DNA of 64,000 bases from assembly GCA_038250865.1 (NCBI GenBank), contig JBBSBW010000008.1, forward strand, positions 6,753 to 70,752, in the 5' to 3' direction. A model generated the notes under the pieces. That model saw only the letters and a list, made by a program, of their open reading frames with translations. It was not told where the DNA came from and ran no database searches. Made by a program: the position numbers and the translations under genes. Of the stretch, positions 1 to 64,000 are shown one piece after another (position 1 is the first letter of the stretch; each line of letters begins with the position of its first letter). Source of the DNA: Thermoanaerobaculia bacterium (GTDB taxonomy: Bacteria; Acidobacteriota; Thermoanaerobaculia; Multivoradales; UBA5704).

Positions 1-878
1 CGTGAGATATCCGGCCCCCGACCGCCTTCGCGGCCGGCGATCTTGTCGATCTCGTCGAGGAAGATGATGCCGCCCTGCTCGACCCGGTTGCGCGCCTCGC
101 GAGAGACCGCGGCGCGATCGATCAGCTTTTCGGACTCCTGCTGCTCCAAGATCACCCGCGCTTCGGGCACCACGAGCTGGGTGCGGCGCTTGCGGCCGAA
201 CAGCCCGGGCAGCATGTCCTTCAAGTTTGTGCCGACGTCTTCCGCTCCCTGGGGGTTGAACATATCCATGCTTGGATAGGTCGATTCTTCCACCTCGACC
301 TCGACCGTTCGGGCGTCGAGCTTGCCGGCGCGCAGCTTGACGCGGAACTTCTCGCGCGTCTTGGCCATCTCGTCGTCTTCGTCCTCATTCTCGCGCGGAT
401 GGAGATAGGACGAGACCGGCCGAGGCGGCACCAGCAGTTGCAGCAGGCGATCCTCGGCCCGCACGATCGCCAGCTCGCGCACGGCCTCGCGCCGTTCCTC
501 GCGGACCATGCCGACGGCGATCTCCACCAGGTCGCGCACCATCGACTCGACATCGCGGCCGACGTAGCCCACCTCGGTGAACTTGCTCGCCTCGACTTTC
601 AAGAAGGGCGCCTTGGCGAGCTTCGCCAACCGCCGGGCGATCTCGGTCTTGCCTACGCCGGTCGGGCCGATCATCAGAATGTTCTTCGGCGCGATCTCGT
701 CGGCAATCTCGGGCGCCAGCTGCTGGCGTCGCCAGCGATTGCGCAAGGCGATCGCCACGGAGCGCTTGGCGGCCCGCTGGCCGACCACGTATTTGTCCAG
801 CTCCACGACGATCTGCTGCGGCGTGAGGTTTTCGAGCGACTGGGCAAGCAGCCCGTCGGGGGTCTGGGGAGTCGCCAT
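1..878 (-). CDS. hslU: ATP-dependent protease ATPase subunit HslU (ClpY), 3' end runs off the window
   Basis: Reverse-strand translation from ATG (CAT at 876-878) reads MATPQTPDGLLAQSLENLTPQQIVVELDKYVVGQ, then ILMIGPTGVGKTEIARRLA (Walker A); no stop before position 1. The plus-strand ORFs listed here are antisense artefacts. Confidence 0.85.
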   Translation of the reverse strand, partial: MATPQTPDGLLAQSLENLTPQQIVVELDKYVVGQRAAKRSVAIALRNRWRRQQLAPEIADEIAPKNILMIGPTGVGKTEIARRLAKLAKAPFLKVEASKFTEVGYVGRDVESMVRDLVEIAVGMVREERREAVRELAIVRAEDRLLQLLVPPRPVSSYLHPRENEDEDDEMAKTREKFRVKLRAGKLDARTVEVEVEESTYPSMDMFNPQGAEDVGTNLKDMLPGLFGRKRRTQLVVPEARVILEQQESEKLIDRAAVSREARNRVEQGGIIFLDEIDKIAGREGGRGPDIS

Positions 879-888
879 CTTGGGAGTC

Positions 889-1431
889 CTAGAGCTCTTC
901 GAGCGTGAGCCGGTCATTGGTGTACACGCAGATCTCGCTCGCGATTCGCATCGATTCGCGGACGATTTCGGTGGCCGAAAGGTCGGTCATGCGGACCAAC
1001 GCTCGGGCCGCGGCCAAAGCGAAGTTGGCGCCGGAGCCGATGGACAAAATCCCATCCTCGTCGTCCGGCGAAAGCAGCTCGCCTGTCCCTGAGATCAGGA
1101 AGCTCTTGTCCTTGTCGGTGACGATCATCACGGCCTGCAGCTGGCGCATGGCCCGATCGGTGCGCCAATCCTTGGCCAGCTCGACGACCGCGCGCTCCAG
1201 GTTGGCGCCATGTTCGTCAAGCTTTTCTTCCAGGCGAAAAAACAGAGCGAGGGCATCGGCCGTGCCGCCGGCAAAGCCGACCAGCACCTGGCCCTTGCCC
1301 GTGCGGCGGATTTTCTTAGCGCCGGATTTGACGATGGTGCTGTTGTTCATCGTCACCTGCCCGTCGCTCGCCAAGCAGACGCGGCCGTTCCGTCGCACGA
1401 GGAGGACGGTGGTAGAAAGGAAGGTATCCAT
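889..1431 (-). CDS. hslV: ATP-dependent protease subunit HslV (ClpQ/CodW-like, 5-residue N-terminal prefix MDTFLS before the conserved TT)
   Basis: Internal ATG of the 226-aa ORF (CAT at 1429-1431). MDTFLSTTVLLVRRNGRVCLASDGQVT...GFAGGTADA...LSIGSGANFALAAARAL...ICVYTNDRLTLEEL matches HslV/CodW closely. It lies immediately upstream of hslU on the same strand. Confidence 0.9.
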   Translation of the reverse strand: MDTFLSTTVLLVRRNGRVCLASDGQVTMNNSTIVKSGAKKIRRTGKGQVLVGFAGGTADALALFFRLEEKLDEHGANLERAVVELAKDWRTDRAMRQLQAVMIVTDKDKSFLISGTGELLSPDDEDGILSIGSGANFALAAARALVRMTDLSATEIVRESMRIASEICVYTNDRLTLEEL

Positions 1432-1851
1432 ATCGAGGCCGCTATTGTAGCAGCCCTCGCGCCGGGGCTTCGGGTCGGAAGGGAGATTGGCCTGAACCCC
1501 GGCCCAATTCCACCTCACCCTGCACTCCTGCGGGCCTTTCCCTGGGACCGCCGAGCACCAGCTCGGCACTGTCGAGGCGCGGGCCGAAAGCGGTGCGCTT
1601 TAGGGCTGTTCGCGGTTCTGCCACCTCTGCATCCGGTCCCGCGAGGACTGTTAGGCTGGGCAGAAGGGATCGGCCGGAAGAAAAACGCGCGGTTCGACCG
1701 CCGGATACCGACGGGATGGAGGGGATCGCTCCTTCCGGGCTTCCTCACACCGGTCCGCGGATCGAAATGAGCCATAGGACGCACCCGAACACCCGTCCGG
1801 CCTCCGACAGGATTGGTTTCCCGATCCAGAACACCCCTCCGCCGGCGCAGA

Positions 1852-2292
1852 GGAATGTTCCTGAGGTTACACGGAACGTTCCTGGGGTTTCCAGGAATAC
1901 TCCTGAGCGCCAGCGGAATGCTCCTGAGGTTCAGCGGAAAATTCCTGAGGTCAAAAGGAATGCTCCTGAAATTCATCGGAGCATTCCAGACGTTTAGAGG
2001 AAAACTCCTGAGACGCCGCGGAATGCTCCTGTGACCCAGAGGAGTACTCCTGAGTTCAGGAGGAATGCTCCTGGTGTCCAAAGGAGTACTCCTGCCATCT
2101 GAAGGAACATTCCGGGCCTACGAAGGAATGTTCCTGAGGTCCAAAGAAAGATTCCTGAGGTTCCGAGTAAAATTCCTGAAGTACCGGGGAGCATTCCTGA
2201 AGTACCGAGGAGCATTCTTGGCGTTGGGAGAAACATTCCGTTGGTCTGGAGGAGTACTCCTGAGTTTCAGCACAGCACTCCGCGGAGTTGGG
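1852..2292. repeat. Array of 21 contiguous 21-bp tandem repeats, consensus GGAATGCTCCTGAGGTnnnnn, each with a 10-bp palindromic core GGAAnnTTCC
   Basis: Units counted directly at 1852, 1873, 1894 ... 2272 in strict 21-bp phase. Several units are perfect palindromes (GGAACGTTCC). Several overlapping ORFs cover it (plus frame gives RNxPEVx heptads, minus frame LRSIPxx), indicating it is non-coding. Confidence 0.9.
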
Positions 2293-2439
2293 GGAGTGGT
2301 GATTTCCTCCCGCTCAGCGCTTCCTCGGTCGGGCAGACCGGTGTCTGCATCGCGCGAACCGCGACGCAGAGGGGAGAGACCTGTCGTTCGGCGAAAGTGA
2401 GAGCTGGGAGAGGCGCCGGAAGAGGTGGCTCGCTCTCCC

Positions 2440-3372
2440 TCACACCTTCCGCGCCCGGGGGTGCGACTCGCGGTAGACGTTCAACAACCGGTCGATCTCG
2501 ACGTGGGTGTATTTCTGGGTCGTGGACAACGAGCTGTGCCCCAACAACTCCTGGATGGCGCGGAGGTCGGCGCCGTTTTCCAGGAGGTGGGTGGCGAAGG
2601 TGTGGCGCAGGGTGTGGGGGTGGACTCCGGCCGCGAGCGAGGCTGCCGCGACGTGGCGGTCGAGGATGCGGCGGACGGAGCGGTCGGAGAGCCTGCGGCC
2701 TTTGGAGCTTAAAAACACCGGCTCGGCTTCGGACGGGTCGACCGCGAGCCGGGCGGGGTCGGCGAGCGGTTCCCAGCGGGCGAGCCAGTCGCGGAGCGCG
2801 CTTTCTGCGGCTCGGTTGAAGGGGACCATCCGCTCTTTGTTCCCCTTGCCGATCACCCGCAGGGTGCGGGCGGAAAGATCGAGGTCGCTCCAATCGAGGC
2901 TCACCAGCTCGCCCACGCGGAGGCCGGTGGCGTAGAGCAGCTCCAGGATCGCCCGGTCGCGGTGTCCGAAGGTTTCATTGACGTCGGGGGCCGCGAGCAG
3001 GCTCTCGATCTCTCCCGGGCGCAGGTGGCGGGGGAGGGTCTTCGGTGCTTTCGGCGTGCGCACCCCTTGGGCCGGATTAGCCTTGACGATCCCCTCACGG
3101 GCCAGCCAGCGGAAGAAGCCCCGCACCGCGGCGAGCGCCCGCCCTTGGCTTCTGCGCGACAGGCCGCGCTTGGTCTGGGCGGCGAGAAACGAGCGGATCG
3201 TGAGCGGATCGATTTCGGTCGGATCGATCGTCTTCGGGTCCTTGGCGAGAAAGTCTTCGGATAGAAAAGCGAGAAAGCCGACCAGATCCCCTTCGTAGGC
3301 CCGCAGCGTGTGCGGCGAGAGCGCCCTTTCGCCGTCCAGATGTTCGAGCCAGCTTTGGATCAGGGGGCGCAT
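2440..3372 (-). CDS. xerC: Tyrosine site-specific recombinase XerC/XerD (CodV-like)
   Basis: 310 aa from ATG at 3370-3372: MRPLIQSWLEHLDGERALSPHTLRAYEGDL...LRHTFATHLLENGADLRAIQELLGHSSLSTTQKYTHV (R..HxxR..Y catalytic motifs). The upstream 165 codons of the ORF-track entry are an R/P-rich artefact. Confidence 0.85.
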   Translation of the reverse strand: MRPLIQSWLEHLDGERALSPHTLRAYEGDLVGFLAFLSEDFLAKDPKTIDPTEIDPLTIRSFLAAQTKRGLSRRSQGRALAAVRGFFRWLAREGIVKANPAQGVRTPKAPKTLPRHLRPGEIESLLAAPDVNETFGHRDRAILELLYATGLRVGELVSLDWSDLDLSARTLRVIGKGNKERMVPFNRAAESALRDWLARWEPLADPARLAVDPSEAEPVFLSSKGRRLSDRSVRRILDRHVAAASLAAGVHPHTLRHTFATHLLENGADLRAIQELLGHSSLSTTQKYTHVEIDRLLNVYRESHPRARKV

Positions 3373-4760
3373 GGAACCGGCGCTCCTTCGAGCTTTTTCC
3401 GGTCGATCGCCACCCCGTGCCGCGCCGCCCAATCGACCAGCGCCTCGTGCGCCCGATTGGCCAACGCCGCCCGCTTGTCCACCTTCTTCACCCGGCGGGG
3501 CAACTCCTCGAACAGGCCGTAATTGATGTTCGCGGGCTGGAAGTGCCGAGGATCGGATTCGACCAGATGGCGGATCAAGGCGCCGAGCGCGGTGGTCGCG
3601 GGGAACGGTTCGGCGGGAGAACCGGCCGCGCGCTCCAAGGCGAGATAGAGCCCGATCGCCAGGCCCGTCGCGGCCGATTCGAGATACCCCTCGACGCCGG
3701 TGATCTGGCCGGCGAGGTGCAGATGCGGCGCGGCCTTCAGGCGATACCAGCGGTCGAGGTGGGTGGGGGAGTTGAGGAACGTGTTTCGATGGATCTGGCC
3801 GAAGCGGACGAACTTCGCGTTTTCGAGCCCCGGAATCGTGCGCAGCACCCGGTCCTGATCGCCCCACTTCATGCGCGACTGGAAGCCGACCAGGTTGAAC
3901 TGGCTCTTCGCCAGATTCTCCTGCCGCAGCTGCACCACCGCCCAGGGCCGTCGGCCGTCCGGCGCGGTGAGCCCCACCGGCTTCATCGGCCCGAAGCGCA
4001 GGGTGTCCAGGCCGCGGGCGGCGATTTCTTCAATCGGCAGGCACCCCTCGAAGAACACCGCCTTCTCGAAGTCGTGCGGCACCAAAACTTCGGCCTCGGA
4101 GACCGCGCGGTGAAAGGCCACGTACTCCTCTTCATTCATCGGCGCGTTCAGATAGTCGTCGCCGTCCCCCTTGCCGTAGCGCGATTGCCAGAACAGTTTG
4201 TTCAGATCCAGGCTTTCGGCTTCGACGATCGGCGCGATCGCATCGTAGAAATACAGCTCGTCTTTCCCCAGCAGCCCTTGAAGCGCCGCGGTCAACGCGT
4301 CCGACGTGAGCGGCCCGGTCGCGATCACCGTGGTCGGGCCGTCTACGGGGAGGGTGAGCACCTCCTCGCGACGGATCTCGATGTTCGGATGAGTCGAAAG
4401 CGCGGCCGTCACGATTGCCGCGAACCGATCGCGATCGACCGCCAAGGCGCTCCCCGCCGGGACCGCCGCTTCACGGGCCGAACCGATGATCAGCGAGCCG
4501 AACGCCTCCATCTCCCGCTTGAGCAACCCGGCGGCGTGGAGTGGATCGTCGCTGCGCAGCGAATTGCTGCACACCAGTTCGGCGAAATCGGGCGTCTTGT
4601 GCGCGGGGGTCTGGCGTACCGGCCGCATCTCGTGGAGCACCACGGGGATCCCCCGCTGCGCCAGCTGCCAGGCGCATTCCGACCCGGCAAAACCGGCACC
4701 GATGACGTGGACGGGGGTGAGGGGTGCATCGCGTGAGGGAGTGGGAAGCATGGTCGACAT
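3360..4760 (-). CDS. trmFO: Methylenetetrahydrofolate--tRNA-(uracil54-C5)-methyltransferase TrmFO (Gid)
   Basis: From ATG at 4758-4760: MSTMLPTPSRDAPLTPVHVIGAGFAGSECAWQLAQRGIPVVLHEMRP...ELVCSNSLRSD...FFAGQITGVEGYLESAATGLAIG, typical of TrmFO. The FAD-binding GAGFAGSE motif is present. It overlaps the xerC start by 13 nt. Confidence 0.85.
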   Translation of the reverse strand: MSTMLPTPSRDAPLTPVHVIGAGFAGSECAWQLAQRGIPVVLHEMRPVRQTPAHKTPDFAELVCSNSLRSDDPLHAAGLLKREMEAFGSLIIGSAREAAVPAGSALAVDRDRFAAIVTAALSTHPNIEIRREEVLTLPVDGPTTVIATGPLTSDALTAALQGLLGKDELYFYDAIAPIVEAESLDLNKLFWQSRYGKGDGDDYLNAPMNEEEYVAFHRAVSEAEVLVPHDFEKAVFFEGCLPIEEIAARGLDTLRFGPMKPVGLTAPDGRRPWAVVQLRQENLAKSQFNLVGFQSRMKWGDQDRVLRTIPGLENAKFVRFGQIHRNTFLNSPTHLDRWYRLKAAPHLHLAGQITGVEGYLESAATGLAIGLYLALERAAGSPAEPFPATTALGALIRHLVESDPRHFQPANINYGLFEELPRRVKKVDKRAALANRAHEALVDWAARHGVAIDRKKLEGAPVPCAP

Positions 4761-4806
4761 GAAAGTAGCATGCGCCAAGCCGTTCCCCTCATCCAGGAGC
4801 CCGACA

Positions 4807-5295
4807 ATGCCCCCAGCCACGCCCGCCGACCCCGCGCCGAAACATCCCGGCGTCAAGTTCCCGCCGCCGTTCCTGTTCGCCGGGGGGCTCGGCCTTGGGT
4901 ACCTCGTGCATCGGAGCTGGCCGCTGCCTTGGGTGCCTGGCGGTATCCCTCGCTTCGGATTGGGCTGGGCGCTCGTTGCCCTCGGGCTGGCGCTTGGCGC
5001 CTGGGGGTTCATCACCTTTCTGCTCGCCCGGACGGCGATCTTGCCGCACCATCCGGCCTCGCGCCTGGTCTATGCCGGGCCATACAAGTTCACTCGCAAT
5101 CCGATGTACGTCGGCCTCACCGGCGTCTATCTTGGGGTTTCTACGCTGATCGACAGCCTCTGGCCGATGCTCCTCCTTCCGGTCGTCTTGGGCGCCCTCT
5201 ACCGGTGGGTGATCCGGCGGGAAGAGCGCTACCTCGCCGCGGAATTCGGCGCCGCGTACGACGACTACCGGCGGAAGGTGAGACGCTGGCTGTAG
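4807..5295 (+). CDS. Isoprenylcysteine carboxyl methyltransferase (ICMT)/phospholipid methyltransferase family membrane protein
   Basis: ATG at 4807 in frame with ORF 4486..5295. Hydrophobic segments plus C-terminal YKFTRNPMYVGLTGVYLGVSTL...RREERYLAAEFGAAYDDYRRKV, characteristic of the ICMT/PEMT family. Confidence 0.6.
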   Translation: MPPATPADPAPKHPGVKFPPPFLFAGGLGLGYLVHRSWPLPWVPGGIPRFGLGWALVALGLALGAWGFITFLLARTAILPHHPASRLVYAGPYKFTRNPMYVGLTGVYLGVSTLIDSLWPMLLLPVVLGALYRWVIRREERYLAAEFGAAYDDYRRKVRRWL

Positions 5296-5324
5296 GGGCG
5301 GGCCTTCGTCTGTCCGCCCATCGG

Positions 5325-6446
5325 TCATTCCTTCCAGGGATCGAAATCGTCCCCCGGCTCGGCCGGCTCGTCGCCGTCGGTGGCGACTCTCCAGGTCGCG
5401 CGGAATTCCGGCGCGCCGGAAAGCTCGGTCTGCATCGCCTTCTGGACGTCGCCGCCGGAGGGGGGCGCTTTGGCCCGGCGCGGCTGGTTGAGGAAGGTTT
5501 CGAGATCGAATGCGGGTTTCTGTTTACGGCTCTCGCGGACGAAGGCGAGGACCGGATCGGGCGTGAGCCACCGGCCTTCCAGATGTTCGAGCGCGTGCCA
5601 GAACCCCGGGCCGCGGGCGACCAGGTGGCCCGCTTCCGTCTCGAATCCTTCGACCTCGATCGCCGGACCGGGAAGCTGGATCTCGATCGGCGCGGGGAAC
5701 GGATCCCACACCAGGTGGGAGAGCTCATCGAGCGTGAACGCCTCCCCGTCGGCGACTTCGAGCGGCTGCCAGACCTTCTTCATCGCCGCCTGCAACGCCT
5801 CGACGAGTTGAGTTTCCTTTCCCGGGGAGAGCGGCGGCGGCTCCGGTGCCCCGTCCTGCCGGACTTGGCGAAACAACCGGCCGAAACAGGCCCAGGCGCG
5901 CCCGGGGTGCTCGTCGAGATACTTCCAGAGCGCCGAACCGGCCGAAAAGTACGCGGCGACATCGGCCGACCAGGGGCTGAAAGCGCGCTGGACCTTCTGG
6001 CGGTCGGCCCGCGTCGCCCGGTCGGCCGGTCCGGGGGCAAAGCGCAGCTCGGCGAGGCCCGAGACGATCGTGTAGGAGGCGTTAACCGGCGTCGCCGCGA
6101 ACAGCTGTCGCACTTGGTCGGTTTCGGTGAGCACGGCCCGGTGCGTGGCTTTGGCAATCGACCCGGTGAACCGTTCCTGCTCGATCTTCTCGGCGATCGG
6201 CCCCATCTCGCCGAGCCGTTCGGACCACGCGTCAGTCCCTTCCAGCAGGTCGCGCCGCACGGCGGCCAGCCGCTTCGCCACGGCGGGGTTCGAATCTTCT
6301 GCCGACGAGATCACGATCGTCCGCCCCGCGACCACCCAGCCGCCGGAGAGGAACCGCAGCGTCCAGGTCTCGCGCACCGGGCCGTCGAAACAGGCCGTAA
6401 CCAGGGCGAGTAGGGGAAGGAGCAGAAACGCGCGACGGATTCTCAT
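5325..6446 (-). CDS. Hypothetical lipoprotein (signal peptide with lipobox LVTAC)
   Basis: Internal ATG at 6444-6446 gives MRIRRAFLLLPLLALVTACFDGP. Its start overlaps the stop of the upstream amidohydrolase gene (ATGA). No recognisable catalytic motif. Confidence 0.5.
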   Translation of the reverse strand: MRIRRAFLLLPLLALVTACFDGPVRETWTLRFLSGGWVVAGRTIVISSAEDSNPAVAKRLAAVRRDLLEGTDAWSERLGEMGPIAEKIEQERFTGSIAKATHRAVLTETDQVRQLFAATPVNASYTIVSGLAELRFAPGPADRATRADRQKVQRAFSPWSADVAAYFSAGSALWKYLDEHPGRAWACFGRLFRQVRQDGAPEPPPLSPGKETQLVEALQAAMKKVWQPLEVADGEAFTLDELSHLVWDPFPAPIEIQLPGPAIEVEGFETEAGHLVARGPGFWHALEHLEGRWLTPDPVLAFVRESRKQKPAFDLETFLNQPRRAKAPPSGGDVQKAMQTELSGAPEFRATWRVATDGDEPAEPGDDFDPWKE

Positions 6447-8179
6447 GGCCTCGCTCCGGTCGGCGCGGCCGGAAGATTCCCGTAGACGATCCGCCCTTCG
6501 AACATCGTAGCCAGCACCTTCGCCTCGGAGATTTCGCTCGGCAGGATCTCGAACAGATTGCGATCGAGGACGATCAAATCGGCGAGCTTGCCCGCTTCGA
6601 GCGAGCCGCTCTCCTTCTCCTCGAAATTCGCGAACGCGCCGCCGATCGTATAGGCCGCCAGAATCGTCGGTAGATCGAGCCGCTCCTCGGGAATCCACGA
6701 GCTGGCGCACGGGGCGACGAGATCGGGATCGCAGCGGGTCACCGCGACCTCGATCGCCTGCAAAGGATCAAGTGACGAGACCGACCAGTCGCTCCCCGCC
6801 GCAAGCACCGCGCCGGAGCGAAACATCGAGCCCATGGGGTAGAGCCAACGCGAGCGCTCCGGCCCCAACTGCGGCTCGGTCAAATCGACGATGTAGGGAT
6901 CGGCGTAGGCCCAGAGCGGCTGAAAATCGGCGATCACGCCGAGCCGGCGAAAGCGCGGAATGTCCGCCGGATCGAACAGTTGGATATGCGCGAGCAGCGG
7001 TCGGGCGTCGCGCGGTCCGTTCGCCTTCCTGGCCGCTTCAAGGGCATCGAGCGCGGTCCGGATCGCCCGGTCGCCGATCGCGTGAACGTGGATCTGAAAC
7101 CCCGCGGCATCGAGCGCGATGGCGATCTGCGCGAAACGGTCGGGCGCGATTTCCAGCTCGCCGCGCCAGCCGTTCTTGCCCCGCTCACCGAGATACGGGG
7201 CGAGCAGAGCCGCGGTCCCCGCTTCGATCACCCCGTCGGCGAAGATCTTCGCGGCCGAGGCTCGGACGTGCGGCGCGGTTTTGCCCGAAGGATCGTCCCG
7301 CCGCTTCACGAACTCGGCCACCTGGGCCGTACCTTTTTCCGGATCGACGTAGTTCGCGACGACGACCCGCAGGTTCAACTCCCCCGCGGCGTCGAGCGCG
7401 CGAAACGTCGCGAGGCTCTCCGCCCCCGCTGAAGCCTCCTGAACCGAGACGATCCCGAAACCGTGAGCGCGCTCCACTCCCCGCCGCAAGCCCTCGGTGC
7501 GGTCGGCCGCCGTGGTCTCGGGCAGATGCTCGTCCACCAGATCCGCCGCAGATTCCCGGAGCGTGCCGGTCGGATTCCCCTCCGCGTCGCGCTCGATCCG
7601 CCCACGCGGAGGATCGGGGGTCTCGCGCGTGATCCCGGCGATGGCCAAAGCCTGCGAATTCACCCAGGTCGAATGCCCGTCCGCCGCCGAAAGGTAGACC
7701 GGCCGGTCGGGCACGATCTCGTCCAACTGCCGCTTATGCGGATTCGCCTGGGGAAACAGCGGCAGGTCCCAACCGCCGCCGAGGATCCAAGGCGCGTACG
7801 GTTTCGCCGCGGCGCAAGCTCTAACCCGAGCGAGAACCTCGTCGCCCGTCTTCGAGCCGTTCAGATCGCACTGCCCCAGCTCGATCCCGCCCGAAACCAG
7901 ATGCACATGCGAATCATGAAACCCCGGCAGCACGAATCGCCCGGACAGATCGACCACCCGCGTCTGCGGCCCGACAAACGGTGCAACATCCCGATCGGCG
8001 CCCACGAACACCAGCCGCGACCCGGATATCGCCACCGCCTCGGCCCACCCGCGAGAGGCGGACATCGTGTAGATCGCCCCATGGCGAAGCACCAGATCCG
8101 CGGGCTGGGCGGCTTGGGAGCGGAGCGCTACGGCGAACAGAGCTACCAGGAGTAAGACGGCGCGGCGAGCGATCGACAT
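6443..8179 (-). CDS. Secreted metal-dependent amidohydrolase (Amidohydro_3/YtcJ-like family)
   Basis: Start MSIARRAVLLLVALFAVALRSQAAQ (signal peptide). GFHDSHVHL metal-binding motif, a second HVHAIGD motif, and C-terminal AAGSDWSVSSLDP, typical of the amidohydrolase superfamily. The upstream codons of the ORF-track entry begin with GTG and are unlikely to be real. Confidence 0.75.
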   Translation of the reverse strand: MSIARRAVLLLVALFAVALRSQAAQPADLVLRHGAIYTMSASRGWAEAVAISGSRLVFVGADRDVAPFVGPQTRVVDLSGRFVLPGFHDSHVHLVSGGIELGQCDLNGSKTGDEVLARVRACAAAKPYAPWILGGGWDLPLFPQANPHKRQLDEIVPDRPVYLSAADGHSTWVNSQALAIAGITRETPDPPRGRIERDAEGNPTGTLRESAADLVDEHLPETTAADRTEGLRRGVERAHGFGIVSVQEASAGAESLATFRALDAAGELNLRVVVANYVDPEKGTAQVAEFVKRRDDPSGKTAPHVRASAAKIFADGVIEAGTAALLAPYLGERGKNGWRGELEIAPDRFAQIAIALDAAGFQIHVHAIGDRAIRTALDALEAARKANGPRDARPLLAHIQLFDPADIPRFRRLGVIADFQPLWAYADPYIVDLTEPQLGPERSRWLYPMGSMFRSGAVLAAGSDWSVSSLDPLQAIEVAVTRCDPDLVAPCASSWIPEERLDLPTILAAYTIGGAFANFEEKESGSLEAGKLADLIVLDRNLFEILPSEISEAKVLATMFEGRIVYGNLPAAPTGARP

Positions 8180-8295
8180 GGCGGGCGTCTCCAGAGAATC
8201 TTGCCCTGATCGTATCCCTAGAGCACCGTCCGAGGCGTTTCCTTCCCGAGGCTTGTCCTGGTTGTTTTTGAGCCCCAACGGGGCGGACCATGCCA

Positions 8296-8314
8296 GCCCA
8301 GGGCAACGCCCTGG
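8296..8314 (-). terminator. Possible stem-loop CCCAGGGC-nnn-GCCCTGGG between fah and the amidohydrolase gene
   Basis: 8-bp perfect inverted repeat seen in the sequence. There is no clear U-run, so its function as a terminator or attenuator is uncertain. Confidence 0.2.
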
Positions 8315-8357
8315 GTACGAAGGGTCACATGAAACCACTGAGCCCTGAAGGGGCGAC

Positions 8358-9707
8358 CTAGTTTTTCACCCGCCCCGAGCACCCGCCGAACCCGATCGAG
8401 ACGTATCCCTCCCGCTCGCATCGCCCGGTAAAGCTCACTTCGTCACCCGCCTCCAGAAACGCACGCGCTTCTCCCGAAGGCAATTCCAGCGGCTCCTTGC
8501 CCCGCCAGGTCCGTTCGAGCAGGCAACCGCGATTTTCCGGCTCCGGCCCCGAGACCGTGCCGCTGCCGAGCAGATCCCCCGGCCGAAGGTTGCAGCCATT
8601 GCTCGCGTGGTGGGCGATCATCTGGGGAAATGTCCAGTAGAGAGAGCGGAAATCGGACCGGCTGACGCGCAGGGGCGCAAGGTTCTGCTCGCGCATCGCC
8701 TGGCTTTGCAGGTGGACTTCGAGCTGGATCGAAAACGCGCCTTCCTTCCGGTTGCGCTCCGAATCCAGATAGGGCAGCGGCGCGGGATCGCCCTCGGGGC
8801 GCGTTGCCGCGGGAACGCGAAACGGTTCGAGCGCTTCGAGCGTCACGATCCAGGGCGAGACGGTGGTCGCGAAGCTCTTGCCCAGGAACGGTCCGAGCGG
8901 CTGGTACTCCCAGGCTTGCAGGTCGCGCGCGGACCAGTCGTCTAAGAGCGAGAGCCCAAACAGGTGATCTTCTGCCTGCTCGATTCCGATCGGCTCGCCG
9001 AGCGGGTTGCCGGTCGCGATCCAGGCGCCGACTTCCAGCTCGTAGTCGAGCTGGCGCGAGGGACCGAACGTCGGCGCGTCCGCGTCCGGCGCTTTGCGCT
9101 GACCGCTCGGCCTACGGATCACGGTGCCGCTCGGTACGATCGAGGAGGCGCGGCCGTGGTAGCCGATCGGCACCCATTTGTAGTTCGGAAGCAGGGGGTT
9201 ATCCGGCCGGAACATCGAACCGACGTTCGTGGCGTGATCGATCGAGGCGTAGAAATCCGAGTAGTCGCCGATCTCGGCGGGGAGCAGCATCTCGACTTGA
9301 GAGAGAGGAAAGAGCATCGCCTCTCCCGCCGCGGAATCTTCCCCGAGCGGATTGTCTGTCCGGAGCAGTGTGAACAGCTGCCGCCGGAGGGCGCGGCGCG
9401 GCGCGGCGCCGAGGCGCATCAGGGCATTGAGCGAGGTGCCCGAGCAGGCGTTCGCAAGATCGGGAGCCACGCTGAGCCGGCCGGATTCGATCGCGGCGCA
9501 GAGATCGAGCACCTGGTCACCGATCGCGACGCCGATCCGCGGCGATTCGCCGGTGATCTGGAACACGCCGAACGGCAGATTCTGGAGCGGAAAGCCGGCA
9601 CCGGCTACGTTCGCCGAAGCGACGAAGCTCCGCGCCGCCGGATCGTGGGTTTCGTCGAGGCGGGAATCGCTCACGGGCACTCCTTCAAAAGGGGATATCG
9701 ATGTCAC
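8358..9707 (-). CDS. fahA: Fumarylacetoacetase (fumarylacetoacetate hydrolase, EC 3.7.1.2)
   Basis: Strong end-to-end similarity to eukaryotic and bacterial FAH: LQNLPFGVF, IGDYSDFYASIDHATNVG, GYHGRASS, DYELEVGAWI, WSARDLQAWEYQPLGPFLGKSF, HHASNGCNLRPGDLLGSGTVSGPEPE. GTG start at the ORF-track end. Confidence 0.9.
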   Translation of the reverse strand: MTSISPFEGVPVSDSRLDETHDPAARSFVASANVAGAGFPLQNLPFGVFQITGESPRIGVAIGDQVLDLCAAIESGRLSVAPDLANACSGTSLNALMRLGAAPRRALRRQLFTLLRTDNPLGEDSAAGEAMLFPLSQVEMLLPAEIGDYSDFYASIDHATNVGSMFRPDNPLLPNYKWVPIGYHGRASSIVPSGTVIRRPSGQRKAPDADAPTFGPSRQLDYELEVGAWIATGNPLGEPIGIEQAEDHLFGLSLLDDWSARDLQAWEYQPLGPFLGKSFATTVSPWIVTLEALEPFRVPAATRPEGDPAPLPYLDSERNRKEGAFSIQLEVHLQSQAMREQNLAPLRVSRSDFRSLYWTFPQMIAHHASNGCNLRPGDLLGSGTVSGPEPENRGCLLERTWRGKEPLELPSGEARAFLEAGDEVSFTGRCEREGYVSIGFGGCSGRVKN

Positions 9708-10575
9708 GGATCTCGTCCACCGGCTCGGTAAACGAGCAGGAGCCGATCGAGCGGCAGAACGAACGGCGCGCCTCGGTGATCTCGGAAGCGGTCAACCGCA
9801 CCCCTCGCCAGGTGATCGCGTCGTCTTCGATCTTTAGATCTCCTCGACCTTCACCCGAAAGCAGAGCGAGCGCCTCGCACTGCGGTCGGCCAGCCCAGAG
9901 AGCGGTGGCGGCGAGAAAAACGTTCAGGAAGCCGTGCATCTTGGCGCTGGGGCTTGACGGTTTGTAAGTTAGCGCTGCGTTGCCGCGGAGCGCGTGATGG
10001 AGGCCGGCGGTCGCCTTCCACGGGGCACGGGCTTCCGCGCAGGTTGTAAGGAAAGTGAGTACAGCGTCTGGCGAGGGAAAAGCTTTGGCTTCGAGACCGC
10101 CGGTTCGAACTTTGGCGCAGGCGCCGATTCGAGCAAGGGTGGCGACGAGTTGATCGAGGTTCGGCGCCTGGATCGGCAGCTCGAAATAGATCTCCCGCCC
10201 AGCCGGCACGAGGGCGCGAAGGCGCTCGATCGTTTCGGTTGTGTCGGCCGGTGTTTCGAAGGCGCCGATCTCGATCGCCGTTCGGTCCGCCGCGAAGGCT
10301 TGGGCGATCGCCAGATCCTCTTCCGCCGTCTCATGGCCGAGCAGCACGGAGAGAGACCAGCGCCCGTCGCGATCCTCGGCGGAAAGCTCGTCGAAGGCCT
10401 CGCCGAATTCCGCGAGGCGTTGGGCGGTGACGACGAAGCGGCCGAGCATTTCGTTTCCAGGGAGGCGATACTGAGCGTAGTTCCAGACCGCCTCACGCAT
10501 CGGCAATCCCGCGGGAGGGAAAAGCCCCGCGTAGTCGATCAGACCGGTCATCAAAGCGTGGATCGCGTGGCTCAT
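9685..10575 (-). CDS. Hypothetical protein (~297 aa) between the acetoacetyl-CoA synthetase and fah genes, translationally coupled to the synthetase
   Basis: ATG at 10573-10575 overlaps the TGA of the upstream gene (ATGA). Protein [21 protein letters not shown]...KVRTGGLEAKAFPSPDAVLTFL...HHALRGNAALTYKP has no family I can name. The longer 634-aa ORF-track entry is an R/P-rich artefact upstream. Confidence 0.5.
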   Translation of the reverse strand: MSHAIHALMTGLIDYAGLFPPAGLPMREAVWNYAQYRLPGNEMLGRFVVTAQRLAEFGEAFDELSAEDRDGRWSLSVLLGHETAEEDLAIAQAFAADRTAIEIGAFETPADTTETIERLRALVPAGREIYFELPIQAPNLDQLVATLARIGACAKVRTGGLEAKAFPSPDAVLTFLTTCAEARAPWKATAGLHHALRGNAALTYKPSSPSAKMHGFLNVFLAATALWAGRPQCEALALLSGEGRGDLKIEDDAITWRGVRLTASEITEARRSFCRSIGSCSFTEPVDEIRDIDIPF

Positions 10576-12473
10576 GTGGAAAGCTCCGGTAGGTCGCGGA
10601 AGACATCGAGCGCCGCGGGGTTCGCGAGGGCGTCCGCGTTGCCCAAGGTCTTGCCGTGGATCGCGGCGTGAACCGCCAGCTCGGAGAGCTTGCCGCTGAT
10701 CGTCCGCGGCAGGTCGGGGACGGCGAGAATCTTCTTCGGCACGTGGTGCGGGCTCGCGTGTTGGCGGATTTCTTGGCGGATTCGCTCGATCAGAGCGTAG
10801 TCGAGCGCGATGCCCGCCGCCAATCGGACGAAGAGGACGATGCGGACGTCCCCCTGCCACTCCTGGCCGACCGCGAGGCTTTCGAGGATCTCGGGCAGGC
10901 GCTCGACCTGGCGGTAGATCTCGGCGGTTCCGATGCGCACTCCGCCGGGGTTGAGCGTCGCGTCGCTCCGGCCGGAGATCACCAGGCCGACGTGCTCGGT
11001 GCCGTGTCGGGCCAACCGCGCCCAATCGCCGTGGCGCCAGACGCCGCGGCCGGGGAAGTGATCGAAATAGGCGGCGCGGTACTTTGCGCCGTCGGGGTCG
11101 TTCCAGAATCCGACCGGCATGCTGGGGAAGGGGCGGGTGCAGACCAGCTCGCCCGGTTCGTCTTCCAGGCTCTCGCCCTCGGGGCTCCAGACCTCCACCG
11201 CCATCCCCAGGCCGCGGCATTGCAGCTCGCCGCGCCAGACCGGGCCGGTCGGATCGCCGAGCGCGAAGCAGGAGAGCAAATCGGTGCCGCCTCTGATGCT
11301 CGCCAGGTGAACGTCTGACTTGATCCGGGTGTAGACGTAGTCGTAGCTCTCTGGAGCGAGCGGGCTGCCGGTCGAAAGAATCGTGCGGAGGGAAGTGAGA
11401 TCTCGGGTGGAGCCAGGGGCGAGGTTTTCCTGCTCGCAGAGGGCCAGATACTTGGCGCTGGTGCCGAAGATCGTGATCCGTTCCGCCTCGGCCATCTCCC
11501 AGAGGATGTCGCTTCGTGGCGAGAGCGGCGCGCCGTCGTAGAGCACGACCGTGGCGCCGACCGCGAGGCTCGAAATCAGCCAGTTCCACATCATCCAGCC
11601 GCAGGTCGTGAAGTAGAAGATCCGGTCGTCGCGCGACAAGTCGGTGTGGAGGATCAGCTCTTTGAGATGCTGCAGGAGCGTGCCCCCCGCGCCGTGGACG
11701 ATCCCCTTCGGCAGCCCCGTCGTGCCGCTCGAATAGACGACGTAGAGCGGATGGTCGAACGGCAGGCGCAGGAATGTGGGCTCTTCGGGAGCGTTGACCG
11801 CTTCGAGCCAGGCGGCGAGGGGCACCGTGCGCGGAATCCGCGCGGCGCCGGGCGATTCTTCTCCCACGAGCACGATCCGCTCGGTCTCGGGAAGCTCGGC
11901 GACGATCGAGGAGAGCCGTTCGGTGAGATCGATGAGCTTGCCCCCGTAGCGCGTGGACGTGGCGGCGAACAGCACTTTCGGTCGCGTCTGGCCGAAGCGG
12001 TCGAGGACCGCGCTTTCGCCGAAATCGGGGCTCACCGAGGTCCAGATCGCGCCGATCGAAGCGGCGGCGAGGGCGGCGATCACGGTTTCGGGCACATTCG
12101 GCAGGTAGCCCCCGACGCGATCACCCGGGACGACGCCGGACGCCGCGAGAGCGGTCTGATAGCGGGCGACCTGCGTGGCGAGATCGGCGAAGCTCAGCTC
12201 GCTTTGGCGCCCCTGCTCGTTCCAGGCGATCAGGGCGGGACGGTCGTCGCGGAAGCGTAGGAGGTTTTCGGCAAAGTTCAGATTTGAGAGGGGTTCCTCG
12301 CCGATCACCTCGCCAAATTCCCAGATCGCCGGCCAGAACTTCTCGGGGAAATCAACCGACCATCGCCAAAGCTCGGCCATACCCGCTCCGGGCAGATAAC
12401 GCGCGGCGAATCGCGACAGATTCGCTGCGGCCGCCCGTTCAGGGCTGGGGGTCCAGATCGGTCCTTCGGTCAT
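10572..12473 (-). CDS. Acetoacetyl-CoA synthetase (acetoacetate--CoA ligase)
   Basis: From ATG at 12471-12473: [11 protein letters not shown]...AENLLRF...[26 protein letters not shown]...[10 protein letters not shown]...WRHGDW...[20 protein letters not shown], colinear with AACS-type AMP-forming ligases. Its stop overlaps the start of the next gene. Confidence 0.85.
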
Positions 12474-13630
12474 TCGATCCAGCTGCGGAAATAGCCCGGA
12501 TCTTCGAAACTCATCGCGGCTCTCGCCACGTGCAGCGGCCGGAACGAGTCCATCATCACCGCCAGCTCGTTCGTCCATTTGGCACCGATCGACGCCTCGG
12601 CGCGGCCGGGGTGCGGACCGTGCGGCAGACCGTCCGGATGGTGGGTGATCGAACCGTATTCGATTCCCTTGCGGCTCATGAATTCAGCCGAGGCATAGAA
12701 CAGCACCTCGTCCGAATCGACGTTGCTGTGGTTGTACGGCGCAGGCACCGCCTGGGGGTCAAAATCGTAGGGTCGAGGACAGAACGAGCAGATGACGAAG
12801 CCGTCCCCCTCGAACGTCTGATGCACCGGCGGCGGCTGATGGATGCGGCCGACGATCGGCTCGAAATCGTGGATGTTGAACGCCCACGGATAGAAGTAGC
12901 CATCCCAGCCGACCGCGTCGAACGGGTGATGATCGAGCACCAGCTCGTGGAGCGCCTGGTTTTGCTTGACGAGGATCGGAAATTCGCCCTTCTCGTCGTG
13001 GGTGATCAGCTCTTTCGGCCGGCGGATGTCGCGCTCGCAGTAGGGTGCCCCTTCGAGCAGCTGGCCGACTTTGTTCCGATACCGTTTCGGAAAGCGGATG
13101 TGGCCACGGCTTTCGATCACCAGCAGTTTGACCGGACCGGCCGCGAAATCGAAACGCCAGCGGTGGAGGATGTTGCGATGGAGCACCACGTAATCGCCCG
13201 GTCCGACAGGGAGCGTTCCGAACGCCGATTCGAGCACGCCGGTTCCTTCCACCACGTAGACGCACTCGTCGCCCTGCGAGTTGCGATAAAACGCCTCGTC
13301 ATTCCGGTCGGGCTCAGCCACCAGCATTGCGACTTCGGCGTTGAATACGACCGGTGTCCGGTCGAGCGTCGGGCTGCCGCCCTTCTTCGCCGCCGCCGTA
13401 CGGAAATGGCGATGGCGGAGCGAGGTCTCCTCGTCCGCCTGCCAGACGACCGGCGCGATCTTCCGGGCCGAAAGCACCGCCGTTGGCGGGTGGACGTGGT
13501 AGAGCAGAGACGAGGTGCCGACGAACCCTTCGTGCCCCATCAGCTCTTCGGCGTAAAGGCCGCCGTCCGGGCGTCGGAACGCCGTGTGGCGTTTCTTGGG
13601 GAATTTACCCAGCGAGTGGTAGATCGGCAT
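12470..13630 (-). CDS. hmgA: Homogentisate 1,2-dioxygenase
   Basis: 386 aa: MPIYHSLGKFPKKRHTAFRRPDGGLYAEELMG...HDEKGEFPILVKQ...HNVDSDEVLFYASAEFMSRKGIEYGSITHHPDGLPHGPHPG, diagnostic for HGD. It overlaps the downstream synthetase start by 4 nt. Confidence 0.9.
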   Translation of the reverse strand: MPIYHSLGKFPKKRHTAFRRPDGGLYAEELMGHEGFVGTSSLLYHVHPPTAVLSARKIAPVVWQADEETSLRHRHFRTAAAKKGGSPTLDRTPVVFNAEVAMLVAEPDRNDEAFYRNSQGDECVYVVEGTGVLESAFGTLPVGPGDYVVLHRNILHRWRFDFAAGPVKLLVIESRGHIRFPKRYRNKVGQLLEGAPYCERDIRRPKELITHDEKGEFPILVKQNQALHELVLDHHPFDAVGWDGYFYPWAFNIHDFEPIVGRIHQPPPVHQTFEGDGFVICSFCPRPYDFDPQAVPAPYNHSNVDSDEVLFYASAEFMSRKGIEYGSITHHPDGLPHGPHPGRAEASIGAKWTNELAVMMDSFRPLHVARAAMSFEDPGYFRSWIE

Positions 13631-13682
13631 CTCTTGGCTACTCCGTCGAGAGTTCGGGTAGTGGTTTCACGGCGGTCCGGGA

Positions 13683-15862
<2,180 letters not shown>

Positions 15863-15985
15863 AGCTTGCCCCGCGCCGACGAGCGGCGAGGGTCGAAGGG
15901 CGCGCTCGATGGCCGCCAGTTCCCTGCCGATGTCGATTCTCGGTAGTTGTTGATGCAGACGAGGCCAGGCTACCATCTGCATCGG

Positions 15986-16260
15986 AGGCGCCAGAAATGC
16001 GAACCACCCTCAATGTCGACGACGAGGCCCTCGGCGGTGCGATTCGCAAACGAGACCGCCTGGCTTGAAAGTCCTGGTCGATACTTCGGTCTGGGTCGAC
16101 TTCCTCAACGGCCACGCCGCTCGACCATCGACTGCCTGATCGCGCTCCTGGCCGAAGAGCACGGCTGCGCGCTGCTGGCCCGAGACAAGGACCTGACGAT
16201 CATTCTGGAAAGAGGAGTCCTTCCTGTGAGCCGCTGGCCCTCGGAGATATCCCCGTCCTG
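15986..16260 (+). pseudogene. Decayed vapBC-like toxin-antitoxin remnant (truncated 23-codon antitoxin plus PIN toxin fragments separated by a frameshift or deletion)
   Basis: MRTTLNVDDEALGGAIRKRDRLA* (antitoxin N-terminus only). Then LKVLVDTSVWVDFLNGHAA (PIN N-terminus) in one frame and IDCLIALLAEEHGCALLARDKDLTIILERGV (PIN C-terminus) in another. The middle of the PIN domain is missing. Confidence 0.5.
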
Positions 16261-16294
16261 AACGCCCCGACGAGCGGCGAGCGAAGGGAAACCG

Positions 16295-16765
16295 ATGGGC
16301 AGGTCTGTTTTGGTGGCCACTGACGTGCGGGATTTGAGCGCCTTGACCGCCGGAACGCAATCGGGGTTCGAAGTGATCTGGGCCCTCCGCGAGGCCGATC
16401 TCCGCCGCACCCTCAAGGCGCAACGATTCGATCGAAACCTCCGGGAGAGCTCGCCGGTGCGGACCGTCTACGCGGCCAGCGGGCAGGTGGCTATTCCCAC
16501 CGCGGCGGTCGATCAAAAAGCGCGGACGGCGCTCATCGTCTTCGATGGCGGAATAGTGAACGGCGTAGAACTCGATCCCTCGCTCGTGCGGCGTTGCGGC
16601 GCAGCGAGCCGCATCACCGCCGATCTCCCCCAAGATTACTTTCCCGTCGTGATCTCAAGTCCCGGCGAAGTCGTGGTCGCCGGGGTCGAGACAGCCCCAG
16701 AGCCTTATCGGCCGACGGTGATCGTCCGGCGCTACCGGGTGGGGGCGTGCTCCGAGGGGAATTGA
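16295..16765 (+). CDS. Hypothetical protein
   Basis: 156-aa ORF with no recognisable motifs. Coding status rests only on length and context. Confidence 0.3.
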   Translation: MGRSVLVATDVRDLSALTAGTQSGFEVIWALREADLRRTLKAQRFDRNLRESSPVRTVYAASGQVAIPTAAVDQKARTALIVFDGGIVNGVELDPSLVRRCGAASRITADLPQDYFPVVISSPGEVVVAGVETAPEPYRPTVIVRRYRVGACSEGN

Positions 16766-16887
16766 CCGGGTGGCATTTTTTCAGCCACATACCACCGAGG
16801 CATCCTTTCTGGTCTCCGTTCTCGCGTTACCAAGATATAGGTGGTCCGACGAAAAAGGCGAGCTTGCCTTCGAGAGGAGTGGGAAAG

Positions 16888-17787
16888 ATGTTTTGGAGGA
16901 TGCACCGAGACCTGGTAGCCCTACTTACGTTTGGAGCCTTTGTCACCTTTGGGGGAGCGCTGAATGCCCAACGAGCGTGCCTGGACAACTTCACGGAGTC
17001 GGGGGATTGGTCGAGCGGGAAATCTTTCAAGACGTTCGTTGAGGCGAAGGAAACGACGTATGACAAGGCGTTTCTTGCCGTGGCCCGTGAATTGGCGACG
17101 GCAGGCCTCCTCGGACTTTCGAGCAACAAGGAAATCGGAGTCGTTTCCGCGTACCAGGAAAACAGCGGCAAGAAGTCAACGATGACTGTGGTGGTCACTG
17201 AATCGACTGGGTCAATTCGGGTTGAGGCGACGTTTCACCTCGCTCAGGGCCTTCGCTCACCAAGCGCCGCCGTACGAGAAGCCTTGTGTGGCGCTGTCGA
17301 ACCAGCCCTCTCAGAAGCCCAACGGTCCGCGTCAGGTGCGGATTCCTCGGGAATCGCGCTGCGGGTCGGAGAAAAAGATGTACCGCTACCAGTGGCGGTA
17401 GGTGAGTTCCGGAAAGGTGGATTTGGGCCTGTGATGCTCCTTTACTTCGACTTCGCGGGGACAAGGGCCGAGATTCGATCCGGGAATCGAAGGCCGTCCC
17501 TTCTCGTCCGTTCGGCGAACCACCCTAACGAGACCTATCTGCTAGTTCGTTGCGAACCTAAAGGCGACAAACGCTCCATCAAAGTGGGCTCGGCCGGTAG
17601 CCTTTTAAAGAGTGCCGTTACCGGCGGGGGCGATTTGGCTCCCGACCAAGGCTGGACTCTTCCCTTTTCTAGCGTGCAAGATGGGCAAGGAATCTGGCGG
17701 TTGACGGCGACCTCCGATCTGCCGCCGGGAGAATATGGCCTCTGGGATATCCAGGGTTACGGCGTTGCTCTTTTTGGAGTGGATTGA
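16888..17787 (+). CDS. Hypothetical secreted protein in a lower-GC segment
   Basis: ATG at 16888 gives MFWRMHRDLVALLTFGAFVTFGGALNAQ (signal peptide). Local GC is visibly lower than in flanking genes. The upstream R-rich extension in the ORF track is rejected. Confidence 0.5.
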   Translation: MFWRMHRDLVALLTFGAFVTFGGALNAQRACLDNFTESGDWSSGKSFKTFVEAKETTYDKAFLAVARELATAGLLGLSSNKEIGVVSAYQENSGKKSTMTVVVTESTGSIRVEATFHLAQGLRSPSAAVREALCGAVEPALSEAQRSASGADSSGIALRVGEKDVPLPVAVGEFRKGGFGPVMLLYFDFAGTRAEIRSGNRRPSLLVRSANHPNETYLLVRCEPKGDKRSIKVGSAGSLLKSAVTGGGDLAPDQGWTLPFSSVQDGQGIWRLTATSDLPPGEYGLWDIQGYGVALFGVD

Positions 17788-18024
17788 GACAACGCAGGTT
17801 CCTGGGATTGTGGGTGACGGTTGCCGGCAGATCCTCGATCGCCTAGGCGGAGGCGAGGGGATGACGTCGTCGTCCGTGAAGCTTGGGAGTTCGCGCAGGA
17901 TCACTTCAGTCGGCTCTCCCTGCGCCAAGTATCCGGGAATGACCCGAACGAGAACGCGGGTTCCCCGAACCGGCTTCCCGCTGCAGATGGCTGGGTCATG
18001 GACCATTCGATCGTGGAAATTCAT
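17605..18024 (-). CDS. DUF433-domain protein (antitoxin-like) with atypical C-terminal extension, possibly frameshifted
   Basis: ATG at 18022-18024: MNFHDRMVHDPAICSGKPVRGTRVLVRVIPGYLAQGEPTEVILRELPSFTDDDV is a canonical DUF433 core. After DDDV the frame continues as a low-complexity tail to 17605, overlapping the end of the convergent gene. The true 3' end is probably near 17800. Confidence 0.45.
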   Translation of the reverse strand: MNFHDRMVHDPAICSGKPVRGTRVLVRVIPGYLAQGEPTEVILRELPSFTDDDVIPSPPPRRSRICRQPSPTIPGTCVVSIHSKKSNAVTLDIPEAIFSRRQIGGRRQPPDSLPILHARKGKSPALVGSQIAPAGNGTL

Positions 18025-18113
18025 GTGCATGAAGACTCTCGCCTTCGACCACGGCCGGTTCGGGGTCCGGGCTCGAAGGATGCTACGACGAATGTGATCG
18101 CGGCGACCTCGGT

Positions 18114-18548
18114 TCATTGCCGCTGGCGTCGAAGCGGATTGAAGATCTCCACGCCATAGAAGTCGTCTTCGTTGTCCGTGACGACGATACAGTTGTTCGC
18201 CTCAGCGGTCGCGGCAATAATGGTGTCTAGCGCGCTGCGGGAACGGCCTTTTGCCTTGCCTTCCGCCATCAGTCTCGCCCAAGCGAGGCCAGCCTTTTCG
18301 TCGAAGGTTAGGACGCGGCCGGCGAAAAGAGCCGAGGGACCTTCCGGCCCGGTGAACCAGGCCTCCAGTTGGTCCCGCTTCCGGCCGAAGGGCTTCTCCA
18401 GCACCCCGCGCCAGACCTCGGCGACGGTCAAAGAGGAAATGAAAAGATCGTCATCCGCCTGCTCCGCCATCCAGGCGACCAGCAACTCCGAGGGAGCGGG
18501 TTTGGTGATGTTGCTGATGATGTTGGTGTCGAGCAGGAAACGACTCAC
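18114..18548 (-). CDS. vapC: Type II toxin VapC (PIN domain, FitB-like)
   Basis: MSRFLLDTNIISNITKPAPSE...TFDEKAGLAWARL...DTIIAATAEANNCIVVTDNEDDF: PIN acidic residues are present. It overlaps the upstream antitoxin by 4 nt. Confidence 0.8.
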   Translation of the reverse strand: MSRFLLDTNIISNITKPAPSELLVAWMAEQADDDLFISSLTVAEVWRGVLEKPFGRKRDQLEAWFTGPEGPSALFAGRVLTFDEKAGLAWARLMAEGKAKGRSRSALDTIIAATAEANNCIVVTDNEDDFYGVEIFNPLRRQRQ

Positions 18549-18847
18549 AGGTCAACCTTGCGACCTGGTTCAAACGGACGATCGGGAATGGCGTCCGCAC
18601 CGACGAGCGGCGAACGCCGCAGGGCTTCGAGGATCCCTCCTTTCTTTTGCGGTTCGCCGACGATGCCTTGGCTGACCACTGTGCGCAGGCGATCCGCGTC
18701 GGGGCCCTCCTCCGCCAAGCGTTTGGCGAGGGAACGGATCAGTTCGCGGTCGGCGTCGCGCCCCAGGACCTCGAAGCGGGACATTCCGCGTTCGACCAAT
18801 CGGCTCCGGTAGTTCTTAATGGCGCGCGTCTGAGATGTGTCGACCAT
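18545..18847 (-). CDS. vapB: Antitoxin of VapBC pair (RHH/FitA-like)
   Basis: ATG at 18845-18847: MVDTSQTRAIKNYRSRLVERGMSRFEVLGRDADRELIRSLAKRLAEEG. Small, immediately upstream of the PIN toxin and overlapping it. Confidence 0.6.
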   Translation of the reverse strand: MVDTSQTRAIKNYRSRLVERGMSRFEVLGRDADRELIRSLAKRLAEEGPDADRLRTVVSQGIVGEPQKKGGILEALRRSPLVGADAIPDRPFEPGRKVDL

Positions 18848-18971
18848 GATGCCCTCCACCTTATTGCCGGTAATATATCCAGTAACCACCCATGCGGCAA
18901 GATGGAGCTATTCGAGCATGGCTTGTCGCGATCCCTCGGATCAGATCCACTTCCAGTAGAGTACCCGCCGC

Positions 18972-19247
18972 ATGAAGCCCCTCGCCGTCGCCCTGCTCGC
19001 CCTTTTCGTGATCCTCACCGCCGGTTCGGCGGTCGGGCTCGATTTGGGCTGCTCGGACGATTGCGACCGCGGCGCGCCGTGCCGCGAGGCTTGCGCTTCT
19101 TGTAGCTGCAACCCGGTGGTACCGGCTCCCCTTGGCGTTTTGCTGCCCGGGGCGGAGCGGCCTCACGTCGCTTCGATGGCTGTGGTTCGAGGCGAGCCGC
19201 TCCCCGGCGTATCCCGCGCAGTCCTGCACGTCCCGCTCTTCGCTTGA
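18972..19247 (+). CDS. Small secreted cysteine-rich protein upstream of the RND efflux operon
   Basis: MKPLAVALLALFVILTAGSAVG signal peptide, then LDLGCSDDCDRGAPCREACASCSCNPVVP (8 Cys in 30 residues). Coding status is uncertain. Confidence 0.35.
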   Translation: MKPLAVALLALFVILTAGSAVGLDLGCSDDCDRGAPCREACASCSCNPVVPAPLGVLLPGAERPHVASMAVVRGEPLPGVSRAVLHVPLFA

Positions 19248-19318
19248 CCTCCGCTTTCCGCTGAAGTCTCCAACCCGGCGTGCGTCTTCGCACGTCTGAA
19301 GCGGCGAGGTCTTGGCTC

Positions 19319-20551
19319 ATGCTCATCCGTTCCGCGGTCGGTTCGACCGCTTGTTTCTTGTTGTGCACTCTGGTGCTCGCCCGGTCGGCGGACGGGCAGG
19401 TGCCCCCTCGGCTCGAAGATCTCCTCGCGCGAGCCAAGCCGAGCGCGGAGGAACTGGCCGCTTCCTCCGAGCTGGCCGCCGCTCGGCGCGAGCTGGGCGG
19501 CACCTCGGCGCGCTTTGCCGCGGGACCGACCCTCGGGATCGAGACCGGCCCTCGGCGAACGAACGGCTCGACCGACGCAGATGTTGCGATCGACCTCGAT
19601 CTGCCGCTGCTCGGCAAGGGAAACGGTCGAGAGGAAGCCCTCGCGGCTCTGGAACGGGCGGGTGTGCGGCTGCCGGTCGCGGCCCGGATTGAAACCCGCG
19701 GCCGGATTACCGCAGCGTTCGTCGCGGCCTGGGCCGCCGAGAGGGAGGTCCTCTTGCGCGGCGAGGATGTCTCGACGGTCGAGCGCTGGTTGCAGATCGC
19801 GAAGCACCGTTTGGACCAGGGAGCCGAGGCGGCGTTCGAGGTCGATCTGGTCGCTTTCGATTTGGAGCAGGCGCGCGCCGCGAGGGCCGAGGCACTCGCC
19901 GCCCGGGCGGTGGCCTGGGGTCAGCTCGCGGTTTGGGTTGAGCCACCGCTCCAAGATTTACCCGCGGCGGGGAACGGCGAAGGAATCGCCGAGCCGGCGC
20001 CGCCCGATCTGCCGGCCGATGTGGATCTCATCGCCCGGTTCGAGTCGAGTCCTCTCGGTTTGGCCTTTGCCGCCCGGCGCGATCTCGCGGTGGCCCTGGC
20101 GCGGTTTGACTTGGGCCGGTCGCAATCCCGCTGGGTGCTCCGTTCGAGCTTGGCTCGCGAAGCGGAGGAGAGCGTCGCGCGGTTCGGACTCGCCTATCGA
20201 TTTCCGCTCGCGGCCGAGCGGCCCACGGCGGATCAGGCGCTCACCGCGGCGATCGCGGCGGCCGAACGAGAGGCCGGCCAACGCCTGGCCGAACTCGGCG
20301 TGCGCTTCGCCGCGGCCCGTGCCCGCTACCTCGCCCTTCATCCTTCGGCGTCGTCCCCGACCGACCCTTCGCCGGAGCGCACCCTCGCTGCGATCGAGCT
20401 GCGGCTCACCGAAGGGAAATCTCGCTCTTCCGAGGCCCTACTGCTGCGCCGCTCCGTGCTCGCGGCGGAGCTTGCCCGAATCCAACGACGTGCTTCCCTC
20501 CTGTCCGCTGCTTGGGAGCTTGCCGCTCTGACCGCCGAGGTGTTGCCATGA
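19319..20551 (+). CDS. Outer membrane efflux protein (TolC/CzcC-like outer membrane factor) of a tripartite RND system
   Basis: ATG at 19319: MLIRSAVGSTACFLLCTLVLARSADGQ signal peptide, then Ala/Leu/Arg-rich coiled-coil-type OEP repeats. Its stop overlaps the MFP start. Confidence 0.7.
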   Translation: MLIRSAVGSTACFLLCTLVLARSADGQVPPRLEDLLARAKPSAEELAASSELAAARRELGGTSARFAAGPTLGIETGPRRTNGSTDADVAIDLDLPLLGKGNGREEALAALERAGVRLPVAARIETRGRITAAFVAAWAAEREVLLRGEDVSTVERWLQIAKHRLDQGAEAAFEVDLVAFDLEQARAARAEALAARAVAWGQLAVWVEPPLQDLPAAGNGEGIAEPAPPDLPADVDLIARFESSPLGLAFAARRDLAVALARFDLGRSQSRWVLRSSLAREAEESVARFGLAYRFPLAAERPTADQALTAAIAAAEREAGQRLAELGVRFAAARARYLALHPSASSPTDPSPERTLAAIELRLTEGKSRSSEALLLRRSVLAAELARIQRRASLLSAAWELAALTAEVLP

Positions 20552-21720
20552 CCTGCCGGGTTCCTTGCCATTTCCTCTTCCCCGTGCTGCTTTTCTCCTT
20601 GGCCTGCGGCAAGGCCGCCGACCCTTCCGCCGAGAAGAGTTCTAAGCACGATCCCATCGAAGCCGAAGAGGCCGTAGGGGGCGAGCACGAGCAGAAAAGC
20701 GACGTACCGCGGTCGATCGATCTTTCTGGGGTGCGCGGGGTTTCTTTCTCGGTGGTCGGTCCCCCGCGCGAGGAGGGAGCCTGGTTTGCCGCGGAGGCGA
20801 TTTCCGAGATGGGGTCCGCGGCGACGTTTTCGGCACCGGTCGGCGGCATCGTCATCGCGCTGTTGGTCGAGCCGGGCCGGTCGGTTTCGCGCGGCGCGGC
20901 GCTGGTCGAGATCCGCAGTCCCGAGCTGGCGGAGAAGAAAGCCGCTTGGCTCGCCGCCCGTTCCCGTAGGGCTCAGGCCGACCGCGAAGTGGCGCGCGAG
21001 CGCCGGCTGCTCGAAGCGGGAGCCACCTCAGAGCGAGACGTCGAAGCGGCGCAGGCCGGGGCGGAAGTCGCCGCGGTGGAAGAGACGTCCGCCCGCCTGG
21101 CGCTTGAGGCGCGCGGCGTCGATCCGGCGAGCGCCGGGACGACCTACCGGGTGCGCGCATCGCGCGGCGGGGTGGTCGAGTCGTTCGCCGTGGCGGTGGG
21201 CCAGGGGGTCGAAGCCGGTGGCGATCTCGGCCGATTGATCGCCCCCGGCGCGTCGCGGGTGCGGGTCGAGATCCCCCTGCCGGGTCCCGAGACTTGGGGG
21301 CTGGGGGCAAAGACCGAGGTGCGCCGCGCGACCGGCCAGCGCTGGCAGGCGACGGTCGAAGGAGTGCCCGCGTCGCTTTCGGATGCGACTCGCCGATTGA
21401 CCTATCGATTGCGTCTCGCGGGCGAGCAAACGACGTGGCCGCTCGCCGGGACGCCGCTCGAAGTGCGGGTTCCCCTGGCGAGTGCCGTCGTCTTGCCGCA
21501 GGCGGCATTGCAGCTGATCGAGGGGAGCTGGGGCGTGTTCGTGAAGAACGCCGGCCGGGCGGAGCTGCGGCCGGTGCGCAAAGGGGCCGAGCTGGGCGCC
21601 GAGGTGCTCGTGCTCGATGGGATCAAGCCGGGCGAAACGATCGCGACCGAAGGCGCCTATCTCCTCAAATCGCTCTACTTGAAGCTCGCGGGCGGCGGGG
21701 GTGACGAGCATGACCACTGA
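20548..21720 (+). CDS. RND efflux membrane fusion protein (periplasmic adaptor, HlyD/CzcB family), lipoprotein
   Basis: ATG at 20548: MTCRVPCHFLFPVLLFSLACGKAADP (lipobox LACG). Biotinyl-lipoyl-like and beta-barrel MFP segments (ALVEIRSPELAEKKAAWLAARSR...). It overlaps the pump gene start. Confidence 0.75.
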   Translation: MTCRVPCHFLFPVLLFSLACGKAADPSAEKSSKHDPIEAEEAVGGEHEQKSDVPRSIDLSGVRGVSFSVVGPPREEGAWFAAEAISEMGSAATFSAPVGGIVIALLVEPGRSVSRGAALVEIRSPELAEKKAAWLAARSRRAQADREVARERRLLEAGATSERDVEAAQAGAEVAAVEETSARLALEARGVDPASAGTTYRVRASRGGVVESFAVAVGQGVEAGGDLGRLIAPGASRVRVEIPLPGPETWGLGAKTEVRRATGQRWQATVEGVPASLSDATRRLTYRLRLAGEQTTWPLAGTPLEVRVPLASAVVLPQAALQLIEGSWGVFVKNAGRAELRPVRKGAELGAEVLVLDGIKPGETIATEGAYLLKSLYLKLAGGGGDEHDH

Positions 21721-24700
21721 GGAAAAGAATGCACCGCTCGCCGATCGATCGGCCGCTCCGCCCGCTGGCCGCGCGCTCCTGCAGCGCTGGTTTGCCGGCG
21801 CCCTCGCCGCAAGGGGTTGGATTCTGGCGCTCGCCTTGCTTTGGGGCGTCGCGGGGTTCTTCACCTTCTTGCGTCTGCCGCGCGATCTTTTCCCGAACTT
21901 GGCGCTCCCATCGATCCAACTGCTGATCCAAAGCCCCGGCCGCGATCCGGCGGAGCTGGAGTTGACGGTGGCCCAGCCGGTCGAGCAGGTGCTCACCGGG
22001 CTGCCGGGAGTGCGCCGGGTGACGAGCACGATCCAGGCGGGAGTGACGCAGATCGTCGTCGCCTTCGAACCCGGCACCGATCCTTGGCGGGCGCGCCAGT
22101 TGGTGGGAGAAAAGCTCGCCGGGGTAATGGCCGGCTTTCCCGAGGGCACCTCGGCGCCGCTGCTCACCTCTGCCGCGGGAAGGCTTCAAGAAATCCAGGA
22201 GCTGGTGCTCCAAGGTCCGGCGGTCGATCCGATGAAGCTGCGCGATCACGCGGTCAAGGTGCTGATCCCCCGCTTGCAGGCGGTTCCCGGGGTGGCGCGC
22301 ATCGAGCTGCTGGGGGGAGAAGGGCGCCAGTTGCAGGTGTCGATCTCGCCCGAGACGATGCGTTTGATGGGTGTCTCCCTCGATCAAATCGTCGAGGCGC
22401 TCGAAGGCAGCGAAAAGGACGTCTCGGCGGGCATTCTGGAGATCCGCGACAAGCAGTGGTTCGTCTCCGTCGCTTCGCTCGCCGCGGAGGTCGAGCAGGT
22501 GCGGCGCCTGCCGGTGCATACGACGCGCGGCGTGGTCGCCCTGGGCGATCTCGCCGAGGTGCGCGAGGCGCCGGAGTTTCGCTTGGGCCTCGCGCGGTTC
22601 AAGGGCTTCGAGGTGGTGTCGTTTCGGGTGATCAAGCAGCCGACCGCGGACACCCTTTCCACCAGCCGGGGCGTCCGCGACCTGCTGCCCGAGCTCCAGC
22701 GTTCGCTGCCTGCCGGGATGTCGCTCGATCTGTTCTACGACCAAGGCGACCTGGTCTCCCATGCGCTGGGCGGCGTATCTCAGGCGCTCGCCCTCGGCGC
22801 TTTGTTCGTGGGGCTGGTGTTGATTGTTCTCTTGGGCAACCTGCGCGGCGCTCTGTTCGTGATCGTCCTCCTGCCGCTCGCGACTCTTGGCGCCGCGATC
22901 CCGCTGTTCGCCCTTGGGCTCGGATTGAACGCGATGACGTTGGGGGGACTCGCGATCGCCGTCGGACTGCTGGTCGATGCGGGCGTGATCATGGTCGAAA
23001 ACATCGTCCACCGGCTGCACGACCTCGAAGGTTCGGACCCCGAGGCCCGGCGGCGGGTGATCGCCAATTCCGCAGCGGAGGTCGGCGTGCCGATCGCCAC
23101 GGCGGTCCTGGTGATTCTCGCGGTGTTCATTCCGCTGCTCGCGATTGGCGGAGTGGCCGGCGAGCTGTATGCCCCACTCGCCGTCGCGGTCGCCTCGGCG
23201 ATGACCATCGCTCTGGTCCTCTCTTTCACCCTGGTGCCGGTGCTGGTCGATCGCTTCCTGCCGCCCGGCACGCGCCTCGAAGAGCCGGGGGTGATCCGGG
23301 CGATCAAACGCGTCTATCGGCCGGTGCTCGATTGGGCGCTCCGCCACGGCGCCCTGGTGCAAATCGCGGCGCTCGCCCTTGCCCTCCCGGCGATCTTTCT
23401 CGCGACCCGGCTGGGCACGAACTTCCTTCCGGCGCTCGACGAGGGGGCGCTTCTGGTGCAGACGTTTCTTCCGTCGGACACGAGCCTCGCCGCGATCGAC
23501 GAGGCGAACGGTCAATTCGAACAGGAGGTGGGGAAGATCCCCGGCGTCCGCGCCGCGTATCGCCGCACCGGTCGCGGCGAGGTCACGGAAGATCCGATGC
23601 CGAGCTACCTGTCGGACGTCCTGATCGTCCTTGAGCCGCGGACCGATGTGCGGCAGGTCGAATCCGAGCTGGAAGAATTGGCCGAACGTATGCCGTTCGG
23701 CGTCGAGCTGACGACTCCGATGAAAATGCGGATCTCGGAAGGGATCGGCGGCACGCCGGCCGACATTCAGGTCGAGCTGTTCCATCCCGACCTGTCCGTC
23801 CTGGAGCGTCGAGCCAACGACATCGCGCAACTCCTGGCCCGAGTTCCCGGTGTGGCGGGCGTCACACCCGATTCGGGAGCCCCGCTGCCGCGCTGGCGGA
23901 TCGTGCCGGACGACGATGCGCTCCGCCGGCTCGACGTGCCGAGGAAGGCGCTGCTCCAGACGCTCGAAGCGGCGCTCCAGGGGATCGTCCTGGCTCCCCG
24001 GTTCGACGGCCCTCAGCGGATCGAAAGGACGGTGCGCTTTCCGGCGGACGGCCGCCTTACGCCGACCAAGATGGAACGGCTGCCGATCGTCGTCGAAGAG
24101 GGGCGGATCGTCGAGCTGGGTCAGGTGGCGAAGATCGAAGAGGACACCATGGCCTCGCTGATCCGGCGGAAGAACGGTCAGCGCCGGCTCGGCTGGAACC
24201 TCCGAACCGAAGGGGATCTCGGCGGCACCGCCCAGGCGGTCGAGCGCGCATTGTCCAAGCTCGATCTGCCGAAGGGGACTCTCGTTGCGCTCTCCGGCCA
24301 GATCGAAGAGGCGCGCGAAACGCAGAAGCGCCTGCTGGTCGCGAGCGCCGTGGCCCTCGCCCTGGTGATCTTGCTTCTGTTTCTAGCCCTCGGTCGGCCG
24401 CGCGAGGTCCTGGTGGTCCTCGGTACGCTGCCGGTCGCCTTTGCCGGCGGCCTCTACGCTCTGGCCTTTACCGGTGAGACCTGGAACGCCTCGTCGATCG
24501 TCGGCGTGATCGGCCTGTTCGGCGTCGCGGTCCAAAACAGCCTGGTGCTGATCTCCCAAACCAAGGAGCTGATCGCCGCCGGCCTGCCGTTCCGCGAGGC
24601 GCTCCGCGAAGCCTCGATCGGCCGCGTCCGGCCCAAACTGATGACCGCCGGAGCGGCGATCCTCGGCCTAGCCCCAATGCTGATCGGCTTCGGAGGCTCG

Positions 24701-24823
24701 GAGCTGGAACGTCCGCTAGCGATCGTCATGGTCGGTGGGCTGGTCACCTCGACGCTTTTTACCCTGCTCGTCCTGCCGAGCGTCTACGCTTGGGTGGTGG
24801 GCGGAAAGGAGTCGAAGGCATGA
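21710..24823 (+). CDS. RND efflux transporter permease (AcrB/CzcA/CusA superfamily, ~1037 aa)
   Basis: 12-TM RND architecture with two large periplasmic loops (MTTEEKNAPLADRS...ALPSIQLLIQSPGRDPAELELTVAQPVEQ...). The length is typical. Heavy-metal versus drug specificity cannot be decided from the sequence. Confidence 0.9.
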   Translation: MTTEEKNAPLADRSAAPPAGRALLQRWFAGALAARGWILALALLWGVAGFFTFLRLPRDLFPNLALPSIQLLIQSPGRDPAELELTVAQPVEQVLTGLPGVRRVTSTIQAGVTQIVVAFEPGTDPWRARQLVGEKLAGVMAGFPEGTSAPLLTSAAGRLQEIQELVLQGPAVDPMKLRDHAVKVLIPRLQAVPGVARIELLGGEGRQLQVSISPETMRLMGVSLDQIVEALEGSEKDVSAGILEIRDKQWFVSVASLAAEVEQVRRLPVHTTRGVVALGDLAEVREAPEFRLGLARFKGFEVVSFRVIKQPTADTLSTSRGVRDLLPELQRSLPAGMSLDLFYDQGDLVSHALGGVSQALALGALFVGLVLIVLLGNLRGALFVIVLLPLATLGAAIPLFALGLGLNAMTLGGLAIAVGLLVDAGVIMVENIVHRLHDLEGSDPEARRRVIANSAAEVGVPIATAVLVILAVFIPLLAIGGVAGELYAPLAVAVASAMTIALVLSFTLVPVLVDRFLPPGTRLEEPGVIRAIKRVYRPVLDWALRHGALVQIAALALALPAIFLATRLGTNFLPALDEGALLVQTFLPSDTSLAAIDEANGQFEQEVGKIPGVRAAYRRTGRGEVTEDPMPSYLSDVLIVLEPRTDVRQVESELEELAERMPFGVELTTPMKMRISEGIGGTPADIQVELFHPDLSVLERRANDIAQLLARVPGVAGVTPDSGAPLPRWRIVPDDDALRRLDVPRKALLQTLEAALQGIVLAPRFDGPQRIERTVRFPADGRLTPTKMERLPIVVEEGRIVELGQVAKIEEDTMASLIRRKNGQRRLGWNLRTEGDLGGTAQAVERALSKLDLPKGTLVALSGQIEEARETQKRLLVASAVALALVILLLFLALGRPREVLVVLGTLPVAFAGGLYALAFTGETWNASSIVGVIGLFGVAVQNSLVLISQTKELIAAGLPFREALREASIGRVRPKLMTAGAAILGLAPMLIGFGGSELERPLAIVMVGGLVTSTLFTLLVLPSVYAWVVGGKESKA

Positions 24824-24866
24824 GCGATCGAAGTCGCTCCTCTGTGTTCTCCGAAGCGACAGATTC

Positions 24867-25709
24867 CTAACGCGAGCCGCGCCACGTCCCCGAGTAGACC
24901 ACTCCCAACCGAATCGTCGGTCCGAGCGCGACGTTTCGCGCCGACGCGGCCCCGTCGATCGCGGCTTGGAACGCCCAGCCTTTCGAGCATTCCCACGAGA
25001 GGCTAGGACCGAGGGCGAGATAGGCGACGTCGTCGCCCAGGCCGGCCGCCGAGGCGGTCGGTTGGTCGGCAGGGTTTTGATAGGGCTCTACGCCCCAAAC
25101 GCGCGCGGCTGCGAGCCAGCGCCCTTTCCGTCCGAATCGGCGGCCCAGCTCGGCGCGGTAGACGATACCGTCGACCAAACCCCCGCCGCGCGTCTGGTGG
25201 CCCAGCTCGAAGAAACCGTAGCCCCGGCCGTCGGTTCCGAACGATCGGCCGAGTGAGGCCCAGGCTTCAATTTCCCACACCCCCGTGCCGGTCGGCAGAG
25301 CGCCATCGCCCGCATTCTCGTCTCCGGTCGGCGCCTGGACCAACCCGCGCGCGGCGAGGCGCCAGGGGCCGCTTTCCCAGATCTGCGCTTGGAGACCCAG
25401 CTGAAGGTCGCCGGTGCCGCTTGCCGAGCCAAAACCGTCGATTTCGGAGCGCCGAACGAGGGGGGCTCGGACGATTCCAGTCCAACGATTCCCAAAGCCG
25501 AACGCGCCGTAGAACGCCAGTTCGTCCTGGGTAAAGTCAGGGATCTTTACGTCGCGGCCATCGGCGTCCGCCAATCGATCGGCTACCAAGCGCGCCCAAC
25601 CGAGCTGTAGGTACGCCTCGCCCGGCTCCACTTTCCACGGCCCGGCCGAGGCGGCCGAAGCGGCGAAGAGGACCCACGTCGTTGCGAGCGAAATCACGTG
25701 GCGTTTCAT
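24867..25709 (-). CDS. Putative outer-membrane beta-barrel protein (MetA-pathway/transporter-like family)
   Basis: ATG at 25707-25709: MKRHVISLATTWVLFAASAASAGPW signal peptide. Alternating aromatic/glycine beta-strand pattern with C-terminal aromatic residues. Confidence 0.45.
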   Translation of the reverse strand: MKRHVISLATTWVLFAASAASAGPWKVEPGEAYLQLGWARLVADRLADADGRDVKIPDFTQDELAFYGAFGFGNRWTGIVRAPLVRRSEIDGFGSASGTGDLQLGLQAQIWESGPWRLAARGLVQAPTGDENAGDGALPTGTGVWEIEAWASLGRSFGTDGRGYGFFELGHQTRGGGLVDGIVYRAELGRRFGRKGRWLAAARVWGVEPYQNPADQPTASAAGLGDDVAYLALGPSLSWECSKGWAFQAAIDGAASARNVALGPTIRLGVVYSGTWRGSR

Positions 25710-26191
25710 TGCAGCTCTCCAAAGCCGAAAGGTACTTGGAACGGGCGGCACCAGACCACGACGAAAGGAAATTGCGCCGCGGCGTCAGGCAGGGAGTAGG
25801 TCTGCGCGCCGCGCCGGCTCTGGAGCGGCCCGAGATCGAGATCGGTCGCGGTGCATCGGTCGGAGCGCTTGCAAAGCCGAAGGTCGACGACGCTGCCGGA
25901 ATCGGTCTGGAAGTTGGCCGCCAGCTCCAGACGAACCGCGCCGTTCTCCGTCACGATCGCCGCCTCGCCGCGCGCGTGGTGGCCCCCTACGTCGCGAAAT
26001 GCGGCACGGCGAAGGATCACTGCCCCGGTGGCGGGAGGCGGAGCGGGAGGCGTCGGGGTGACGACGGGAGGCACAGGGGAGGTGGGTGTGCCGCCTCCAC
26101 CCCCTCCGCCGCAAGCGGAAAGGCCGAGTGCGATCATCGTCAAGGACAAAAGCGCTGCGCGCGTGAGGCGGACGGGGACAGAACTTTCCAT
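25706..26191 (-). CDS. Lipoprotein with DM13-like domain
   Basis: MESSVPVRLTRAALLSLTMIALGLSACGGGGGGGTPTSPVPP (lipobox, Gly/Pro linker), then HHARGEAAIVTENGAVRLELAANFQTDSGSVVDLRL resembling DM13. It overlaps the downstream OMP start (ATGA). Confidence 0.45.
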   Translation of the reverse strand: MESSVPVRLTRAALLSLTMIALGLSACGGGGGGGTPTSPVPPVVTPTPPAPPPATGAVILRRAAFRDVGGHHARGEAAIVTENGAVRLELAANFQTDSGSVVDLRLCKRSDRCTATDLDLGPLQSRRGAQTYSLPDAAAQFPFVVVWCRPFQVPFGFGELQ

Positions 26192-26397
26192 CTCGAATTC
26201 TCCTCGCTCTCTTCTATTTCAGTTCTCTGACCGCAGGTTCCGCTCCGGAGCGGCGCACAGCCAAAGTTCTAGCCCAGGCGCCGCCGCCTTCCTGACTTTG
26301 CCGCAGGGGGCTGGAAAGTTTCCGGGTCGACACAGGGCACCGCGGGTGGCAGGCACCGCTGATCTGTCTCGAAGGCGGGAAAAAGATCGAACTTTTT

Positions 26398-26650
26398 CGA
26401 AAAAAGAGTGAACTCGAACGCCTCAAAAGTGAACTCGAACGCCTCAAAAGTGAACTCGAACGCCTCAAAAGTGAACTCGAACGGTTTGCAAGCGAACTTT
26501 TTTGAAAAAAGATCGAACTTGAGCAGCCCGAGAACGTTCTCGAGGAGTTTGGAAGCGAACTTGAGCGCCCAAAAGTGAACTCGAACCGTTTGGAAGCGAA
26601 CTTGAGGCGCTCACGAGCGAACTTCAAGAGCTAAAGAGCGAACTTTTGGG
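26398..26650. repeat. 21-bp tandem repeat array: 3 perfect copies of AGTGAACTCGAACGCCTCAAA followed by about 9 degenerate copies
   Basis: Perfect units at 26398, 26419 and 26440, then degenerate GCGAACTTGAG-containing units to about 26650. In-frame it encodes SELERLK heptads broken by stops and frameshifts. It lies in the 536-bp divergent gap between the DM13 lipoprotein and vapB. Confidence 0.8.
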
Positions 26651-26727
26651 GGCTGCGGGTCTCACCGCCCGCTAATCGCGCCCAACCCCGTGCTACACTG
26701 GTTCTTCTTGCGAGAAGGTACTCAACC

Positions 26728-26958
26728 ATGGCCAATCTGACCGTTGCGATCGATGACGAGGTACTTCGTCGCGCCCGCGCCCGCGCCGTGGCTCAAGGGA
26801 CCTCGGTGAACGCGCTCTTGCGGAACTATCTCCAGGGCTTCGCGGGCGCACGTACCGCGCAGGAGGCGGCGATCCGATCGCTTCTCGAGCGATCCGCCCG
26901 CGCCCGAAGCAGTAGTGGAGGACGGCGGATCTCGCGCGACGAGTTGCATGAGCGTTAA
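26728..26958 (+). CDS. vapB: VapB-type antitoxin (ribbon-helix-helix)
   Basis: MANLTVAIDDEVLRRARARAVAQGTSVNALLRNYLQGF is a typical RHH antitoxin N-terminus. It overlaps the PIN toxin gene. Confidence 0.7.
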   Translation: MANLTVAIDDEVLRRARARAVAQGTSVNALLRNYLQGFAGARTAQEAAIRSLLERSARARSSSGGRRISRDELHER

Positions 26959-27376
26959 AGCCTTTCTAGACACCAACGTCTTGGTGTACCTGTTCGACGC
27001 CGGGCAGCCTGCCAAACAGGCAATCTCGCGAGAGATTCTCGAGCGCCAAGGTTTCGACCTGGAGCTTCACCTCAGCACCCAAGTTCTCCAGGAGTTCTTC
27101 GTAGCCGCGACTCGCAAGCTCAAGCCTCCACTGTCCGTGGAAGATGCCCTGGGCGCACTTGCCGATCTGGCCGAGCTACCGACCGTCCAGGTGGATTTTC
27201 CTCTGGTCGTGGCCGCCGCTCGATTGAGCCAGAAGCACCAGATTTCGTTCTGGGATGGGTTGATCCTCGAAGCGGCGGCCGGTTGCGGCTGCAGCACGGT
27301 ATTCACGGAGGACCTCCAAGATGGATGGGAGGTTCGCGGACTTCGAGTGGAGAATCCCTTCCGCGGTCTCGGATGA
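26948..27376 (+). CDS. vapC: VapC-type PIN-domain toxin
   Basis: MSVKAFLDTNVLVYLFDAGQPAK...TQVLQEFFVAATRKL...ISFWDGLILEAAAGCGCSTVFTEDLQDG: PIN motifs are present. Start taken at the internal ATG at 26948. Confidence 0.8.
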   Translation: MSVKAFLDTNVLVYLFDAGQPAKQAISREILERQGFDLELHLSTQVLQEFFVAATRKLKPPLSVEDALGALADLAELPTVQVDFPLVVAAARLSQKHQISFWDGLILEAAAGCGCSTVFTEDLQDGWEVRGLRVENPFRGLG

Positions 27377-27487
27377 GGCCGTGCCGCTTCGTCGGTGGCC
27401 ACTGGTGCTACTCGGAACCCGACAAAGCGCAAGACGCCGGTGCCGGTCGCCGGAACCTTGGTAGCATGATCCGGTTATGATCCGGTC

Positions 27488-27688
27488 ATGAACGGATGGG
27501 ACGACAGGGCGGAGATGGAAGGAATCCCCACCGACTACGACCCATTGGAAGTGTCGGAGTGGGGTTTGGACTGGGGCGACATCAGCCAGATCCGCGACAA
27601 GCTCAAGCTGACACCGACGGAGCGCCTGAAGGCCGCCCAGGATTTTATGAACACCGTCCTCCGCATCCGCGCCCAGAATGGCCACTGA
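27488..27688 (+). CDS. Hypothetical small protein (66 aa)
   Basis: ORF MNGWDDRAEMEGIPTDYDPLEVSEWGLDWGDISQIRDKLKLTPTERLKAAQDFMNTVLRIRAQNGH, preceded by direct repeats ATGATCCGGTT/ATGATCCGGTC. Function unknown. Confidence 0.3.
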   Translation: MNGWDDRAEMEGIPTDYDPLEVSEWGLDWGDISQIRDKLKLTPTERLKAAQDFMNTVLRIRAQNGH

Positions 27689-27718
27689 GTTCGGCTACCA
27701 AGATTTGCTGGCCCCTGG

Positions 27719-28639
27719 TCACAGGTTCCAGGGGCCGCCAGGCGGCCAGCTTTGAAGAAAAGCGGTGCGCTGTCGAACCGCGTCGAGTGGAAGGAGAAGA
27801 AACGTCCGAAGCTCGGGGAGCAGAGCGCGGGCGGTCTCTACGTTGGCTTCCAAGTGTGCTCGCCGTGCGAAAGCTCGCAGGTGCGCGATGCGATTCTCCG
27901 TCTGCCAGAACTCGTCGGTCAGGCCGATCGGAATCCCGGGCGGTACGCGCGTGCCTCGTTGTTCGAAGGTTTTGTTGATGGCCTGCACCAGCCGGTCGCC
28001 TTCGAAGGCGAAACGTCGCGAGAGATAGTGTAGATCGAAGAAGTCTTTGATTCGGCTGTTGGCGATACCATGCACGATCATCGCTTCGACCTTCTCCGCG
28101 ATCACCGTTTCCGGGGCGTAGGCGAGGATTTGTGGCGCCGGTTGATCGAGGAGGGTTGGATAGGTGGCTTGCTGTGGAAAAGGCCAAGCCTCGCCCGTTC
28201 CGATGTCGATCTGGAGAGGTAGCCTCGCTTGGCCGAGGCGGCAAATAAGACTAGCTCTGAACCCTGCTTCCTCCAGGTCCGCTCGTATTGGAGCGAGGTG
28301 AAGGTCCCGCGCGTCAAACGTGACGCCATCGTCCTCGACTTCGGTGGCTGCGACTTGCCGGATGCCGCTCTCGATCGACTGAAGGGAGGTCTGCTTCGAT
28401 TGCCACAGAAGATCGAGGTCGACTGTTGCCCGGTACGGCTGGTCGGCCCACAGGCGGAGGAGAACGGCTCCTTTGAGCGCGAATCTCTCGCGGAGTTCGG
28501 ATCTTCCAAGTCGGTAAAGGAATCGCTCCAGGAGATAGCCCTGAAGGACGAGTTGGAAGTCCTCACCCTTGGCTCTGGCATGGTTGAGCAGCCGCTGATG
28601 CACCGACTGAGCGATGCGGGGATCTGCCGGTCGAGTCAC
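27719..28639 (-). CDS. AbiEii/AbiGii-family nucleotidyltransferase toxin (type IV TA/abortive infection, DUF1814)
   Basis: 306 aa, immediately downstream of and overlapping an AbiEi-like gene. Sequence LKGAVLLRLWADQPYRATVDLDLLW...IAEKVEAMIVHGIANSRIKDFFDL is characteristic of AbiEii. Confidence 0.75.
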   Translation of the reverse strand: MTRPADPRIAQSVHQRLLNHARAKGEDFQLVLQGYLLERFLYRLGRSELRERFALKGAVLLRLWADQPYRATVDLDLLWQSKQTSLQSIESGIRQVAATEVEDDGVTFDARDLHLAPIRADLEEAGFRASLICRLGQARLPLQIDIGTGEAWPFPQQATYPTLLDQPAPQILAYAPETVIAEKVEAMIVHGIANSRIKDFFDLHYLSRRFAFEGDRLVQAINKTFEQRGTRVPPGIPIGLTDEFWQTENRIAHLRAFARRAHLEANVETARALLPELRTFLLLPLDAVRQRTAFLQSWPPGGPWNL

Positions 28640-29244
28640 AGAACCGACTCAAGATAGGGCTGAATCACCCGGCCCACGCGATTCATCTGCGCGAAGCGCC
28701 AGAGGTCGTCGGCGCCGCCTCGGTTCATTCGAAGGTAGTCGCGTAGGGCCTCGACGGCGACGTCGATCCCGATTTTGTTGCGGAACTTAAAGCAGTCCGC
28801 GACGGTCTTGGCCGGAGAGTAGATCCGAACGGGCACGCCATCGATCGTGTGGGTCTCAACCCCTTCGATCCAGCCCGAGCCCGAGAGGTGAATCACGTGG
28901 ACCCGGAACGGCGGTGCGCTCGGTCGCCAGGCGTTGTTCGGTAGGGCGATCCAAACCTCCGGAGGATTCTGGGTGGTCAGGCCGTGAAATCGGAGTGCCG
29001 ACAGGAGGCAGATCACTCCCTGCGGGACTGCCTTGGACACCTCAGCCAGAGACCTGTAGGTGGAGCCGGTCGAATCGGGGAGGGTATAGAGGCCGCGCCC
29101 GACTCGGATCAGGTCGCCCCTGGCCGAGAGACGCTGGGCGTACTCCCGGGGTATGCCATGTGCCAGGAGGTCTCTCGGGCGCAGGACTCCGAGGTCTTTG
29201 GCAAGGAGCCGGATGCGGGAGTCGATGTCGTGTGAGGAGTTCAT
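28636..29244 (-). CDS. AbiEi-family antitoxin/transcriptional regulator (type IV TA)
   Basis: ATG at 29242-29244: MNSSHDIDSRIRLLAKDLGVLRPRDLLAHGIPREYAQRLSARGDLIRVGRGLYTLPDS (N-terminal wHTH of AbiEi), then C-terminal domain. It is upstream of AbiEii with a 4-nt overlap. Confidence 0.7.
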   Translation of the reverse strand: MNSSHDIDSRIRLLAKDLGVLRPRDLLAHGIPREYAQRLSARGDLIRVGRGLYTLPDSTGSTYRSLAEVSKAVPQGVICLLSALRFHGLTTQNPPEVWIALPNNAWRPSAPPFRVHVIHLSGSGWIEGVETHTIDGVPVRIYSPAKTVADCFKFRNKIGIDVAVEALRDYLRMNRGGADDLWRFAQMNRVGRVIQPYLESVL

Positions 29245-29378
29245 GGTCACAAATCCTAGGTACTTCCGCACAACTACCTATGAATTGTGACTCGCTCAAT
29301 TGCCCAGGTCAACAGTGCAAAATGTTGGCACTTGGTCGCAAGTGCCGACGTTTCGTCCTATTGGCCTTCAGCCCACCC

Positions 29379-30941
29379 CTACTCCGGCACCAACCCCTTA
29401 GCCCGAGCCTTCCGCTCGTAGTTGGTCTCGCGATCCAACACGTCCAGGGTCTGGAAGTACAGCGCGTCGGCTTCGGCGTGGCTGTTGGCTATTGCCGTCA
29501 CTCCCAGCTTGCCGAATTCGGAGACGGCTCCGATCAGGTGGAACAGGACTCCGGAGTCTTTGGCGTGGCTGTAGTGGAGGCGGTTCTCGGTGAGGATCTC
29601 GATCAGGTCCTCGGGGATCAGGCCGCGGTAGGCCTCGGACTGGAGGTTGTCGGTCGCGCGGTAGAACTTTTGGGCTCCGGTGGGGGAGATGAACAGGCCG
29701 CTTTCGGGGTCGAGGGTGCCGCCGGTGAGGAACTGGAGGGCGAGGAACGGGTGGGTCGTGCCGCCCATTCGTAGGTTGATTTCGAGCGCCGAGCAGTCCC
29801 AGTTGTCGGTCTGCGCGTCGCGCCAGACCAGGAAGTCGACCGCGAAGCGGCTGACCACGCCGTTTCTCGCCAGAACCTCGCCGATTTTGATCGCCTGCTC
29901 CTGGATGTAGCGCCGGTAGTCGTCGTGCGCCGGGAACTTGCAGCCGAGGAACACCTGGTTGCTCGGGCCGCCGAGGATCTGGTCGTGGGTGGAGATCGGC
30001 AGCACCTCGCCGTGCGGGCTGATCCGCAGCTGGGCGGAGGGGGACATCTTGTCCTTCCCCTCGATCCACTCCTCGACGATCCCCTGCATCCGGCGGTACT
30101 TGTCGAAATAGCTATCGACATTTTCGGAAGGGACCGAGAATTCGAGGTTCGCCAGCTCGCGCCGGACCGAGGAAAGGCCGCGATCCTCCGGGTAGCGAAA
30201 GACCGCGTTGCCTTCGCCCGAGAAGCTGTCGTTCAGCTTGACCACCGCGCGGCGAATTCCTGGCCGCTCGCGGTCGAGATCGACCAGCGCCTCGGCGACA
30301 TCCACCTCGTCGCGCAGGTCTTCTTTGCCGAAGGGCAGCGCCACGCCCGCTTCACGAAACACCTTGCGGCTGCCCGATTTCGTTCCCAAGTGGGCAAGAT
30401 CGGGGTCGGCGCCGTTCATCGGGATGCCGAGCAGCACCGCCAGGCGGCGCTCGAAGGGCGTCGAGTTGAAAACCGTGAGATAGGCGCGCGAGGAGTCTTG
30501 AATGCCCTCGCGAATCCGCTCGATCAACCGAGGACGTTCGAGAATCTTCTCGGTGAGCGAGCGGGGCGAGGCGTCATAGGCGCAGAGCAGCGTCAGGCGC
30601 GAGCGGGCGTGGCTCGCCGGGATGCCCGCGAGCAGGTGGAAGTAATAGTCCAGGATCATCGGGTGGATCGGTTCCGACGTCACATAGACCACTCGGGCCC
30701 GGGGGTTGCGCAGGCGGATCAGGAGGAACAGCAGCCGCTCTTCGTAGAAGTTCGCGCCGGCCAGTTTTTTCAGCTCGCTCTGGTCGAGCGTGAGCGACGG
30801 CACGACGACCGAGGTGTGGGGCTCCTCGTCGCGCATGGTCAGAGCTTCCCAGACCTCCAAGAGGCGAGGCTGGAGATCCCGGAACATCTCGCGTTCGAGA
30901 TCGAGGTTCAGATCGGACAGAAATGGCGGCTTTGGAATCAC
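29379..30941 (-). CDS. ATP-grasp family protein, PGM1-like peptide-ligase-related (pre-ATP-grasp plus ATP-grasp)
   Basis: 520 aa. The overall pattern VVVPS...VVYVTSEPIHP...SRKVFREAGVALP...AVVKLNDSFSGEGN...RFAVDFLVWRDAQTDNWDCSALEINLRMGGTTHPF is recalled as PGM1-type ATP-grasp ligase. The assignment is from memory, not from a search. Confidence 0.5.
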   Translation of the reverse strand: MIPKPPFLSDLNLDLEREMFRDLQPRLLEVWEALTMRDEEPHTSVVVPSLTLDQSELKKLAGANFYEERLLFLLIRLRNPRARVVYVTSEPIHPMILDYYFHLLAGIPASHARSRLTLLCAYDASPRSLTEKILERPRLIERIREGIQDSSRAYLTVFNSTPFERRLAVLLGIPMNGADPDLAHLGTKSGSRKVFREAGVALPFGKEDLRDEVDVAEALVDLDRERPGIRRAVVKLNDSFSGEGNAVFRYPEDRGLSSVRRELANLEFSVPSENVDSYFDKYRRMQGIVEEWIEGKDKMSPSAQLRISPHGEVLPISTHDQILGGPSNQVFLGCKFPAHDDYRRYIQEQAIKIGEVLARNGVVSRFAVDFLVWRDAQTDNWDCSALEINLRMGGTTHPFLALQFLTGGTLDPESGLFISPTGAQKFYRATDNLQSEAYRGLIPEDLIEILTENRLHYSHAKDSGVLFHLIGAVSEFGKLGVTAIANSHAEADALYFQTLDVLDRETNYERKARAKGLVPE

Positions 30942-30993
30942 CGGGGTCCTCCCTGCTCCACCGCTCCGCTCCCTGGAGGCCGTGTCGCTCGCG

Positions 30994-32244
30994 TCATACC
31001 AGCTGTCCTACGGCGGCACCCGGGCCGACGATGGGGAATTCCAGATCGCAGGCGGGAAAAGAGATCGGGTTCAGCGCCCGGTCCTCGTGTACGTCGATCG
31101 CCTGGCCCAGGCTTTCGGCTCGCAGCCGGATCTGGCGATAGAGGTGATAGCGCAATGGTGCAAGCAGCGTGAAGTTCGAGGTGAGCTGGAGCAGGTGATC
31201 GCTGTCTTCGCCGGAGTAGACCCGGGTGAGGATTTCGCGCCGCTCCGTCGCCCACTGGCGGGAGACCTCGCCGCGTTCGACCCGCCGTTCGAGGATCAGC
31301 ATCTGGCGGGCGCGATTGATGATCTCGGGATGATGGTTGACCCCGAAGATCCGCGGCATCACCCCGGCGTCGTCGCGGTCGAATTCGTACATCGTGAGCG
31401 CATCGCCCTGCGGCCCGCCGACGCTTTCCGTCTCGTAGCCGATCGCCGTGCCCGACGCGGGGAAGTTTTCGGGGTCCGGGATCAGGTCGAACAGCCGGTT
31501 ATCCAGAATTCGCAGGCGCGGGCCGCCGAGCTGGTTGTAGAAGCGGCGAAACCAGGGGTGCTCGATCGCTTCGGGGGTCAGCATGTTTTCGAGCACCCCC
31601 GTGCTCTTGCCGCCCTTTTCGACCGACCGAAGCACCGGCCGGGCGATGCCCGACCAGTCGCACAGGACGCCGAACGTGTGGCAGACGGCGAGCATCGCGG
31701 CCGACCGGTCGGCGAGGATGCTGTCGAACAGATCGAAAGCCGGCGCGCGCCAGGAGGGATCTTCGCGCAGACCCTGGCTATGCTCGACCAGGCCGTCGTT
31801 CTGGCGCGGATCGATATGACCCGGGCCTCCCGTTCCAAGGTAGAGCGAAAACCGTCCGCCGGGCGGATCCGGCAGCCTGGCGCTGCCGCGCACGTCGAAC
31901 GAGATCGCCCGAACCTGAAGGCCGAGGCGCAGCAGCTCGGGCGACAGGTCGCAGCAGGCGTCGACCAGAGACGCGACCAGCGAATCGTGGCCGAGGTTCG
32001 GCCAGCCGTGGTTCATGTCGAGCACGGCGACGTCGATCGTCTTGGGTTCCGCTGCGGGAACGGGCGCGTTTCCTTCGACCCGGGCGTAGCGATAGCCCGA
32101 CTCCGAGCCGCGCGCGGGGCAGTCGGTGATGCAGAATTCTTTGCCGTAGCGTCGTTTGAGCTGGCAGTTGACAGGCATTCCGGCGTCCGGGTCTCTCGTA
32201 GAGTAGTTGCCGGACTCTATCGTCCGGCCCGGCGTGTCGTCCAC
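30994..32244 (-). CDS. Class-I glutamine amidotransferase-like protein (Cys-His triad motifs), start uncertain
   Basis: IDVAVLDMNHGWPNLGHD (beta1), MLAVCHTFGVL (nucleophile Cys elbow) and RIFGVNHHPEI (GATase1 His motif). It is upstream of and co-directional with the ATP-grasp gene with a 52-bp gap. Alternative start MPVNCQ at 32178. Confidence 0.4.
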   Translation of the reverse strand: MDDTPGRTIESGNYSTRDPDAGMPVNCQLKRRYGKEFCITDCPARGSESGYRYARVEGNAPVPAAEPKTIDVAVLDMNHGWPNLGHDSLVASLVDACCDLSPELLRLGLQVRAISFDVRGSARLPDPPGGRFSLYLGTGGPGHIDPRQNDGLVEHSQGLREDPSWRAPAFDLFDSILADRSAAMLAVCHTFGVLCDWSGIARPVLRSVEKGGKSTGVLENMLTPEAIEHPWFRRFYNQLGGPRLRILDNRLFDLIPDPENFPASGTAIGYETESVGGPQGDALTMYEFDRDDAGVMPRIFGVNHHPEIINRARQMLILERRVERGEVSRQWATERREILTRVYSGEDSDHLLQLTSNFTLLAPLRYHLYRQIRLRAESLGQAIDVHEDRALNPISFPACDLEFPIVGPGAAVGQLV

Positions 32245-32316
32245 CCTAGATCAACCGCCGGTCGCTCCATGGTATTCTCCCACCACTTTTAGCTCGGAAT
32301 CCCCCTGGAGGTACAC

Positions 32317-35229
32317 ATGCGCAAGCTTTCCCTCTCTCTCGTCGCTGGTCTCTGCGCGGTCTTTCTTTTCGCGTCGGGTCCGGCACATGCCGCGGCTTCC
32401 TGGCCGACTCTCGACCTGCAGTTTACGAACTCGCCGGTACCGATCCAAGCCGGCAGCGCGCTTGCGCGATTGATCCAAGAGAACCAGGACTTCTCGATGC
32501 TCCGCGCTGACGAAGCGAAGGACCTGCGCGGCCTGCCGCCGTGGCTTCGCGTCTGGTGGCGGAAGGAACATCCGGAGGTTGCCTACACGAAGGAAGATCC
32601 GACCGGCGGCTATCCACTGGTGCTGAAGGAAATCTGGGAGTGGATGCTGCATCATCAGGATCTCCTGCCCGGCACGGCCGAGGCGGATCGGGCTCCCGGC
32701 GCATCGGAAGAGGAGCTGGAAAGCGACGCCGCGATGGTGAGCGGCGAGATTCGGACCTCCGGCTCGCAGACCACGCCGCGCAGCGAATCCGACATCCGGG
32801 TCAACTACTTCGATCCGACCAAGATCATCAGCGCCAGCAACAGCATCGTAGGCGGCGGACACCAAGCGGTGTTCTTCTCGACCGACAGCGGTATGACCTG
32901 GGGTCAGACGACGCTGCCGTTCACCGCGACCGACGCCTCGCACTCCGATCCGACCGTCGAGTGGACCTCCGACGGCCGGGCCTGGTCGACCACGCTCGGC
33001 ATCGTCGGCAGCGTGCTCAAATTCCGCACTTACGTCTCGACCGACAACGGCGCCAGTTGGACCTTCGAGGCGACCCCCTCGGCGGCGCAGACCAACGTCG
33101 ACAAGCAGATGGTGTGGGCGGATCACAGCGCGACCTCGCCGTTTAAAGACAACCAGTATGCGATCTGGCACAACGGCACCCCGGCCTTCATGAGCACCCG
33201 GAACGCGGTCACCAACACTTGGGGCGCGCCGATCCAGGTAAGCGGCGCGGAATCGACCGGCACGGCGATCGGCGGCGATGCCAAGACCAACTCGTTCGGT
33301 GACGCGTTTGGCTTCTGGCCGACCACCACGAACGCCCGGGTGTTCGTGGTCAAGTCGACCACCGGCGGGACCTCGTGGGGCACGCCGGTCCAGGTGGCGA
33401 CCACGTTCGACACCTTCGACATCGGCTGCCCGTCGTTCAACAACCGGCGCGCGCTGATCTACATCTCCGGCGGCGCCTATCGGACGGCGACCAAGAACCT
33501 GGTCTACGCCACCTGGAACGACCTGTCGGGTGAAGCCGGCTGCACCGCGCCGGCCAACGAGCCGGGCGCCAACGCCGCTTCGACCTGCAAGATCCGCATC
33601 TGGTTCGCCCGCTCGACCGACGGCGGGGCGACCTGGGAAGCGAAGAAGATGATCAACAACCAGGCGAGCTTGAACGACCAGTTCAACCAATGGCTGGTGG
33701 TCGACGAGACGACCGGCGCGCTCGGCCTGATGTACTACGACACGGTGGGCGACGCCACGCGCAAGAAGGTCGACGTCTGGTACCAGTCGTCGTTCACCGA
33801 TGGCGTTTCTTGGAACCCCGCGGTCAAGGTCACATCGGCGCAGACCGACGAGACGACCGGCGGCCAGGACAGCGGCAACCAGTTCGGCGACTACAACTCC
33901 CTGTCCGGCATCGGCGGCACTTTCTGGCCTTCCTGGACCGATCGCCGCGCGGGAGCCCGCGAGGAAATCTGGACCGCCAAGGTCGCGGACGGCGCCTGCG
34001 CCTTCCCCGGGTCGCCGACCATCGGCACCGCCACCCCGACGGCTCCGAACCAGATCACGGTGACGTTCGGCAACGGCGCTCCGCCCTCCTCGGTGTTCAA
34101 CGTCTACCGCGCGGTCGGCACCTGCGCCTCGCCGGGAACGTTCTCGCGCATCGCCTCCGGCATCGCGGGGAGCCCCTACCTCGACAGCACCGTTTCCGGT
34201 TCCGTCACCTACGCCTACAAAGTGGCGGGAGCGGATGCCACGAACACCTGCGAGTCGGCGCAATCCGGCTGTGTTCAGGCGACCGCGACCGGCGTTTGCA
34301 CCCTGCCGCCGACCTTCGCGGGGGTTGCCTCGGTGACCAATGGCGCCACCTCTCTCTGTTCGATCGGCGTCGCCTGGGCGGCGGCCACCGCGCAATGCGC
34401 GGGTCCGGTCACCTACAACGTCTATCGCTCGACCACACCGGGTTTCGCCCCGATGGTCGCCAACCGGATCGCGGCCGGCGTCTCCGGCACGTCGTTCAAC
34501 GACAACACCCCAGGCATGTTGATGAACGGCACCACCTACTACTACAAGGTGCGGTCGGTCGACGCGGGCAACAGCGCCGAGGACACCAACACGGTGGAGA
34601 AGAGCGCGCAGCCGACCGGCCCGATCGCGGTGGCGAACTTCACCGAGACGTTCGAAGGGGCGGGCGGTTTCGACAACGCGGGTTGGTCGCATGCGGCGCT
34701 TTCCGGAGCGAACGACTGGACCCTGGTCACCTCGCAGAGCCAGACCCCCACCCATTCCTGGAACTCGGTGAGCCAGCCGTCGGTCTCCGACCGCGTGCTG
34801 GTATCGCCGGGCTTCGTCGGCCAGGCGGGAAGTACACTGTCGTTCTTCCACACCTTCGCGTTCGAAAGCGCCACGTCCTGCTTCGACGCCGGCACCCTGG
34901 AGTTTTCGACCGACGGCGGAATGACCTGGACGGTCCTGCCGGATGCGAACTTCACGGCCGGCGGTTTCACCGGCACCGTCTCGGCGAGCTTCTCCAACCC
35001 GATCGGCGGCAAGCGTGCCTGGTGCAACGGCACGATCGGCGCGATGACCCAGGTGACGGCGAACCTCGCTTCGCTCTCCGGCATGAGCTTCAAGCTCCGC
35101 TGGCATGAGGGAGACGATTCGAGCGCGATCGCCACCGGCTGGTTCGTCGACTCGGTCAATCTCAACAACGTCGGCACGGCGAGCGTCTGCGCGATGCCGG
35201 TGTCGCTGACTGGATTTTCGATCGAGTAA
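32317..35229 (+). CDS. Large secreted BNR/Asp-box (sialidase-like) protein with two FN3-like domains and a C-terminal MAM-like domain
   Basis: Signal peptide MRKLSLSLVAGLCAVFLFASGPAHA. BNR repeats FFSTDSGMTWGQ, YVSTDNGASWT, VVKSTTGGTSWGT, FARSTDGGATWEA, SFTDGVSWNP. C-terminal ~394 aa are near-identical to the C-terminus of the next gene. Confidence 0.7.
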   Translation: MRKLSLSLVAGLCAVFLFASGPAHAAASWPTLDLQFTNSPVPIQAGSALARLIQENQDFSMLRADEAKDLRGLPPWLRVWWRKEHPEVAYTKEDPTGGYPLVLKEIWEWMLHHQDLLPGTAEADRAPGASEEELESDAAMVSGEIRTSGSQTTPRSESDIRVNYFDPTKIISASNSIVGGGHQAVFFSTDSGMTWGQTTLPFTATDASHSDPTVEWTSDGRAWSTTLGIVGSVLKFRTYVSTDNGASWTFEATPSAAQTNVDKQMVWADHSATSPFKDNQYAIWHNGTPAFMSTRNAVTNTWGAPIQVSGAESTGTAIGGDAKTNSFGDAFGFWPTTTNARVFVVKSTTGGTSWGTPVQVATTFDTFDIGCPSFNNRRALIYISGGAYRTATKNLVYATWNDLSGEAGCTAPANEPGANAASTCKIRIWFARSTDGGATWEAKKMINNQASLNDQFNQWLVVDETTGALGLMYYDTVGDATRKKVDVWYQSSFTDGVSWNPAVKVTSAQTDETTGGQDSGNQFGDYNSLSGIGGTFWPSWTDRRAGAREEIWTAKVADGACAFPGSPTIGTATPTAPNQITVTFGNGAPPSSVFNVYRAVGTCASPGTFSRIASGIAGSPYLDSTVSGSVTYAYKVAGADATNTCESAQSGCVQATATGVCTLPPTFAGVASVTNGATSLCSIGVAWAAATAQCAGPVTYNVYRSTTPGFAPMVANRIAAGVSGTSFNDNTPGMLMNGTTYYYKVRSVDAGNSAEDTNTVEKSAQPTGPIAVANFTETFEGAGGFDNAGWSHAALSGANDWTLVTSQSQTPTHSWNSVSQPSVSDRVLVSPGFVGQAGSTLSFFHTFAFESATSCFDAGTLEFSTDGGMTWTVLPDANFTAGGFTGTVSASFSNPIGGKRAWCNGTIGAMTQVTANLASLSGMSFKLRWHEGDDSSAIATGWFVDSVNLNNVGTASVCAMPVSLTGFSIE

Positions 35230-35295
35230 GCGAACGCTTCGTTGGCTTCGGTTCCGCGCCCCCCGGCGAGATGCATCGCCGGGGGGCGTTTTTCG
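34045..35295 (+). repeat. Copy 1 of a ~1.2 kb duplicated module (FN3-FN3-MAM-like coding region plus terminator)
   Basis: Aligns with 37798..39062 at roughly 75-80% amino-acid identity, with long identical nucleotide runs (e.g. ACGTCGTTCAACGACAACAC...ATGAACGGCACCACCTACTACTACAAGGTGCGG). Confidence 0.8.
35256..35295 (+). terminator. Rho-independent terminator (GCGCCCCCCGGCGA ... TCGCCGGGGGGCG + TTTTTCG)
   Basis: GC-rich hairpin followed by a T-run directly after the stop at 35229. Confidence 0.55.
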
Positions 35296-35384
35296 TCGGG
35301 AACTGTTCCGAGAGGTTTGACGGCTCGCGCCCGAGCTGATAAAAGCGCGAGGTCAAACTCGCTCCGTAGCCAATAGGGGAAGCC

Positions 35385-38300
35385 ATGAACCGAATCACCC
35401 GGTTGTCCGCCGGGCTGGTGGTCTCCGTCGCAGCGTTGCTCGCGACCACCGCCTCAGCCCAGATGATGCAGCGCAATGATCCCGGTCCGCTCGGGCGTCT
35501 CGCGACGCTCAAAGAAGCCTTGAGTCCGCCCGCTTCTACCGCGCTGCTCGATCAGACTTCGGTCGGCCTCGCCGCGAACGTCACCAGCACCTGGGGCAGC
35601 TTCCTGGGTGAGGTCGGCGGTACCTGGGTCGGCTACGTCGACAAACGGAGCGGCTACCTGGAGTTCGCGGAAGGTTCCGGCTGGCCCTGGGTTCCGGGCA
35701 ACGGCAACAACCTCGCCAAGGCGGACATCGCGCAGTACCTGGCCGGTGCCGATCAGGTCGACATCGCAACGCTCGACCGGATCGCGCGCGCCAACCTGCC
35801 AACGGTCGCTCCGCTGCTCGGGGTGGCTGACGCCGACCTGAAGCTTTCCGCCGGCCGGTCGGGACGGATGTCGGACTACCTCTGGTACGTCGATTACGAC
35901 GTCTACCGCGGCGGATGGAAGATCGAAGGCGCCCGAGTGATGTTCCGGATCAACCATGGCAACGTGGTGCAGTTCGGTTCCGAGGGCGTGCCGCCGCCGG
36001 GAATCTCCGCCCCCTTCCCGCGCCTTTCGCGCGAAGAGGCGGTCCAGGCGGTTGCGAGCTACATCGGCGGATTCACCACGAGGGACGGTCTGGTCGATAC
36101 CGGCTCGCTCAAGATGATGACTCGCGCCAAGATCGATTCCACCGCCACGGACCACTTCCGGCTCGGCGATGGCTACGGCCTGCTGCCGGTCTGGGAACTC
36201 TCGTTCCGGCGCAAAGAGGTGGTCGGCACCTGGCGCGCCCGGGTCGATGCGATCACCGGCCAGATCATCGAGTTCGGCGACGTCAACGAGTATGCCCAAG
36301 CCAAGGGCGGCGTCGTGCTCGTCCAGCCTTCTCTCGGCGAGACCAGCAAGCCGGTTCCCTTCACCAACATCTCGACCGGCGGCTTCACCAACTCGGCCGG
36401 CGTCTATACGCCCGCCGGGGCGGCGACCTCGAGCTTGAACGGCCAGTACGTCCGTCCGGTCGACAGCTGCGGCGCGATCTCGCTCGCCGCGGACGGCATG
36501 AACAACTTCGATTTTGGTTCCTCGGCGGCGAGCGACTGCTCGACCCCGGGCTTCGGCGGCGCGGGCAACACCCGTTCGTCGCGCACCCAGTTCTATTGGG
36601 TCAACCGGGTGAAGGAAGTCGGCCGCGGCTGGCTCCCGGCGGTCGCCTGGCTCTCGGCCCAGCTGACCACGAACGTCAACCTGAACCAGACCTGCAACGC
36701 CTACTGGAACGGCTCGACGCTCAACTTCTTCAAGTCGGGCGGCGGTTGCGGCAACACCGGCGAGCTGCCGAGCGTTTCGTTGCATGAATACGGCCACGGC
36801 CTGGACAGCAACGACGGCACGGGCGCCCCGCCGGAGAACGGCAGCGGCGAAACGGTCGGCGACTGGACCGCCTCGCTCGCCACCCACCTCTCCTGCATCG
36901 GCTCGGGCTTCCTGGCTTCCAACTGCGGCGGTTACGGCAACGCCTGCACCTCCTGCACGGGAGTCCGCGACATCGACTGGGCGAAGCACACCGCAAATGT
37001 GGCCTCGACCCCGGCGAACTTCACCCAGACCACCTGCCCGCAGCCCAACGCCAACAACCCGAACTACGTCGGCCCCTGCGGCGCCAACGCGATCGCCAAC
37101 GCCACTCTCACCAAGAAGCGTGAAGGGCACTGCGAGTCGTACATCTCGTCGCAGGCGCTCTGGGACCTCGCGAACCGCGACCTGCCGAGCCCCGGCACCG
37201 GCGGCGCCTGGTCGATCTCCGACCGGCTCTGGTACCTGACCCGGGCGACCACCACCAGCTTCTTTACCTGCAACACGGTGCCCACCACCTGGACCTCCGA
37301 CGGTTGCGCGGCCGGCACCCTGTTCCGCACCTTCCGGGTGGCCGACGACGACGACGGCAACCTGGCGAACGGCACGCCGCACGGCGGCTCGATCTTCGCG
37401 GCGTTCGACCGCCACAACATCGCTTGCGCCTCCGATCCGGGGTCGAACACGACGTTTGCGGCCTGCACGATTCCCACCTCGCCGACGCTTTCGCTCACCC
37501 CGTCGAACAACACGATGCAACTTTCGTGGACCTCGTCGGGCGCCGGGATCGTCTACGACGTCTATAAGAACGAGCTCGACTGCAACGCGGGCTTCATCAA
37601 GATTGCCAACGACGTCGCGACGACCAGCTTCAACGACCCGAACGCCGCGAACTTCTTCAACTACAACTACCAGATCATCGCCCACCCGACCGGCACCGAG
37701 GCCTGCGGCGCGCCGCCGTCCAACTGCGCCACGGCAGCTCCGCTGCCCTGTACCGCTCCCTCCTCGCCGACGGTCGGCACGGAGACCGCTTCGGCGCCCA
37801 ACCAGATCACGGTGACCTGGTCCAACGGTGCGCCGGCTTCGGACTTCTTCAACGTCTACCGGGCGGTCGGCACCTGTGCCTCGCCGGGACCGTTCACCCA
37901 GGTTGCGAACATGTTGGCGGGAAGCCCTTACATCGACAACACCGTTTCGGGTAGCACGACCTACGCATACAAGATCTCAGGAACCGAGACGACGGGCGTT
38001 TGTGAATCGCCCCAGACCACCTGCGTCCAGGCCACCGCTACGGGCGTCTGCACCTTGCCGCCGACGTTCGCGGGCATCGCTTCGGCATCCAACGGTGCCA
38101 CGTCGCTCTGCTCGGTCGGCGTCTCCTGGGCCGCCGGAACCGCGCAGTGCGCGGGACCGGTCAGCTACAACGTCTACCGGTCGACCACCATGGGCTTCAC
38201 CCCGATGGTCGGCAACCGGATCGCCTCAGGCGTCTCCGGCACGTCGTTCAACGACAACACGCCGGGCATGCTCATGAACGGCACCACCTACTACTACAAG

Positions 38301-38993
38301 GTGCGGGCGGTCGATGCAGGCAACAGCTCGGAAGACACCAACACGGTCGAGAAGAGCGCCGTGCCGAGCGGGCCGATCGCTGTGGGCACCTTCACCGAGA
38401 CGTTCGAAGGGCCGATGGGCTTCGACAACGTGGGCTGGACGCACGCTGCTCTGTCCGGCGCCCCGGATTGGACCCTCTCGACCGCGCAGTCCCAGACCCC
38501 GACCCACTCGTGGAACTCGACCAGCATCGCCACGGTCTCGGATCGCGTTTTGGTCTCGCCGGCATTCATCGCCGCAGCCACCACGACGCTGTCGTTCTGG
38601 CACACATTCGCTCTGGAGCAGAGCGCCACGCCGACCACCTGTTTCGACGGCGGCACGCTCGAAACCTCGGTCGACGGCGGGATGACCTGGGTCGTCATTC
38701 CAGATGCGGCGATCACTGCCGGTCCGTTCATCGGCACGGTCTCCGCCTCGTTCGGTAGCCCGATCGCCGGCAAGAAGGCCTGGTGCGGCAACACGACGAT
38801 CGGTCCCTTCAGCCAGGTGACGGTCAACCTCGCCGCGTTCGCGGGCCAGACGATGAAGCTGCGTTGGCGCGAAGGGGATGACAGCAGCGTTGCCCGGATC
38901 GGCTGGTTCGTTGACTCTGTGGTTCTGACCAACGCCGGAACGGCGAGTGTCTGCGCCATGCCGGTCGCGTTGACCGGGTTCTCGGTCGAGTAG
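35385..38993 (+). CDS. Large secreted zinc metalloprotease (HEYGH motif, M36/fungalysin-like or M4-like) with two FN3-like domains and a C-terminal MAM-like domain
   Basis: Signal peptide MNRITRLSAGLVVSVAALLATTASAQ. Propeptide-like N-terminal region. Zinc site SVSLHEYGHGLDSNDG. C-terminal ~398 aa are paralogous to the C-terminus of the preceding gene. Confidence 0.75.
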   Translation: MNRITRLSAGLVVSVAALLATTASAQMMQRNDPGPLGRLATLKEALSPPASTALLDQTSVGLAANVTSTWGSFLGEVGGTWVGYVDKRSGYLEFAEGSGWPWVPGNGNNLAKADIAQYLAGADQVDIATLDRIARANLPTVAPLLGVADADLKLSAGRSGRMSDYLWYVDYDVYRGGWKIEGARVMFRINHGNVVQFGSEGVPPPGISAPFPRLSREEAVQAVASYIGGFTTRDGLVDTGSLKMMTRAKIDSTATDHFRLGDGYGLLPVWELSFRRKEVVGTWRARVDAITGQIIEFGDVNEYAQAKGGVVLVQPSLGETSKPVPFTNISTGGFTNSAGVYTPAGAATSSLNGQYVRPVDSCGAISLAADGMNNFDFGSSAASDCSTPGFGGAGNTRSSRTQFYWVNRVKEVGRGWLPAVAWLSAQLTTNVNLNQTCNAYWNGSTLNFFKSGGGCGNTGELPSVSLHEYGHGLDSNDGTGAPPENGSGETVGDWTASLATHLSCIGSGFLASNCGGYGNACTSCTGVRDIDWAKHTANVASTPANFTQTTCPQPNANNPNYVGPCGANAIANATLTKKREGHCESYISSQALWDLANRDLPSPGTGGAWSISDRLWYLTRATTTSFFTCNTVPTTWTSDGCAAGTLFRTFRVADDDDGNLANGTPHGGSIFAAFDRHNIACASDPGSNTTFAACTIPTSPTLSLTPSNNTMQLSWTSSGAGIVYDVYKNELDCNAGFIKIANDVATTSFNDPNAANFFNYNYQIIAHPTGTEACGAPPSNCATAAPLPCTAPSSPTVGTETASAPNQITVTWSNGAPASDFFNVYRAVGTCASPGPFTQVANMLAGSPYIDNTVSGSTTYAYKISGTETTGVCESPQTTCVQATATGVCTLPPTFAGIASASNGATSLCSVGVSWAAGTAQCAGPVSYNVYRSTTMGFTPMVGNRIASGVSGTSFNDNTPGMLMNGTTYYYKVRAVDAGNSSEDTNTVEKSAVPSGPIAVGTFTETFEGPMGFDNVGWTHAALSGAPDWTLSTAQSQTPTHSWNSTSIATVSDRVLVSPAFIAAATTTLSFWHTFALEQSATPTTCFDGGTLETSVDGGMTWVVIPDAAITAGPFIGTVSASFGSPIAGKKAWCGNTTIGPFSQVTVNLAAFAGQTMKLRWREGDDSSVARIGWFVDSVVLTNAGTASVCAMPVALTGFSVE

Positions 38994-39062
38994 CCCGGCC
39001 GCCCACTTCCCTCCGTCCTCTCTCCGCCCCCGGCGATCCTTTTCGCCGGGGGCGTTTTTTGT
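37798..39062 (+). repeat. Copy 2 of the ~1.2 kb duplicated C-terminal module plus terminator
   Basis: See copy 1. It ends with VCAMPVALTGFSVE (copy 1 ends VCAMPVSLTGFSIE), and the downstream hairpin terminators are also similar. Confidence 0.8.
39026..39062 (+). terminator. Rho-independent terminator (CGCCCCCGGCGA-TCCTTTT-CGCCGGGGGCG + TTTTTTGTT)
   Basis: Perfect 11-12 bp GC stem followed by a T-run after the stop at 38993. Confidence 0.6.
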
Positions 39063-39219
39063 TGCCGAAACGTTGGCATTTCCGCTGCGTAGACTGTTCA
39101 TGGCCCGACCCTCGAAACCGGCGCTTCCTCCCTGCTTGATCGGCTTTCACCCCGTACGACGCCAAATGATCAGGATTTTGATAGTGGGGGGGCATTTTGT
39201 GACGTTATGCTTTCGCAGC

Positions 39220-40311
39220 ATGAGTGATCTTCCTTCCGAGCCTCGCGAGACCGCCCGTTCCGTACCCGGTATCGATATCGATTGGCTATTTGTTTCCAGC
39301 AGTTTGCGGGTCTCCAGCTGGCGCTGCCTCGCACAGAACCCAGAGCTTTCCGGCGATCGGAGCCAGCCCTGGCACGTTCTAGGTTTCACTCACGTCGGGG
39401 CCTTCGTGATGCAGGCCGAGGGGCGCGACATCGTGGTCGATGCCAATACCGTGATGTTGCACAGCCCGGGAATCCCCTACCGCACGGCCCATCCGTTCGG
39501 CGGTGGCGATCGCGGCAGCTCGCTGGTGCTTCGGCCGGGGGTGCTGCGCGAGATCGTCTGCCGTTACGACCCGGCGCGGGTCGAGAGCGATCCCGAGACG
39601 TTTCGCTTCCCGGCCGCTCACGCAATCTGTCCCCCGAAAGGCTACCTGCTACAGCGCCTGCTGTTTGAGCTGCTCTCCCGGCCGACCGGTGCAGATTTGA
39701 TGCGGATTGAAGAGACCGGCCTGTCGCTCGCGGAATCCGCGATCCGCGAGTGCTTCCGTCGGGTCGTGCCCTCCGAGAGGCAGGCGCGGGCGGCGACCGT
39801 GCGCCAGCACCGCGAGTGCGTCGAGGCGGCCAAGGGATTGCTGGTGGAGCGTTTCCGCGAGCCACTCCGGCTCGAAGACCTGGCGTTAAAGCTCAACGTT
39901 TCGGCCTGCCATCTGTCGCGCCTATTCAAGCGCGAGACCGGCCTGCCGATCCATCGTTATCTGAACCGCCTCCGTCTTCGCTGCGCTTTGGAGGAGCTGC
40001 CGGAGTGCGGCCGCGACCTCACCAGCCTCGCCTTCGACCTCGGCTTTTCAAGCCACAGCCACTTCTCGGCTAGCTTTGGCCAGGAGTTCGGGCTCACGCC
40101 GTCGCAGGTGCAGCAGATCGCCCATTCGGGCGACCTGCCCGAGAGCTTCGAGCGCCGCGGAAAGGCGCCTCAAGCTCCTGCGCGCTGGGCGTCCTCGGGG
40201 CGCGCGATGCTCTCGGCGCTCTCCGCCTCGCTTCCCGCGGCGACCGGGCCGAGGCGGGAGGCGACCGCCGCGTATTTGGTGTCGAGGGTGTCCCAGAGCG
40301 CCGCGATCTGA
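39220..40311 (+). CDS. AraC/XylS-family transcriptional regulator
   Basis: ATG at 39220 after an AT-richer promoter-like stretch. C-terminal dual HTH LEDLALKLNVSACHLSRLFKRETGLPIHRYLNRLRLRCALEEL...LTSLAFDLGFSSHSHFSASFGQEFGLTPSQ. The ORF runs to 40311, overlapping the convergent rdgC by about 140 nt, so the true stop may lie earlier through an undetected frameshift. Confidence 0.7.
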   Translation: MSDLPSEPRETARSVPGIDIDWLFVSSSLRVSSWRCLAQNPELSGDRSQPWHVLGFTHVGAFVMQAEGRDIVVDANTVMLHSPGIPYRTAHPFGGGDRGSSLVLRPGVLREIVCRYDPARVESDPETFRFPAAHAICPPKGYLLQRLLFELLSRPTGADLMRIEETGLSLAESAIRECFRRVVPSERQARAATVRQHRECVEAAKGLLVERFREPLRLEDLALKLNVSACHLSRLFKRETGLPIHRYLNRLRLRCALEELPECGRDLTSLAFDLGFSSHSHFSASFGQEFGLTPSQVQQIAHSGDLPESFERRGKAPQAPARWASSGRAMLSALSASLPAATGPRREATAAYLVSRVSQSAAI

Positions 40312-41165
40312 TCGAGGCGCAGGCCCAGCTCCTCGGTCCAGTGCTCGGCCTTGACCGCTTCGAGCTTCACGCCTGAGAGGCGGTACGACAGGGCGTCGAA
40401 TTTGAGCGGCACGGTGCCGACCAGGATTTTCGCGGCGAGCATCTCTGCGCCGTCGGCCACCAGGCGGTGCAGCTCGTTCAACACGCCGCCAGCGAGGTTA
40501 ACTTTCGCCTCGCGGGTGGCGAGCCGGACCGAGCCGGTCTCGGGCTCGATCAAGACCTCTGGATCTTCGAGCAGCGCGCGCAGGAACCGGCAGCCGAGCA
40601 CCGACTGGCCGGGCTCCTTCGGGATCACGATGTCGCTCGACTCGTCGGCCTCCGGCGCGTGATCGAGCCAGGGAGCTTTGAACTCGGTCGCCACCCCCGC
40701 TTGGCGCAGCAGAGCGAGCACTATGCCGAGAGCGGTCTTGGTGGCGCTGCCCACGAAGAGCAGCGAGTTGTCCAACACGCATTCGAGGATTCGCGTCCGT
40801 GGGCGTTGGCCGATCAGCAGCTCATGCTCGGCCAAGGCGCGTAGCTCTTTCCGCCGTTTGCCGCCGACATAGGGCCGGCCGGTCAGCTCGATCTCAGTTT
40901 TCACCAGGCCGGCCACCCGCTCGCGCACCGCCGTCGCGTCCGGGGTGCGTTTGTCGATCCGTACGCGGAACGCCCAGCGTCGAACCCCGACCTCGTACGG
41001 CGCGTCGGGCTCGAACGGCACGAAGCCGATCCGTTCGCGCACCTCTGAACCCGGCTCGATCTCACGAAACGGCGCGGCGTCGAAATCCGGCCCCTCCGGC
41101 GGCACGGCGGCATTGAAACGGGTGCAGGCAACGGCACCATAGAGTAGGCCCATCCGAATCCCCAA
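40170..41165 (-). CDS. rdgC: Recombination-associated protein RdgC
   Basis: About 330 aa. N-terminus LLYGAVACTRF aligns with RdgC (LMVYRL). The overall length and charge pattern match this nucleoid-associated family. The exact start is uncertain (41165 or 41153). Confidence 0.65.
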   Translation of the reverse strand: MGIRMGLLYGAVACTRFNAAVPPEGPDFDAAPFREIEPGSEVRERIGFVPFEPDAPYEVGVRRWAFRVRIDKRTPDATAVRERVAGLVKTEIELTGRPYVGGKRRKELRALAEHELLIGQRPRTRILECVLDNSLLFVGSATKTALGIVLALLRQAGVATEFKAPWLDHAPEADESSDIVIPKEPGQSVLGCRFLRALLEDPEVLIEPETGSVRLATREAKVNLAGGVLNELHRLVADGAEMLAAKILVGTVPLKFDALSYRLSGVKLEAVKAEHWTEELGLRLDQIAALWDTLDTKYAAVASRLGPVAAGSEAESAESIARPEDAQRAGA

Positions 41166-41264
41166 ATTTGGCAGGTTGTGAATCGACCGAGGCCGGGCGG
41201 CCCCAAGTGGAGCGCCCGGCCTAGAGAACGACCTCGATTCTATCGCAGCACAGGAGAGACGGCC

Positions 41265-42530
41265 TCAGGCGTGAGCGACCCCTAGGTACTCGGGAGGGGT
41301 AAACCCGGGGAAAATCTCGCCGATCGCCGGGTTGCCCAGGCGGCGCTCGACGATCTCGGCGAGAACGGTGCGGAAATCGGTGGTCGCCGCCAGATCGCCC
41401 GGTCCCGAGAGGGCGGCCGGCGCGAGCCCCGGCCAACGCCCATGGACCCTGCCGCCGACGATGCCGCCGCCCAACAGCAGCATGCAGTTGCCGTCGCCGT
41501 GATCGGTTCCGCCAGAGCCGTTCTCTTTCGCCCGGCGACCGAACTCGCTCATCACCACGACCGTGATTCGCCCGATCCGGTCGGCGAGGTCGGTCGCGAA
41601 CGCCTGGAGGCTTGAGGCAAGGTCGCCTAGCAGACCGGCCATCTGCCCCTCGGAGCCCCCTTGGGAGGCGTGGGTGTCCCAGCCGCCCGCGTCGATGCAG
41701 GCCACCTCCATCCCCAGGTCGGCCTTGATCATCTGCCCCACCTGTTGAAGCGCGAGCCCCAACTCGGATGCCGGGTACTTGGCACCGTTGGCGGGTGGAT
41801 TCTTCCCCGGGTCGGCTGCGGCGAGCCGGGCGATCGCCTCGAAGGTGAGCTGACCCTGGCGGTCGAGGAAACCGTCGCCGTCGTAGAGTTTGGCGAGGGA
41901 GGCCTGGAAGCGGGCGACCTCCGCGGCGCCCTGGCCGGGCCGGCCCTCCAGGTGGAAGTCGGCGATCGAAGCGAGCGCGGTGGCCGGCACTGAGCCGCGC
42001 AGGGAGGCCTGCAGAATCGGGCCGATGCCCACGCCGCGAAACGGCGAGTCGTTGTGGTTGACCAGAGATTGGAGATGGCGGCCGATCCAGCCGTCCGGCT
42101 GGGTCTTGTTGCCCGGCGTGCCCCGCTCGATCGAAGCCATGGCGTCAAAATGGGAATGGCTCGCTTCGGGCGAGCCGATCGCATGCACAGGAGCGAGCAG
42201 CCCGTCCTGCCAGAGTTCGGCAAGCGGCGCGAGCGCCGGATGAAGCCCGAAGAAACCGTCGAGGTCGAGCGCCCCTTTCGTCGAGCCCGGCTCGCCGAGC
42301 GCGAGAGTGGGACGCAGGGAGCGGTAGTGCGCGTCGCCATAAGGAACGATCAAATGAAGACCGTCGGAACCGCCGCGCTGGAACAGGCAGACCAGGACGT
42401 CGCCGGTGGTGGCCCGGTTTTCCGGGTGGGCGGCGAACGCCATCCGGGCGAGGCCGTTCGGCAAAACGGCGGGGAGCGCAAGCGCGCCGCTCAAGGTGCG
42501 GAGGAAGGAGCGTCGGGTCGTGGCGGGCAT
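41265..42530 (-). CDS. DUF1501-family protein (Tat-signal, sulfatase/alkaline-phosphatase-like fold)
   Basis: ATG at 42528-42530: MPATTRRSFLRTLSGALALPAVLP (twin-arginine signal). Conserved GGWDTH and SEFGRR...GTDHG motifs. Confidence 0.8.
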   Translation of the reverse strand: MPATTRRSFLRTLSGALALPAVLPNGLARMAFAAHPENRATTGDVLVCLFQRGGSDGLHLIVPYGDAHYRSLRPTLALGEPGSTKGALDLDGFFGLHPALAPLAELWQDGLLAPVHAIGSPEASHSHFDAMASIERGTPGNKTQPDGWIGRHLQSLVNHNDSPFRGVGIGPILQASLRGSVPATALASIADFHLEGRPGQGAAEVARFQASLAKLYDGDGFLDRQGQLTFEAIARLAAADPGKNPPANGAKYPASELGLALQQVGQMIKADLGMEVACIDAGGWDTHASQGGSEGQMAGLLGDLASSLQAFATDLADRIGRITVVVMSEFGRRAKENGSGGTDHGDGNCMLLLGGGIVGGRVHGRWPGLAPAALSGPGDLAATTDFRTVLAEIVERRLGNPAIGEIFPGFTPPEYLGVAHA

Positions 42531-42549
42531 GGTTGCGATCTCCGGAAAG

Positions 42550-44067
42550 TCAGCGCCACTGGAAATAGGGGGAATCGAGGAGGAGCGCCGCAATCTCGGG
42601 CGCGCGGGCGGCGAGGGTCGGGACCGGAAGGTGCGCGCCGCCCGGTCCGCCCGCCGCCGCGTGGGCGATCAGAGCGTTTCGATCGGCGGCGAGGAGCGCG
42701 CGGTGAAGCAGCCGGTCGGTCAGGGCGTCGACCAGCTGGGTGGGGGTCGCCGCGGCCGAGGCGCGGACCCAGGCCGGCCAATCGATGCGCACGCCGGGCG
42801 CGCGGCCTCCGGCCAGCCGGAGCATGAGATTCCAGCGCCCGAGCAGGCCGTTGGTATTGATCCAGGCGCCAGCGGCATCCGGGTAACCGTTCGGCGCCGG
42901 CCAGTTGAAGGGTGCCTGGCCGAGCAGCTTGGTGCCGTGGAGGAGGAGGCGCGCGGCATCAGTCGAGGCGGAGGCCGGCAGCGCGCGGACCGCCGCGGCG
43001 AGCACCTCGATCGGTCGCCGCACCTTCGCGTCGGCGGACTCGAACAACTGGGCCGAATGGAGAACCGTCCGCACCGTTTCGCGCAGGTCGCCGCCGGTCG
43101 TGGTGAACGTGAGCGCCGCGGCATCGACCGCCGCGGCCGGCGGGGTGTCGGCCAGGAAGCGACGACAGAGCTTGGTCGCAATGAACCGGGCGGTCGAGGG
43201 ATGGGTGGCGAGCCGGTCGAGGACGATTTCGCCGTCGCGCTGGCCCCCGCCGGCCGGGATCGCCACGCCGAGCACCCTCTTGGCGCCTTGATCGTGGCTG
43301 CGCGCATCGAAGCGAAATTGCCGTCCGTCTCGGCGCTCGATCGTCCAACCGGTGAACGCCCGGGCCACGTCCTGGACGTCAGCCTGGGTATAACCCCCCT
43401 CGACCCCCAAGGTGTGGAGCTCCATCAGCTCGCGGGCGTAGTTCTCGTTCGGGCCGCCCGCGATGTTGGTAAAGTTGTCCAGGAAAACGAGCATCGCCGG
43501 ACTCCTGGCCGAAGCGCCCAGCAGATCGCGAAACCGGCCGAGCGCGTGACGCCGGATGACCTCGCGGTCGTCGGCGGTTTTGAGCACCGAGGTCGGACCG
43601 TCCTGGTGGTAGATGTTGAAGTGGTTCGACCAGAAATCGACCAGCACCTCGAACAGTTGGCGGCGGCTTGCGACCGCCCGGTACAGGGTCGCCGATTTGA
43701 GGTCGATCGCGATCTCGTGCCGCGCGTCGCCTTCGAACGGCCCGGCGGGTAGGCGGACGACCGTAGGAAAAGCGCGTGCCACCTCGCGATCGACGGCCGA
43801 ATCGTCGATCCGTTCGGGTTGGAGCTGCTCGTCCAGGTAGGCCTCGATACCGATCGCGGAAACCCGCGCGAGATCCTCCGGGCGTGGACCGAAGCTGGTG
43901 CGGGTAAGGAATAGCAGCTCGCGCGAAGGGCTCGGCGGCGGAGCCGGGGCGGTGGCGGCCTGGCCGAGGAAACCTCCCGCACCGGGACGTACTCCGAGGA
44001 GCGAGAGCGCCGCGCCTGCACCCGCGGTAGCCAAGAGCCCTCTGCGGGAAACCTCTTCTAGAGCCAT
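42550..44067 (-). CDS. DUF1800-family protein
   Basis: ATG at 44065-44067: MALEEVSRRGLLATAGAGAALSLLG. Motifs FWSNHFN, LDNFTN, ENYARELMELHTLGVEGGYTQADV typical of DUF1800. It is immediately upstream of DUF1501, a conserved pair. Confidence 0.8.
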   Translation of the reverse strand: MALEEVSRRGLLATAGAGAALSLLGVRPGAGGFLGQAATAPAPPPSPSRELLFLTRTSFGPRPEDLARVSAIGIEAYLDEQLQPERIDDSAVDREVARAFPTVVRLPAGPFEGDARHEIAIDLKSATLYRAVASRRQLFEVLVDFWSNHFNIYHQDGPTSVLKTADDREVIRRHALGRFRDLLGASARSPAMLVFLDNFTNIAGGPNENYARELMELHTLGVEGGYTQADVQDVARAFTGWTIERRDGRQFRFDARSHDQGAKRVLGVAIPAGGGQRDGEIVLDRLATHPSTARFIATKLCRRFLADTPPAAAVDAAALTFTTTGGDLRETVRTVLHSAQLFESADAKVRRPIEVLAAAVRALPASASTDAARLLLHGTKLLGQAPFNWPAPNGYPDAAGAWINTNGLLGRWNLMLRLAGGRAPGVRIDWPAWVRASAAATPTQLVDALTDRLLHRALLAADRNALIAHAAAGGPGGAHLPVPTLAARAPEIAALLLDSPYFQWR

Positions 44068-44242
44068 GAGTCTGTCCTCCGATGTCTCGTCCGTTGCGGG
44101 ATCGACAGGGGAGGAACCCGCGACCTGGCGGATTCCTGCGCGGCCGGCGATCATTCGTGGCTCAGGCAAGCCTCCTCGCTCCTTCGGGTAGTGTTTTTCG
44201 GTTGCCTCCTCGCTCCAGGCGCGTTTCCTGCTAGCCTCTCTC

Positions 44243-45379
44243 ATGTCGATCCCGTCCAGAAGGAGGTCCGCCGTGCGCAGATTCGTTCTCGGCCGCATTT
44301 TGGCCGCACCGGCCTTGGTTCTCCTCGCCGCCTCCTGCGGCCCCAAGGAGCCGCCGCCTCCCCCGAACGCCGCCGCTATCGCCCCGGCGCCCGCTGCGGC
44401 GAAGCTCGCCGATTCCTTGAAGGTCGTTTGCTGGGACGACTACATCACCCCGGCCGTCGGCCAGGACTTCCAGAAAGAATTCGGCGTCCGGCTCGACATC
44501 GAGTTCGTCAACAACACCGAAGAGGTGCTCGACCGGTTGCAGAAGGGGGAGGTGTGGGATGTCTGGACGCCGAGCGACTACGCGGTCCAGGCGGCGGCGG
44601 AGAAGAACCTGCTCGCGCCGCTCGACAAGGCGGCGATCCCCAACCTGACCAACGTCGGCCGGCGTTTCCAGAACGCGATCTACGACCAGCAATTCCGCTT
44701 CTCGGTGCCATTCTATTGGGGCACCACGGGGCTCGGCTACGACAAGACGGTCTACCCGACGCCGCCCGAGAGCTGGGGGTACATCTTCGATCCCAAGAAG
44801 CGGGCCAAGGTCGCCGGCCGGATCAGCATGCTCGACGACATGCGCGAAGCGTTCTCGATCGCCCTGATCTATTTGGGCTACGACCCGAACACCACCGACC
44901 CCACCGCGCTGCTCAAAGCCCGCGACCTGCTGATCGCCACCAAACCGGCGCTTTCCGGTTTTGACAGCGAAACCTACGAAGACAACCTCGGAGCTGGCAA
45001 AGTCGCCCTCACCCACGGCTGGAGTGGCGACCTTTCGCAGATCGTCGCCGAAGACCCGACCAAAGGCTACGCCTTGCCCAAAGAGGGCTTCATGCTCTGG
45101 GTCGACAACCTGGCCATCCCTGCCGGCAGCACGAAAAAAGAGACCGCGGCGGTGCTGATCAACTTCCTCCTCCGGCCGGAGGTCTCGGCAAAGCTCACCA
45201 ACTCGAACCGCAACCCCACCACGATCCCCGCCGCCCGTCCGATGATCGACCCGGCGGTGCTCAACAGCCCCTCCTACCAGCTGCCGGAGGATCGAACTTT
45301 CCACGTCATCAAGTACCTGGGAGCGGACACGGCGAAGCTGGAGAAGTACTGGGCGGAGATTGTGGGAACGAAAAAGTAG
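44243..45379 (+). CDS. Polyamine (spermidine/putrescine) ABC-transporter substrate-binding lipoprotein, PotD/PotF family; no cognate permease or ATPase in the window
   Basis: Lipobox LLAASCGP. VVCWDDY, VWDVWTPSDY, PFYWGTTGLGYDK motifs of the PotD/PotF family. Confidence 0.75.
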   Translation: MSIPSRRRSAVRRFVLGRILAAPALVLLAASCGPKEPPPPPNAAAIAPAPAAAKLADSLKVVCWDDYITPAVGQDFQKEFGVRLDIEFVNNTEEVLDRLQKGEVWDVWTPSDYAVQAAAEKNLLAPLDKAAIPNLTNVGRRFQNAIYDQQFRFSVPFYWGTTGLGYDKTVYPTPPESWGYIFDPKKRAKVAGRISMLDDMREAFSIALIYLGYDPNTTDPTALLKARDLLIATKPALSGFDSETYEDNLGAGKVALTHGWSGDLSQIVAEDPTKGYALPKEGFMLWVDNLAIPAGSTKKETAAVLINFLLRPEVSAKLTNSNRNPTTIPAARPMIDPAVLNSPSYQLPEDRTFHVIKYLGADTAKLEKYWAEIVGTKK

Positions 45380-45429
45380 AGGAGCTGGCGATAGGGGCGA
45401 CCGTTCGCCGTGAGGCCTACTTCTCCAAT

Positions 45430-45918
45430 TCACCCCCGCCGTCGGTGCAGCACCTCATCCAGCAGCCCTGGATTCTTGTGCAGCGAAACCAGCAGGTAGC
45501 ACCGCCAGCTGCGCCATTGGATCGGGATGACCACCGTCTTCATGTGGCGGGGGAGGGTGATCTCGTCGAGCTGGCCGCGCAGGACGATCGGGACGGAGAT
45601 CAGGAACTCGGAGCCGAAGAATTTACGGGCGTTTCCGGCGATGGTGTTGGCGATTTCGCCCACCAGGTCGGCTTGGTTGGGGGTGCCGTGGTCGGTTTCG
45701 CCGAAGCTTTGCAGTAGGCCGACCAGCGGTTCGCTCGCGGAGGTGAAGTAGACCGCCCCCCGGTGGCGACCCGAGATGCCGATCACACCGGTGTATTCGA
45801 GCGCCACCGACTCGTCGCCTTTCAGGTAGGGTGCGTCGACCGCGGCGGCCGAGCCGGTGACCCGTTCGAAATAGTGCAACGCCCCTTCGATGAAGACCTT
45901 GATCTCCTCGTCGGTCAT
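45430..45918 (-). CDS. cheX: CheX-like chemotaxis phosphatase
   Basis: ATG at 45916-45918: MTDEEIKVFIEGALHYFERVTGSAAAVDAPYL...GVIGISGRHRGAVYFT...ADLVGEIANTIAGNARKFFGSEF, the CheX/CheC signature (E..N..G). Stop taken from the ORF track. Confidence 0.7.
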   Translation of the reverse strand: MTDEEIKVFIEGALHYFERVTGSAAAVDAPYLKGDESVALEYTGVIGISGRHRGAVYFTSASEPLVGLLQSFGETDHGTPNQADLVGEIANTIAGNARKFFGSEFLISVPIVLRGQLDEITLPRHMKTVVIPIQWRSWRCYLLVSLHKNPGLLDEVLHRRRG

Positions 45919-46310
45919 TGCGGGGCCTCGATCAGATTGCGCAGCGCCTGATTCAGCTCCGATTCCGAAAACGGCTTGAACACGTACTCGTTCGCTCCGC
46001 GTTCGACCGCTTCGATCGCGGTTTCGGCGTCGCCCAGGGCCGAGATCACCATGATCCGGGTTTCGGGTTGGATCGCCATGATCTTCGAGACGCAGGTGAG
46101 GCCGTCCATTTCGGGCATCGTGATGTCCATGGTGACGAAGTCGGGGCGATGCTCGAGAAACATCTCGATCGCCTCGCGACCGTTGGCGGCCTGCAAGATC
46201 GTCGAGATTTTCGGCATTTTGAGTTGCCGCTCGATCGATCGGCGGACCACGCTTGAGTCGTCCACGATCAATAGTTTCAAGGGTAGTGCCTCCGTGGCGA
46301 CGTCGTTCAT
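45915..46310 (-). CDS. cheY: CheY-like single-domain response regulator
   Basis: LKLLIVDDSSVVRRSIERQL...PDFVTMDITMPEMDGLTCVSKI...RIMVISALGD...GANEYVFKPF: phospho-acceptor Asp and conserved Lys are present. It overlaps the cheX start by 4 nt. Confidence 0.85.
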   Translation of the reverse strand: MNDVATEALPLKLLIVDDSSVVRRSIERQLKMPKISTILQAANGREAIEMFLEHRPDFVTMDITMPEMDGLTCVSKIMAIQPETRIMVISALGDAETAIEAVERGANEYVFKPFSESELNQALRNLIEAPQ

Positions 46311-49201
46311 GAGGTCGGAACAACGATCCGCATCTCGCAGAAATGCCCGGGACGCTGGCGAATATGGATTTCGCCGCCGAGGCCCTCGATCTGACTCTTG
46401 ACGGCGGAAAGTCCGAAGCCGCGGCCCGCGTCCTCGGTAACTTGTTGTGCGGTCGAAAACCCGGGATAAAAGACCAGCGCATCCAGCTCGTCTGCCTTCC
46501 AGCGGTTCTGCTCGCGGTCGATCAGCCGGTCGAGCAGGCCGGGCTCGGCCTTCGCAAGTTCCTTGGCCTTGTCGGCGATCTTCCGGTAGTCGAACCCGCG
46601 GCCGTCGTCCCGGAAGACGACTTCGATCTTGCCGTCCGGGAGCGCCTTGGTGGTGAGCTTGATCTCCCCTTCCTCGGGCTTGCCGGCCGCCAGGCGTTCG
46701 GCCGGGGTCTCCAGGCCATGGACGAGCGAATTGCGCACCAGCTGGGCGAGCACGTTTTTGAGCCCCGCCTTCACCCGGAACGGCATGCGCACGCCGTCGG
46801 TCTCGGCGTGAAGTGCGACCTTCTTTCCCTCTTTCTTCGCCAGCTCGGCGATGAACCGCTCGACCACTCCGGCGAGCGCCTCGCCATCGCTCTTGCCCGG
46901 CTCGCCGGTCTTCTGTACCTCGCTGAACCGTTGGATCACGCCGCGGACCTCGGCCAGGCTGTCGACCAGCTCAGAGAGATCGAGCACCACCGGCAGGAAG
47001 TCGTTGCCTTCGAGCATCGGCCGGCGGCGCAGTTCGGCGAGCTTGCCCTCGAAGCGGTGGGCGCTCTGGGCGAAGTAGTCGATCCGCAGCATCGCCGCGG
47101 TGCCCTTGATCGTGTGGACGCTTTGAAAGACCTGATCGGCCAGGCGCCGGTAGACCGCCTGGCGCTCCGTCGGCCCTTGCCCCTCGGCGCGCCCCTCGCG
47201 CAGGATCGCGTTGGCCCGTTCCAGCTCGGAGTGGGCGCCTTCGATGAAATCGCGCAGCATCTCGGGCTCGACGTGCATGATCGACAGCAGCAGCTCGGCC
47301 TGGCGCTCCATCCGCTGTTTGGACTCGGCGAGCTCTTGGGCCAGCTCCACTTTCGTTGTGACGTCCGAGACGGTCACCATCGCCTGGCGCACCTCGTCCC
47401 CCTCGCGGACGCGTTCGAACGAGAAGGCGAGAAACTTCGGCTGGAGCTGGCCGTGCTCGTCCGGGAACGCCGCTTCGATCTCCTTCAGCGGGTTGATTTT
47501 GCCGACCACGCTGTCGGTCTTGCTCGGATTGAACAGGAGCCTCAAGAAGCGCACCGTGAGGTCGTGGGTCTTGGCCGGCGTGATTCGTCTGAGCAGCTCC
47601 AGGAAATCGCCGCCGCCGAGTTCCGACTCGCCCAGAATCCCGCGCAGCGCGGCAGAGTACTTGGGGGCGATCTTGAGGTCCGGATCGAGCAGGAACAGGC
47701 CCTCGGCGACACTGCCCATGATGGTGTCGGTCATCTGGAGACTGCGGGCCAGCTCGGCGTTGCTCGCCGTGAGGTTCATCGCGTTGTCGCGCAGCCGCCC
47801 GACCATCTGGTTGAACGAATCGGCGAGCACGCCCAGCTCGTCGCGCCCGGAAACCGGAGCCCGGGCGAGGAGATCGCCGTCCCGGACCCTCGTGGCGGTG
47901 GCGGACAGGTCGGTGACCGGCCGGATCAACCGGCGGCGGAGGAACAGGTAGGCTAGGGCGAGCACCGGCAGGATGATGCCGGCGAGAGCCAGCACGAGGA
48001 GCCGCGAAATGGTGGTCGCGACCCCTTCGGCCGCGGCGACCGGGATGACGTAGACCAGCTTCCAGTAGGAGTCGGGAACGTGGAACAGAAACGCCAAGGA
48101 GCGCTGGCCGCCGACCGGATCTTCCGCCATCTCGACGGTCGAGTAGAGGTTGCCCCGGTCCTGGCGCTGGCGGGCGAGCGGGTCGACTTGGATCGCCGAG
48201 ATGGTTTCGGCTTCCGGCCGCTCGATCGCGTAGCTCCCCTGGTCCATCTTCGCAGCGGCCGACGGATCGAATCCCCGCGTGGTCTTGGCGCGGGTGAGGA
48301 TGTCTTGATCCATCGCCGCCAGAGCGTTCGCGATAGGCAGGAAGCCGGGGCTTTTCTTCGCCAGAGCGTCGCCGGTGATGAAGTTCTCCGGCCGGTTGCC
48401 CTTCTCGTCGATGCTGCGGGTGGTGACCATTTCGAGCTTCGGGAAAGTCAAAAATTTGTTGTTCCGGTCGAGCAGGAAGACGTAGCCGCCATCCGATTGC
48501 TGCCGGGTCGCCACCAGGTCGGAGAGCCCGGAAAGTTCCAGGTCGACGGTCGCCGCACCGACGAATTGCCCCCCTTCAAAGACGCCCGAAGAGCAGGTGA
48601 CCTTGGGCGTCAAGGTGTAGGGGTCGGTGTAGGCGCCGCTCCAAAAGACGCTGCCCGGCGCCCGAAACTTGAGCGGCACGTACCATTCCTCGTTGTGGTA
48701 CCCGGGGCCGAACGTCTCGTTGTATCCGTTGCTGGGTTGAAGCTGCCCCCGTCCGTTGCGCCCCCAAAAGAAGCTCCGGCGATCGATCCCCGGGGTAAAC
48801 GTCTGCGGTTCGGGCCAGTAGCCGCCCCCCGCGATGCCTCGGTCGCCCCCCAGGTTGAGCAGCGGCGGCAGGCTCTGGCTAAACGTCGCCTCGTCTTTGG
48901 GCAGCTCTTCGGCCACCGTGGCGATCGTCCGCGCCAGGGTCGAGATCTCGTGGGAGCGGCGTTCCAGCTCGGCCACCCGGCGGTTCCCCGCCTCTTCGAT
49001 CCGGCGCTTCGTCTCCGCGATCACCAGGCGTTTGCCGTAGGTGTTCATGATCAGGACGATGCTGCCGAGCAGAAGCGCGAACAGGACGATCAGCCACAGG
49101 ATCGACTCCAGCACCAAGCGGTCCCGAATGCGTCGCCGCGGTGGGACCGTAGCAGGTGCCGGGGAGGCGGCGACCTCGGGCGGGGTGGGGCTGTCGCTCA
49201 T
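46307..49201 (-). CDS. Membrane-bound sensor histidine kinase of CheA class: TM, periplasmic Cache-like domain, TM, HAMP, linker, Hpt (P1-like, HTIKGTAAM), HATPase_c; no CheW-like domain
   Basis: 964 aa. Two hydrophobic segments flank a ~320-aa extracytoplasmic region. HAMP (LIRPVTDLSATATRVRDGDLL...SFNQMVGRLRD). Hpt motif VFQSVHTIKGTAAMLRIDYFAQSAHRFE. ATP-binding LAQLVRNSLVHGLE...DDGRGFD...GRGFGLSAVKSQIEGLGGEI. It overlaps the cheY start by 4 nt. Confidence 0.8.
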   Translation of the reverse strand: MSDSPTPPEVAASPAPATVPPRRRIRDRLVLESILWLIVLFALLLGSIVLIMNTYGKRLVIAETKRRIEEAGNRRVAELERRSHEISTLARTIATVAEELPKDEATFSQSLPPLLNLGGDRGIAGGGYWPEPQTFTPGIDRRSFFWGRNGRGQLQPSNGYNETFGPGYHNEEWYVPLKFRAPGSVFWSGAYTDPYTLTPKVTCSSGVFEGGQFVGAATVDLELSGLSDLVATRQQSDGGYVFLLDRNNKFLTFPKLEMVTTRSIDEKGNRPENFITGDALAKKSPGFLPIANALAAMDQDILTRAKTTRGFDPSAAAKMDQGSYAIERPEAETISAIQVDPLARQRQDRGNLYSTVEMAEDPVGGQRSLAFLFHVPDSYWKLVYVIPVAAAEGVATTISRLLVLALAGIILPVLALAYLFLRRRLIRPVTDLSATATRVRDGDLLARAPVSGRDELGVLADSFNQMVGRLRDNAMNLTASNAELARSLQMTDTIMGSVAEGLFLLDPDLKIAPKYSAALRGILGESELGGGDFLELLRRITPAKTHDLTVRFLRLLFNPSKTDSVVGKINPLKEIEAAFPDEHGQLQPKFLAFSFERVREGDEVRQAMVTVSDVTTKVELAQELAESKQRMERQAELLLSIMHVEPEMLRDFIEGAHSELERANAILREGRAEGQGPTERQAVYRRLADQVFQSVHTIKGTAAMLRIDYFAQSAHRFEGKLAELRRRPMLEGNDFLPVVLDLSELVDSLAEVRGVIQRFSEVQKTGEPGKSDGEALAGVVERFIAELAKKEGKKVALHAETDGVRMPFRVKAGLKNVLAQLVRNSLVHGLETPAERLAAGKPEEGEIKLTTKALPDGKIEVVFRDDGRGFDYRKIADKAKELAKAEPGLLDRLIDREQNRWKADELDALVFYPGFSTAQQVTEDAGRGFGLSAVKSQIEGLGGEIHIRQRPGHFCEMRIVVPTS

Positions 49202-49359
49202 TCCTCTCCTTCGATATGGGAAACCGACGCAGGAACTGCAAGAAGCCTGCCTGAAAGAATCAGTCCAAATCTTATCATTGAGCCTCCGTGGCTTCTCTTT
49301 TGGGTGGTTTCGTACCGGAGGACCGGGTGGTTTTTACTTCCAGGAAGGCGGCTTCTTTG

Positions 49360-49842
49360 ATGATTCAACACGACGAAACCGTTCGATCCGTCCGGCAGGT
49401 ACGCCTGGCGCGGCCGGAGGAGGCGGGCACTTTGATCGATTTTCAGCTCCGCATGGCGGAGGAGACCGAGGGGCTGGCGCTCGAACCGGAGCGGATCTCC
49501 CGGGGAGTCCGCGCGGTGTTCGACGATCCTCTCCGCGGTGGCTACTGGGTGGCCGAAGAGGCCGGGCGGATCGTCGGCATGCTGCTCACGACGCCCGAGT
49601 GGAGCGACTGGCGCGCGGCTTGGGTGCTCTGGATTCAGTCGGTTTACGTGATTCCCGCGGTGCGCGGGACCGGCGTCTTCGCCGATCTGTACGCCCACCA
49701 GAAGGCGCGGGTGGAGGCCGATCCTGAGCTTTGCGGACTGCGACTTTACGTCGACCGCCGCAACCGAGGGGCGGCCGCGGTCTACGAGCGGGCCGGCATG
49801 AGCCGCGAGCACTATGAGATGTTCGAATGGTTGAAGGGGTAG
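49360..49842 (+). CDS. GNAT-family N-acetyltransferase
   Basis: ATG at 49360: MIQHDETVRSVRQVRLARPEE...YWVAEEAGRIVGMLLTT...VYVIPAVRGTGVFADLYAH, an acetyl-CoA-binding motif A-like segment. Confidence 0.65.
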   Translation: MIQHDETVRSVRQVRLARPEEAGTLIDFQLRMAEETEGLALEPERISRGVRAVFDDPLRGGYWVAEEAGRIVGMLLTTPEWSDWRAAWVLWIQSVYVIPAVRGTGVFADLYAHQKARVEADPELCGLRLYVDRRNRGAAAVYERAGMSREHYEMFEWLKG

Positions 49843-50034
49843 ACCGCGAGGTCGAGGCTCCTCTTCCGCCGGAGGGTGCCCTTTCGGCGCACCGCGGCGC
49901 CCTTTCTGCCGCTCTGCGGCAAAATTCGACCCAATTCCCCTCTTGATCCCTGTCGCCGCTCTGGTAAACTCACGTCGCAGTGCGGCATTGCCGCCGCCGA
50001 GCCGCCCGGTTTCGTCGCCCCACGGGAGAACGCC

Positions 50035-51963
50035 ATGTCTACCCAGGACCCCAAACACCCCCACGTCAGCGAGCAAGAATCCCGCAAGGTCGCCGAGGCG
50101 TCCCGTGAGCAGTGGGACCGGCCGAGCTTCATGAAGGAAATGTTCCTCGGCAACTTTCGCCTCGACCTGGTCCATCCCTACCCGCTGCCCGCGCCGGAGC
50201 GCCCGGAATTCGCGGCGTTTTACGGCGCGCTCGAAGAGCTGATCCGTACCGAGGTCGACTCGGTCCAGATCGACGCCACCGGCGAATATCCGGATCACGT
50301 GGTCGACGCTCTGCGCAAGCTCGGCGCGTTCGGCATGAAGATCCCGAAGAAATACGGCGGCCTCGGCTTCTCGAACCTCGAATATCAGCGGGTGATGCAG
50401 CTGTTCGGCAGCGTCGACGGCAATCTCTCGGCGCTGCTCTCGGCCCACCAGTCGATCGGCGTGCCGCAGCCGCTCAAGACCTTCGGCACCGAGGCGCTCA
50501 AAGAGAAATATCTGCCGCGCTGCGCAGCGGGCGAAATCTCCGCCTTTGCGCTCACCGAGCCGAACGTCGGCTCCGACCCGGCCCGCGTGGGAACGACGGC
50601 GGTCAAATCCGCCGACGGTTCACATTACGTGATCAACGGCGAAAAGCTCTGGTGTACCAACGGCACCATCGCCAAGCTCTTGGTGGTGATGGCGGTCGAT
50701 CCGAAAACCAAGAAGATCAGCGCCTTCGTCGTCGAAGCCGATTGGCCGGGCGTGAAAGTCGAGCACCGCTGCCACTTCATGGGCCTTCGGGCGCTCGCCA
50801 ACGCGGTGATCTCGTTTACCGATGTCCAGGTCCCGGCCGAAAACCTGATCGGCGCCGAGGGTAAGGGATTGAAGATCGCCCTCACCACGCTCAACGACGG
50901 CCGTCTGTCGATCCCCAACGGCTCCGTCGGCACCGCGAAGGCGTGCCTCGAAATCGTCCGCAAGTGGGGCAATGAGCGCGTCCAGTGGGGCAAACCGATC
51001 GGCAAGCACGAGGCGATCTCGCACAAGATCGCCGACATGGCGTCGGTGACGTTCGCGATGGAATCGATCGCGACCCTCGCCACCCAGATGACCGACCAGG
51101 GGGGCTACGACATCCGCCTCGAAGCGGCGGCCTGCAAGGAGTGGAACTCCTGTCGCACCTGGGAGATCGTCGACGAAACGATGCAGATCCGCGGCGGCCG
51201 GGGCTACGAGACCGAGCAGTCGCTCAGCGATCGCGGTGAGGAGCCGATCCCGGTCGAGCGCGTCATGCGCGACTACCGGATCAACAAGATCTTCGAAGGG
51301 TCCAGCGAGATCATGCATCTGTTCATGGCCCGCGAGGCGGTGGACAAGCACCTCGAAGTCGCGGGCGCGATGATCGATCCGGAAAAGAAGACGGCCGAAA
51401 AGCTTGCCGAGCTACCGAAGATCGCCGGCTTCTACGCCGGCTGGTACCCGACCCGCTGGCTCGGCTGGGGTCTCTGGCCGCGCTTCGGCGAATTCGGCGA
51501 GCTGGCGACCCACGTGCGCTTCATCGAACGCAACACCCGCCGTCTGTCGCGCCAGATCTTCCACGGCATGATGGTCCATCAGGGCAAGCTCCAGCATAAG
51601 CAAGGGTTCCTGTTCCGGATCGTCGACATCGCGAACGAAATGTTCGCCATGACCGCTTCGATCGCCCGGGCGCACGCGATGCGCGAAGCGAACCTCCCTC
51701 AAGGCGAGAGCGCGGTCGAGCTGGCCGATCTGTTCTGCCGCGGCGCCCGCCGCAAGGTGACCCGCCTGCTGCGCGACCTCTGGTCGAACGACGACGTCCG
51801 GAAGTACAAGCTGGCTCTCGCGGTCCTCGACGGCCGTCACGCCTGGCTCGAAGAGGGCGGCATCGGAGTGTTCAAAACGCTCGAGGCGAAGCGCGCCCTG
51901 AAGGCCGACCAGGCTGCGCCGGCCGAAGCGCCGCGCCGCGTGGCGCAGCCGGTCGGGCGGTAG
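50035..51963 (+). CDS. Long-chain-type acyl-CoA dehydrogenase with C-terminal extension domain
   Basis: ATG at 50035: MSTQDPKHPH. ACAD motifs FALTEPNVGSDPARVGTTA, INGEKLWCTNG, MQIRGGRGYETE. An additional ~250-aa C-terminal helical domain. Confidence 0.85.
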   Translation: MSTQDPKHPHVSEQESRKVAEASREQWDRPSFMKEMFLGNFRLDLVHPYPLPAPERPEFAAFYGALEELIRTEVDSVQIDATGEYPDHVVDALRKLGAFGMKIPKKYGGLGFSNLEYQRVMQLFGSVDGNLSALLSAHQSIGVPQPLKTFGTEALKEKYLPRCAAGEISAFALTEPNVGSDPARVGTTAVKSADGSHYVINGEKLWCTNGTIAKLLVVMAVDPKTKKISAFVVEADWPGVKVEHRCHFMGLRALANAVISFTDVQVPAENLIGAEGKGLKIALTTLNDGRLSIPNGSVGTAKACLEIVRKWGNERVQWGKPIGKHEAISHKIADMASVTFAMESIATLATQMTDQGGYDIRLEAAACKEWNSCRTWEIVDETMQIRGGRGYETEQSLSDRGEEPIPVERVMRDYRINKIFEGSSEIMHLFMAREAVDKHLEVAGAMIDPEKKTAEKLAELPKIAGFYAGWYPTRWLGWGLWPRFGEFGELATHVRFIERNTRRLSRQIFHGMMVHQGKLQHKQGFLFRIVDIANEMFAMTASIARAHAMREANLPQGESAVELADLFCRGARRKVTRLLRDLWSNDDVRKYKLALAVLDGRHAWLEEGGIGVFKTLEAKRALKADQAAPAEAPRRVAQPVGR

Positions 51964-52049
51964 CCGGCCACCACAGCATTCCGACATATAATCGGGGCGG
52001 CCATTCCGGTCGCCCCGATTTTCGTTTTGAGTACCGCTAGGGAGGGAGC

Positions 52050-53051
52050 ATGCTCGCGGTCGCCCCGTATCTTCCCGGTTCCGATGCTGTGCCCCGCCTT
52101 GTGGAGTGTGCCGATCCGGTACCGGCGGCGGGCGAAGTGCTGGTGGCGGTCGCCGCCACCGCCCTCAATCACGCCGACCTGCATCAGCTCCACGGGACCT
52201 ACCCGCCGCCGCCGGGCGAAAGCGAAGTGCCGGGGCTAGAATTGGCCGGCACGGTCGCCGCCCTCGGTCCGGGAGTCGATCCGGAAGGTCCCTGGCGGGT
52301 GGGCGCCCGGGTGATGGCGCTGGTCGCCGGAGGCGGACACGGCGAGCGCGCCGCGGTGCCGGTCGGCCAGCTCATGCCGGTGCCGGAAAACCTCACCCTG
52401 CTCGAAGCGGCGGCAATCCCCGAAGCGGCGCTCACCGCCTGGACCAACCTGGTGGTGGAAGGCAAGCTTCATCCGGGCGAGACGGTGGTGGTCACCGGGG
52501 CGACCGGCGGCATGGGAAGCTTCGCCGCGCAGCTCGCCCGTGAATTGGGCGGCCGGGTGGTGGCGGTCGGCCGCGATCCCGAGCGCCTGGCGCGGCTGCG
52601 CGCTTTGGAGCTGGGAATCGACACGGTCTCGATCGACGACGAGCTGGCAACGGCGGTGCGCGAGCTGTCGGGCGGCCAGGGCGCGGATCTGGTCGTCGAT
52701 TTCGTCGCCGGACCGCGCTTCGCCGAACGGGTGAACCTGCTGCGCAAGAGAGGGCGACTGGTGTTGGTAGGAGTCACCGCGGGCTCGGGCGTCCAGCTCG
52801 ATTTGAGCGTCGTCCTCTCCCGCCGGCTGCGGCTTATCGGCTCCACCCTGCGGCCCCGATCGCGAGAAGAGAAATCCCAACTGGTGGCCGGCTTCGCCGA
52901 GTTTTCCCTGCCGCGCCTCGCCGACGGCCGTCTGCGGCCGGTGGTCGATCGCATCCTGCCGTTCGCTCAGGTCGCCGAAGGCTACGCGGCGCTCGCCGCC
53001 GGGGGAGTGTTGGGCAAGATCGTGCTCGAAATGCAGGCTGAAAAGACCTGA
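52050..53051 (+). CDS. NADPH:quinone oxidoreductase/zinc-type medium-chain dehydrogenase family protein
   Basis: GEVLVAVAATALNHADLHQLHGTYPPPPGESEVPGLELAGTV and the nucleotide motif VVVTGATGGMGSFAAQLA, typical of the Qor/MDR family. Confidence 0.8.
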   Translation: MLAVAPYLPGSDAVPRLVECADPVPAAGEVLVAVAATALNHADLHQLHGTYPPPPGESEVPGLELAGTVAALGPGVDPEGPWRVGARVMALVAGGGHGERAAVPVGQLMPVPENLTLLEAAAIPEAALTAWTNLVVEGKLHPGETVVVTGATGGMGSFAAQLARELGGRVVAVGRDPERLARLRALELGIDTVSIDDELATAVRELSGGQGADLVVDFVAGPRFAERVNLLRKRGRLVLVGVTAGSGVQLDLSVVLSRRLRLIGSTLRPRSREEKSQLVAGFAEFSLPRLADGRLRPVVDRILPFAQVAEGYAALAAGGVLGKIVLEMQAEKT

Positions 53052-53075
53052 ACCCCACGAAAGAGGAGACCGATC

Positions 53076-53429
53076 ATGTTCAAAGGCTTCCGGGAGTTTA
53101 TCCAGAGGGGCAACGTGCTCGACCTGGCGATCGGCCTGATGATCGCCAACGCCTTCGGTCCGATCGCCAAGTCGCTGGTCGATGACGTGATCATGCCGCC
53201 GATCGGCCTGCTGCTCGGCGGGGTCGACTTCGGCAATCTGTTCCTGACTCTCAAGGAAGGAACGACCGCCGGTCCCTACGCCACCCTCGCCGCTGCCAAA
53301 GAAGCCGGCGCGGTGACGATGAACCTCGGCCTGTTCGTCAACTCGCTGATCACCTTCGTCTTCATCGCCTTCGCCGCCTACCTGCTCGCGAAGTCGTTCC
53401 ACCGGGTGGAGCAGAACAAGGCGGCTTAG
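53076..53429 (+). CDS. mscL: Large-conductance mechanosensitive channel MscL
   Basis: MFKGFREFIQRGNVLDLAIGLMIANAFGPIAKSLVDDVIMPPIGLLLGGVDFGNLF is a near-canonical MscL N-terminus and TM1. Confidence 0.85.
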   Translation: MFKGFREFIQRGNVLDLAIGLMIANAFGPIAKSLVDDVIMPPIGLLLGGVDFGNLFLTLKEGTTAGPYATLAAAKEAGAVTMNLGLFVNSLITFVFIAFAAYLLAKSFHRVEQNKAA

Positions 53430-53902
53430 GGGCGCTTCGCGGTCCCCTTGGAGTCCGCGCCTTTCTTTGCGGGAGCCGGCTTCTTCGCGGGAGGAGCCGC
53501 TTTCTTTGCGGGAGCCGCCTTCTTCGCAGGGGCTGACTTCTCGGAGAAATCGGCCCGCCCGACCTGCCGGAAGGCGCTCTCTAATTTATCCAGCTCCTCC
53601 TCCGACATCTCGTCCAAATCCACCAGTCCCGAGCGGGCCTCCTGGACTGCGACCAACAGCTCGTCGATCTTCAAATGAAGAGCCCGCGAGTCGTGGTTCT
53701 GGGTGTTTTGGATCAGGAAGACCATCAGAAAGGTGATGATGGTCGTCCCGGTGTTGATCACCAGCTGCCAGGTCTCCGAGTATTTGAACACCGGCCCCGA
53801 GACAGCCCAAACTACGACGATAGCCAACGCGCTGATGAAGGCCCATGGCGAGCCCAGGACCGTCGAGGCCTTACGCGCCGCTTTGCGGAAAAAGTCGTTC
53901 AT
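53426..53902 (-). CDS. Low-affinity iron permease-family membrane protein with Lys/Ala/Pro-rich repetitive C-terminal tail
   Basis: ATG at 53900-53902: MNDFFRKAARKASTVLGSPWAFISALAIVVVWAVSGPVF...LIQNTQNHDSRALHLKIDELL (family signature QNTQN...H.K.DEL). C-terminus is SAPAKKAAPAKKAAPPAKKPAPAKKGADSKGTAKRP. Convergent with mscL, with a 4-nt overlap. Confidence 0.5.
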   Translation of the reverse strand: MNDFFRKAARKASTVLGSPWAFISALAIVVVWAVSGPVFKYSETWQLVINTGTTIITFLMVFLIQNTQNHDSRALHLKIDELLVAVQEARSGLVDLDEMSEEELDKLESAFRQVGRADFSEKSAPAKKAAPAKKAAPPAKKPAPAKKGADSKGTAKRP

Positions 53903-54038
53903 CGGTCCCCCTCCTTTTCGGGGGAGGCGGGGCTGCATTTTGGGTGCCAGTGAGTTCTCTACCGGCCGGCCGTTCGCGATACCATCTGGGCGGCGGTCCT
54001 GCGCAACCGTCGGCGACTCGTCCAGGGAGCCCCCACAT

Positions 54039-55355
54039 ATGAAGGTTGGTCGGAACGATCCCTGCCCCTGCGGCAGCGGCAAGAAGCACAAGAACTGTTG
54101 TCTCGCGCGCGCCCGTTCGGTGCCAAAGGGAGACGAGCCCCTTGACCCCCTCGCTTGGCTCCAACAGCAGAATCCGAAAAGTTTCGACCGAGCGGTCGCC
54201 GAGTTTTACGATGGCGCGGGTCTCGACGAGGAACAGAGCGACCGGTTTTTGCAGCTGCCCGAGGAGCTGCAGGACATGGCTTCCGCCAATGCAGCCGAGT
54301 GGTGCCTCGCCGAGAGCGAGATAGAGATCCGCGGCGAGCGCCGCCGGATTGCCGATTTGGTTCTCGGGCCGGGAGGGCCTCCTCTCGCGGTGGAAGTTCG
54401 ACAGTGGATCCAAGGCCTGGCCGACCACCCCATGAGGGTTTACGAGATCCAGGAGGCGGTGCCGGGCGAGGGCCTGTGGGTCAAGGACGTCGCCACCTCC
54501 AAGGCGCGGCGCCTGTGGGTCTCCGAACGCTCGGGGTCGAAGAGCCTGAATCGGTGGGACATCTTGGGCGCGCGGCTCGTCCTCGTGGGGGAGGAGTGGC
54601 AGATCAGTGGGGCCGTCTATCCCTTCCCCCGCAACGAGCTGCCGGGCCTCAAGGCCGCCCTGCGCGCTACGAAGCGCGACGGCGGCCGACCGAGCGCGCC
54701 GATCATCGCCTGTTGGCTCCGGCATATCACCGCGCCACCTCCCCCACTGCCGCAGTTGGTCGACGCCGGCTCTGGCGAGCCGCTCCTGCTGGTCACCGAT
54801 CATTACGACGTCACCGACTGGAAGGCGCTAATCGCTGCGCTCGCCCGGCAACCGGACGTCGATGGCGACCGAAAAAACGGATGGGGCTGGCTCGAAGAGG
54901 TCGAGGGCCAGTCGTTTGAGCGCTCGAAGCTCGCCCTTAACCCCGGCAAAGGGAATCGCCTGGAGGTTTTCGCTCGCACCCTGCGCCGGGCCGAGGAGGG
55001 CGCGGTTTGGCTGCGGCAGGTCGCCGGCACCGCGCTCACCTACCGTACGCGCGAGATCGTCGACCCTATCGCCTCGATGCGGCAGCGACCTTCCGGCGAA
55101 GCGAAGCCTGCGTCGATGCCGGTTCCGCCGGAGCTTCACCGAGAGCTCTACCGGAACTGGCCGGATCAGCCCATCCCGGCCCTCGGCGATTTTACGCCGC
55201 GCGAGGCCCTTAGCACTCACTCCGGCCGCCAGCAAGTGGTCGATCTGCTCAAGGAGTATGAGCAGCAAGAAGAAAGCAGCGCCCGCCGCCAAGGCCACGA
55301 ACCGGCCAGCTTTCGCTTCCTTTGGGACGAGCTGGGGATAACTCCTCCGGAGTAA
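54039..55355 (+). CDS. SEC-C-motif domain protein (438 aa), function unknown
   Basis: ATG at 54039 with AGGGAG Shine-Dalgarno sequence 10 nt upstream. N-terminal MKVGRNDPCPCGSGKKHKNCC is a canonical SEC-C metal-binding motif. The upstream part of the ORF-track entry is rejected. Confidence 0.6.
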   Translation: MKVGRNDPCPCGSGKKHKNCCLARARSVPKGDEPLDPLAWLQQQNPKSFDRAVAEFYDGAGLDEEQSDRFLQLPEELQDMASANAAEWCLAESEIEIRGERRRIADLVLGPGGPPLAVEVRQWIQGLADHPMRVYEIQEAVPGEGLWVKDVATSKARRLWVSERSGSKSLNRWDILGARLVLVGEEWQISGAVYPFPRNELPGLKAALRATKRDGGRPSAPIIACWLRHITAPPPPLPQLVDAGSGEPLLLVTDHYDVTDWKALIAALARQPDVDGDRKNGWGWLEEVEGQSFERSKLALNPGKGNRLEVFARTLRRAEEGAVWLRQVAGTALTYRTREIVDPIASMRQRPSGEAKPASMPVPPELHRELYRNWPDQPIPALGDFTPREALSTHSGRQQVVDLLKEYEQQEESSARRQGHEPASFRFLWDELGITPPE

Positions 55356-55388
55356 CCGTCGGTACGCAGGCATCTTCGCGCGACTCGC

Positions 55389-55457
55389 CGGATGCACCCG
55401 GTTCTTCTGACCCTCCATGAGGTGCTGGCCCTGCACGCGGACCCGATCAACCGCTAG
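55389..55457 (+). pseudogene. Possible Doc/Fic-family toxin N-terminal fragment (22 codons)
   Basis: MHPVLLTLHEVLALHADPINR* resembles the Doc N-terminus (LTLEEVLxIHxxLI). Continuation-like GVRMGEDRGAEQARTMTRP in another frame downstream of the palindromic element (about 55880-55940). Weak. Confidence 0.25.
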
Positions 55458-55530
55458 AAAAAACTCGCGAATCGCCATCTTGTGTAGGGGCGGCGCGCTG
55501 TCGCCTCAGGGCCTCGTCAAAGTCGGAAGC

Positions 55531-55830
55531 GGGTCCGGCCCAACGGGCCGGGAGAACCTAGCCCAGGGCTGAGGCCGAAGGCCGATGCCCTGGGATGAAA
55601 GACCCCACAGAAAGGCGGCCTGAAAGGCCGCGAGAACTCTCAGGCCCACGCGTAGCGCTCGTCAAATTCGCTTTTCTAGGCCTCCAGGAACGCACGGAGT
55701 CTGCGGATCTGTCGAGCCTTAAGTTCTCGCGGCCTTTCAGGCCGCCAGGAGGTGGTGATCCTTCCCCCAGGGCATCGGCCTTCGGCCTCAGCCCTGGGCT
55801 GGGTTCTCCCGGCCCGTTGGGCCGGATTTT
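55531..55830. repeat. ~300-bp nested near-perfect palindrome (MITE-like or cruciform element): outer 62-bp arms with 1 mismatch, inner 24-bp arms
   Basis: Left arm 55531-55594 GGGTCCGGCCCAACGGGCCGGGAGAACCTAGCCCAGGGCTGAGGCCGAAGGCCGATGCCCTGGG equals the reverse complement of 55767-55830 with 1 mismatch. Inner GGCGGCCTGAAAGGCCGCGAGAAC (about 55615) pairs with GTTCTCGCGGCCTTTCAGGCCGCC (about 55722). The ORFs across it are artefacts. Confidence 0.85.
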
Positions 55831-56014
55831 TTGATTGCCGGTGCCGTCTCCTCGCGGTCGATATCGGCGCGCACCTCGGGCGGGAGTGCGGATGGGAGAG
55901 GACCGAGGGGCTGAGCAGGCGCGGACTATGACGAGACCTTGACGAAAGACGTAAGCGGCCTCCTTGCCGTAGCATCGCCGTGCTACTCTGTTTCAGATTC
56001 TCGAAGGAGGCCAG

Positions 56015-56239
56015 ATGACACGAGAGATCACGCTCCGGCAGGTTGGCGGCTCCATCGGAGCGACGATTCCGAAGGACATGGCCGACCGGCTGAATCTGGA
56101 AGTCGGAGATCGCCTCTTCGCGGTCGAGGTGGACGCCGGGATCTTGCTGACCCCCTATGACCCGACGGTCGCGGACGGGCTGGAGCACGCCGCACGAGCA
56201 GCCCGGAAGTATGGCAGAGCGCTCCAAGACCTCGCGTAG
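56015..56239 (+). CDS. AbrB/MazE/SpoVT-family antitoxin-like protein (orphan; no toxin gene follows)
   Basis: MTREITLRQVGGSIGATIPKDMADRLNLEVGDRLFAVEVDAGILLTPYDP is a swapped-hairpin AbrB/MazE fold signature. The downstream gene is convergent, so this is not an operon partner. Confidence 0.65.
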   Translation: MTREITLRQVGGSIGATIPKDMADRLNLEVGDRLFAVEVDAGILLTPYDPTVADGLEHAARAARKYGRALQDLA

Positions 56240-56341
56240 TGTCCAGTGTGCGAATCTCGATAGGACCGGCCTATACAGCATCAGTCGTCTCAAACTCTGC
56301 AATCAGAGGGCCGGATCCGTTATTGCACTCGTCGAAAATCT

Positions 56342-56917
56342 TCAACCTGTGTAGCCTTCGGTCTTGGGATCAATCGCCGTCCCTAGTTCAGTCGCAATCT
56401 CCTCTGAAGCTTTTCGCGTGTCCGGATGCCGGCACATCCCCAAGATGCTCTCCATCTCTGTCAGCCAATTGGAAATGTCTGCTTCGAAACCAAAAACCCA
56501 CGAACTGGTAACAGAGTTATACAACTCTAGGTCGACACCCGGATTCCCATGGGCGATATTTTTTCGCATCACCCTTGCGCTGGAGATGTCCATCTTACAC
56601 TTCGGCTGCCTTGAGCCCTTCTTCTTCAATTCCCCTATCTTGCTGGCGAGAACCAGCCTAGAAACAGCTTCCCAAGATGGTTCATCCAACAATGCCTTCA
56701 GCCAGCTATTAACGACTCCTTCAAGATAGGCATTCAGCAATAATACCGCGATTCTAAGATACCGCTTCGCCAGCAAGCGGTCCGTTCGAGTCGTCAAACC
56801 TTCATGAGTCAAGGCTATTTCCCTGACCGCTAAGTAGTCGTGCCACAGATCTTCAAGAAGAGAAATTGATTCTACAAGGATAGAACCGTCTGGTGAGAAC
56901 GTAAAGCTCATCTGCAT
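56342..56917 (-). CDS. Hypothetical protein (191 aa) in a markedly lower-GC segment
   Basis: ORF MQMSFTFSPDGSILVESISLLEDLWHDYLAVREIALTHEG... AT-rich codon usage compared with neighbours. No recognisable motif. Confidence 0.4.
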   Translation of the reverse strand: MQMSFTFSPDGSILVESISLLEDLWHDYLAVREIALTHEGLTTRTDRLLAKRYLRIAVLLLNAYLEGVVNSWLKALLDEPSWEAVSRLVLASKIGELKKKGSRQPKCKMDISSARVMRKNIAHGNPGVDLELYNSVTSSWVFGFEADISNWLTEMESILGMCRHPDTRKASEEIATELGTAIDPKTEGYTG

Positions 56918-57037
56918 TCAGTTCTCCTATCAAGAATTCTCCGACAGACCAGGAGTCTACGCCCAACGGCCACTCGGCTCGGGGAGTGGCTCGCAGGCAG
57001 CCATTGTGGTATTTTAAGTCAACATGGAGGCGTCCCT

Positions 57038-57304
57038 GTGCCCTTCGACACGATCCTGTGGGACTTGGACGACGATCCGGACGGCAACGTCCAACACTGC
57101 GCCGACCATGGGGTCTCGAAAGGCGAGGTCAAAGAAGCGTTGACGAATGCGATGGGCGCCGACATCAGCCGATCCTCTGGACGGCCGGTGATTTTTGGAT
57201 ACACCCTTCGCGGCCGGCATCTAATAGTGGTCTATGACGAAGTGGACTCCCATACAGTGTACCCGGTGACGGCTTACGAGGTTCGCAGGAGGCATCGACG
57301 ATGA
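57038..57304 (+). CDS. brnT: BrnT-like toxin (DUF497, RelE/ParE superfamily ribonuclease)
   Basis: GTG start: MPFDTILWDLDDDPDGNVQHCADHGVSKGEVKEALTN...GRHLIVVYDEVDSHTVYPVTAYEV follows the BrnT pattern (F.WD...N..KHG.S..E). It overlaps the downstream antitoxin by 4 nt. Confidence 0.65.
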   Translation: MPFDTILWDLDDDPDGNVQHCADHGVSKGEVKEALTNAMGADISRSSGRPVIFGYTLRGRHLIVVYDEVDSHTVYPVTAYEVRRRHRR

Positions 57305-57648
57305 GCTTGCACGAAATCACACGAGATCGACGCCTGTCGCCCGAAGAGGCCGCGAAGTATCGCGAGATCCGGGCGCAGATCGCCGAGGAACTACCGGAAT
57401 TGATCGCCCGGCACCACGAACGGATGGCGGCCAACGACCAGATGGCCGATCTCGTCAAACAGTTGAAGGCGGCGCGCGAGGCGCAGGGCCTCAGTCTCGC
57501 CGACCTGACCCGGTTGACCGGGATGGATCGATCCGCCCTCTCAAAGCTCGAAACCGGACAACGGCTCAATCCCACGTTTGAGACTCTCGTGCGCTATGCG
57601 GAGGCTGTGGGTCAGCGCCTGGTTTTTTCGCTGGCGAAAGCCTCCTAA
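57301..57648 (+). CDS. brnA: BrnA-like antitoxin (XRE-type HTH at C-terminus)
   Basis: LSPEEAAKYREIRAQIAEEL...GLSLADLTRLTGMDRSALSKLETGQRLNPTFETLVRYAEAVGQRL is an HTH_XRE. Toxin-first order as in BrnTA. Confidence 0.65.
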   Translation: MSLHEITRDRRLSPEEAAKYREIRAQIAEELPELIARHHERMAANDQMADLVKQLKAAREAQGLSLADLTRLTGMDRSALSKLETGQRLNPTFETLVRYAEAVGQRLVFSLAKAS

Positions 57649-57845
57649 GCGGTCCGTCGGCGCGGAAGTACGGCGGTCACCGTCGCGGTTCAGATTATGC
57701 GGCTTCTTCCCCCCTCGCTCCTGACCTGCTCTGAACCCTCGGCGCGGTCCAACGATGGACGAGTAATTGCCGACCGGAATTCAAGGCCGCCCGCCCCCCA
57801 GATCCCTCGCTCTCGCTCGGGATGACGAGAGGCGGGAGCAGTTTC

Positions 57846-58445
57846 CTACCCCAGCCGCCGCTCCACCTTTCCCCAGAACGCTTCGAGGTCGAGCGAGATC
57901 TCAGGTCGCACGGCGGAGCGATAGGCGGACCCGGTGGGGAGCGCTACGACGAAGCGACTGTTCTCGTTGACCAGAAACTCGATCTGTCGTTCGGCGGGAT
58001 CGACGATCCAGTATTCGCCGACGCCGGAACGGGCGTAGAGGTCGAGTTTGAAAATGCGGTCTCGGCGGGCTGTGCCCGGCGATAGGATCTCGACCAGAAG
58101 ATCCGGAGCGCCCTGGATCCATCCCTTTTTGTCACCGAGAATCGATAGCCGGTCGGCAGAGACATAGATCACGTCCGGCTGCACGATGGAGTGTGCCGCG
58201 AGGTGGACGTCGAGGGGAGCCAGGAGCGCGTAACCGCCGTTCGTCTCGGCGATCCCTTCCAGGTGTTGCCAGATCTTAGTGGCCACGAATTGGTGAGGGA
58301 TCAGCGGGCTGGGCGTCACGTAGAAGTCTCCGAAAATCAGCTCACACCGGGGCTCGTCGGGAAGGTTCGCGTAATCCGCGACCCGGTAAGGACCTGGGTC
58401 CTCGGGGAGGGTCAGCGGCGGGGCATCGAAGAGGGCGACGGACAT
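57846..58445 (-). CDS. Uma2-family (DUF820) restriction-endonuclease-like protein
   Basis: ATG at 58443-58445: MSVALFDAPPLTLPEDPGPYRVADYANLPDEPRCELIFGDFYVTPSP...PDVIYVSADRL...APDLLVEILSPGT...YARSGVGEYWIVDP is a canonical Uma2 (PD-(D/E)xK-like) motif. The in-frame upstream extension runs into repeat DNA and is rejected. Confidence 0.75.
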   Translation of the reverse strand: MSVALFDAPPLTLPEDPGPYRVADYANLPDEPRCELIFGDFYVTPSPLIPHQFVATKIWQHLEGIAETNGGYALLAPLDVHLAAHSIVQPDVIYVSADRLSILGDKKGWIQGAPDLLVEILSPGTARRDRIFKLDLYARSGVGEYWIVDPAERQIEFLVNENSRFVVALPTGSAYRSAVRPEISLDLEAFWGKVERRLG

Positions 58446-58459
58446 GGAATCTGAATTAT

Positions 58460-58960
58460 ACGCCTGCAATCTCGCGCGCGAGCCCCGCTTGCTGGGTGCG
58501 CAGCACCGCTTCCTCGATGCACCGTGGTGCTGGACAGAGTCCCCAAAGTGGTGGGCCGAGTCCGAACACCGCTTCGCAGGTTCCCAGAAGCGGTGGGTGA
58601 AAACCCGAGACCGCTTCACGGCTGCCCGAAAGCGGCGGATGGGAAGCGGATACCAGTGGATCGCGTCAGCGCACCGGTGGCCCGGTCCCGAGAAGCGCTT
58701 CGCGGCGGGCGCAAACCGGTGCTCGGCGCCCATCCGCCGCTTCCGGCACCTTGCGTAGCGGTGCTCGGGCCCGATCCGGTGGGTTCGGGTTGCCGCTCAG
58801 CACTCTCCGCTTCCTGCCCGGCGGGTTCCGGCGCCTGCCCGGCGGGTTCCGGCACCTGCCCGGCGGATTCCGGCACCTGCCCGGCGGGTTTCGGCACCTG
58901 CCCGGCGGATTTCGGCGCCTGCCCGGCGGTTTCCGGCGCCTGCCCGGCGGGTTTGCGAAG
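58460..58960. repeat. 21-bp tandem repeat array: 7 well-conserved units CTGCCCGGCGGGTTCCGGCRC (58814-58960) continuing as degenerate ~21-bp periodic, hairpin-rich sequence back to about 58460
   Basis: Units counted at 58814, 58835, 58856, 58877, 58898, 58919 and 58940. Upstream translation shows a 7-aa periodicity of HRF/KRF/RRF and many short inverted repeats (CACCGCTTC...GAAGCGGTG). It lies between Uma2 and recX. Confidence 0.8.
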
Positions 58961-59020
58961 CGGGGAGGCGCTTGCGGGAAGCCGCGAAGTGCGTCTCGGC
59001 TGCTGCGAAGCGGTCCCCGG

Positions 59021-59488
59021 TTACGAATCGAGATCGAAGGTTTCGTCCCAGCCGCCTGCTGCGATCACCGCCCCGATCGCCCGGCGCGAGAACCCCTTGG
59101 CCGCCAGATGGCGGGCGAGCGCCGCGGGATCGGTCTTGCCGCGGCGGGACCACTTCGCGGCGGCTTGCCGCGCGGGTTCCAGGTCGTCGTCGGGGATCTC
59201 GGCCAGGACTGCGGCGACCGCTGCGGACGAGGCCCCCCGACGTTCCAGCTCGGCTTTTAGTTTGAGCTTTCCTTCGGCGCCGCGAGCGAGCCGCTGGGCC
59301 ACGAAGGAGCGGGCGGTCCCCAGGTCGTCGAGGTAGCCGGCTCCCGCCAGGCGGTCGAGCGCCGGGGCGACCTCGGCGTCTTCGTAGGCGCGGGCCGCGA
59401 GCTTCTGTTCCAGCTCGCGGCGAAAGTGGGGCCGGGTTCCGAGCAGGCGAACCGCCTGCTCGTAGGCGGGCGGTTTTTCCCGGGTCAC
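59021..59488 (-). CDS. recX: Regulatory protein RecX
   Basis: MTREKPPAYEQAVRLLGTRPHFRRELEQKLAARAYEDAEVAPALDRLAGAGYLDDLGTARSFVAQRLARG shows the RecX three-repeat helical pattern. Confidence 0.75.
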   Translation of the reverse strand: MTREKPPAYEQAVRLLGTRPHFRRELEQKLAARAYEDAEVAPALDRLAGAGYLDDLGTARSFVAQRLARGAEGKLKLKAELERRGASSAAVAAVLAEIPDDDLEPARQAAAKWSRRGKTDPAALARHLAAKGFSRRAIGAVIAAGGWDETFDLDS

Positions 59489-59505
59489 AGGGCCTCGGCC
59501 TAAGG

Positions 59506-60678
59506 TCAGTTGTGCTCGATCTCGAACGGTGAGGCCGAACCGAGCAGGTCGTTTTCGGGCGCCAGCTCGATCGACTCTTCCATCTGCTCGCGCGCGGCGT
59601 CCGAGGTGAACTGCACGCCCTGGATCTTGAGTTTGAACTCGTCCGGGTTCGTAGCGCGGCGGAGCGCCTCTTCGAGCGAGATCAGGCCGCCTTTGTAGAG
59701 CTGGAACAGCGATTGGTCGAACGTCTGCATGCCGTACTGGCTGGTGCCCCCGGCGATCTGCTCGCGGATGAACTTGGTCTTCTCTTTGTTCTCGATGCAG
59801 TCGCGGATGTACGGGGTCGAGATCATCACCTCGACCGCCGGAACCCGGCCGATGCCGTCGGCGCGGGGTATCAGGCGGAGCGAGACGACCGCCTTCAAGA
59901 CCGCGGAAAGCTGAATGCGGATCTGCTTTTGATGGTGCGGCGGGAAGACCGAGATGATGCGGTTGATCGTCTCGGTGGCGTCCAGGGTGTGGAGCGTCGA
60001 GAAGACCAAATGGCCCGTCTCGGCCGCGAGCAGCGCGGTCTCGATCGTCTCGTAGTCGCGCATTTCGCCGACCAGAATGACGTCCGGATCTTGGCGCAGG
60101 GCGGCGCGCAGGGCGGGCGAAAAGGCCCGTGTGTCGACGTCGATCTCGCGCTGGTTGACGATCGATTTCTTGTCGCGGTGGAGGAATTCGATCGGATCCT
60201 CGATCGTCATGATGTGCTCGGAGCGACCGGAGTTGATCGAGTCGAGCATCGCGGCGAGCGTCGTCGATTTGCCTGAGCCGGTGGTTCCCGTGCAGAGGAT
60301 CAGACCGCGGCGCTCCTCGCAGATCTTTTCGAGCACGGGAGGCAGCATCAGCTCGCGCATGGTCTGGATGCGCGCCGGGATGACGCGGAGCACCAGGCCG
60401 ACCGCGCCGCGCTGTTGGAAGACGTTGCAGCGGAAACGGCCGAGGCCGGGCACGGAATACGCGATGTCGAGCTCGTACTCTTCCTTGAAGCGCTGCTTCT
60501 GGCGCGCGTTCATGATCGAGAACGCCATCGCGATGGTGTCCTCTTGGAGCAGGCGCTTCAAATCGGCAAGGCCGATCAGCTCGCCGTCGACGCGGATGAC
60601 CGGATGGCTGCCGACCTTCAGGTGAAGGTCGGAGGCCTTGCGTTCGACCGCGATCTTGAGCAGGTCGTTGATGTTCAT
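59506..60678 (-). CDS. pilT: Type IV pilus twitching-motility ATPase PilT
   Basis: MNINDLLKIAVERKASDLHLKVGSHPVIRVDGEL...GLILCTGTTGSGKSTTLAAMLDSIN (Walker A)...DVILVGEMRDYETIETALLAAETGHLVFSTLHT, a textbook PilT. Confidence 0.9.
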   Translation of the reverse strand: MNINDLLKIAVERKASDLHLKVGSHPVIRVDGELIGLADLKRLLQEDTIAMAFSIMNARQKQRFKEEYELDIAYSVPGLGRFRCNVFQQRGAVGLVLRVIPARIQTMRELMLPPVLEKICEERRGLILCTGTTGSGKSTTLAAMLDSINSGRSEHIMTIEDPIEFLHRDKKSIVNQREIDVDTRAFSPALRAALRQDPDVILVGEMRDYETIETALLAAETGHLVFSTLHTLDATETINRIISVFPPHHQKQIRIQLSAVLKAVVSLRLIPRADGIGRVPAVEVMISTPYIRDCIENKEKTKFIREQIAGGTSQYGMQTFDQSLFQLYKGGLISLEEALRRATNPDEFKLKIQGVQFTSDAAREQMEESIELAPENDLLGSASPFEIEHN

Positions 60679-60697
60679 TTAGGAGACACCCATCGCG

Positions 60698-61672
60698 TCA
60701 AGCGACCGAAGCGACCGAAGCCAACGAAGCCGCCGCCTCGACGGCGACCGGGTGGAGCCAACCATGGCGATCGGGGGTCTCGCCCGTGACGACGCGCCGG
60801 AATTCGGCCATCAGCCGGCGGGTGATCTCGCCGGGCCGTCCGGGGCCGACGGTGATTCGATCGACGGAGCGGATCGGCGTGATCTCGGCCGCGGTGCCGG
60901 TGAAGAAAAGCTCGTCGCAGATGTAGAGCAGGCTTCGCGGAAGGGTCTCTTCCCGGATCGCGATTCCGAGGTCTCGGGCGAGGGTCAACACCGTGTCGCG
61001 GGTGATGCCGGCGAGGATCGACGACGCGACCGGCGGCGTATAGAGCACGCCGCCCTGCACCAGGAACAGGTTCTCGCCTGAACCTTCGCTGACGTGGCCC
61101 GCGGTGTCGAGAGCGATCGCCTCGTGGAAGCCGCCGAGGACCGCTTCCATCTTGATCAAGCCGCCGTTCATATAGTTGCCGGTCGCTTTGGAGATCGAGG
61201 GCACCGCGTCCTGGGCCGGACGGCGCCACGAGGAGACGCAGACGTCGACGCCTTTCTCTAACGCTTCCTCGCCCAGATAGGTCCCCCAGGGCCAGACGCC
61301 GATCGCGACCTCAACCGGCGATTTGAGCGGATTGACGCCCATCGGCCCGAAACCGCGGAACGCGATCGGCCGGATGTAGCAGGCGTTCAGCTCGTTGGCG
61401 CGGATCGTCTCATCGACCGCCGCCGCCAGCTCGGCCGCGGTAAACGGCAGCTCCATGCGGCAGATTTTGGCCGAGTGGAGCAACCGCTGAACGTGCTCCG
61501 CCAGTCGGAACACCGCCGAACCCTGCTGCGTCTGATAGCACCGGATGCCTTCGAACACTCCGGTGCCGTAATGCAGAGCATGGGTCATGACCGGGACGGT
61601 GGCTTTTTCGAACTCCACCAATCGGCCGTTCATCCAAACCCAGCGGATTCCTTCGAACGGATGGTTCGCCAC
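60698..61672 (-). CDS. ilvE: Branched-chain amino acid aminotransferase
   Basis: MANHPFEGIRWVWMNGRLVEFEKATVPVMTHALHYGTGVFEGIRCY...EAIALDTAGHVSEGSGENLFLV...ELFFTGTAAEITPIRSVD is fold-type IV PLP BCAT. Confidence 0.85.
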   Translation of the reverse strand: MANHPFEGIRWVWMNGRLVEFEKATVPVMTHALHYGTGVFEGIRCYQTQQGSAVFRLAEHVQRLLHSAKICRMELPFTAAELAAAVDETIRANELNACYIRPIAFRGFGPMGVNPLKSPVEVAIGVWPWGTYLGEEALEKGVDVCVSSWRRPAQDAVPSISKATGNYMNGGLIKMEAVLGGFHEAIALDTAGHVSEGSGENLFLVQGGVLYTPPVASSILAGITRDTVLTLARDLGIAIREETLPRSLLYICDELFFTGTAAEITPIRSVDRITVGPGRPGEITRRLMAEFRRVVTGETPDRHGWLHPVAVEAAASLASVASVA

Positions 61673-61767
61673 GGCGGGGCCTCCCTTGGGATGGCGTTCA
61701 GAGGTCCTGAGCGGGCGATCGTAGCCGATGGGGGGGAGGGTGTCTATGAGATGTCACCCACCCGTTT

Positions 61768-62193
61768 CTACGGCTCGACCAACTTGGCACCCGTCACGAA
61801 GTACTCGGTCTCGCCGAAACAATCGGTGGGAATCCCCTTGTGCTGCTCGTAGGAGAGCGCCACCCGCTTGCCGACGGAGGCGTTGATCACCTCGGCCACC
61901 TTGTCGTCACGCACCGAAAACCGGAACGTCTCGGCGAGGGTACCCGGAAGGCTCACCATCGCGAGCTCCCCTTCCCAGCTCTTGCACACCCAGCCCTTCT
62001 TCGAGAACTTCTGGACGTACCCGGCCCTCTCCCCTTCCGAGAAGTTGAACTTGAGCGCCGCCCAGACGTAGAGCGCGAAGCCTCCCGCGGCGAGCAGCAG
62101 GACGAGGGCTGCTCCACAACCGAGACGCCGTCCCAATCGGCGGGGGGGCGCGGAGGCCGGAGTTGAAGGGGAAGGGGTCGAAGGCTCAGACAT
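61768..62193 (-). CDS. Hypothetical membrane-anchored protein
   Basis: MSEPSTPSPSTPASAPPRRLGRRLGCGAALVLLLAAGGFALYVWAAL (single TM), then a ~90-aa domain. No known motif. Confidence 0.4.
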   Translation of the reverse strand: MSEPSTPSPSTPASAPPRRLGRRLGCGAALVLLLAAGGFALYVWAALKFNFSEGERAGYVQKFSKKGWVCKSWEGELAMVSLPGTLAETFRFSVRDDKVAEVINASVGKRVALSYEQHKGIPTDCFGETEYFVTGAKLVEP

Positions 62194-62227
62194 GTCGGTC
62201 CTCTCTTTCAGGGGGAGCAACGTCATC

Positions 62228-62968
62228 CTATTCTCTTCCCGGCCCGGGCGTTAAGGCCAGAAGCGCCAGGGAGGCTCCGGCCACCGCGGCGGTTTCGATC
62301 AGCAAAATTCGCGGACCGAGAGCCACGGGACGAAAATCCAACGAGCGTGCGGCGGCAAGCTCCTGATCCGAGAGCCCCCCTTCGGGGCCGACGAGCAGCG
62401 CCGCGTTGCGCGTCGTGCGCATCTCCCGGTCGACGCCCAGCCCCGAATCACCGCCCGGATCGAGCACCCATCGCGCCTCCATTCCCTCCGCGAGTTTCGC
62501 CAGATCGTTCCAGCCGTGAGGGCCATCGATTAAGGGCAGCAGGGAGCCGTGGCACTGTTCGAGCGCCGAGACCGCCACGCGGCGGAGCCGGTCGAGCGTG
62601 CCGGTACCGAAATCGCGCGGGGCGCGCTCGGTATGCAGGAAGCGGATCGCGGCGGCCCCCAGCTCGGTCGCTTTTTCGACCAGCCAGGCGGCCCGTTCGG
62701 GGCGCAGGGTCGGCACCAGGAGGGTGAGGCGGAGCAAGGGCTCATTGGCGGCAAGCTCCTCGATCGGTTCGATCGGCGCGATCCAGCCCGCCTTGCGGTC
62801 GATCCGGACGATCCGCCCGGCGCGCGCCGACCCCCGGCCGTCGACCAGGCGAACGGGATCGCCCACTTCGGCGCGGCGGGCGCGGAACAGATGACGATAG
62901 ACCTCCCCTTCGACCGCGATTTCCGTCGCGGCGGCGAATTCTTCCGGGGAGACGAGCAGGGTGATCAC
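62228..62968 (-). CDS. rsmE: 16S rRNA (uracil1498-N3)-methyltransferase RsmE
   Basis: GTG start (CAC at 62966-62968): VITLLVSPEEFAAATEIAVEGEVYRHL...PTLRPERAAWLVEKATELGAAAIRFLHTERA...ALLVGPEGGLSDQE. The longer ORF-track extension is rejected. Confidence 0.75.
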   Translation of the reverse strand: MITLLVSPEEFAAATEIAVEGEVYRHLFRARRAEVGDPVRLVDGRGSARAGRIVRIDRKAGWIAPIEPIEELAANEPLLRLTLLVPTLRPERAAWLVEKATELGAAAIRFLHTERAPRDFGTGTLDRLRRVAVSALEQCHGSLLPLIDGPHGWNDLAKLAEGMEARWVLDPGGDSGLGVDREMRTTRNAALLVGPEGGLSDQELAAARSLDFRPVALGPRILLIETAAVAGASLALLALTPGPGRE

Positions 62969-63849
62969 GTGCCGGGGGCGGCCCGCACCAGCCGGAAACC
63001 GATCCACTCGTTGGCGATCCGCCGACCGCGCTCGACCAGGCCGAGGGCGGCCACCCGTCCCAAGATCTCGTCGCCACGCTCGGCGAGGATGCCGGAAAAG
63101 ATCAGCTCGCCCCCCGGCGCGAGGCGCTCGGCCAGATCGGGAAGCTCGGTAAGGATCTCCTCGGGAAGGACGTTGAGCAGCAGGAGATCGAACCGCGATT
63201 TCGGGTGAGGCGGGGCGGCCAGCGCCGCGAGCCGGCCGGCGAAATGGCGCGGATACAAGTCGTTCAGCCGGCTGTTGTCGCGGGCGTGGATCGGCGCTCC
63301 CGGATCGAGATCGAACGCGATCGCCGAGCGGGCGCCGAAGCGGAGCGCGGCGAACGACAGGACCGCCGTACCGGCGCCGATCTCCAGCGCGGTGCGGCCG
63401 GCGAGCCCTCCTTCGTCCGCCAGATCTTCGAGCAGCTCCAGCGCCAAACGGGTCGATTCGTGACTGCCGACGCCGAACGCCGAACGTGCCGGCAGGCGGA
63501 GGAGAACGCGCCCCGGCGGAACCTCGCAAGGCGGCTCGCCCGGTTCGCGGGGATCGAGCAGCAGCCGCCGGCCAACTAAGAACGGCCGGGCGTTTTCGCG
63601 GTAGCGGGCCAGCCAGTCGACTTGGGGCACGGGCTCAACGCCCACCGTCTCGATCTCTTCGGTCCCGGAAAGCCCCATTGCCGCGAGATCAGGTTCCGGC
63701 GCCGTCTCGTCGAAGTACGCTTCGATCCGTACCCGCTCGCCGTCGTGCGGCTTGATCTCCAGACCGAGAGTTCCGGCGGCCCACAGCTCGGCGGCGAACA
63801 GCTCTTCGAGCCAGGCGGGAACCAGGTAAAAGCGGCGGATGTCGGGCAT
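62965..63849 (-). CDS. prmA: Ribosomal protein L11 methyltransferase PrmA
   Basis: SAFGVGSHESTRLALELLEDL...GRTALEIGAGTAVLSFAALRFGARSAIAFDLDPGA...LLLLNVLPEEILTELPDL is a PrmA SAM-MTase. It overlaps the rsmE start by 4 nt. Confidence 0.85.
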   Translation of the reverse strand: MPDIRRFYLVPAWLEELFAAELWAAGTLGLEIKPHDGERVRIEAYFDETAPEPDLAAMGLSGTEEIETVGVEPVPQVDWLARYRENARPFLVGRRLLLDPREPGEPPCEVPPGRVLLRLPARSAFGVGSHESTRLALELLEDLADEGGLAGRTALEIGAGTAVLSFAALRFGARSAIAFDLDPGAPIHARDNSRLNDLYPRHFAGRLAALAAPPHPKSRFDLLLLNVLPEEILTELPDLAERLAPGGELIFSGILAERGDEILGRVAALGLVERGRRIANEWIGFRLVRAAPGT

Positions 63850-63892
63850 GAAGCCTCTCTCGCGGCACCGCGCTGCGGCCGCCGAATAGGTC

Positions 63893-64000
63893 TAGCGATG
63901 GGGGTCTGGAGGTGGCACCAAAGGAGGCGGCGAACCGTCGCCCGGATTCCGCGGCGGCGGCGCGTTGGGTTCGTGCTTGCCGAAGATCTGGTTCAGCCAA
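63893..64000 (-). CDS. 3' end of an unidentified upstream gene (partial)
   Basis: Reverse frame reads ...WLNQIFGKHEPNAPPPRNPGDGSPPPLVPPPDPHR* and ends at a TAG just upstream of prmA. Only 35 codons are in the window. Confidence 0.2.

What the first reader, a model, noticed from the sequence alone, without database searches (positions are those of the whole stretch)
45430..49201. Minimal chemotaxis-like module: membrane Cache-HAMP-Hpt-HATPase kinase, CheY and CheX, with no CheW or MCP
Three translationally coupled genes (4-nt overlaps). The kinase combines an extracellular Cache-type sensor and HAMP (features of chemoreceptors) with a CheA-type Hpt (HTIKG) and ATPase domain, but lacks P3/P5 (CheW-like) domains. 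This is effectively a receptor-kinase fusion that would bypass receptor arrays. Together with a CheY receiver and a CheX phosphatase, it may control motility (pilT is nearby) or another output directly.
Basis: partly seen in the sequence, partly recalled or inferred. Interest (0 to 1): 0.55.

Follow-up and report, generated by a model that had tools for sequence, protein, structure and literature searches.

The report
Sensor kinase with CheA-type core (HKIII)
This is a real three-gene signalling operon: a membrane sensor kinase built on a CheA-type Hpt plus ATPase core, a CheY-like regulator and a CheX phosphatase. It belongs to the "class III histidine kinase" family described in 2017, so it is a new member rather than a new kind, probably tuned to small amines.

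Summary
Three minus-strand genes with ATGA overlaps encode:
- a 964-aa TM–dCache–TM–HAMP–(PAS)–Hpt–CheA-type ATPase kinase with no DHp, P3 or P5;
- a 131-aa CheY-like receiver;
- a 162-aa CheX.

The window has no MCP or CheW. A PilT-family gene lies about 10 kb away.

The architecture is not new. It meets every feature I recall of class III histidine kinases (HKIII; Adebali et al. 2017, J Bacteriol). I could verify the reference but could not read the paper.

An exhaustive search shows a large family:
- 517 clusters match at E≤1e-30.
- In 149 of the top 150, the Hpt–ATPase module ends the protein.
- None of 69 scanned has CheW, H-kinase_dim or HisKA.
- RR and CheX are adjacent in 4 of 6 kinases sampled outside the window's own sensor subfamily (4 of 4 sampled with other sensor types).

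What I add:
- An unannotated PAS fold abuts Hpt in 140 of 150 relatives and is the likely dimerisation element.
- The Cache pocket keeps 7 of 8 ethanolamine-contacting residues of Vibrio cholerae CqsR.
- A PotD/PotF-like lipoprotein gene, or a whole potABCD-like operon, accompanies the operon in 12 of 14 acidobacterial loci, in three arrangements.

Likely function: amine-responsive phosphorylation of a CheY-like protein, reset by CheX. The output is unknown; type IV pili are the published guess.

The parts
46307..49201 (-). HKIII-type sensor histidine kinase, 964 aa (stop codon included)
   Evidence: ORF; Pfam dCache_1, HAMP, Hpt and HATPase_c; AF2 model; same gene call on L081.
48008..49045 (-). 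Periplasmic CqsR-like double-Cache sensor (about residues 53-398), flanked by TM1 (about 29-52) and TM2 (about 399-421)
   Evidence: Pfam dCache_1. DSSP of the AF2 model. Foldseek hits to 3lib and 3li8 double-PDC sensors. PDB 9nia CqsR, E 8e-21, with 7 of 8 ligand residues identical: W129, F145, W173, Y191, D193, T218, D220; Y160 replaces W138.
47786..47944 (-). HAMP domain (residues 420-472)
   Evidence: Pfam PF00672, 2.4e-16, full-length match 1-53 of 53; two helices 388-440 and 455-473 in the model.
47363..47716 (-). Cytoplasmic PAS-fold domain (residues 496-613) ending in a DVT motif, followed by a linker helix (615-641). Not recognised by Pfam.
   Evidence: No Pfam hit. The AF2 sub-model has pLDDT 84 with 2 strands, 4 helices, 3 strands, then a long helix. 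Foldseek best matches are dimeric short-LOV and FixL PAS domains, E about 3e-6. An HMM of this region hits 140 of 150 family representatives directly before Hpt.
46916..47266 (-). Hpt four-helix bundle (residues 646-762). Phospho-acceptor H696 sits in HTIKG (codon 47114..47116).
   Evidence: Pfam Hpt 4.4e-8. Four helices 646-669, 677-705, 708-726 and 732-762. H696, K699 and G700 are invariant in A1 and at least 90% conserved in A2. Weak alignment to E. coli CheA P1 around His48.
46310..46888 (-). CheA-type (P4-like) ATP-binding catalytic domain (residues 772-964). It ends the protein, so there is no P5.
   Evidence: NCBIfam CheA models match only here. PDB sequence hits are exclusively CheA P4, E 7e-26. 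Foldseek TM 0.8-0.88, rmsd 2.4-3.9 A to T. maritima CheA P4. N, G1, F and G2 box residues N824, D865-G867, F911, G914, G926, G928 and G930 are conserved.
45915..46310 (-). CheY-like single-domain response regulator, 131 aa (D17, D18, D62, S90, Y109, K112)
   Evidence: Pfam Response_reg 1.6e-29. The best PDB matches are CheY proteins, including T. maritima CheY (1tmy, 9.1e-26). ATGA overlap with the kinase stop.
45430..45918 (-). CheX-family phosphatase, 162 aa, with the D84-x3-E88-x2-N91 motif
   Evidence: Pfam PF13690 2e-16. PDB matches 3h2d, 6vpw and 3hm4 (CheX/CheC-like) with the DLVGEIxN motif aligned. ATGA overlap with the receiver stop.
44243..45379 (+). PotD/PotF-family solute-binding lipoprotein with no transporter genes beside it, convergent with cheX. 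Candidate fourth component (co-sensor); the link is inferred from conserved neighbourhood only.
   Evidence: Pfam SBP_bac_8, SBP_bac_6 and SBP_bac_1. NCBIfam PotD and PotF hits fall below the equivalog cutoffs. Best PDB match is the P. aeruginosa polyamine-binding protein 3ttl, 2.5e-48. Lipobox LAASC. Adjacent to the operon in 12 of 14 acidobacterial loci in three arrangements.
59506..60678 (-). PilT/PilU-family type IVa pilus ATPase. Context only; it is not part of the operon.
   Evidence: Pfam T2SSE 3e-44; TIGR01420 pilT_fam 477.7 bits, cutoff 319.1.

Best explanation
This is a class III histidine kinase (HKIII) two-component system from a Thermoanaerobaculia (Acidobacteriota) genome.

Shown:
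- The kinase is a two-pass membrane protein whose periplasmic double-Cache domain closely resembles the ethanolamine-binding domain of V. cholerae CqsR.
- Its cytoplasmic part runs HAMP, a PAS fold ending in DVT, a linker helix, an Hpt four-helix bundle carrying H696, and a CheA-type ATP-binding domain that ends the protein.
- It has no DHp, no CheA P3 dimerisation hairpin and no P5/CheW-like domain.
- The next two genes, translationally coupled, encode a CheY-like receiver and a CheX-family phosphatase. This trio recurs in relatives that carry quite different sensors.

Inferred mechanism:
1. The protein dimerises through its transmembrane helices, HAMP, coiled-coil and PAS parts, which stand in for the missing dimerisation domain.
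2. A small primary amine or 2-amino alcohol binds the membrane-distal Cache pocket, anchored on D220. A neighbouring PotD/PotF-like lipoprotein may assist or modulate this.
3. The resulting conformational change passes through HAMP, PAS and the linker helix, and alters how readily the ATPase domain phosphorylates H696 on the adjoining Hpt bundle.
4. The phosphoryl group moves to D62 of the CheY-like protein.
5. CheX (E88, N91) hydrolyses CheY~P, so the signal follows the stimulus quickly without methylation-based adaptation and without a receptor array.
6. The receiver has no output domain, so it must act by binding another protein. The published proposal for HKIII is the type IV pilus machinery, and a PilT-family gene is in the window. 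The target is not established.

My rough likelihoods:
- HKIII membership: 0.9
- Phosphotransfer route: 0.75
- Amine-type ligand: 0.5
- Binding protein as co-sensor: 0.35
- Type IV pilus output: 0.3
For: Architecture.

Family breadth and defining absences:
- phmmer of the Hpt+ATPase module against 1.84 billion representatives gave 517 clusters at E<=1e-30.
- In the top 150, the tail after the ATPase has a median of 7 aa, with only one above 60.
- The Hpt-to-ATPase gap has a median of 18 aa.
- Of 69 members scanned with Pfam, 69 have HATPase_c, 66 have Hpt, and none has CheW, H-kinase_dim or HisKA. Their sensors vary: PilJ 15, HAMP 13, dCache_1 7, plus PAS, GAF, Reg_prop, MASE6 and CHASE4.

Partners:
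- Kinase, RR and CheX are syntenic with overlapping junctions in L001-L005 and L007-L009 and in L091, L092 and L093.
- The same trio occurs with unrelated sensors in P0128, P0144 and P0133, and as RR-CheX-kinase in P0149.
- The receiver is closest to CheY proteins. The CheX catalytic motif is conserved.

Sensor:
- CqsR match at E 8e-21 with 7 of 8 ligand contacts identical. Those residues are invariant or at least 90% conserved among 23 homologues.
- SBP linkage.

Literature:
- The HKIII reference exists. A citing paper says these kinases also occur in genomes lacking chemotaxis genes and always co-occur with a type IV pilus marker gene.
- CheA proper always has Hpt, dimerisation, HATPase_c and CheW domains (PMC10542144).
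Against: - The HKIII paper could not be read. Its definition rests on my memory of the abstract plus one second-hand sentence.
- No biochemical step was tested. Dimerisation through PAS and HAMP is inferred from monomer models only.
- The ligand inference rests on pocket similarity to one solved protein. One lid residue differs (W138 to Y160), and this Cache domain is about 120 aa longer than the CqsR construct.
- In L007 the binding-protein gene is the last gene of a complete ABC-transporter operon. L009 has the same SBP position and type, but its upstream genes were not scanned. Adjacency there could be incidental.
- Two of 14 loci (L005, L008) have no such gene in the flanks.
- Two lineages (L010, L094) lack CheX next to the receiver. 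The Bdellovibrionota homologues have neither partner adjacent.
- pilT lies 10 kb away with unrelated genes between. The rest of the genome could not be examined for flagellar or chemotaxis genes.
Confidence: 0.6

Rival explanations
1. The biochemical module is as described, but the output is not type IV pili. The CheY-like protein might act on a flagellar switch, on another motility or adhesion machine, or on an enzyme. Alternatively it might serve mainly as a phosphate sink, while the Hpt domain feeds other receivers elsewhere in the genome.
For: - The receiver's closest solved relatives are flagellar CheY proteins.
- One HKIII locus with another sensor has a FliG_C gene about 3 kb away and a nucleotide cyclase gene immediately downstream.
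- No locus sampled places pilus genes inside the operon. One has a T2SSF gene about 4.6 kb upstream.
- Hpt domains commonly serve several receivers (established knowledge of phosphorelays).
Against: - The only published proposal links HKIII to pilT-containing genomes, including genomes without chemotaxis genes.
- A PilT-family gene is present in this window.
- Two related loci carry a small PatA_N-domain gene right after cheX. From memory, that domain occurs in pilus-motor-binding regulators of cyanobacteria.
Confidence: 0.3
2. The Cache domain senses its ligand directly. The PotD/PotF-like gene next door is only a transport or metabolic neighbour with no role in signalling.
For: - CqsR binds ethanolamine directly without a binding protein (PMC12410723).
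- The pocket residues are conserved here.
- In L007 the binding protein belongs to a full ABC-transporter operon.
- L005 and L008 lack it.
- 67 Cache-domain relatives with other outputs (L014-L080), and the Bdellovibrionota HKIII homologues (L011-L013, L082, L083), have no such neighbour.
Against: - The gene stays beside the operon in 12 of 14 loci, down to 45% kinase identity.
- Every other flanking gene changes across these loci. The binding-protein gene itself changes position and strand: convergent downstream in 8 loci, and co-directional 37-56 nt upstream in L091 and L093.
- In those 10 loci the flanking genes examined (window, L091-L094) include no permease or ATPase genes beside it; the flanks of L001-L004 and L010 were not scanned.
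Confidence: 0.4
3. The kinase is a truncated or decaying CheA left over from a degraded chemotaxis operon.
For: The ATPase domain is CheA-like, and CheY and CheX are chemotaxis-type partners.
Against: - The same C-terminal end (median 7-aa tail) occurs in 149 of 150 diverse family representatives.
- The catalytic and phospho-acceptor residues are invariant.
- The protein carries two transmembrane helices and sensor domains that CheA never has.
- Orthologues are conserved at 45-93% identity across many MAGs.
Confidence: 0.02
4. It is an ordinary class I sensor kinase whose DHp domain was misread as Hpt.
For: The overall plan (Cache, HAMP, PAS, helical domain, ATPase) resembles classical kinases. 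Foldseek aligns the PAS-to-ATPase part loosely with LOV histidine kinases, with low TM of about 0.13 against the query.
Against: - No HisKA hit at E<=1.
- The His lies in an HTIKG motif on the second helix of a four-helix bundle, not in an H-box on a two-helix hairpin.
- The Pfam Hpt score is above cutoff.
- The ATPase matches only CheA among solved structures.
Confidence: 0.02

Closest known systems
Class III histidine kinases (HKIII) with a single-domain response regulator and CheX (Adebali, Petukh, Reznik, Tishkov, Upadhyay, Zhulin 2017, J Bacteriol 199:e00218-17)
   Same: A sensor domain sits in the same polypeptide as an Hpt domain and a CheA-type ATPase. There is no dimerisation domain and no CheW-like domain. 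The adjacent genes encode a single-domain receiver and CheX. A pilT gene is in the genome neighbourhood. The system does not depend on MCP or CheW genes locally.
   Different: - The host is an uncultured Thermoanaerobaculia lineage, and the sensor is a CqsR-like double-Cache domain.
- No soluble chemoreceptor gene is present. As I recall, the paper reports one in many, not all, systems.
- A PotD/PotF-like lipoprotein gene is a recurrent neighbour.
- I could not check whether the paper already lists Cache-type or acidobacterial members, or the PAS fold in front of Hpt.
Canonical chemotaxis core: CheA (HKII), CheW, MCP arrays, CheY, and CheX or CheC phosphatases
   Same: The phosphoryl route runs ATP to His on an Hpt bundle to Asp on a CheY-type receiver, followed by CheX-type dephosphorylation. 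The ATPase fold and sequence are those of CheA P4.
   Different: There is no P2, P3 or P5. No CheW, MCP, CheR or CheB is in the window. The kinase carries its own transmembrane sensor, so no receptor array and no methylation-based adaptation are implied. It fails two of the four core CheA domains defined in PMC10542144.
Vibrio cholerae quorum-sensing receptor CqsR (periplasmic Cache domain binding ethanolamine; PDB 9nia, 9nit, 9niv; PMC12410723)
   Same: The membrane-distal Cache module is homologous (E 8e-21), including the WPEP signature. It keeps 7 of 8 ligand-contacting residues, among them the essential platform Asp (D198 in CqsR, D220 here).
   Different: From memory, CqsR is a classical hybrid kinase (DHp, CA and receiver) feeding LuxU and LuxO. 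Here the same type of sensor drives an Hpt plus CheA-type ATPase core. W138 is Tyr here. The periplasmic region here is about 345 aa, against 217 aa in the CqsR construct.
Sensors that depend on a binding protein, such as NspS-MbaA (a PotD-like polyamine sensor with a membrane c-di-GMP enzyme) and LuxP-LuxQ in Vibrio (recalled from memory, not tested here)
   Same: A periplasmic PotD-like binding protein is encoded without transporter genes next to a two-pass membrane signalling protein that has a periplasmic domain and HAMP.
   Different: No interaction has been shown here, and the output is a kinase rather than a c-di-GMP enzyme. Vibrionaceae loci that share this Cache domain have no adjacent PotD-like gene, so this is an analogy and not homology of the pair.

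Membership tests
HKIII (class III histidine kinase system) | Catalytic ATP-binding domain of the CheA (HKII) type | tested here: met
   NCBIfam CheA models score 118 and 101 bits on residues 778-963, against about 20 bits for classical-kinase models on the same region. PDB sequence hits are only CheA P4. Foldseek TM 0.8-0.88 to CheA P4.
HKIII (class III histidine kinase system) | Phospho-acceptor His on an Hpt domain in the same polypeptide, directly upstream of the ATPase | tested here: met
   Pfam Hpt is above cutoff. H696, K699 and G700 are invariant. A four-helix bundle spans 646-762 and the ATPase starts at 772.
HKIII (class III histidine kinase system) | No dimerisation domain (neither HisKA/DHp nor CheA H-kinase_dim/P3) | tested here: met
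   No such Pfam hit at E<=1. Only about 9 residues separate Hpt from the ATPase in the model. The family-wide median gap is 18 aa, and 0 of 69 members have these domains.
HKIII (class III histidine kinase system) | Sensory input domain(s) in the kinase itself | tested here: met
   dCache_1, HAMP and a PAS fold.
HKIII (class III histidine kinase system) | Partner genes: a single-domain response regulator and a CheX phosphatase | tested here: met
   Both are adjacent and translationally coupled. The arrangement is conserved in orthologues and in relatives with other sensors.
HKIII (class III histidine kinase system) | Unorthodox soluble chemoreceptor in the system ('in many instances', so not obligatory; recalled from the abstract) | tested here: not met
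   No MCP signalling domain in the 64-kb window, and none in the sampled HKIII loci with adjacent RR and CheX. The whole genome was not examined.
HKIII (class III histidine kinase system) | Genome also contains pilT | tested here: met
   PilT/PilU family ATPase at 59506..60678.
CheA (HKII) | Four core domains present in all CheA: Hpt, H-kinase_dim (P3), HATPase_c and CheW-like (P5) (PMC10542144) | tested here: not met
   Hpt and HATPase_c are present, but P3 and P5 are absent. The core definition was read.
Classical (class I) sensor histidine kinase | DHp/HisKA dimerisation and phospho-acceptor hairpin with an H-box directly before the ATPase | tested here: not met
   No HisKA hit. The region before the ATPase is an Hpt four-helix bundle.
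CheY-type single-domain receiver | Receiver fold with the acidic pocket, phospho-Asp, Thr/Ser, aromatic switch residue and Lys, and no output domain | tested here: met
   D17, D18, D62, S90, Y109 and K112 read from the sequence. Pfam 1.6e-29. The best PDB matches are CheY proteins at about 1e-25. Binding to a motor or pilus target was not tested.
CheX phosphatase (CheC/CheX/FliY superfamily) | CheX fold with the catalytic D/S-x3-E-x2-N motif | tested here: met
   PF13690 60 bits against a cutoff of 27. D84-LVG-E88-IA-N91 aligns with the same motif in solved CheX and CheC-like proteins. Enzymatic activity was not tested.
CqsR-like amine / 2-amino-alcohol-binding dCache domain | Ligand-contacting residues W105, F123, W138, W151, Y169, D171, T196 and D198 of CqsR | tested here: inconclusive
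   7 of 8 are identical (W129, F145, W173, Y191, D193, T218, D220) and W138 becomes Y160. All are conserved among homologues. Ligand binding itself cannot be tested with these tools.
PotD/PotF polyamine-binding proteins | Score above the NCBIfam equivalog cutoffs for PotD or PotF | tested here: not met
   146 and 142 bits against cutoffs of 582 and 636. It is a family member (SpuE 3ttl, 2.5e-48) but not an orthologue. The W-D-D-Y, G-W-S-G-D and L-W-V-D motifs align with the polyamine-binding protein.

The most novel reading that the evidence does not exclude
In Thermoanaerobaculia the HKIII core has been wired into a four-component amine or polyamine sensing pathway. A PotD/PotF-like lipoprotein encoded without transporter genes would act as co-receptor for a CqsR-type Cache sensor. 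The family-specific PAS fold, not a DHp or P3, would dimerise and gate the Hpt-ATPase pair. The CheY-like product would steer type IV pilus activity, giving array-free, methylation-free taxis on surfaces toward or away from amines.
Probability: 0.15. Interest if true: 0.55.

Novelty: new member of a known kind. Interest (0 to 1): 0.33.

Why it matters
HKIII systems are widespread: 517 clusters at 50% identity match this module at E<=1e-30. As far as I could find, nobody has characterised one experimentally. Only one paper in the searchable library cites the defining study.

This member makes the family more tractable in three ways:
- It has a concrete ligand hypothesis: ethanolamine-like amines, by homology of the pocket to CqsR.
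- It has clear point-mutation controls: D220N, H696A, D62A, and E88A or N91A.
- It has a possible accessory binding protein.

A full in vitro reconstitution from ligand to dephosphorylation is therefore feasible. Such a reconstitution would show how a CheA-type catalytic domain can be regulated without P3, P5, CheW or receptor arrays.

As a discovery it is incremental. The architecture, its partners and the pilus hypothesis are already in the literature.

Tried and rejected
1. Reading the HKIII paper by DOI, PMC id and PubMed id failed because it is not held. Searches for 'HKIII' with chemotaxis terms found nothing. Only the reference and one citing sentence were recovered.
2. A profile search with the family alignment A2 in the word-indexed database returned only the same acidobacterial group plus ordinary CheA and ChpA proteins. 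It gave no useful names or taxa for the wider family.
3. I considered that the Cache domain plus binding protein might be a homologue of the Vibrio NspS-MbaA pair. None of the 67 Cache-domain relatives with other outputs (L014-L080), including the two Vibrionaceae loci L056 and L059, has an adjacent PotD-like gene. I kept it only as an analogy.
4. I considered the quaternary-amine dCache_1AM motif (PMC10589655). I could not map the motif from the text, and the CqsR comparison was more direct, so I dropped it.
5. The sigma-70 promoter and intrinsic-terminator scan of the operon borders gave counts near the shuffle expectation and nothing usable.
6. I looked for the small PatA_N gene seen after cheX in L091 and L093. 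It is absent from the window and from the other loci.
7. tblastn with the E. coli Tsr signalling domain and CheW found nothing in the window.
8. Truncated CheA and a misread DHp were considered and rejected (see the rival explanations).

Full report
**1. What is in the sequence**

Three genes lie head to tail on the minus strand:
- a 964-aa kinase at 46307..49201
- a 131-aa receiver at 45915..46310
- a 162-aa CheX at 45430..45918

Each junction is an ATGA overlap. The kinase start is preceded by AAGGAGAGG. The operon is bounded by a divergent GNAT acetyltransferase gene and a convergent PotD-like binding-protein gene.

Pfam finds dCache_1, HAMP, Hpt and HATPase_c in the kinase, Response_reg in the second gene and CheX in the third. 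All score above the curated cutoffs. No HisKA, H-kinase_dim or CheW hit appears even at E<=1. NCBIfam CheA models match only the last 190 residues. An identical public contig carries the same gene calls and Pfam families.

The organism is an uncultured Thermoanaerobaculia/Acidobacteriota bacterium. Contigs with 91-94% identical kinases carry those names.

**2. Anatomy of the kinase**

An AlphaFold2 model built on 23 homologues (mean pLDDT 79) gives this order:

| Residues | Element |
|---|---|
| about 29-52 | TM1 |
| about 53-398 | periplasmic double-Cache domain |
| about 399-421 | TM2 |
| 420-472 | HAMP |
| 472-495 | low-confidence linker |
| 496-613 | alpha/beta domain ending in D-V-T |
| 615-641 | linker helix |
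| 646-762 | four-helix bundle, H696 on the second helix |
| about 763-771 | nine-residue linker |
| 772-964 | ATP-binding domain, which ends the protein |

Evidence for the individual elements:
- **PAS fold.** The 496-613 domain has no Pfam hit. Modelled alone (pLDDT 84), it is a PAS fold with an N-terminal cap and a long C-terminal helix. Its best structural matches are dimeric short-LOV and FixL PAS domains.
- **ATPase.** Among solved structures it matches only CheA P4 by sequence (E 7e-26). By fold it gives TM 0.8-0.88 and rmsd 2.4-3.9 A.
- **Conserved residues.** H696-x-x-K-G and the N, G1, F and G2 box residues are invariant or nearly so.
- **What is missing.** There is no room for a CheA P3 hairpin, and nothing follows the ATPase.

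**3. This is a large, already described family**

I searched the Hpt+ATPase module (residues 640-964) with phmmer against 1.84 billion cluster representatives. This gave 517 clusters at E<=1e-30.

Among the top 150:
- The module is contiguous and C-terminal. The tail after the ATPase has a median of 7 aa, and only one exceeds 60.
- The Hpt-to-ATPase gap has a median of 18 aa.
- The N-terminal part ranges from nothing to about 1300 aa.

A Pfam scan of 69 of them found HATPase_c in 69 and Hpt in 66. None had CheW, H-kinase_dim or HisKA. Their sensors differ widely: PilJ, HAMP, dCache_1, PAS, GAF, Reg_prop/Y_Y_Y, MASE6 and CHASE4.

This matches what I recall of 'class III histidine kinases' (Adebali et al. 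2017):
- sensory domains plus a CheA-like kinase domain
- no dimerisation domain
- a single-domain regulator and CheX as partners
- often a soluble chemoreceptor
- presence in genomes without chemotaxis genes
- constant co-occurrence with pilT

I could not read the paper. Its reference is verified. A citing paper repeats the last two points.

By contrast, a survey of CheA states that Hpt, dimerisation, HATPase_c and CheW domains occur in every CheA (PMC10542144). This protein is therefore not a CheA.

**4. Partners**

The receiver's closest solved relatives are CheY proteins (about 1e-25). It has D17, D18, D62, S90, Y109 and K112. CheX aligns with solved CheX and CheC-like proteins, including the D-x3-E-x2-N catalytic motif (D84, E88, N91).

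How the trio is distributed:
- Kinase, receiver and CheX are syntenic, with overlapping junctions, in eight fetched acidobacterial loci at 54-91% kinase identity. They are also syntenic in L091, L092 and L093.
- The same trio flanks family members with quite different sensors: P0128, P0144 and P0133 as kinase-RR-CheX, and P0149 as RR-CheX-kinase.
- Exceptions: L010 and L094 have the receiver but no CheX. A soluble ROK-PAS member and the Bdellovibrionota Cache-type homologues (Oligoflexus, Silvanigrellaceae) have neither partner adjacent.

**5. New points about this member**

(a) **The PAS fold is a family feature.** An HMM of residues 496-642 hits 140 of the 150 top representatives, directly in front of Hpt (median gap 1 residue). 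The ten without it are short proteins of 244-375 aa, plus one giant protein. So the conserved core is PAS, linker helix, Hpt and ATPase. I do not know whether the 2017 paper noted this.

(b) **The sensor is CqsR-like.** The Cache domain matches the V. cholerae CqsR periplasmic domain (PDB 9nia) at E 8e-21. I mapped the residues that paper reports as contacting ethanolamine:

| CqsR | This kinase |
|---|---|
| W105 | W129 |
| F123 | F145 |
| W151 | W173 |
| Y169 | Y191 |
| D171 | D193 |
| T196 | T218 |
| D198 | D220 |
| W138 | Y160 (substituted) |

All are invariant or at least 90% conserved in the 23-sequence alignment. D198N abolishes binding and signalling in CqsR. A small primary amine or 2-amino alcohol is therefore the best ligand guess.

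(c) **A binding-protein gene travels with the operon.** The convergent neighbour at 44243..45379 is a PotD/PotF-family lipoprotein (lipobox LAASC). Its best solved match is the P. aeruginosa polyamine-binding protein 3ttl (2.5e-48). It scores below the PotD and PotF equivalog cutoffs, and no permease or ATPase genes sit beside it.

A related gene lies next to the operon in 12 of 14 distinct acidobacterial loci:
- Convergent downstream in the window and in L001-L004, L010, L092 and L094.
- Co-directional, 37-56 nt upstream, in L091 and L093.
- As the last gene of a potABCD-like operon directly upstream in L007. L009 has the same SBP type in the same position, but its upstream genes were not scanned.

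The other flanking genes are conserved only among close relatives. The gene is absent beside 67 Cache-domain relatives with other outputs (L014-L080) and beside the Bdellovibrionota HKIII homologues. This pattern suggests a functional link to amine or polyamine physiology, possibly co-sensing. It does not prove one.

**6. How it most likely works**

Shown: the domain order, the conserved catalytic and acceptor residues, the missing P3, P5 and DHp, and the conserved partners.

Inferred:
1. The protein dimerises through its transmembrane, HAMP, coiled-coil and PAS parts.
2. Ligand occupancy of the distal Cache pocket is relayed through HAMP, PAS and the linker helix.
3. This sets the rate at which the ATPase phosphorylates H696.
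4. The phosphoryl group passes to D62 of the CheY-like protein.
5. CheX removes it, giving a fast signal without methylation-based adaptation.

The receiver has no output domain, so it must bind a target. The published proposal is the type IV pilus machinery. Here a PilT-family gene lies 10 kb away, and the intervening genes scanned are unrelated to pili or signalling, so local evidence is weak. A small PatA_N-domain gene follows cheX in L091 and L093. From memory, that domain occurs in regulators that bind the pilus motor in cyanobacteria. This is a hint, not a test.

**7. Verdict**

Its broad reading, a sensor-equipped CheA-like kinase that needs no receptor array, is sound. Calling it a chemoreceptor fusion is not justified, and the kind is already known.

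I file it as a new member of a known kind (HKIII). It adds three useful leads: a family-wide PAS fold, a CqsR-like amine pocket and a recurrent PotD-like neighbour.

Interest is modest. A specialist would not be surprised by the architecture. The family is, however, experimentally untouched as far as I could find, and this member offers a concrete ligand and clean mutational controls.

**8. Limits**

- The genome outside the window was not available.
- No step of the mechanism was tested.
- The HKIII definition rests partly on memory.
- The structural inferences come from monomer predictions.

Noticed in passing
window 47363..47716 (-), kinase residues 496-613: A PAS-fold domain that Pfam does not recognise sits directly before Hpt. 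An HMM of it hits 140 of the 150 best family representatives. The conserved core of these kinases is therefore PAS, helix, Hpt and ATPase, not just Hpt and ATPase.
   Followed up: yes
window 44243..45379 (+); L091 4885-5964; L092 8665-9771; L093 1-960; L094 4981-5901; L007 5345-9594: A PotD/PotF-like lipoprotein gene, or a whole potABCD-like operon in L007 (probably also L009), accompanies the Cache-type HKIII operon in 12 of 14 acidobacterial loci. It does so in three different arrangements, while the other neighbours change.
   Followed up: yes
L091 9862-10092; L093 4849-5094: A 76-81-aa protein consisting only of a PatA_N (PATAN) domain is encoded right after cheX in two related loci. It is absent from the window and the other loci. 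This is a possible lead to the output partner.
   Followed up: partly
L010 12832-14247; L094 4600-5901: Two lineages (kinase 45% identical) keep the kinase, the receiver and the convergent binding-protein gene but have no CheX gene after the receiver.
   Followed up: partly
L013 9980-12838 (Oligoflexus tunisiensis Shr3); L011; L012; L082: Bdellovibrionota have full-length Cache-HAMP-PAS-Hpt-ATPase homologues (31-33% identity) with no adjacent receiver, CheX or binding-protein gene. O. tunisiensis is a cultured strain and could serve for genetics.
   Followed up: partly
window about 48155..48373 (-), kinase residues about 277-349: A conserved, confidently modelled block of five helices lies between the distal and proximal Cache modules. 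The periplasmic region is about 345 aa, against 217 aa in the CqsR construct. Its role is unknown; it might be a docking surface.
   Followed up: no
protein P0220 (2330 aa): One family representative continues for about 1240 aa after the ATPase domain, with roughly ten further HxxKG-containing Hpt-like repeats. It is the single exception to the rule that the ATPase ends the protein.
   Followed up: no
window 32317..35229 (+) and 35385..38993 (+): Two very large adjacent ORFs (970 and 1202 aa, GC3 0.88) have signal-peptide-like N-termini and essentially no Pfam match, apart from a weak Reelin subrepeat-B hit in the first.
   Followed up: no
window 8358..15862: A tyrosine/homogentisate catabolism cluster (fumarylacetoacetase, a homogentisate dioxygenase-like cupin, and a 4-hydroxyphenylpyruvate dioxygenase-like protein) sits next to an ORF at 14942..15862 that looked LysR-like from its N-terminal sequence (not scanned). 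An AMP-binding enzyme gene is also in the cluster.
   Followed up: no
window 40170..41165 (-), 30994..32244 (-), 5325..6710 (-): Three sizeable high-GC3 ORFs (331, 416 and 461 aa) have no Pfam family at E<=1e-3 to 1e-4.
   Followed up: no

What the first reader, a model, noticed from the sequence alone, without database searches (positions are those of the whole stretch)
55389..56000. 300-bp nested palindromic (MITE-like) element adjacent to a Doc-toxin gene fragment
55531-55830 forms an almost perfect hairpin: 62-bp outer arms with 1 mismatch, an inner 24-bp inverted repeat and a ~90-bp centre. It is non-coding and lies right after a 22-codon ORF that looks like a Doc/Fic N-terminus. A Doc-like continuation (GVRMGEDRGAEQA ~ GxRDEGxLESA) appears in another frame on the far side, consistent with insertion of a mobile palindromic element into, or decay of, a doc gene. 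Alternatively it is a recombination or structured-RNA site.
Basis: seen in the sequence. Interest (0 to 1): 0.6.

Follow-up and report, generated by a model that had tools for sequence, protein, structure and literature searches.

The report
Gutted tyrosine-transposase element, not Doc
The 300-bp nested palindrome is the shell of a small mobile element that has lost almost all of its IS200-like tyrosine-transposase gene. It belongs to a very widespread, poorly described repeat family and has nothing to do with a Doc toxin gene.

Summary
The nested inverted repeat is real: 61-nt arms with 1 mismatch, 25-nt inner arms that match perfectly, and an RNA-fold z-score of -18.9. Each arm is a three-hairpin module of about 105 nt.

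That module (core CCCAACGGG-N12-AGCCCAGGGC) recurs in Planctomycetota, Verrucomicrobiota, Acidobacteriota, KSB1, Thiodictyon and other groups.

In 13 of 119 fetched genome loci a 150-aa Y1/HUH transposase gene lies nearby (PF01797, E=3e-26). In at least six of them it sits exactly between two inverted modules.

Read on the minus strand, the window element is collinear with full-length relatives (L151, L223) except for one deletion of about 415 bp. What remains is the 5' repeat and leader, the last 19 codons of the transposase gene (LRAFLEA*KSEFDERYAWA*, 55640-55699) and the 3' repeat.

Soil metagenomes hold a graded series, from intact elements (arm spacing 610-631 bp) down to abundant doublets (138-165 bp) that are copied as whole units.

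The Doc reading is not supported. There are no profile, PDB or motif matches. The small ORF stops 76 bp before the element. Removing the element in silico restores no gene.

The closest known kinds are REPIN/RAYT and TIRtron systems. The transposase is class-1.2-like, a group previously reported to lack such repeats.

The parts
55523..55533 (-). Probable outer tip of the element's 3' end (gene orientation is the minus strand), lying outside the inverted repeat
   Evidence: Window TCGGAAGCGGG|TCCGG matches CGGGCAGCAAG|TCCGG in the non-syntenic copies L022 and L223. Similarity stops further out. Inferred from only three copies.
55534..55638 (-). Left arm, which is the 3' terminal inverted repeat. 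It has three hairpins: H1' 55535-55551 (CCGGCCC-AAC-GGGCCGG), H2' 55562-55594 (CCCAGGGC...GCCCTGGG, with a nested GGCCGAAGGCC hairpin at 55573-55583) and H3' 55615-55631 (GCGGCC-TGAAA-GGCCGC)
   Evidence: nhmmer with the family profile gives E=1.2e-10. It aligns to the 3' repeat of the full-length L151 and L223 elements at 81-88% identity.
55640..55699 (-). Pseudogene remnant: the last 19 codons plus stop of a Y1/HUH (IS200-like) transposase gene, LRAFLEA*KSEFDERYAWA*, with one internal stop
   Evidence: tblastn of the intact L223 Y1 protein against the whole window gives one significant hit: aa 132-150 to 55699-55643(-), 74% identity, E=1.5e-4. hmmsearch matches profile positions 132-149. The DNA is collinear with L151 positions 586-645 and with L223.
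55700..55721 (-). Remnant of the 5' leader that lies between hairpin 3 and the transposase start codon in intact elements. The deletion junction is at 55699/55700
   Evidence: Alignments to seven or more full-length relatives all break at window 55699/55700.
55722..55826 (-). Right arm, which is the 5' terminal inverted repeat: H3 55729-55745, H2 55766-55798, H1 55809-55825. On the + strand, H1 followed by ATTTTTTGAT is terminator-like
   Evidence: nhmmer E=4.2e-10. 87% identity to the L151 5' repeat plus leader. Terminator-like site reported. The short-read contig L001 breaks inside this arm at 55797.
55827..55843 (-). Probable outer tip of the element's 5' end (TTTTTTGATTGCCGGTG on the + strand), outside the inverted repeat
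   Evidence: The same 17-18 nt (CACCGGCAATC[A/C]AAAAA|TCCGG) flanks the 5' repeat of the non-syntenic copy L022. Seen in two copies only, so a preferred target site cannot be excluded.
8269..8357 (+). Solo three-hairpin unit of the same family but a different sub-family (GCCCC-AAC-GGGGC; CCCAGGGC-AAC-GCCCTGGG; GCCC-TGAAG-GGGC). It lies between convergent ORFs
   Evidence: nhmmer E=1.1e-16. It matches the family pattern, aligns in register with 37 units from other phyla, and its ORF context is shown.

Best explanation
The palindrome is a non-autonomous, internally deleted copy of a small transposable element. In the intact form, a 150-aa single-domain Y1/HUH tyrosine transposase gene (IS200-like, with the motifs of 'subclass 1.2') is bracketed by two inverted three-hairpin modules of about 105-125 nt.

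In this copy one deletion of about 415 bp removed the start codon and roughly the first 130 codons. What is left, read on the minus strand, is the 5' repeat, 22 nt of leader, the last 19 codons of the gene, and the 3' repeat. The two repeats now lie 83 bp apart and fold into one long hairpin.

Shown here:
- The anatomy of the element.
- Its collinearity with intact relatives.
- The gene-to-repeat association.
- The graded deletion series.
- The copying of short doublets as whole units into unrelated flanks.

Inferred from the established biochemistry of IS608/ISDra2 TnpA and E. coli RAYT:
- The hairpins are recognised as single-stranded DNA by the Y1 enzyme.
- That enzyme would cut and rejoin single strands without making a target-site duplication.
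- This copy could therefore move only if an intact enzyme of the same sub-family is supplied in trans. None is encoded in the 64-kb window.

A likely side-effect, also inferred: the GC hairpin plus T-run at the right end can act as a terminator after the upstream SEC-C gene.
For: (1) Nested inverted repeat and extreme fold stability.

(2) The arm module recurs widely. The sub-family arm gave at least 120 metagenome stretches.

(3) Thirteen of 119 loci carry a Y1 gene: PF01797 E=3e-26, NCBIfam IS200 69 bits against a cut-off of 55. In L109, L065, L091, L106, L061 and L085, and partly L084, the gene lies between inverted units. Hairpin 3 sits 10-25 nt from the ATG, and the mirrored hairpin 3 follows just after the stop.

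(4) Window element against full-length L151: 127 nt at 87% (5' repeat plus leader) and 166 nt at 81% (last 60 bp of the ORF plus 3' repeat), with a single gap of about 415 bp. All full-length relatives break at 55699/55700. L223 has an intact gene ending ...EFDERYVWA*, the same WA* ending as the remnant.

(5) tblastn gives one significant hit in the whole window, exactly there (E=1.5e-4).

(6) Arm spacing forms a series: 138-165 (21 copies), 206 (window), 208-591, and 610-631 (5 full length). L144, L128 and L238 are independent deletions that keep other parts of the gene.

(7) Short doublets share centres but not flanks.

(8) Hairpins H1 and H3 show compensatory changes. The 3' half of H2 is invariant although it was not part of the search pattern.

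(9) No target-site duplication, as expected for HUH/Y1 elements.
Against: - No second copy with this exact deletion junction was found among about 240 fetched loci. So it is not shown that this particular derivative ever moved after the deletion; it may simply have decayed where it landed.
- No empty site could be found. Relatives diverge completely downstream of the SEC-C gene.
- The source genome outside the window could not be scanned, so it is unknown whether an intact partner transposase exists.
- Long symmetric inverted ends are not how canonical IS200/IS605 elements are built. The strand and cleavage sites used by this enzyme are therefore unknown, and the mechanism is argued by analogy.
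- The outer tips (55523-55533, 55827-55843) rest on two or three copies.
Confidence: 0.88

Rival explanations
1. One reading: a mobile palindrome inserted into, and so split, a doc (Fic/Doc toxin) gene. Its N-terminus would be the 21-codon ORF and its continuation would lie on the far side.
For: The ORF and the peptide strings exist. A MazE/AbrB-type antitoxin gene lies 190 bp downstream (PF04014, E=3e-10), and the region is rich in toxin-antitoxin genes.
Against: No Pfam hit in any frame at E<=10, with or without the element removed. No PDB hit at E<=10 for either peptide. No Fic/Doc motif. The ORF ends 76 bp before the element, and excision restores no frame. From general knowledge, the antitoxin gene normally precedes doc, so a doc remnant would be expected downstream of mazE rather than upstream. 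Relatives have no doc gene at this position.
Confidence: 0.03
2. The element is primarily a structured RNA (an sRNA or cis-regulatory element such as Acido-Lenti-1), not a DNA-level mobile element.
For: Very stable fold. Hairpin covariation cannot by itself tell RNA from single-stranded DNA. Weak Acido-Lenti-1 matches occur on both arms (17.7 and 16.0 bits). There is a terminator-like end.
Against: Nothing in the window reaches any Rfam gathering score. The Acido-Lenti-1 matches are less than half the threshold of 37 bits, with E of 0.09-1.8 even in a 361-nt search. The modules bracket transposase genes in inverted orientation and come as a deletion series. That is a property of transposon ends, not of an RNA gene.
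Confidence: 0.05
3. The family is a domesticated, vertically inherited REPIN-RAYT-type symbiosis, with one transposase per genome kept by the host, rather than an ordinary selfish insertion sequence with MITE-like offspring. The window copy would then be a member of a long-lived REPIN-like population.
For: The architecture is REPtron-like: the gene sits between inverted hairpin repeats, doublets are far more numerous than genes, and doublets are copied as units. Quentin et al. 2018 (PMC6006769) report low genomic copy number and no IS properties for subclass 1.2.
Against: The protein scores as IS200 and fails the curated RAYT model (26.6 bits against a cut-off of 80). The same repeat core is conserved across phyla, unlike lineage-specific REPs. 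The L223 enzyme is 69% identical to one in a Verrucomicrobiota MAG but only 52% identical to one in a Thermoanaerobaculia MAG, which hints at horizontal transfer. Damaged and intact gene copies lie within 1 kb of each other on one contig, L202. Copy number per genome could not be measured.
Confidence: 0.25
4. A chance or locally generated palindrome, for example a replication-slippage product or a recombination or cruciform site, with no relation to mobile DNA.
For: It occurs once as a doublet in the 64-kb window.
Against: Homologous modules occur in hundreds of unrelated loci. The two arms have different, lineage-conserved H2-H3 spacers. A transposase gene remnant lies in the centre.
Confidence: 0.01

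Closest known systems
REPIN / RAYT systems (REPtrons; Nunvar 2010; Bertels & Rainey 2011, PMC3116915 and PMC3337134; Ton-Hoang 2012)
   Same: A small Y1/HUH transposase gene is flanked by hairpin-forming repeats in inverted orientation. Dispersed doublets of two inverted repeats fold into one long hairpin, are non-autonomous and are copied as units. There is no target-site duplication.
   Different: The enzyme is class-1 (IS200-like) by motifs and by NCBIfam, and it fails the curated RAYT model. The repeat unit is a compound module of three hairpins, about 100 nt, rather than a single 20-40-nt REP. The tetranucleotide before H2 is NNAG, and GTAG in only 7 of 124 cases. The repeat core is conserved across phyla. 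Single-copy status is untested.
TIRtrons / TIRYT (Di Nocera et al. 2013, PMC3733652)
   Same: A tyrosine-transposase gene is bracketed by long terminal inverted repeats, some of them self-complementary. These also occur as moderately abundant dimers or clusters.
   Different: TIRYT proteins are longer (subclass 2.1, about 238 aa, with a C-terminal HTH) and their repeats share GGGGWSAS. Here the protein is 150 aa with no extra domain, and the motif is absent.
TnpA-Y1 subclass 1.2 of Quentin et al. 2018 (PMC6006769)
   Same: About 148-150 aa, with HuH DH[IVL]H, a WQ motif, and the Y motif YIxNQxEHH (Y---Q--HH). There is a conserved C-terminal tail (...FDERYVWD).
   Different: That paper lists the subclass as lacking REPs and IS-type ends and as mostly cyanobacterial and Bacteroidetes. 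Here members in Planctomycetota, Verrucomicrobiota, Acidobacteriota and others are bracketed by conserved three-hairpin repeats that have many gene-less derivatives. Assignment to the subclass is by motif match only; no joint phylogeny was made.
IS200/IS605 insertion sequences (IS608, ISDra2) and their miniature derivatives
   Same: Pfam Y1_Tnp and NCBIfam IS200 membership of the enzyme. There is distant similarity to the solved Deinococcus protein 2FYX (E=6e-4). Ends are hairpin-rich, there is no target duplication, and non-autonomous copies arise by internal deletion.
   Different: Canonical members have short, dissimilar left and right ends with the hairpins on one strand. Here the ends are long, near-perfect inverted repeats. 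No tnpB gene accompanies the Y1 gene in the loci examined.
Phd/Doc toxin-antitoxin modules
   Same: Only the neighbourhood: a MazE/AbrB antitoxin gene lies downstream, and other toxin-antitoxin genes are nearby.
   Different: No sequence, motif or profile similarity to Doc/Fic anywhere in 55300-56100.

Membership tests
Y1/HUH (IS200/IS605-family) transposable element | Encodes a single-domain Y1 transposase with HuH and catalytic Tyr motifs (Pfam PF01797) | tested here: met
   Met for intact relatives: PF01797 E=3e-26, NCBIfam transpos_IS200 69.4 bits against a cut-off of 55. The window copy keeps only the last 19 codons, so it is a non-autonomous derivative.
Y1/HUH (IS200/IS605-family) transposable element | Dissimilar left and right ends with subterminal hairpins on the same strand, and no terminal inverted repeats | tested here: not met
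   The ends are inverted repeats of about 105 nt (61/25-nt blocks at 98-100% identity in the window; the same holds around intact genes). Only the H2-H3 spacers and the outermost 11-18 nt differ between the ends.
Y1/HUH (IS200/IS605-family) transposable element | No target-site duplication on insertion | tested here: met
   Only 4-nt chance matches were found over about 700 boundary combinations.
Y1/HUH (IS200/IS605-family) transposable element | Insertion next to a specific tetra- or pentanucleotide target | tested here: inconclusive
   Flanks beyond the conserved outer tips show no obvious shared motif. Too few copies have securely defined tips.
REPIN-RAYT system | Doublet of two inverted hairpin repeats that folds into one hairpin and is dispersed in many copies | tested here: met
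   Window doublet. 36 doublets in fetched loci, 21 of them short. Sub-families have the same centre in different flanks.
REPIN-RAYT system | Transposase gene flanked by the same repeats in inverted orientation | tested here: met
   L109, L065, L091, L106, L061, L085, L151, L202.
REPIN-RAYT system | Transposase carries the RAYT (class 2) signature and passes the curated REP_Tyr_transpos model | tested here: not met
   26.6 and 22.1 bits against a cut-off of 80. The Y motif YIxNQxEHH is class 1.2, not Y..NP.
REPIN-RAYT system | REP is a single 20-40-nt palindrome with a GTAG-type foot | tested here: not met
   The unit is about 90-105 nt with three hairpins. The foot before H2 is ATAG 31, CCAG 20, ACAG 15 ... 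GTAG 7, out of 124.
REPIN-RAYT system | Transposase is single-copy per genome and vertically inherited | not testable with these tools
   Whole genomes could not be scanned. Hints of horizontal transfer: 69% identity across phyla against 52% within the class.
MITE (generic) | Short, gene-less, with terminal inverted repeats, and derived from an autonomous element by internal deletion | tested here: met
   About 320 bp, collinear with L151 and L223 apart from one gap of about 415 bp.
MITE (generic) | Flanked by a target-site duplication | tested here: not met
   None found. This is expected for HUH chemistry.
TIRtron / TIRYT | TIRs carrying GGGGWSAS, and a longer transposase with a C-terminal HTH domain | tested here: not met
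   The motif is absent on both strands. The protein is 150 aa with only PF01797.
Doc/Fic toxin gene (fragment) | Match to the Fic/DOC profile, or the catalytic motif HxFx(D/N)(A/G)N(G/K)R | tested here: not met
   No Pfam family at E<=10 in six frames. No PDB match at E<=10. No motif.
Rfam Acido-Lenti-1 RNA (RF01687) | Score at or above the gathering threshold (37 bits) | tested here: not met
   17.7 and 16.0 bits. Nothing in the window reaches a gathering score.

The most novel reading that the evidence does not exclude
The three-hairpin module and its 150-aa class-1.2 Y1 enzyme may form a previously undescribed, cross-phylum REPtron-like system. It would be an IS200-like (not RAYT-type) transposase that has spawned large populations of REPIN-like doublets in Planctomycetota, Verrucomicrobiota, Acidobacteriota and other phyla. 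All intermediates are preserved, from the intact element through partly deleted copies such as the one in this window to the minimal doublet. That would give direct fossil evidence on a question Bertels & Rainey left open: whether REPIN-type doublets arise from the ends of IS200-like elements. It would also overturn the statement that subclass 1.2 has no associated repeats.
Probability: 0.45. Interest if true: 0.6.

Novelty: new variant of a known kind. Interest (0 to 1): 0.42.

Why it matters
For this window, it replaces a speculative "disrupted toxin gene" with a concrete annotation: a dead, non-autonomous Y1 element in a variable, toxin-antitoxin-rich intergenic region, possibly acting as a terminator.

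More broadly, the family behind it is very common in soil and freshwater Planctomycetota, Verrucomicrobiota and Acidobacteriota. It breaks short-read assemblies: contig L001 ends inside the arm, and many hits lie at contig ends. Its modules translate without stops, so they can be miscalled as parts of spurious ORFs.

The family links an IS200-like enzyme, reported as lacking repeats, to REPIN-like doublets through a visible deletion series. That makes the proposed origin of REPINs from IS200-like ends testable with sequence data and a simple biochemical assay.

Tried and rejected
- **Rfam.** Only sub-threshold hits (anti-hemB 19.2/49.5, Acido-Lenti-1 17.7/37), rejected as chance.
- **Doc.** Six-frame Pfam scan, in-silico excision at three boundary choices, PDB phmmer of both peptides and a catalytic-motif regex were all negative.
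- **Second transposase remnant in the left flank.** The 13-mer CTCGTCAAAGTCG at 55513-55525 resembles CTCGTCAAATTCG in the centre. Local alignment does not extend, and 28 of 1000 shuffles score as well, so I treat it as chance.
- **L022 as the orthologous locus.** Its flank looks similar but it is not syntenic; an M14-type peptidase gene lies next to it.
- **L144 as a second copy of the same deletion derivative.** It is an independent deletion that keeps the middle of the gene.
- **Empty-site search through SEC-C orthologues.** P0002, P0003 and P0006 lose similarity to the window at the stop codon. P0001, the window's own protein, was not on record for contig retrieval.
- **Arm homogenisation.** Arms within an element are no more alike than arms between elements (0.84 vs 0.82).
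- **Phage or plasmid vehicles.** Only 2 viral contigs and 2 distant plasmid hits.
- **Literature search for the repeat sequence.** Nothing in the text or supplements of Di Nocera 2013, nor library-wide. Figures are not searchable, so prior description cannot be excluded.
- **TIRYT membership.** Rejected on motif and protein length.
Full report
**1. The observation**

The nested inverted repeat is present as described. The outer arms are 55534-55594 and 55766-55826 (61 nt, one mismatch). The inner arms are 55614-55638 and 55722-55746 (25 nt, perfect), with 83 nt between them. It is the longest inverted repeat in the 64-kb window. As a single strand the region folds at -249.6 kcal/mol, against -140.4 +/- 5.8 for shuffles (z = -18.9).

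Each arm is itself three hairpins:
- H1: CCGGCCC-AAC-GGGCCGG.
- H2: CCCAGGGC...GCCCTGGG, with a small extra hairpin in its loop.
- H3: GCGGCC-TGAAA-GGCCGC.

The 21-codon ORF at 55392-55457 exists. Its supposed Doc likeness is dealt with in section 5.

**2. The arm is a member of a very large repeat family**

A diverged single copy of the same three-hairpin unit lies at 8269-8357. The two window versions share the core CCCAACGGG-N12-AGCCCAGGGC.

- The hits come from Planctomycetota (including the isolates Singulisphaera GP187 and Botrimarina Pla108), Verrucomicrobiota, Acidobacteriota/Thermoanaerobaculia, Lentisphaerota, KSB1, Sumerlaeota, Chlamydiota, Myxococcota and Thiodictyon.
- Many hits lie at contig ends. 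The one short-read contig identical to the window (L001) starts inside the right arm. This is the usual behaviour of repeats in assemblies.
- Several loci carry +/- pairs 130-320 bp apart, the same convergent doublet as in the window.
- A profile of 79 units finds exactly three units in the window: the solo copy and the two arms.

Across units the consensus structure is three hairpins.
- The two variable pairs of H1 are paired in 97% of 126 distinct contexts, above every one of 1000 shuffles, with C-G/G-C and G-C/A-T exchanges.
- RNAalifold finds compensatory changes in H1 and H3.
- The 3' half of H2 is invariant although it was not part of the search pattern.

No Rfam family reaches its threshold anywhere in the window. 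The Acido-Lenti-1 and anti-hemB matches are far below their gathering scores.

**3. The units are the terminal inverted repeats of a tyrosine-transposase element**

In 13 of the 119 genome loci an ORF of about 150 aa lies next to the units. It begins MPQSL..VHL.FSTK.R and ends ...FDERYVWD. It is a Y1/HUH transposase:
- Pfam PF01797, E = 3e-26.
- NCBIfam IS200/IS605 transposase, 69 bits against a cut-off of 55.
- The curated REP-associated (RAYT) model scores only 26.6 bits against a cut-off of 80.
- The nearest solved structure is a Deinococcus IS200-family protein (2FYX, E = 6e-4).

In L109, L065, L091, L106, L061 and L085, and partly in L084, the gene sits exactly between two inverted units. 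Hairpin 3 lies 10-25 nt before the ATG, and the mirrored hairpin 3 follows a few bases after the stop.

The protein family is large: 2320 clusters at E <= 1e-10. NCBI names it 'IS200/IS605 family transposase'. JGI uses the generic COG name 'RayT'.

**4. What the window copy is**

Among 36 doublets the distance between the two H2 hairpins forms a series: 138-165 bp (21 copies), 206 bp (the window), then 208, 226, 244, 290, 310, 372, 438, 567 and 591 bp, and 610-631 bp (5 copies).

- The longest carry intact 150-aa genes (L151, L202). L223 has an intact gene followed by the same 3' end as the window.
- Intermediates keep different pieces of the gene. L238 keeps the C-terminal half. L128 keeps an N-terminal piece plus the end. 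L144 keeps a middle piece.

Read on the minus strand, the window element aligns to L151 in two blocks. The first is 127 nt at 87% (5' repeat plus the start of the leader). The second is 166 nt at 81% (last 60 bp of the ORF plus the 3' repeat). A single gap of about 415 bp in the window separates them. Every full-length relative breaks at the same point, window 55699/55700.

The retained coding piece, 55640-55699(-), translates to LRAFLEA*KSEFDERYAWA*. L223 has LRAFLKAYEIEFDERYVWA*. tblastn of ten intact enzymes against the whole window gives this as the only significant hit (74% identity over 19 aa, E = 1.5e-4). An HMM of the family places it at profile positions 132-149 of 150. No intact Y1 gene is present in the 64 kb.

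The two arms differ in their H2-H3 spacers (left GACCCCACA, right CACCACCTCCTGG). The same left/right distinction is found in L022, L223 and the L151 group. So the whole bracketed structure, with its polarity, is the inherited unit.

Comparison with L022 and L223 suggests the element extends 11 nt beyond the left arm and 17-18 nt beyond the right arm, giving about 55523-55843. In another sub-group both tips carry a further conserved TTAGAGCGCCTAACAAAA. There is no target-site duplication.

**5. The Doc idea**

- Six-frame translations of 55356-56014, with the element present or removed at three boundary choices, hit no Pfam family at E <= 10.
- Neither the ORF peptide nor the 'continuation' peptide matches any PDB chain at E <= 10.
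- No frame contains a Fic/Doc catalytic motif.
- The ORF stops 76 bp before the element, so the element cannot be what truncated it. Excision joins no frames.

The upstream gene is a SEC-C-motif protein and the downstream gene is a MazE/AbrB antitoxin. Further downstream lie a weak BrnT-like ORF, an HTH antitoxin and an Uma2 nuclease gene, partly in a low-GC stretch.

Orthologous loci share the ADH, MscL, iron-permease and SEC-C genes. They lose all similarity to the window at the SEC-C stop codon, and each carries something different afterwards: an MFS transporter, a kinase, or another gene. The element therefore sits at the edge of a variable island. No empty site and no doc gene could be found.

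**6. How it most likely works**

Shown:
- The anatomy.
- The gene-to-repeat association.
- The deletion series.
- Short doublets with identical centres sitting in unrelated flanks, for example L147/L178/L232/L184/L201 and L094/L141/L154. Doublets are therefore copied as whole units.

Inferred from the established mechanism of IS608/ISDra2 TnpA and E. coli RAYT (my knowledge of those systems; summarised in PMC6006769):
- The Y1 enzyme recognises the hairpins in single-stranded DNA.
- It cleaves near the tips through its tyrosine and rejoins the strands, without duplicating the target.

A copy that has lost the gene can move only with enzyme supplied in trans. Whether this particular derivative ever moved after its deletion is unknown, because no second copy with its junction was found.

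On the + strand the right-hand H1 hairpin followed by ATTTTTTGAT matches an intrinsic-terminator pattern just after the SEC-C gene. That is a plausible side-effect, but it is untested.

**7. Comparison with what is known**

The architecture matches REPtrons (a RAYT gene plus inverted REPs, with REPIN doublets; PMC3116915, PMC3337134). It also matches the 'TIRtrons' of Di Nocera et al. (PMC3733652). Membership fails on defining features:
- The enzyme is not a class-2 RAYT.
- The repeat is a three-hairpin module of about 100 nt without a GTAG foot.
- The TIRYT motif GGGGWSAS and the C-terminal HTH are absent.
- Canonical IS200/IS605 membership is met for the enzyme but not for the ends, which are long inverted repeats.

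The enzyme's length and motifs (DH[VIL]H, WQ, YIxNQxEHH) fit subclass 1.2 of Quentin et al. 2018. That paper describes the subclass as low-copy, lacking IS-type ends and REPs, and mostly cyanobacterial and Bacteroidetes. The association seen here is therefore apparently not in that literature.

Text searches for the repeat sequence found nothing. Figures and subscription journals could not be searched.

The L223-type enzyme is closer to one in a Verrucomicrobiota MAG (69%) than to another in a Thermoanaerobaculia MAG (52%). Together with the cross-phylum conservation of the repeat core, this hints at horizontal spread. MAG binning errors are a caveat. Viral and plasmid carriers are rare.

**8. 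Verdict**

The palindrome is real. It is explained with high confidence as an internally deleted, non-autonomous Y1-transposase element. The Doc interpretation is rejected.

As an object it is ordinary: a dead mobile element in an intergenic spacer. The family it belongs to is abundant and conserved across phyla. It appears to be an undescribed variant of the REPtron/TIRtron theme, with a preserved series of intermediates. This gives the finding moderate interest.

The source organism is probably a Thermoanaerobaculia (Acidobacteriota) bacterium. That is inferred from the naming of the nearest homologues and from the distribution of the arm sub-family; it was not directly established.

Noticed in passing
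window 8269-8357 (+): Solo three-hairpin unit of the same repeat family but of the 'PVC-type' sub-family (H2 loop AAC, H3 GCCC-TGAAG-GGGC). It lies between convergent ORFs. The genome therefore hosts at least two sub-families.
   Followed up: partly
window 55356-58750: A variable island begins exactly at the SEC-C stop codon. It holds an apparently orphan MazE/AbrB antitoxin gene (56015-56239), a 191-aa ORF with no family on the minus strand (56342-56917), a weak BrnT/DUF4258-like ORF (57038-57304) overlapping an HTH_3 antitoxin gene (57301-57648), and an Uma2 nuclease gene (57846-58733, minus strand). GC falls to 0.50-0.54 at 56400-57200, against 0.64-0.71 around it. Relatives have unrelated genes here.
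   Followed up: partly
window 58776-58985: Tandem array of about 9 copies of a 21-nt unit (CCTGCCCGGCGGGTTCCGGCG-like), which would encode a heptad repeat if translated. It lies next to the Uma2 gene.
   Followed up: no
window 1830-2249 and 26382-26645: Two further arrays of 21-nt tandem repeats: about 20 copies at 1830-2249, and about 12 AT-richer copies (AAAAGTGAACTCGAACGCCTC-like) at 26382-26645.
   Followed up: no
window 33995-35228 vs 37747-38992: Two blocks of about 1.2 kb, 71-76% identical and 3.75 kb apart. They are probably tandem paralogous genes.
   Followed up: no
L202 6013-7413; also L105, L079, L109: Elements cluster. L202 has an intact element and a partly deleted one within 1 kb, plus further arms upstream. 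L105 has four same-orientation units in 4 kb. L079 has two doublets in 700 bp. These are REPtron-like clusters.
   Followed up: partly
loci L143, L156, L191, L214, L224-L226, L229, L236 and others: In one sub-group both element tips carry an extra conserved outer motif, T(T/A)AGAGCGCCTAACAAAA, which is itself a mini-palindrome (TTAG...CTAA). At the 5' end it is followed by an extra CCGGTTG. This may mark the true cleavage-proximal ends.
   Followed up: partly
unit alignments: H1 plus its 3' tail (GCCCCAACGGGGC-GAGATA) resembles H3 plus its tail (GCCCTGAAAGGGC-GGGATA). In some sub-families H3 is literally a second GCCCCAACGGGGC. The module therefore looks like two direct copies of one hairpin flanking H2.
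   Followed up: no
L248 7909-8093 and L247 874-904 (IMG/VR contigs): These are the only two viral-collection contigs carrying the family pattern. One has a complete convergent doublet.
   Followed up: no
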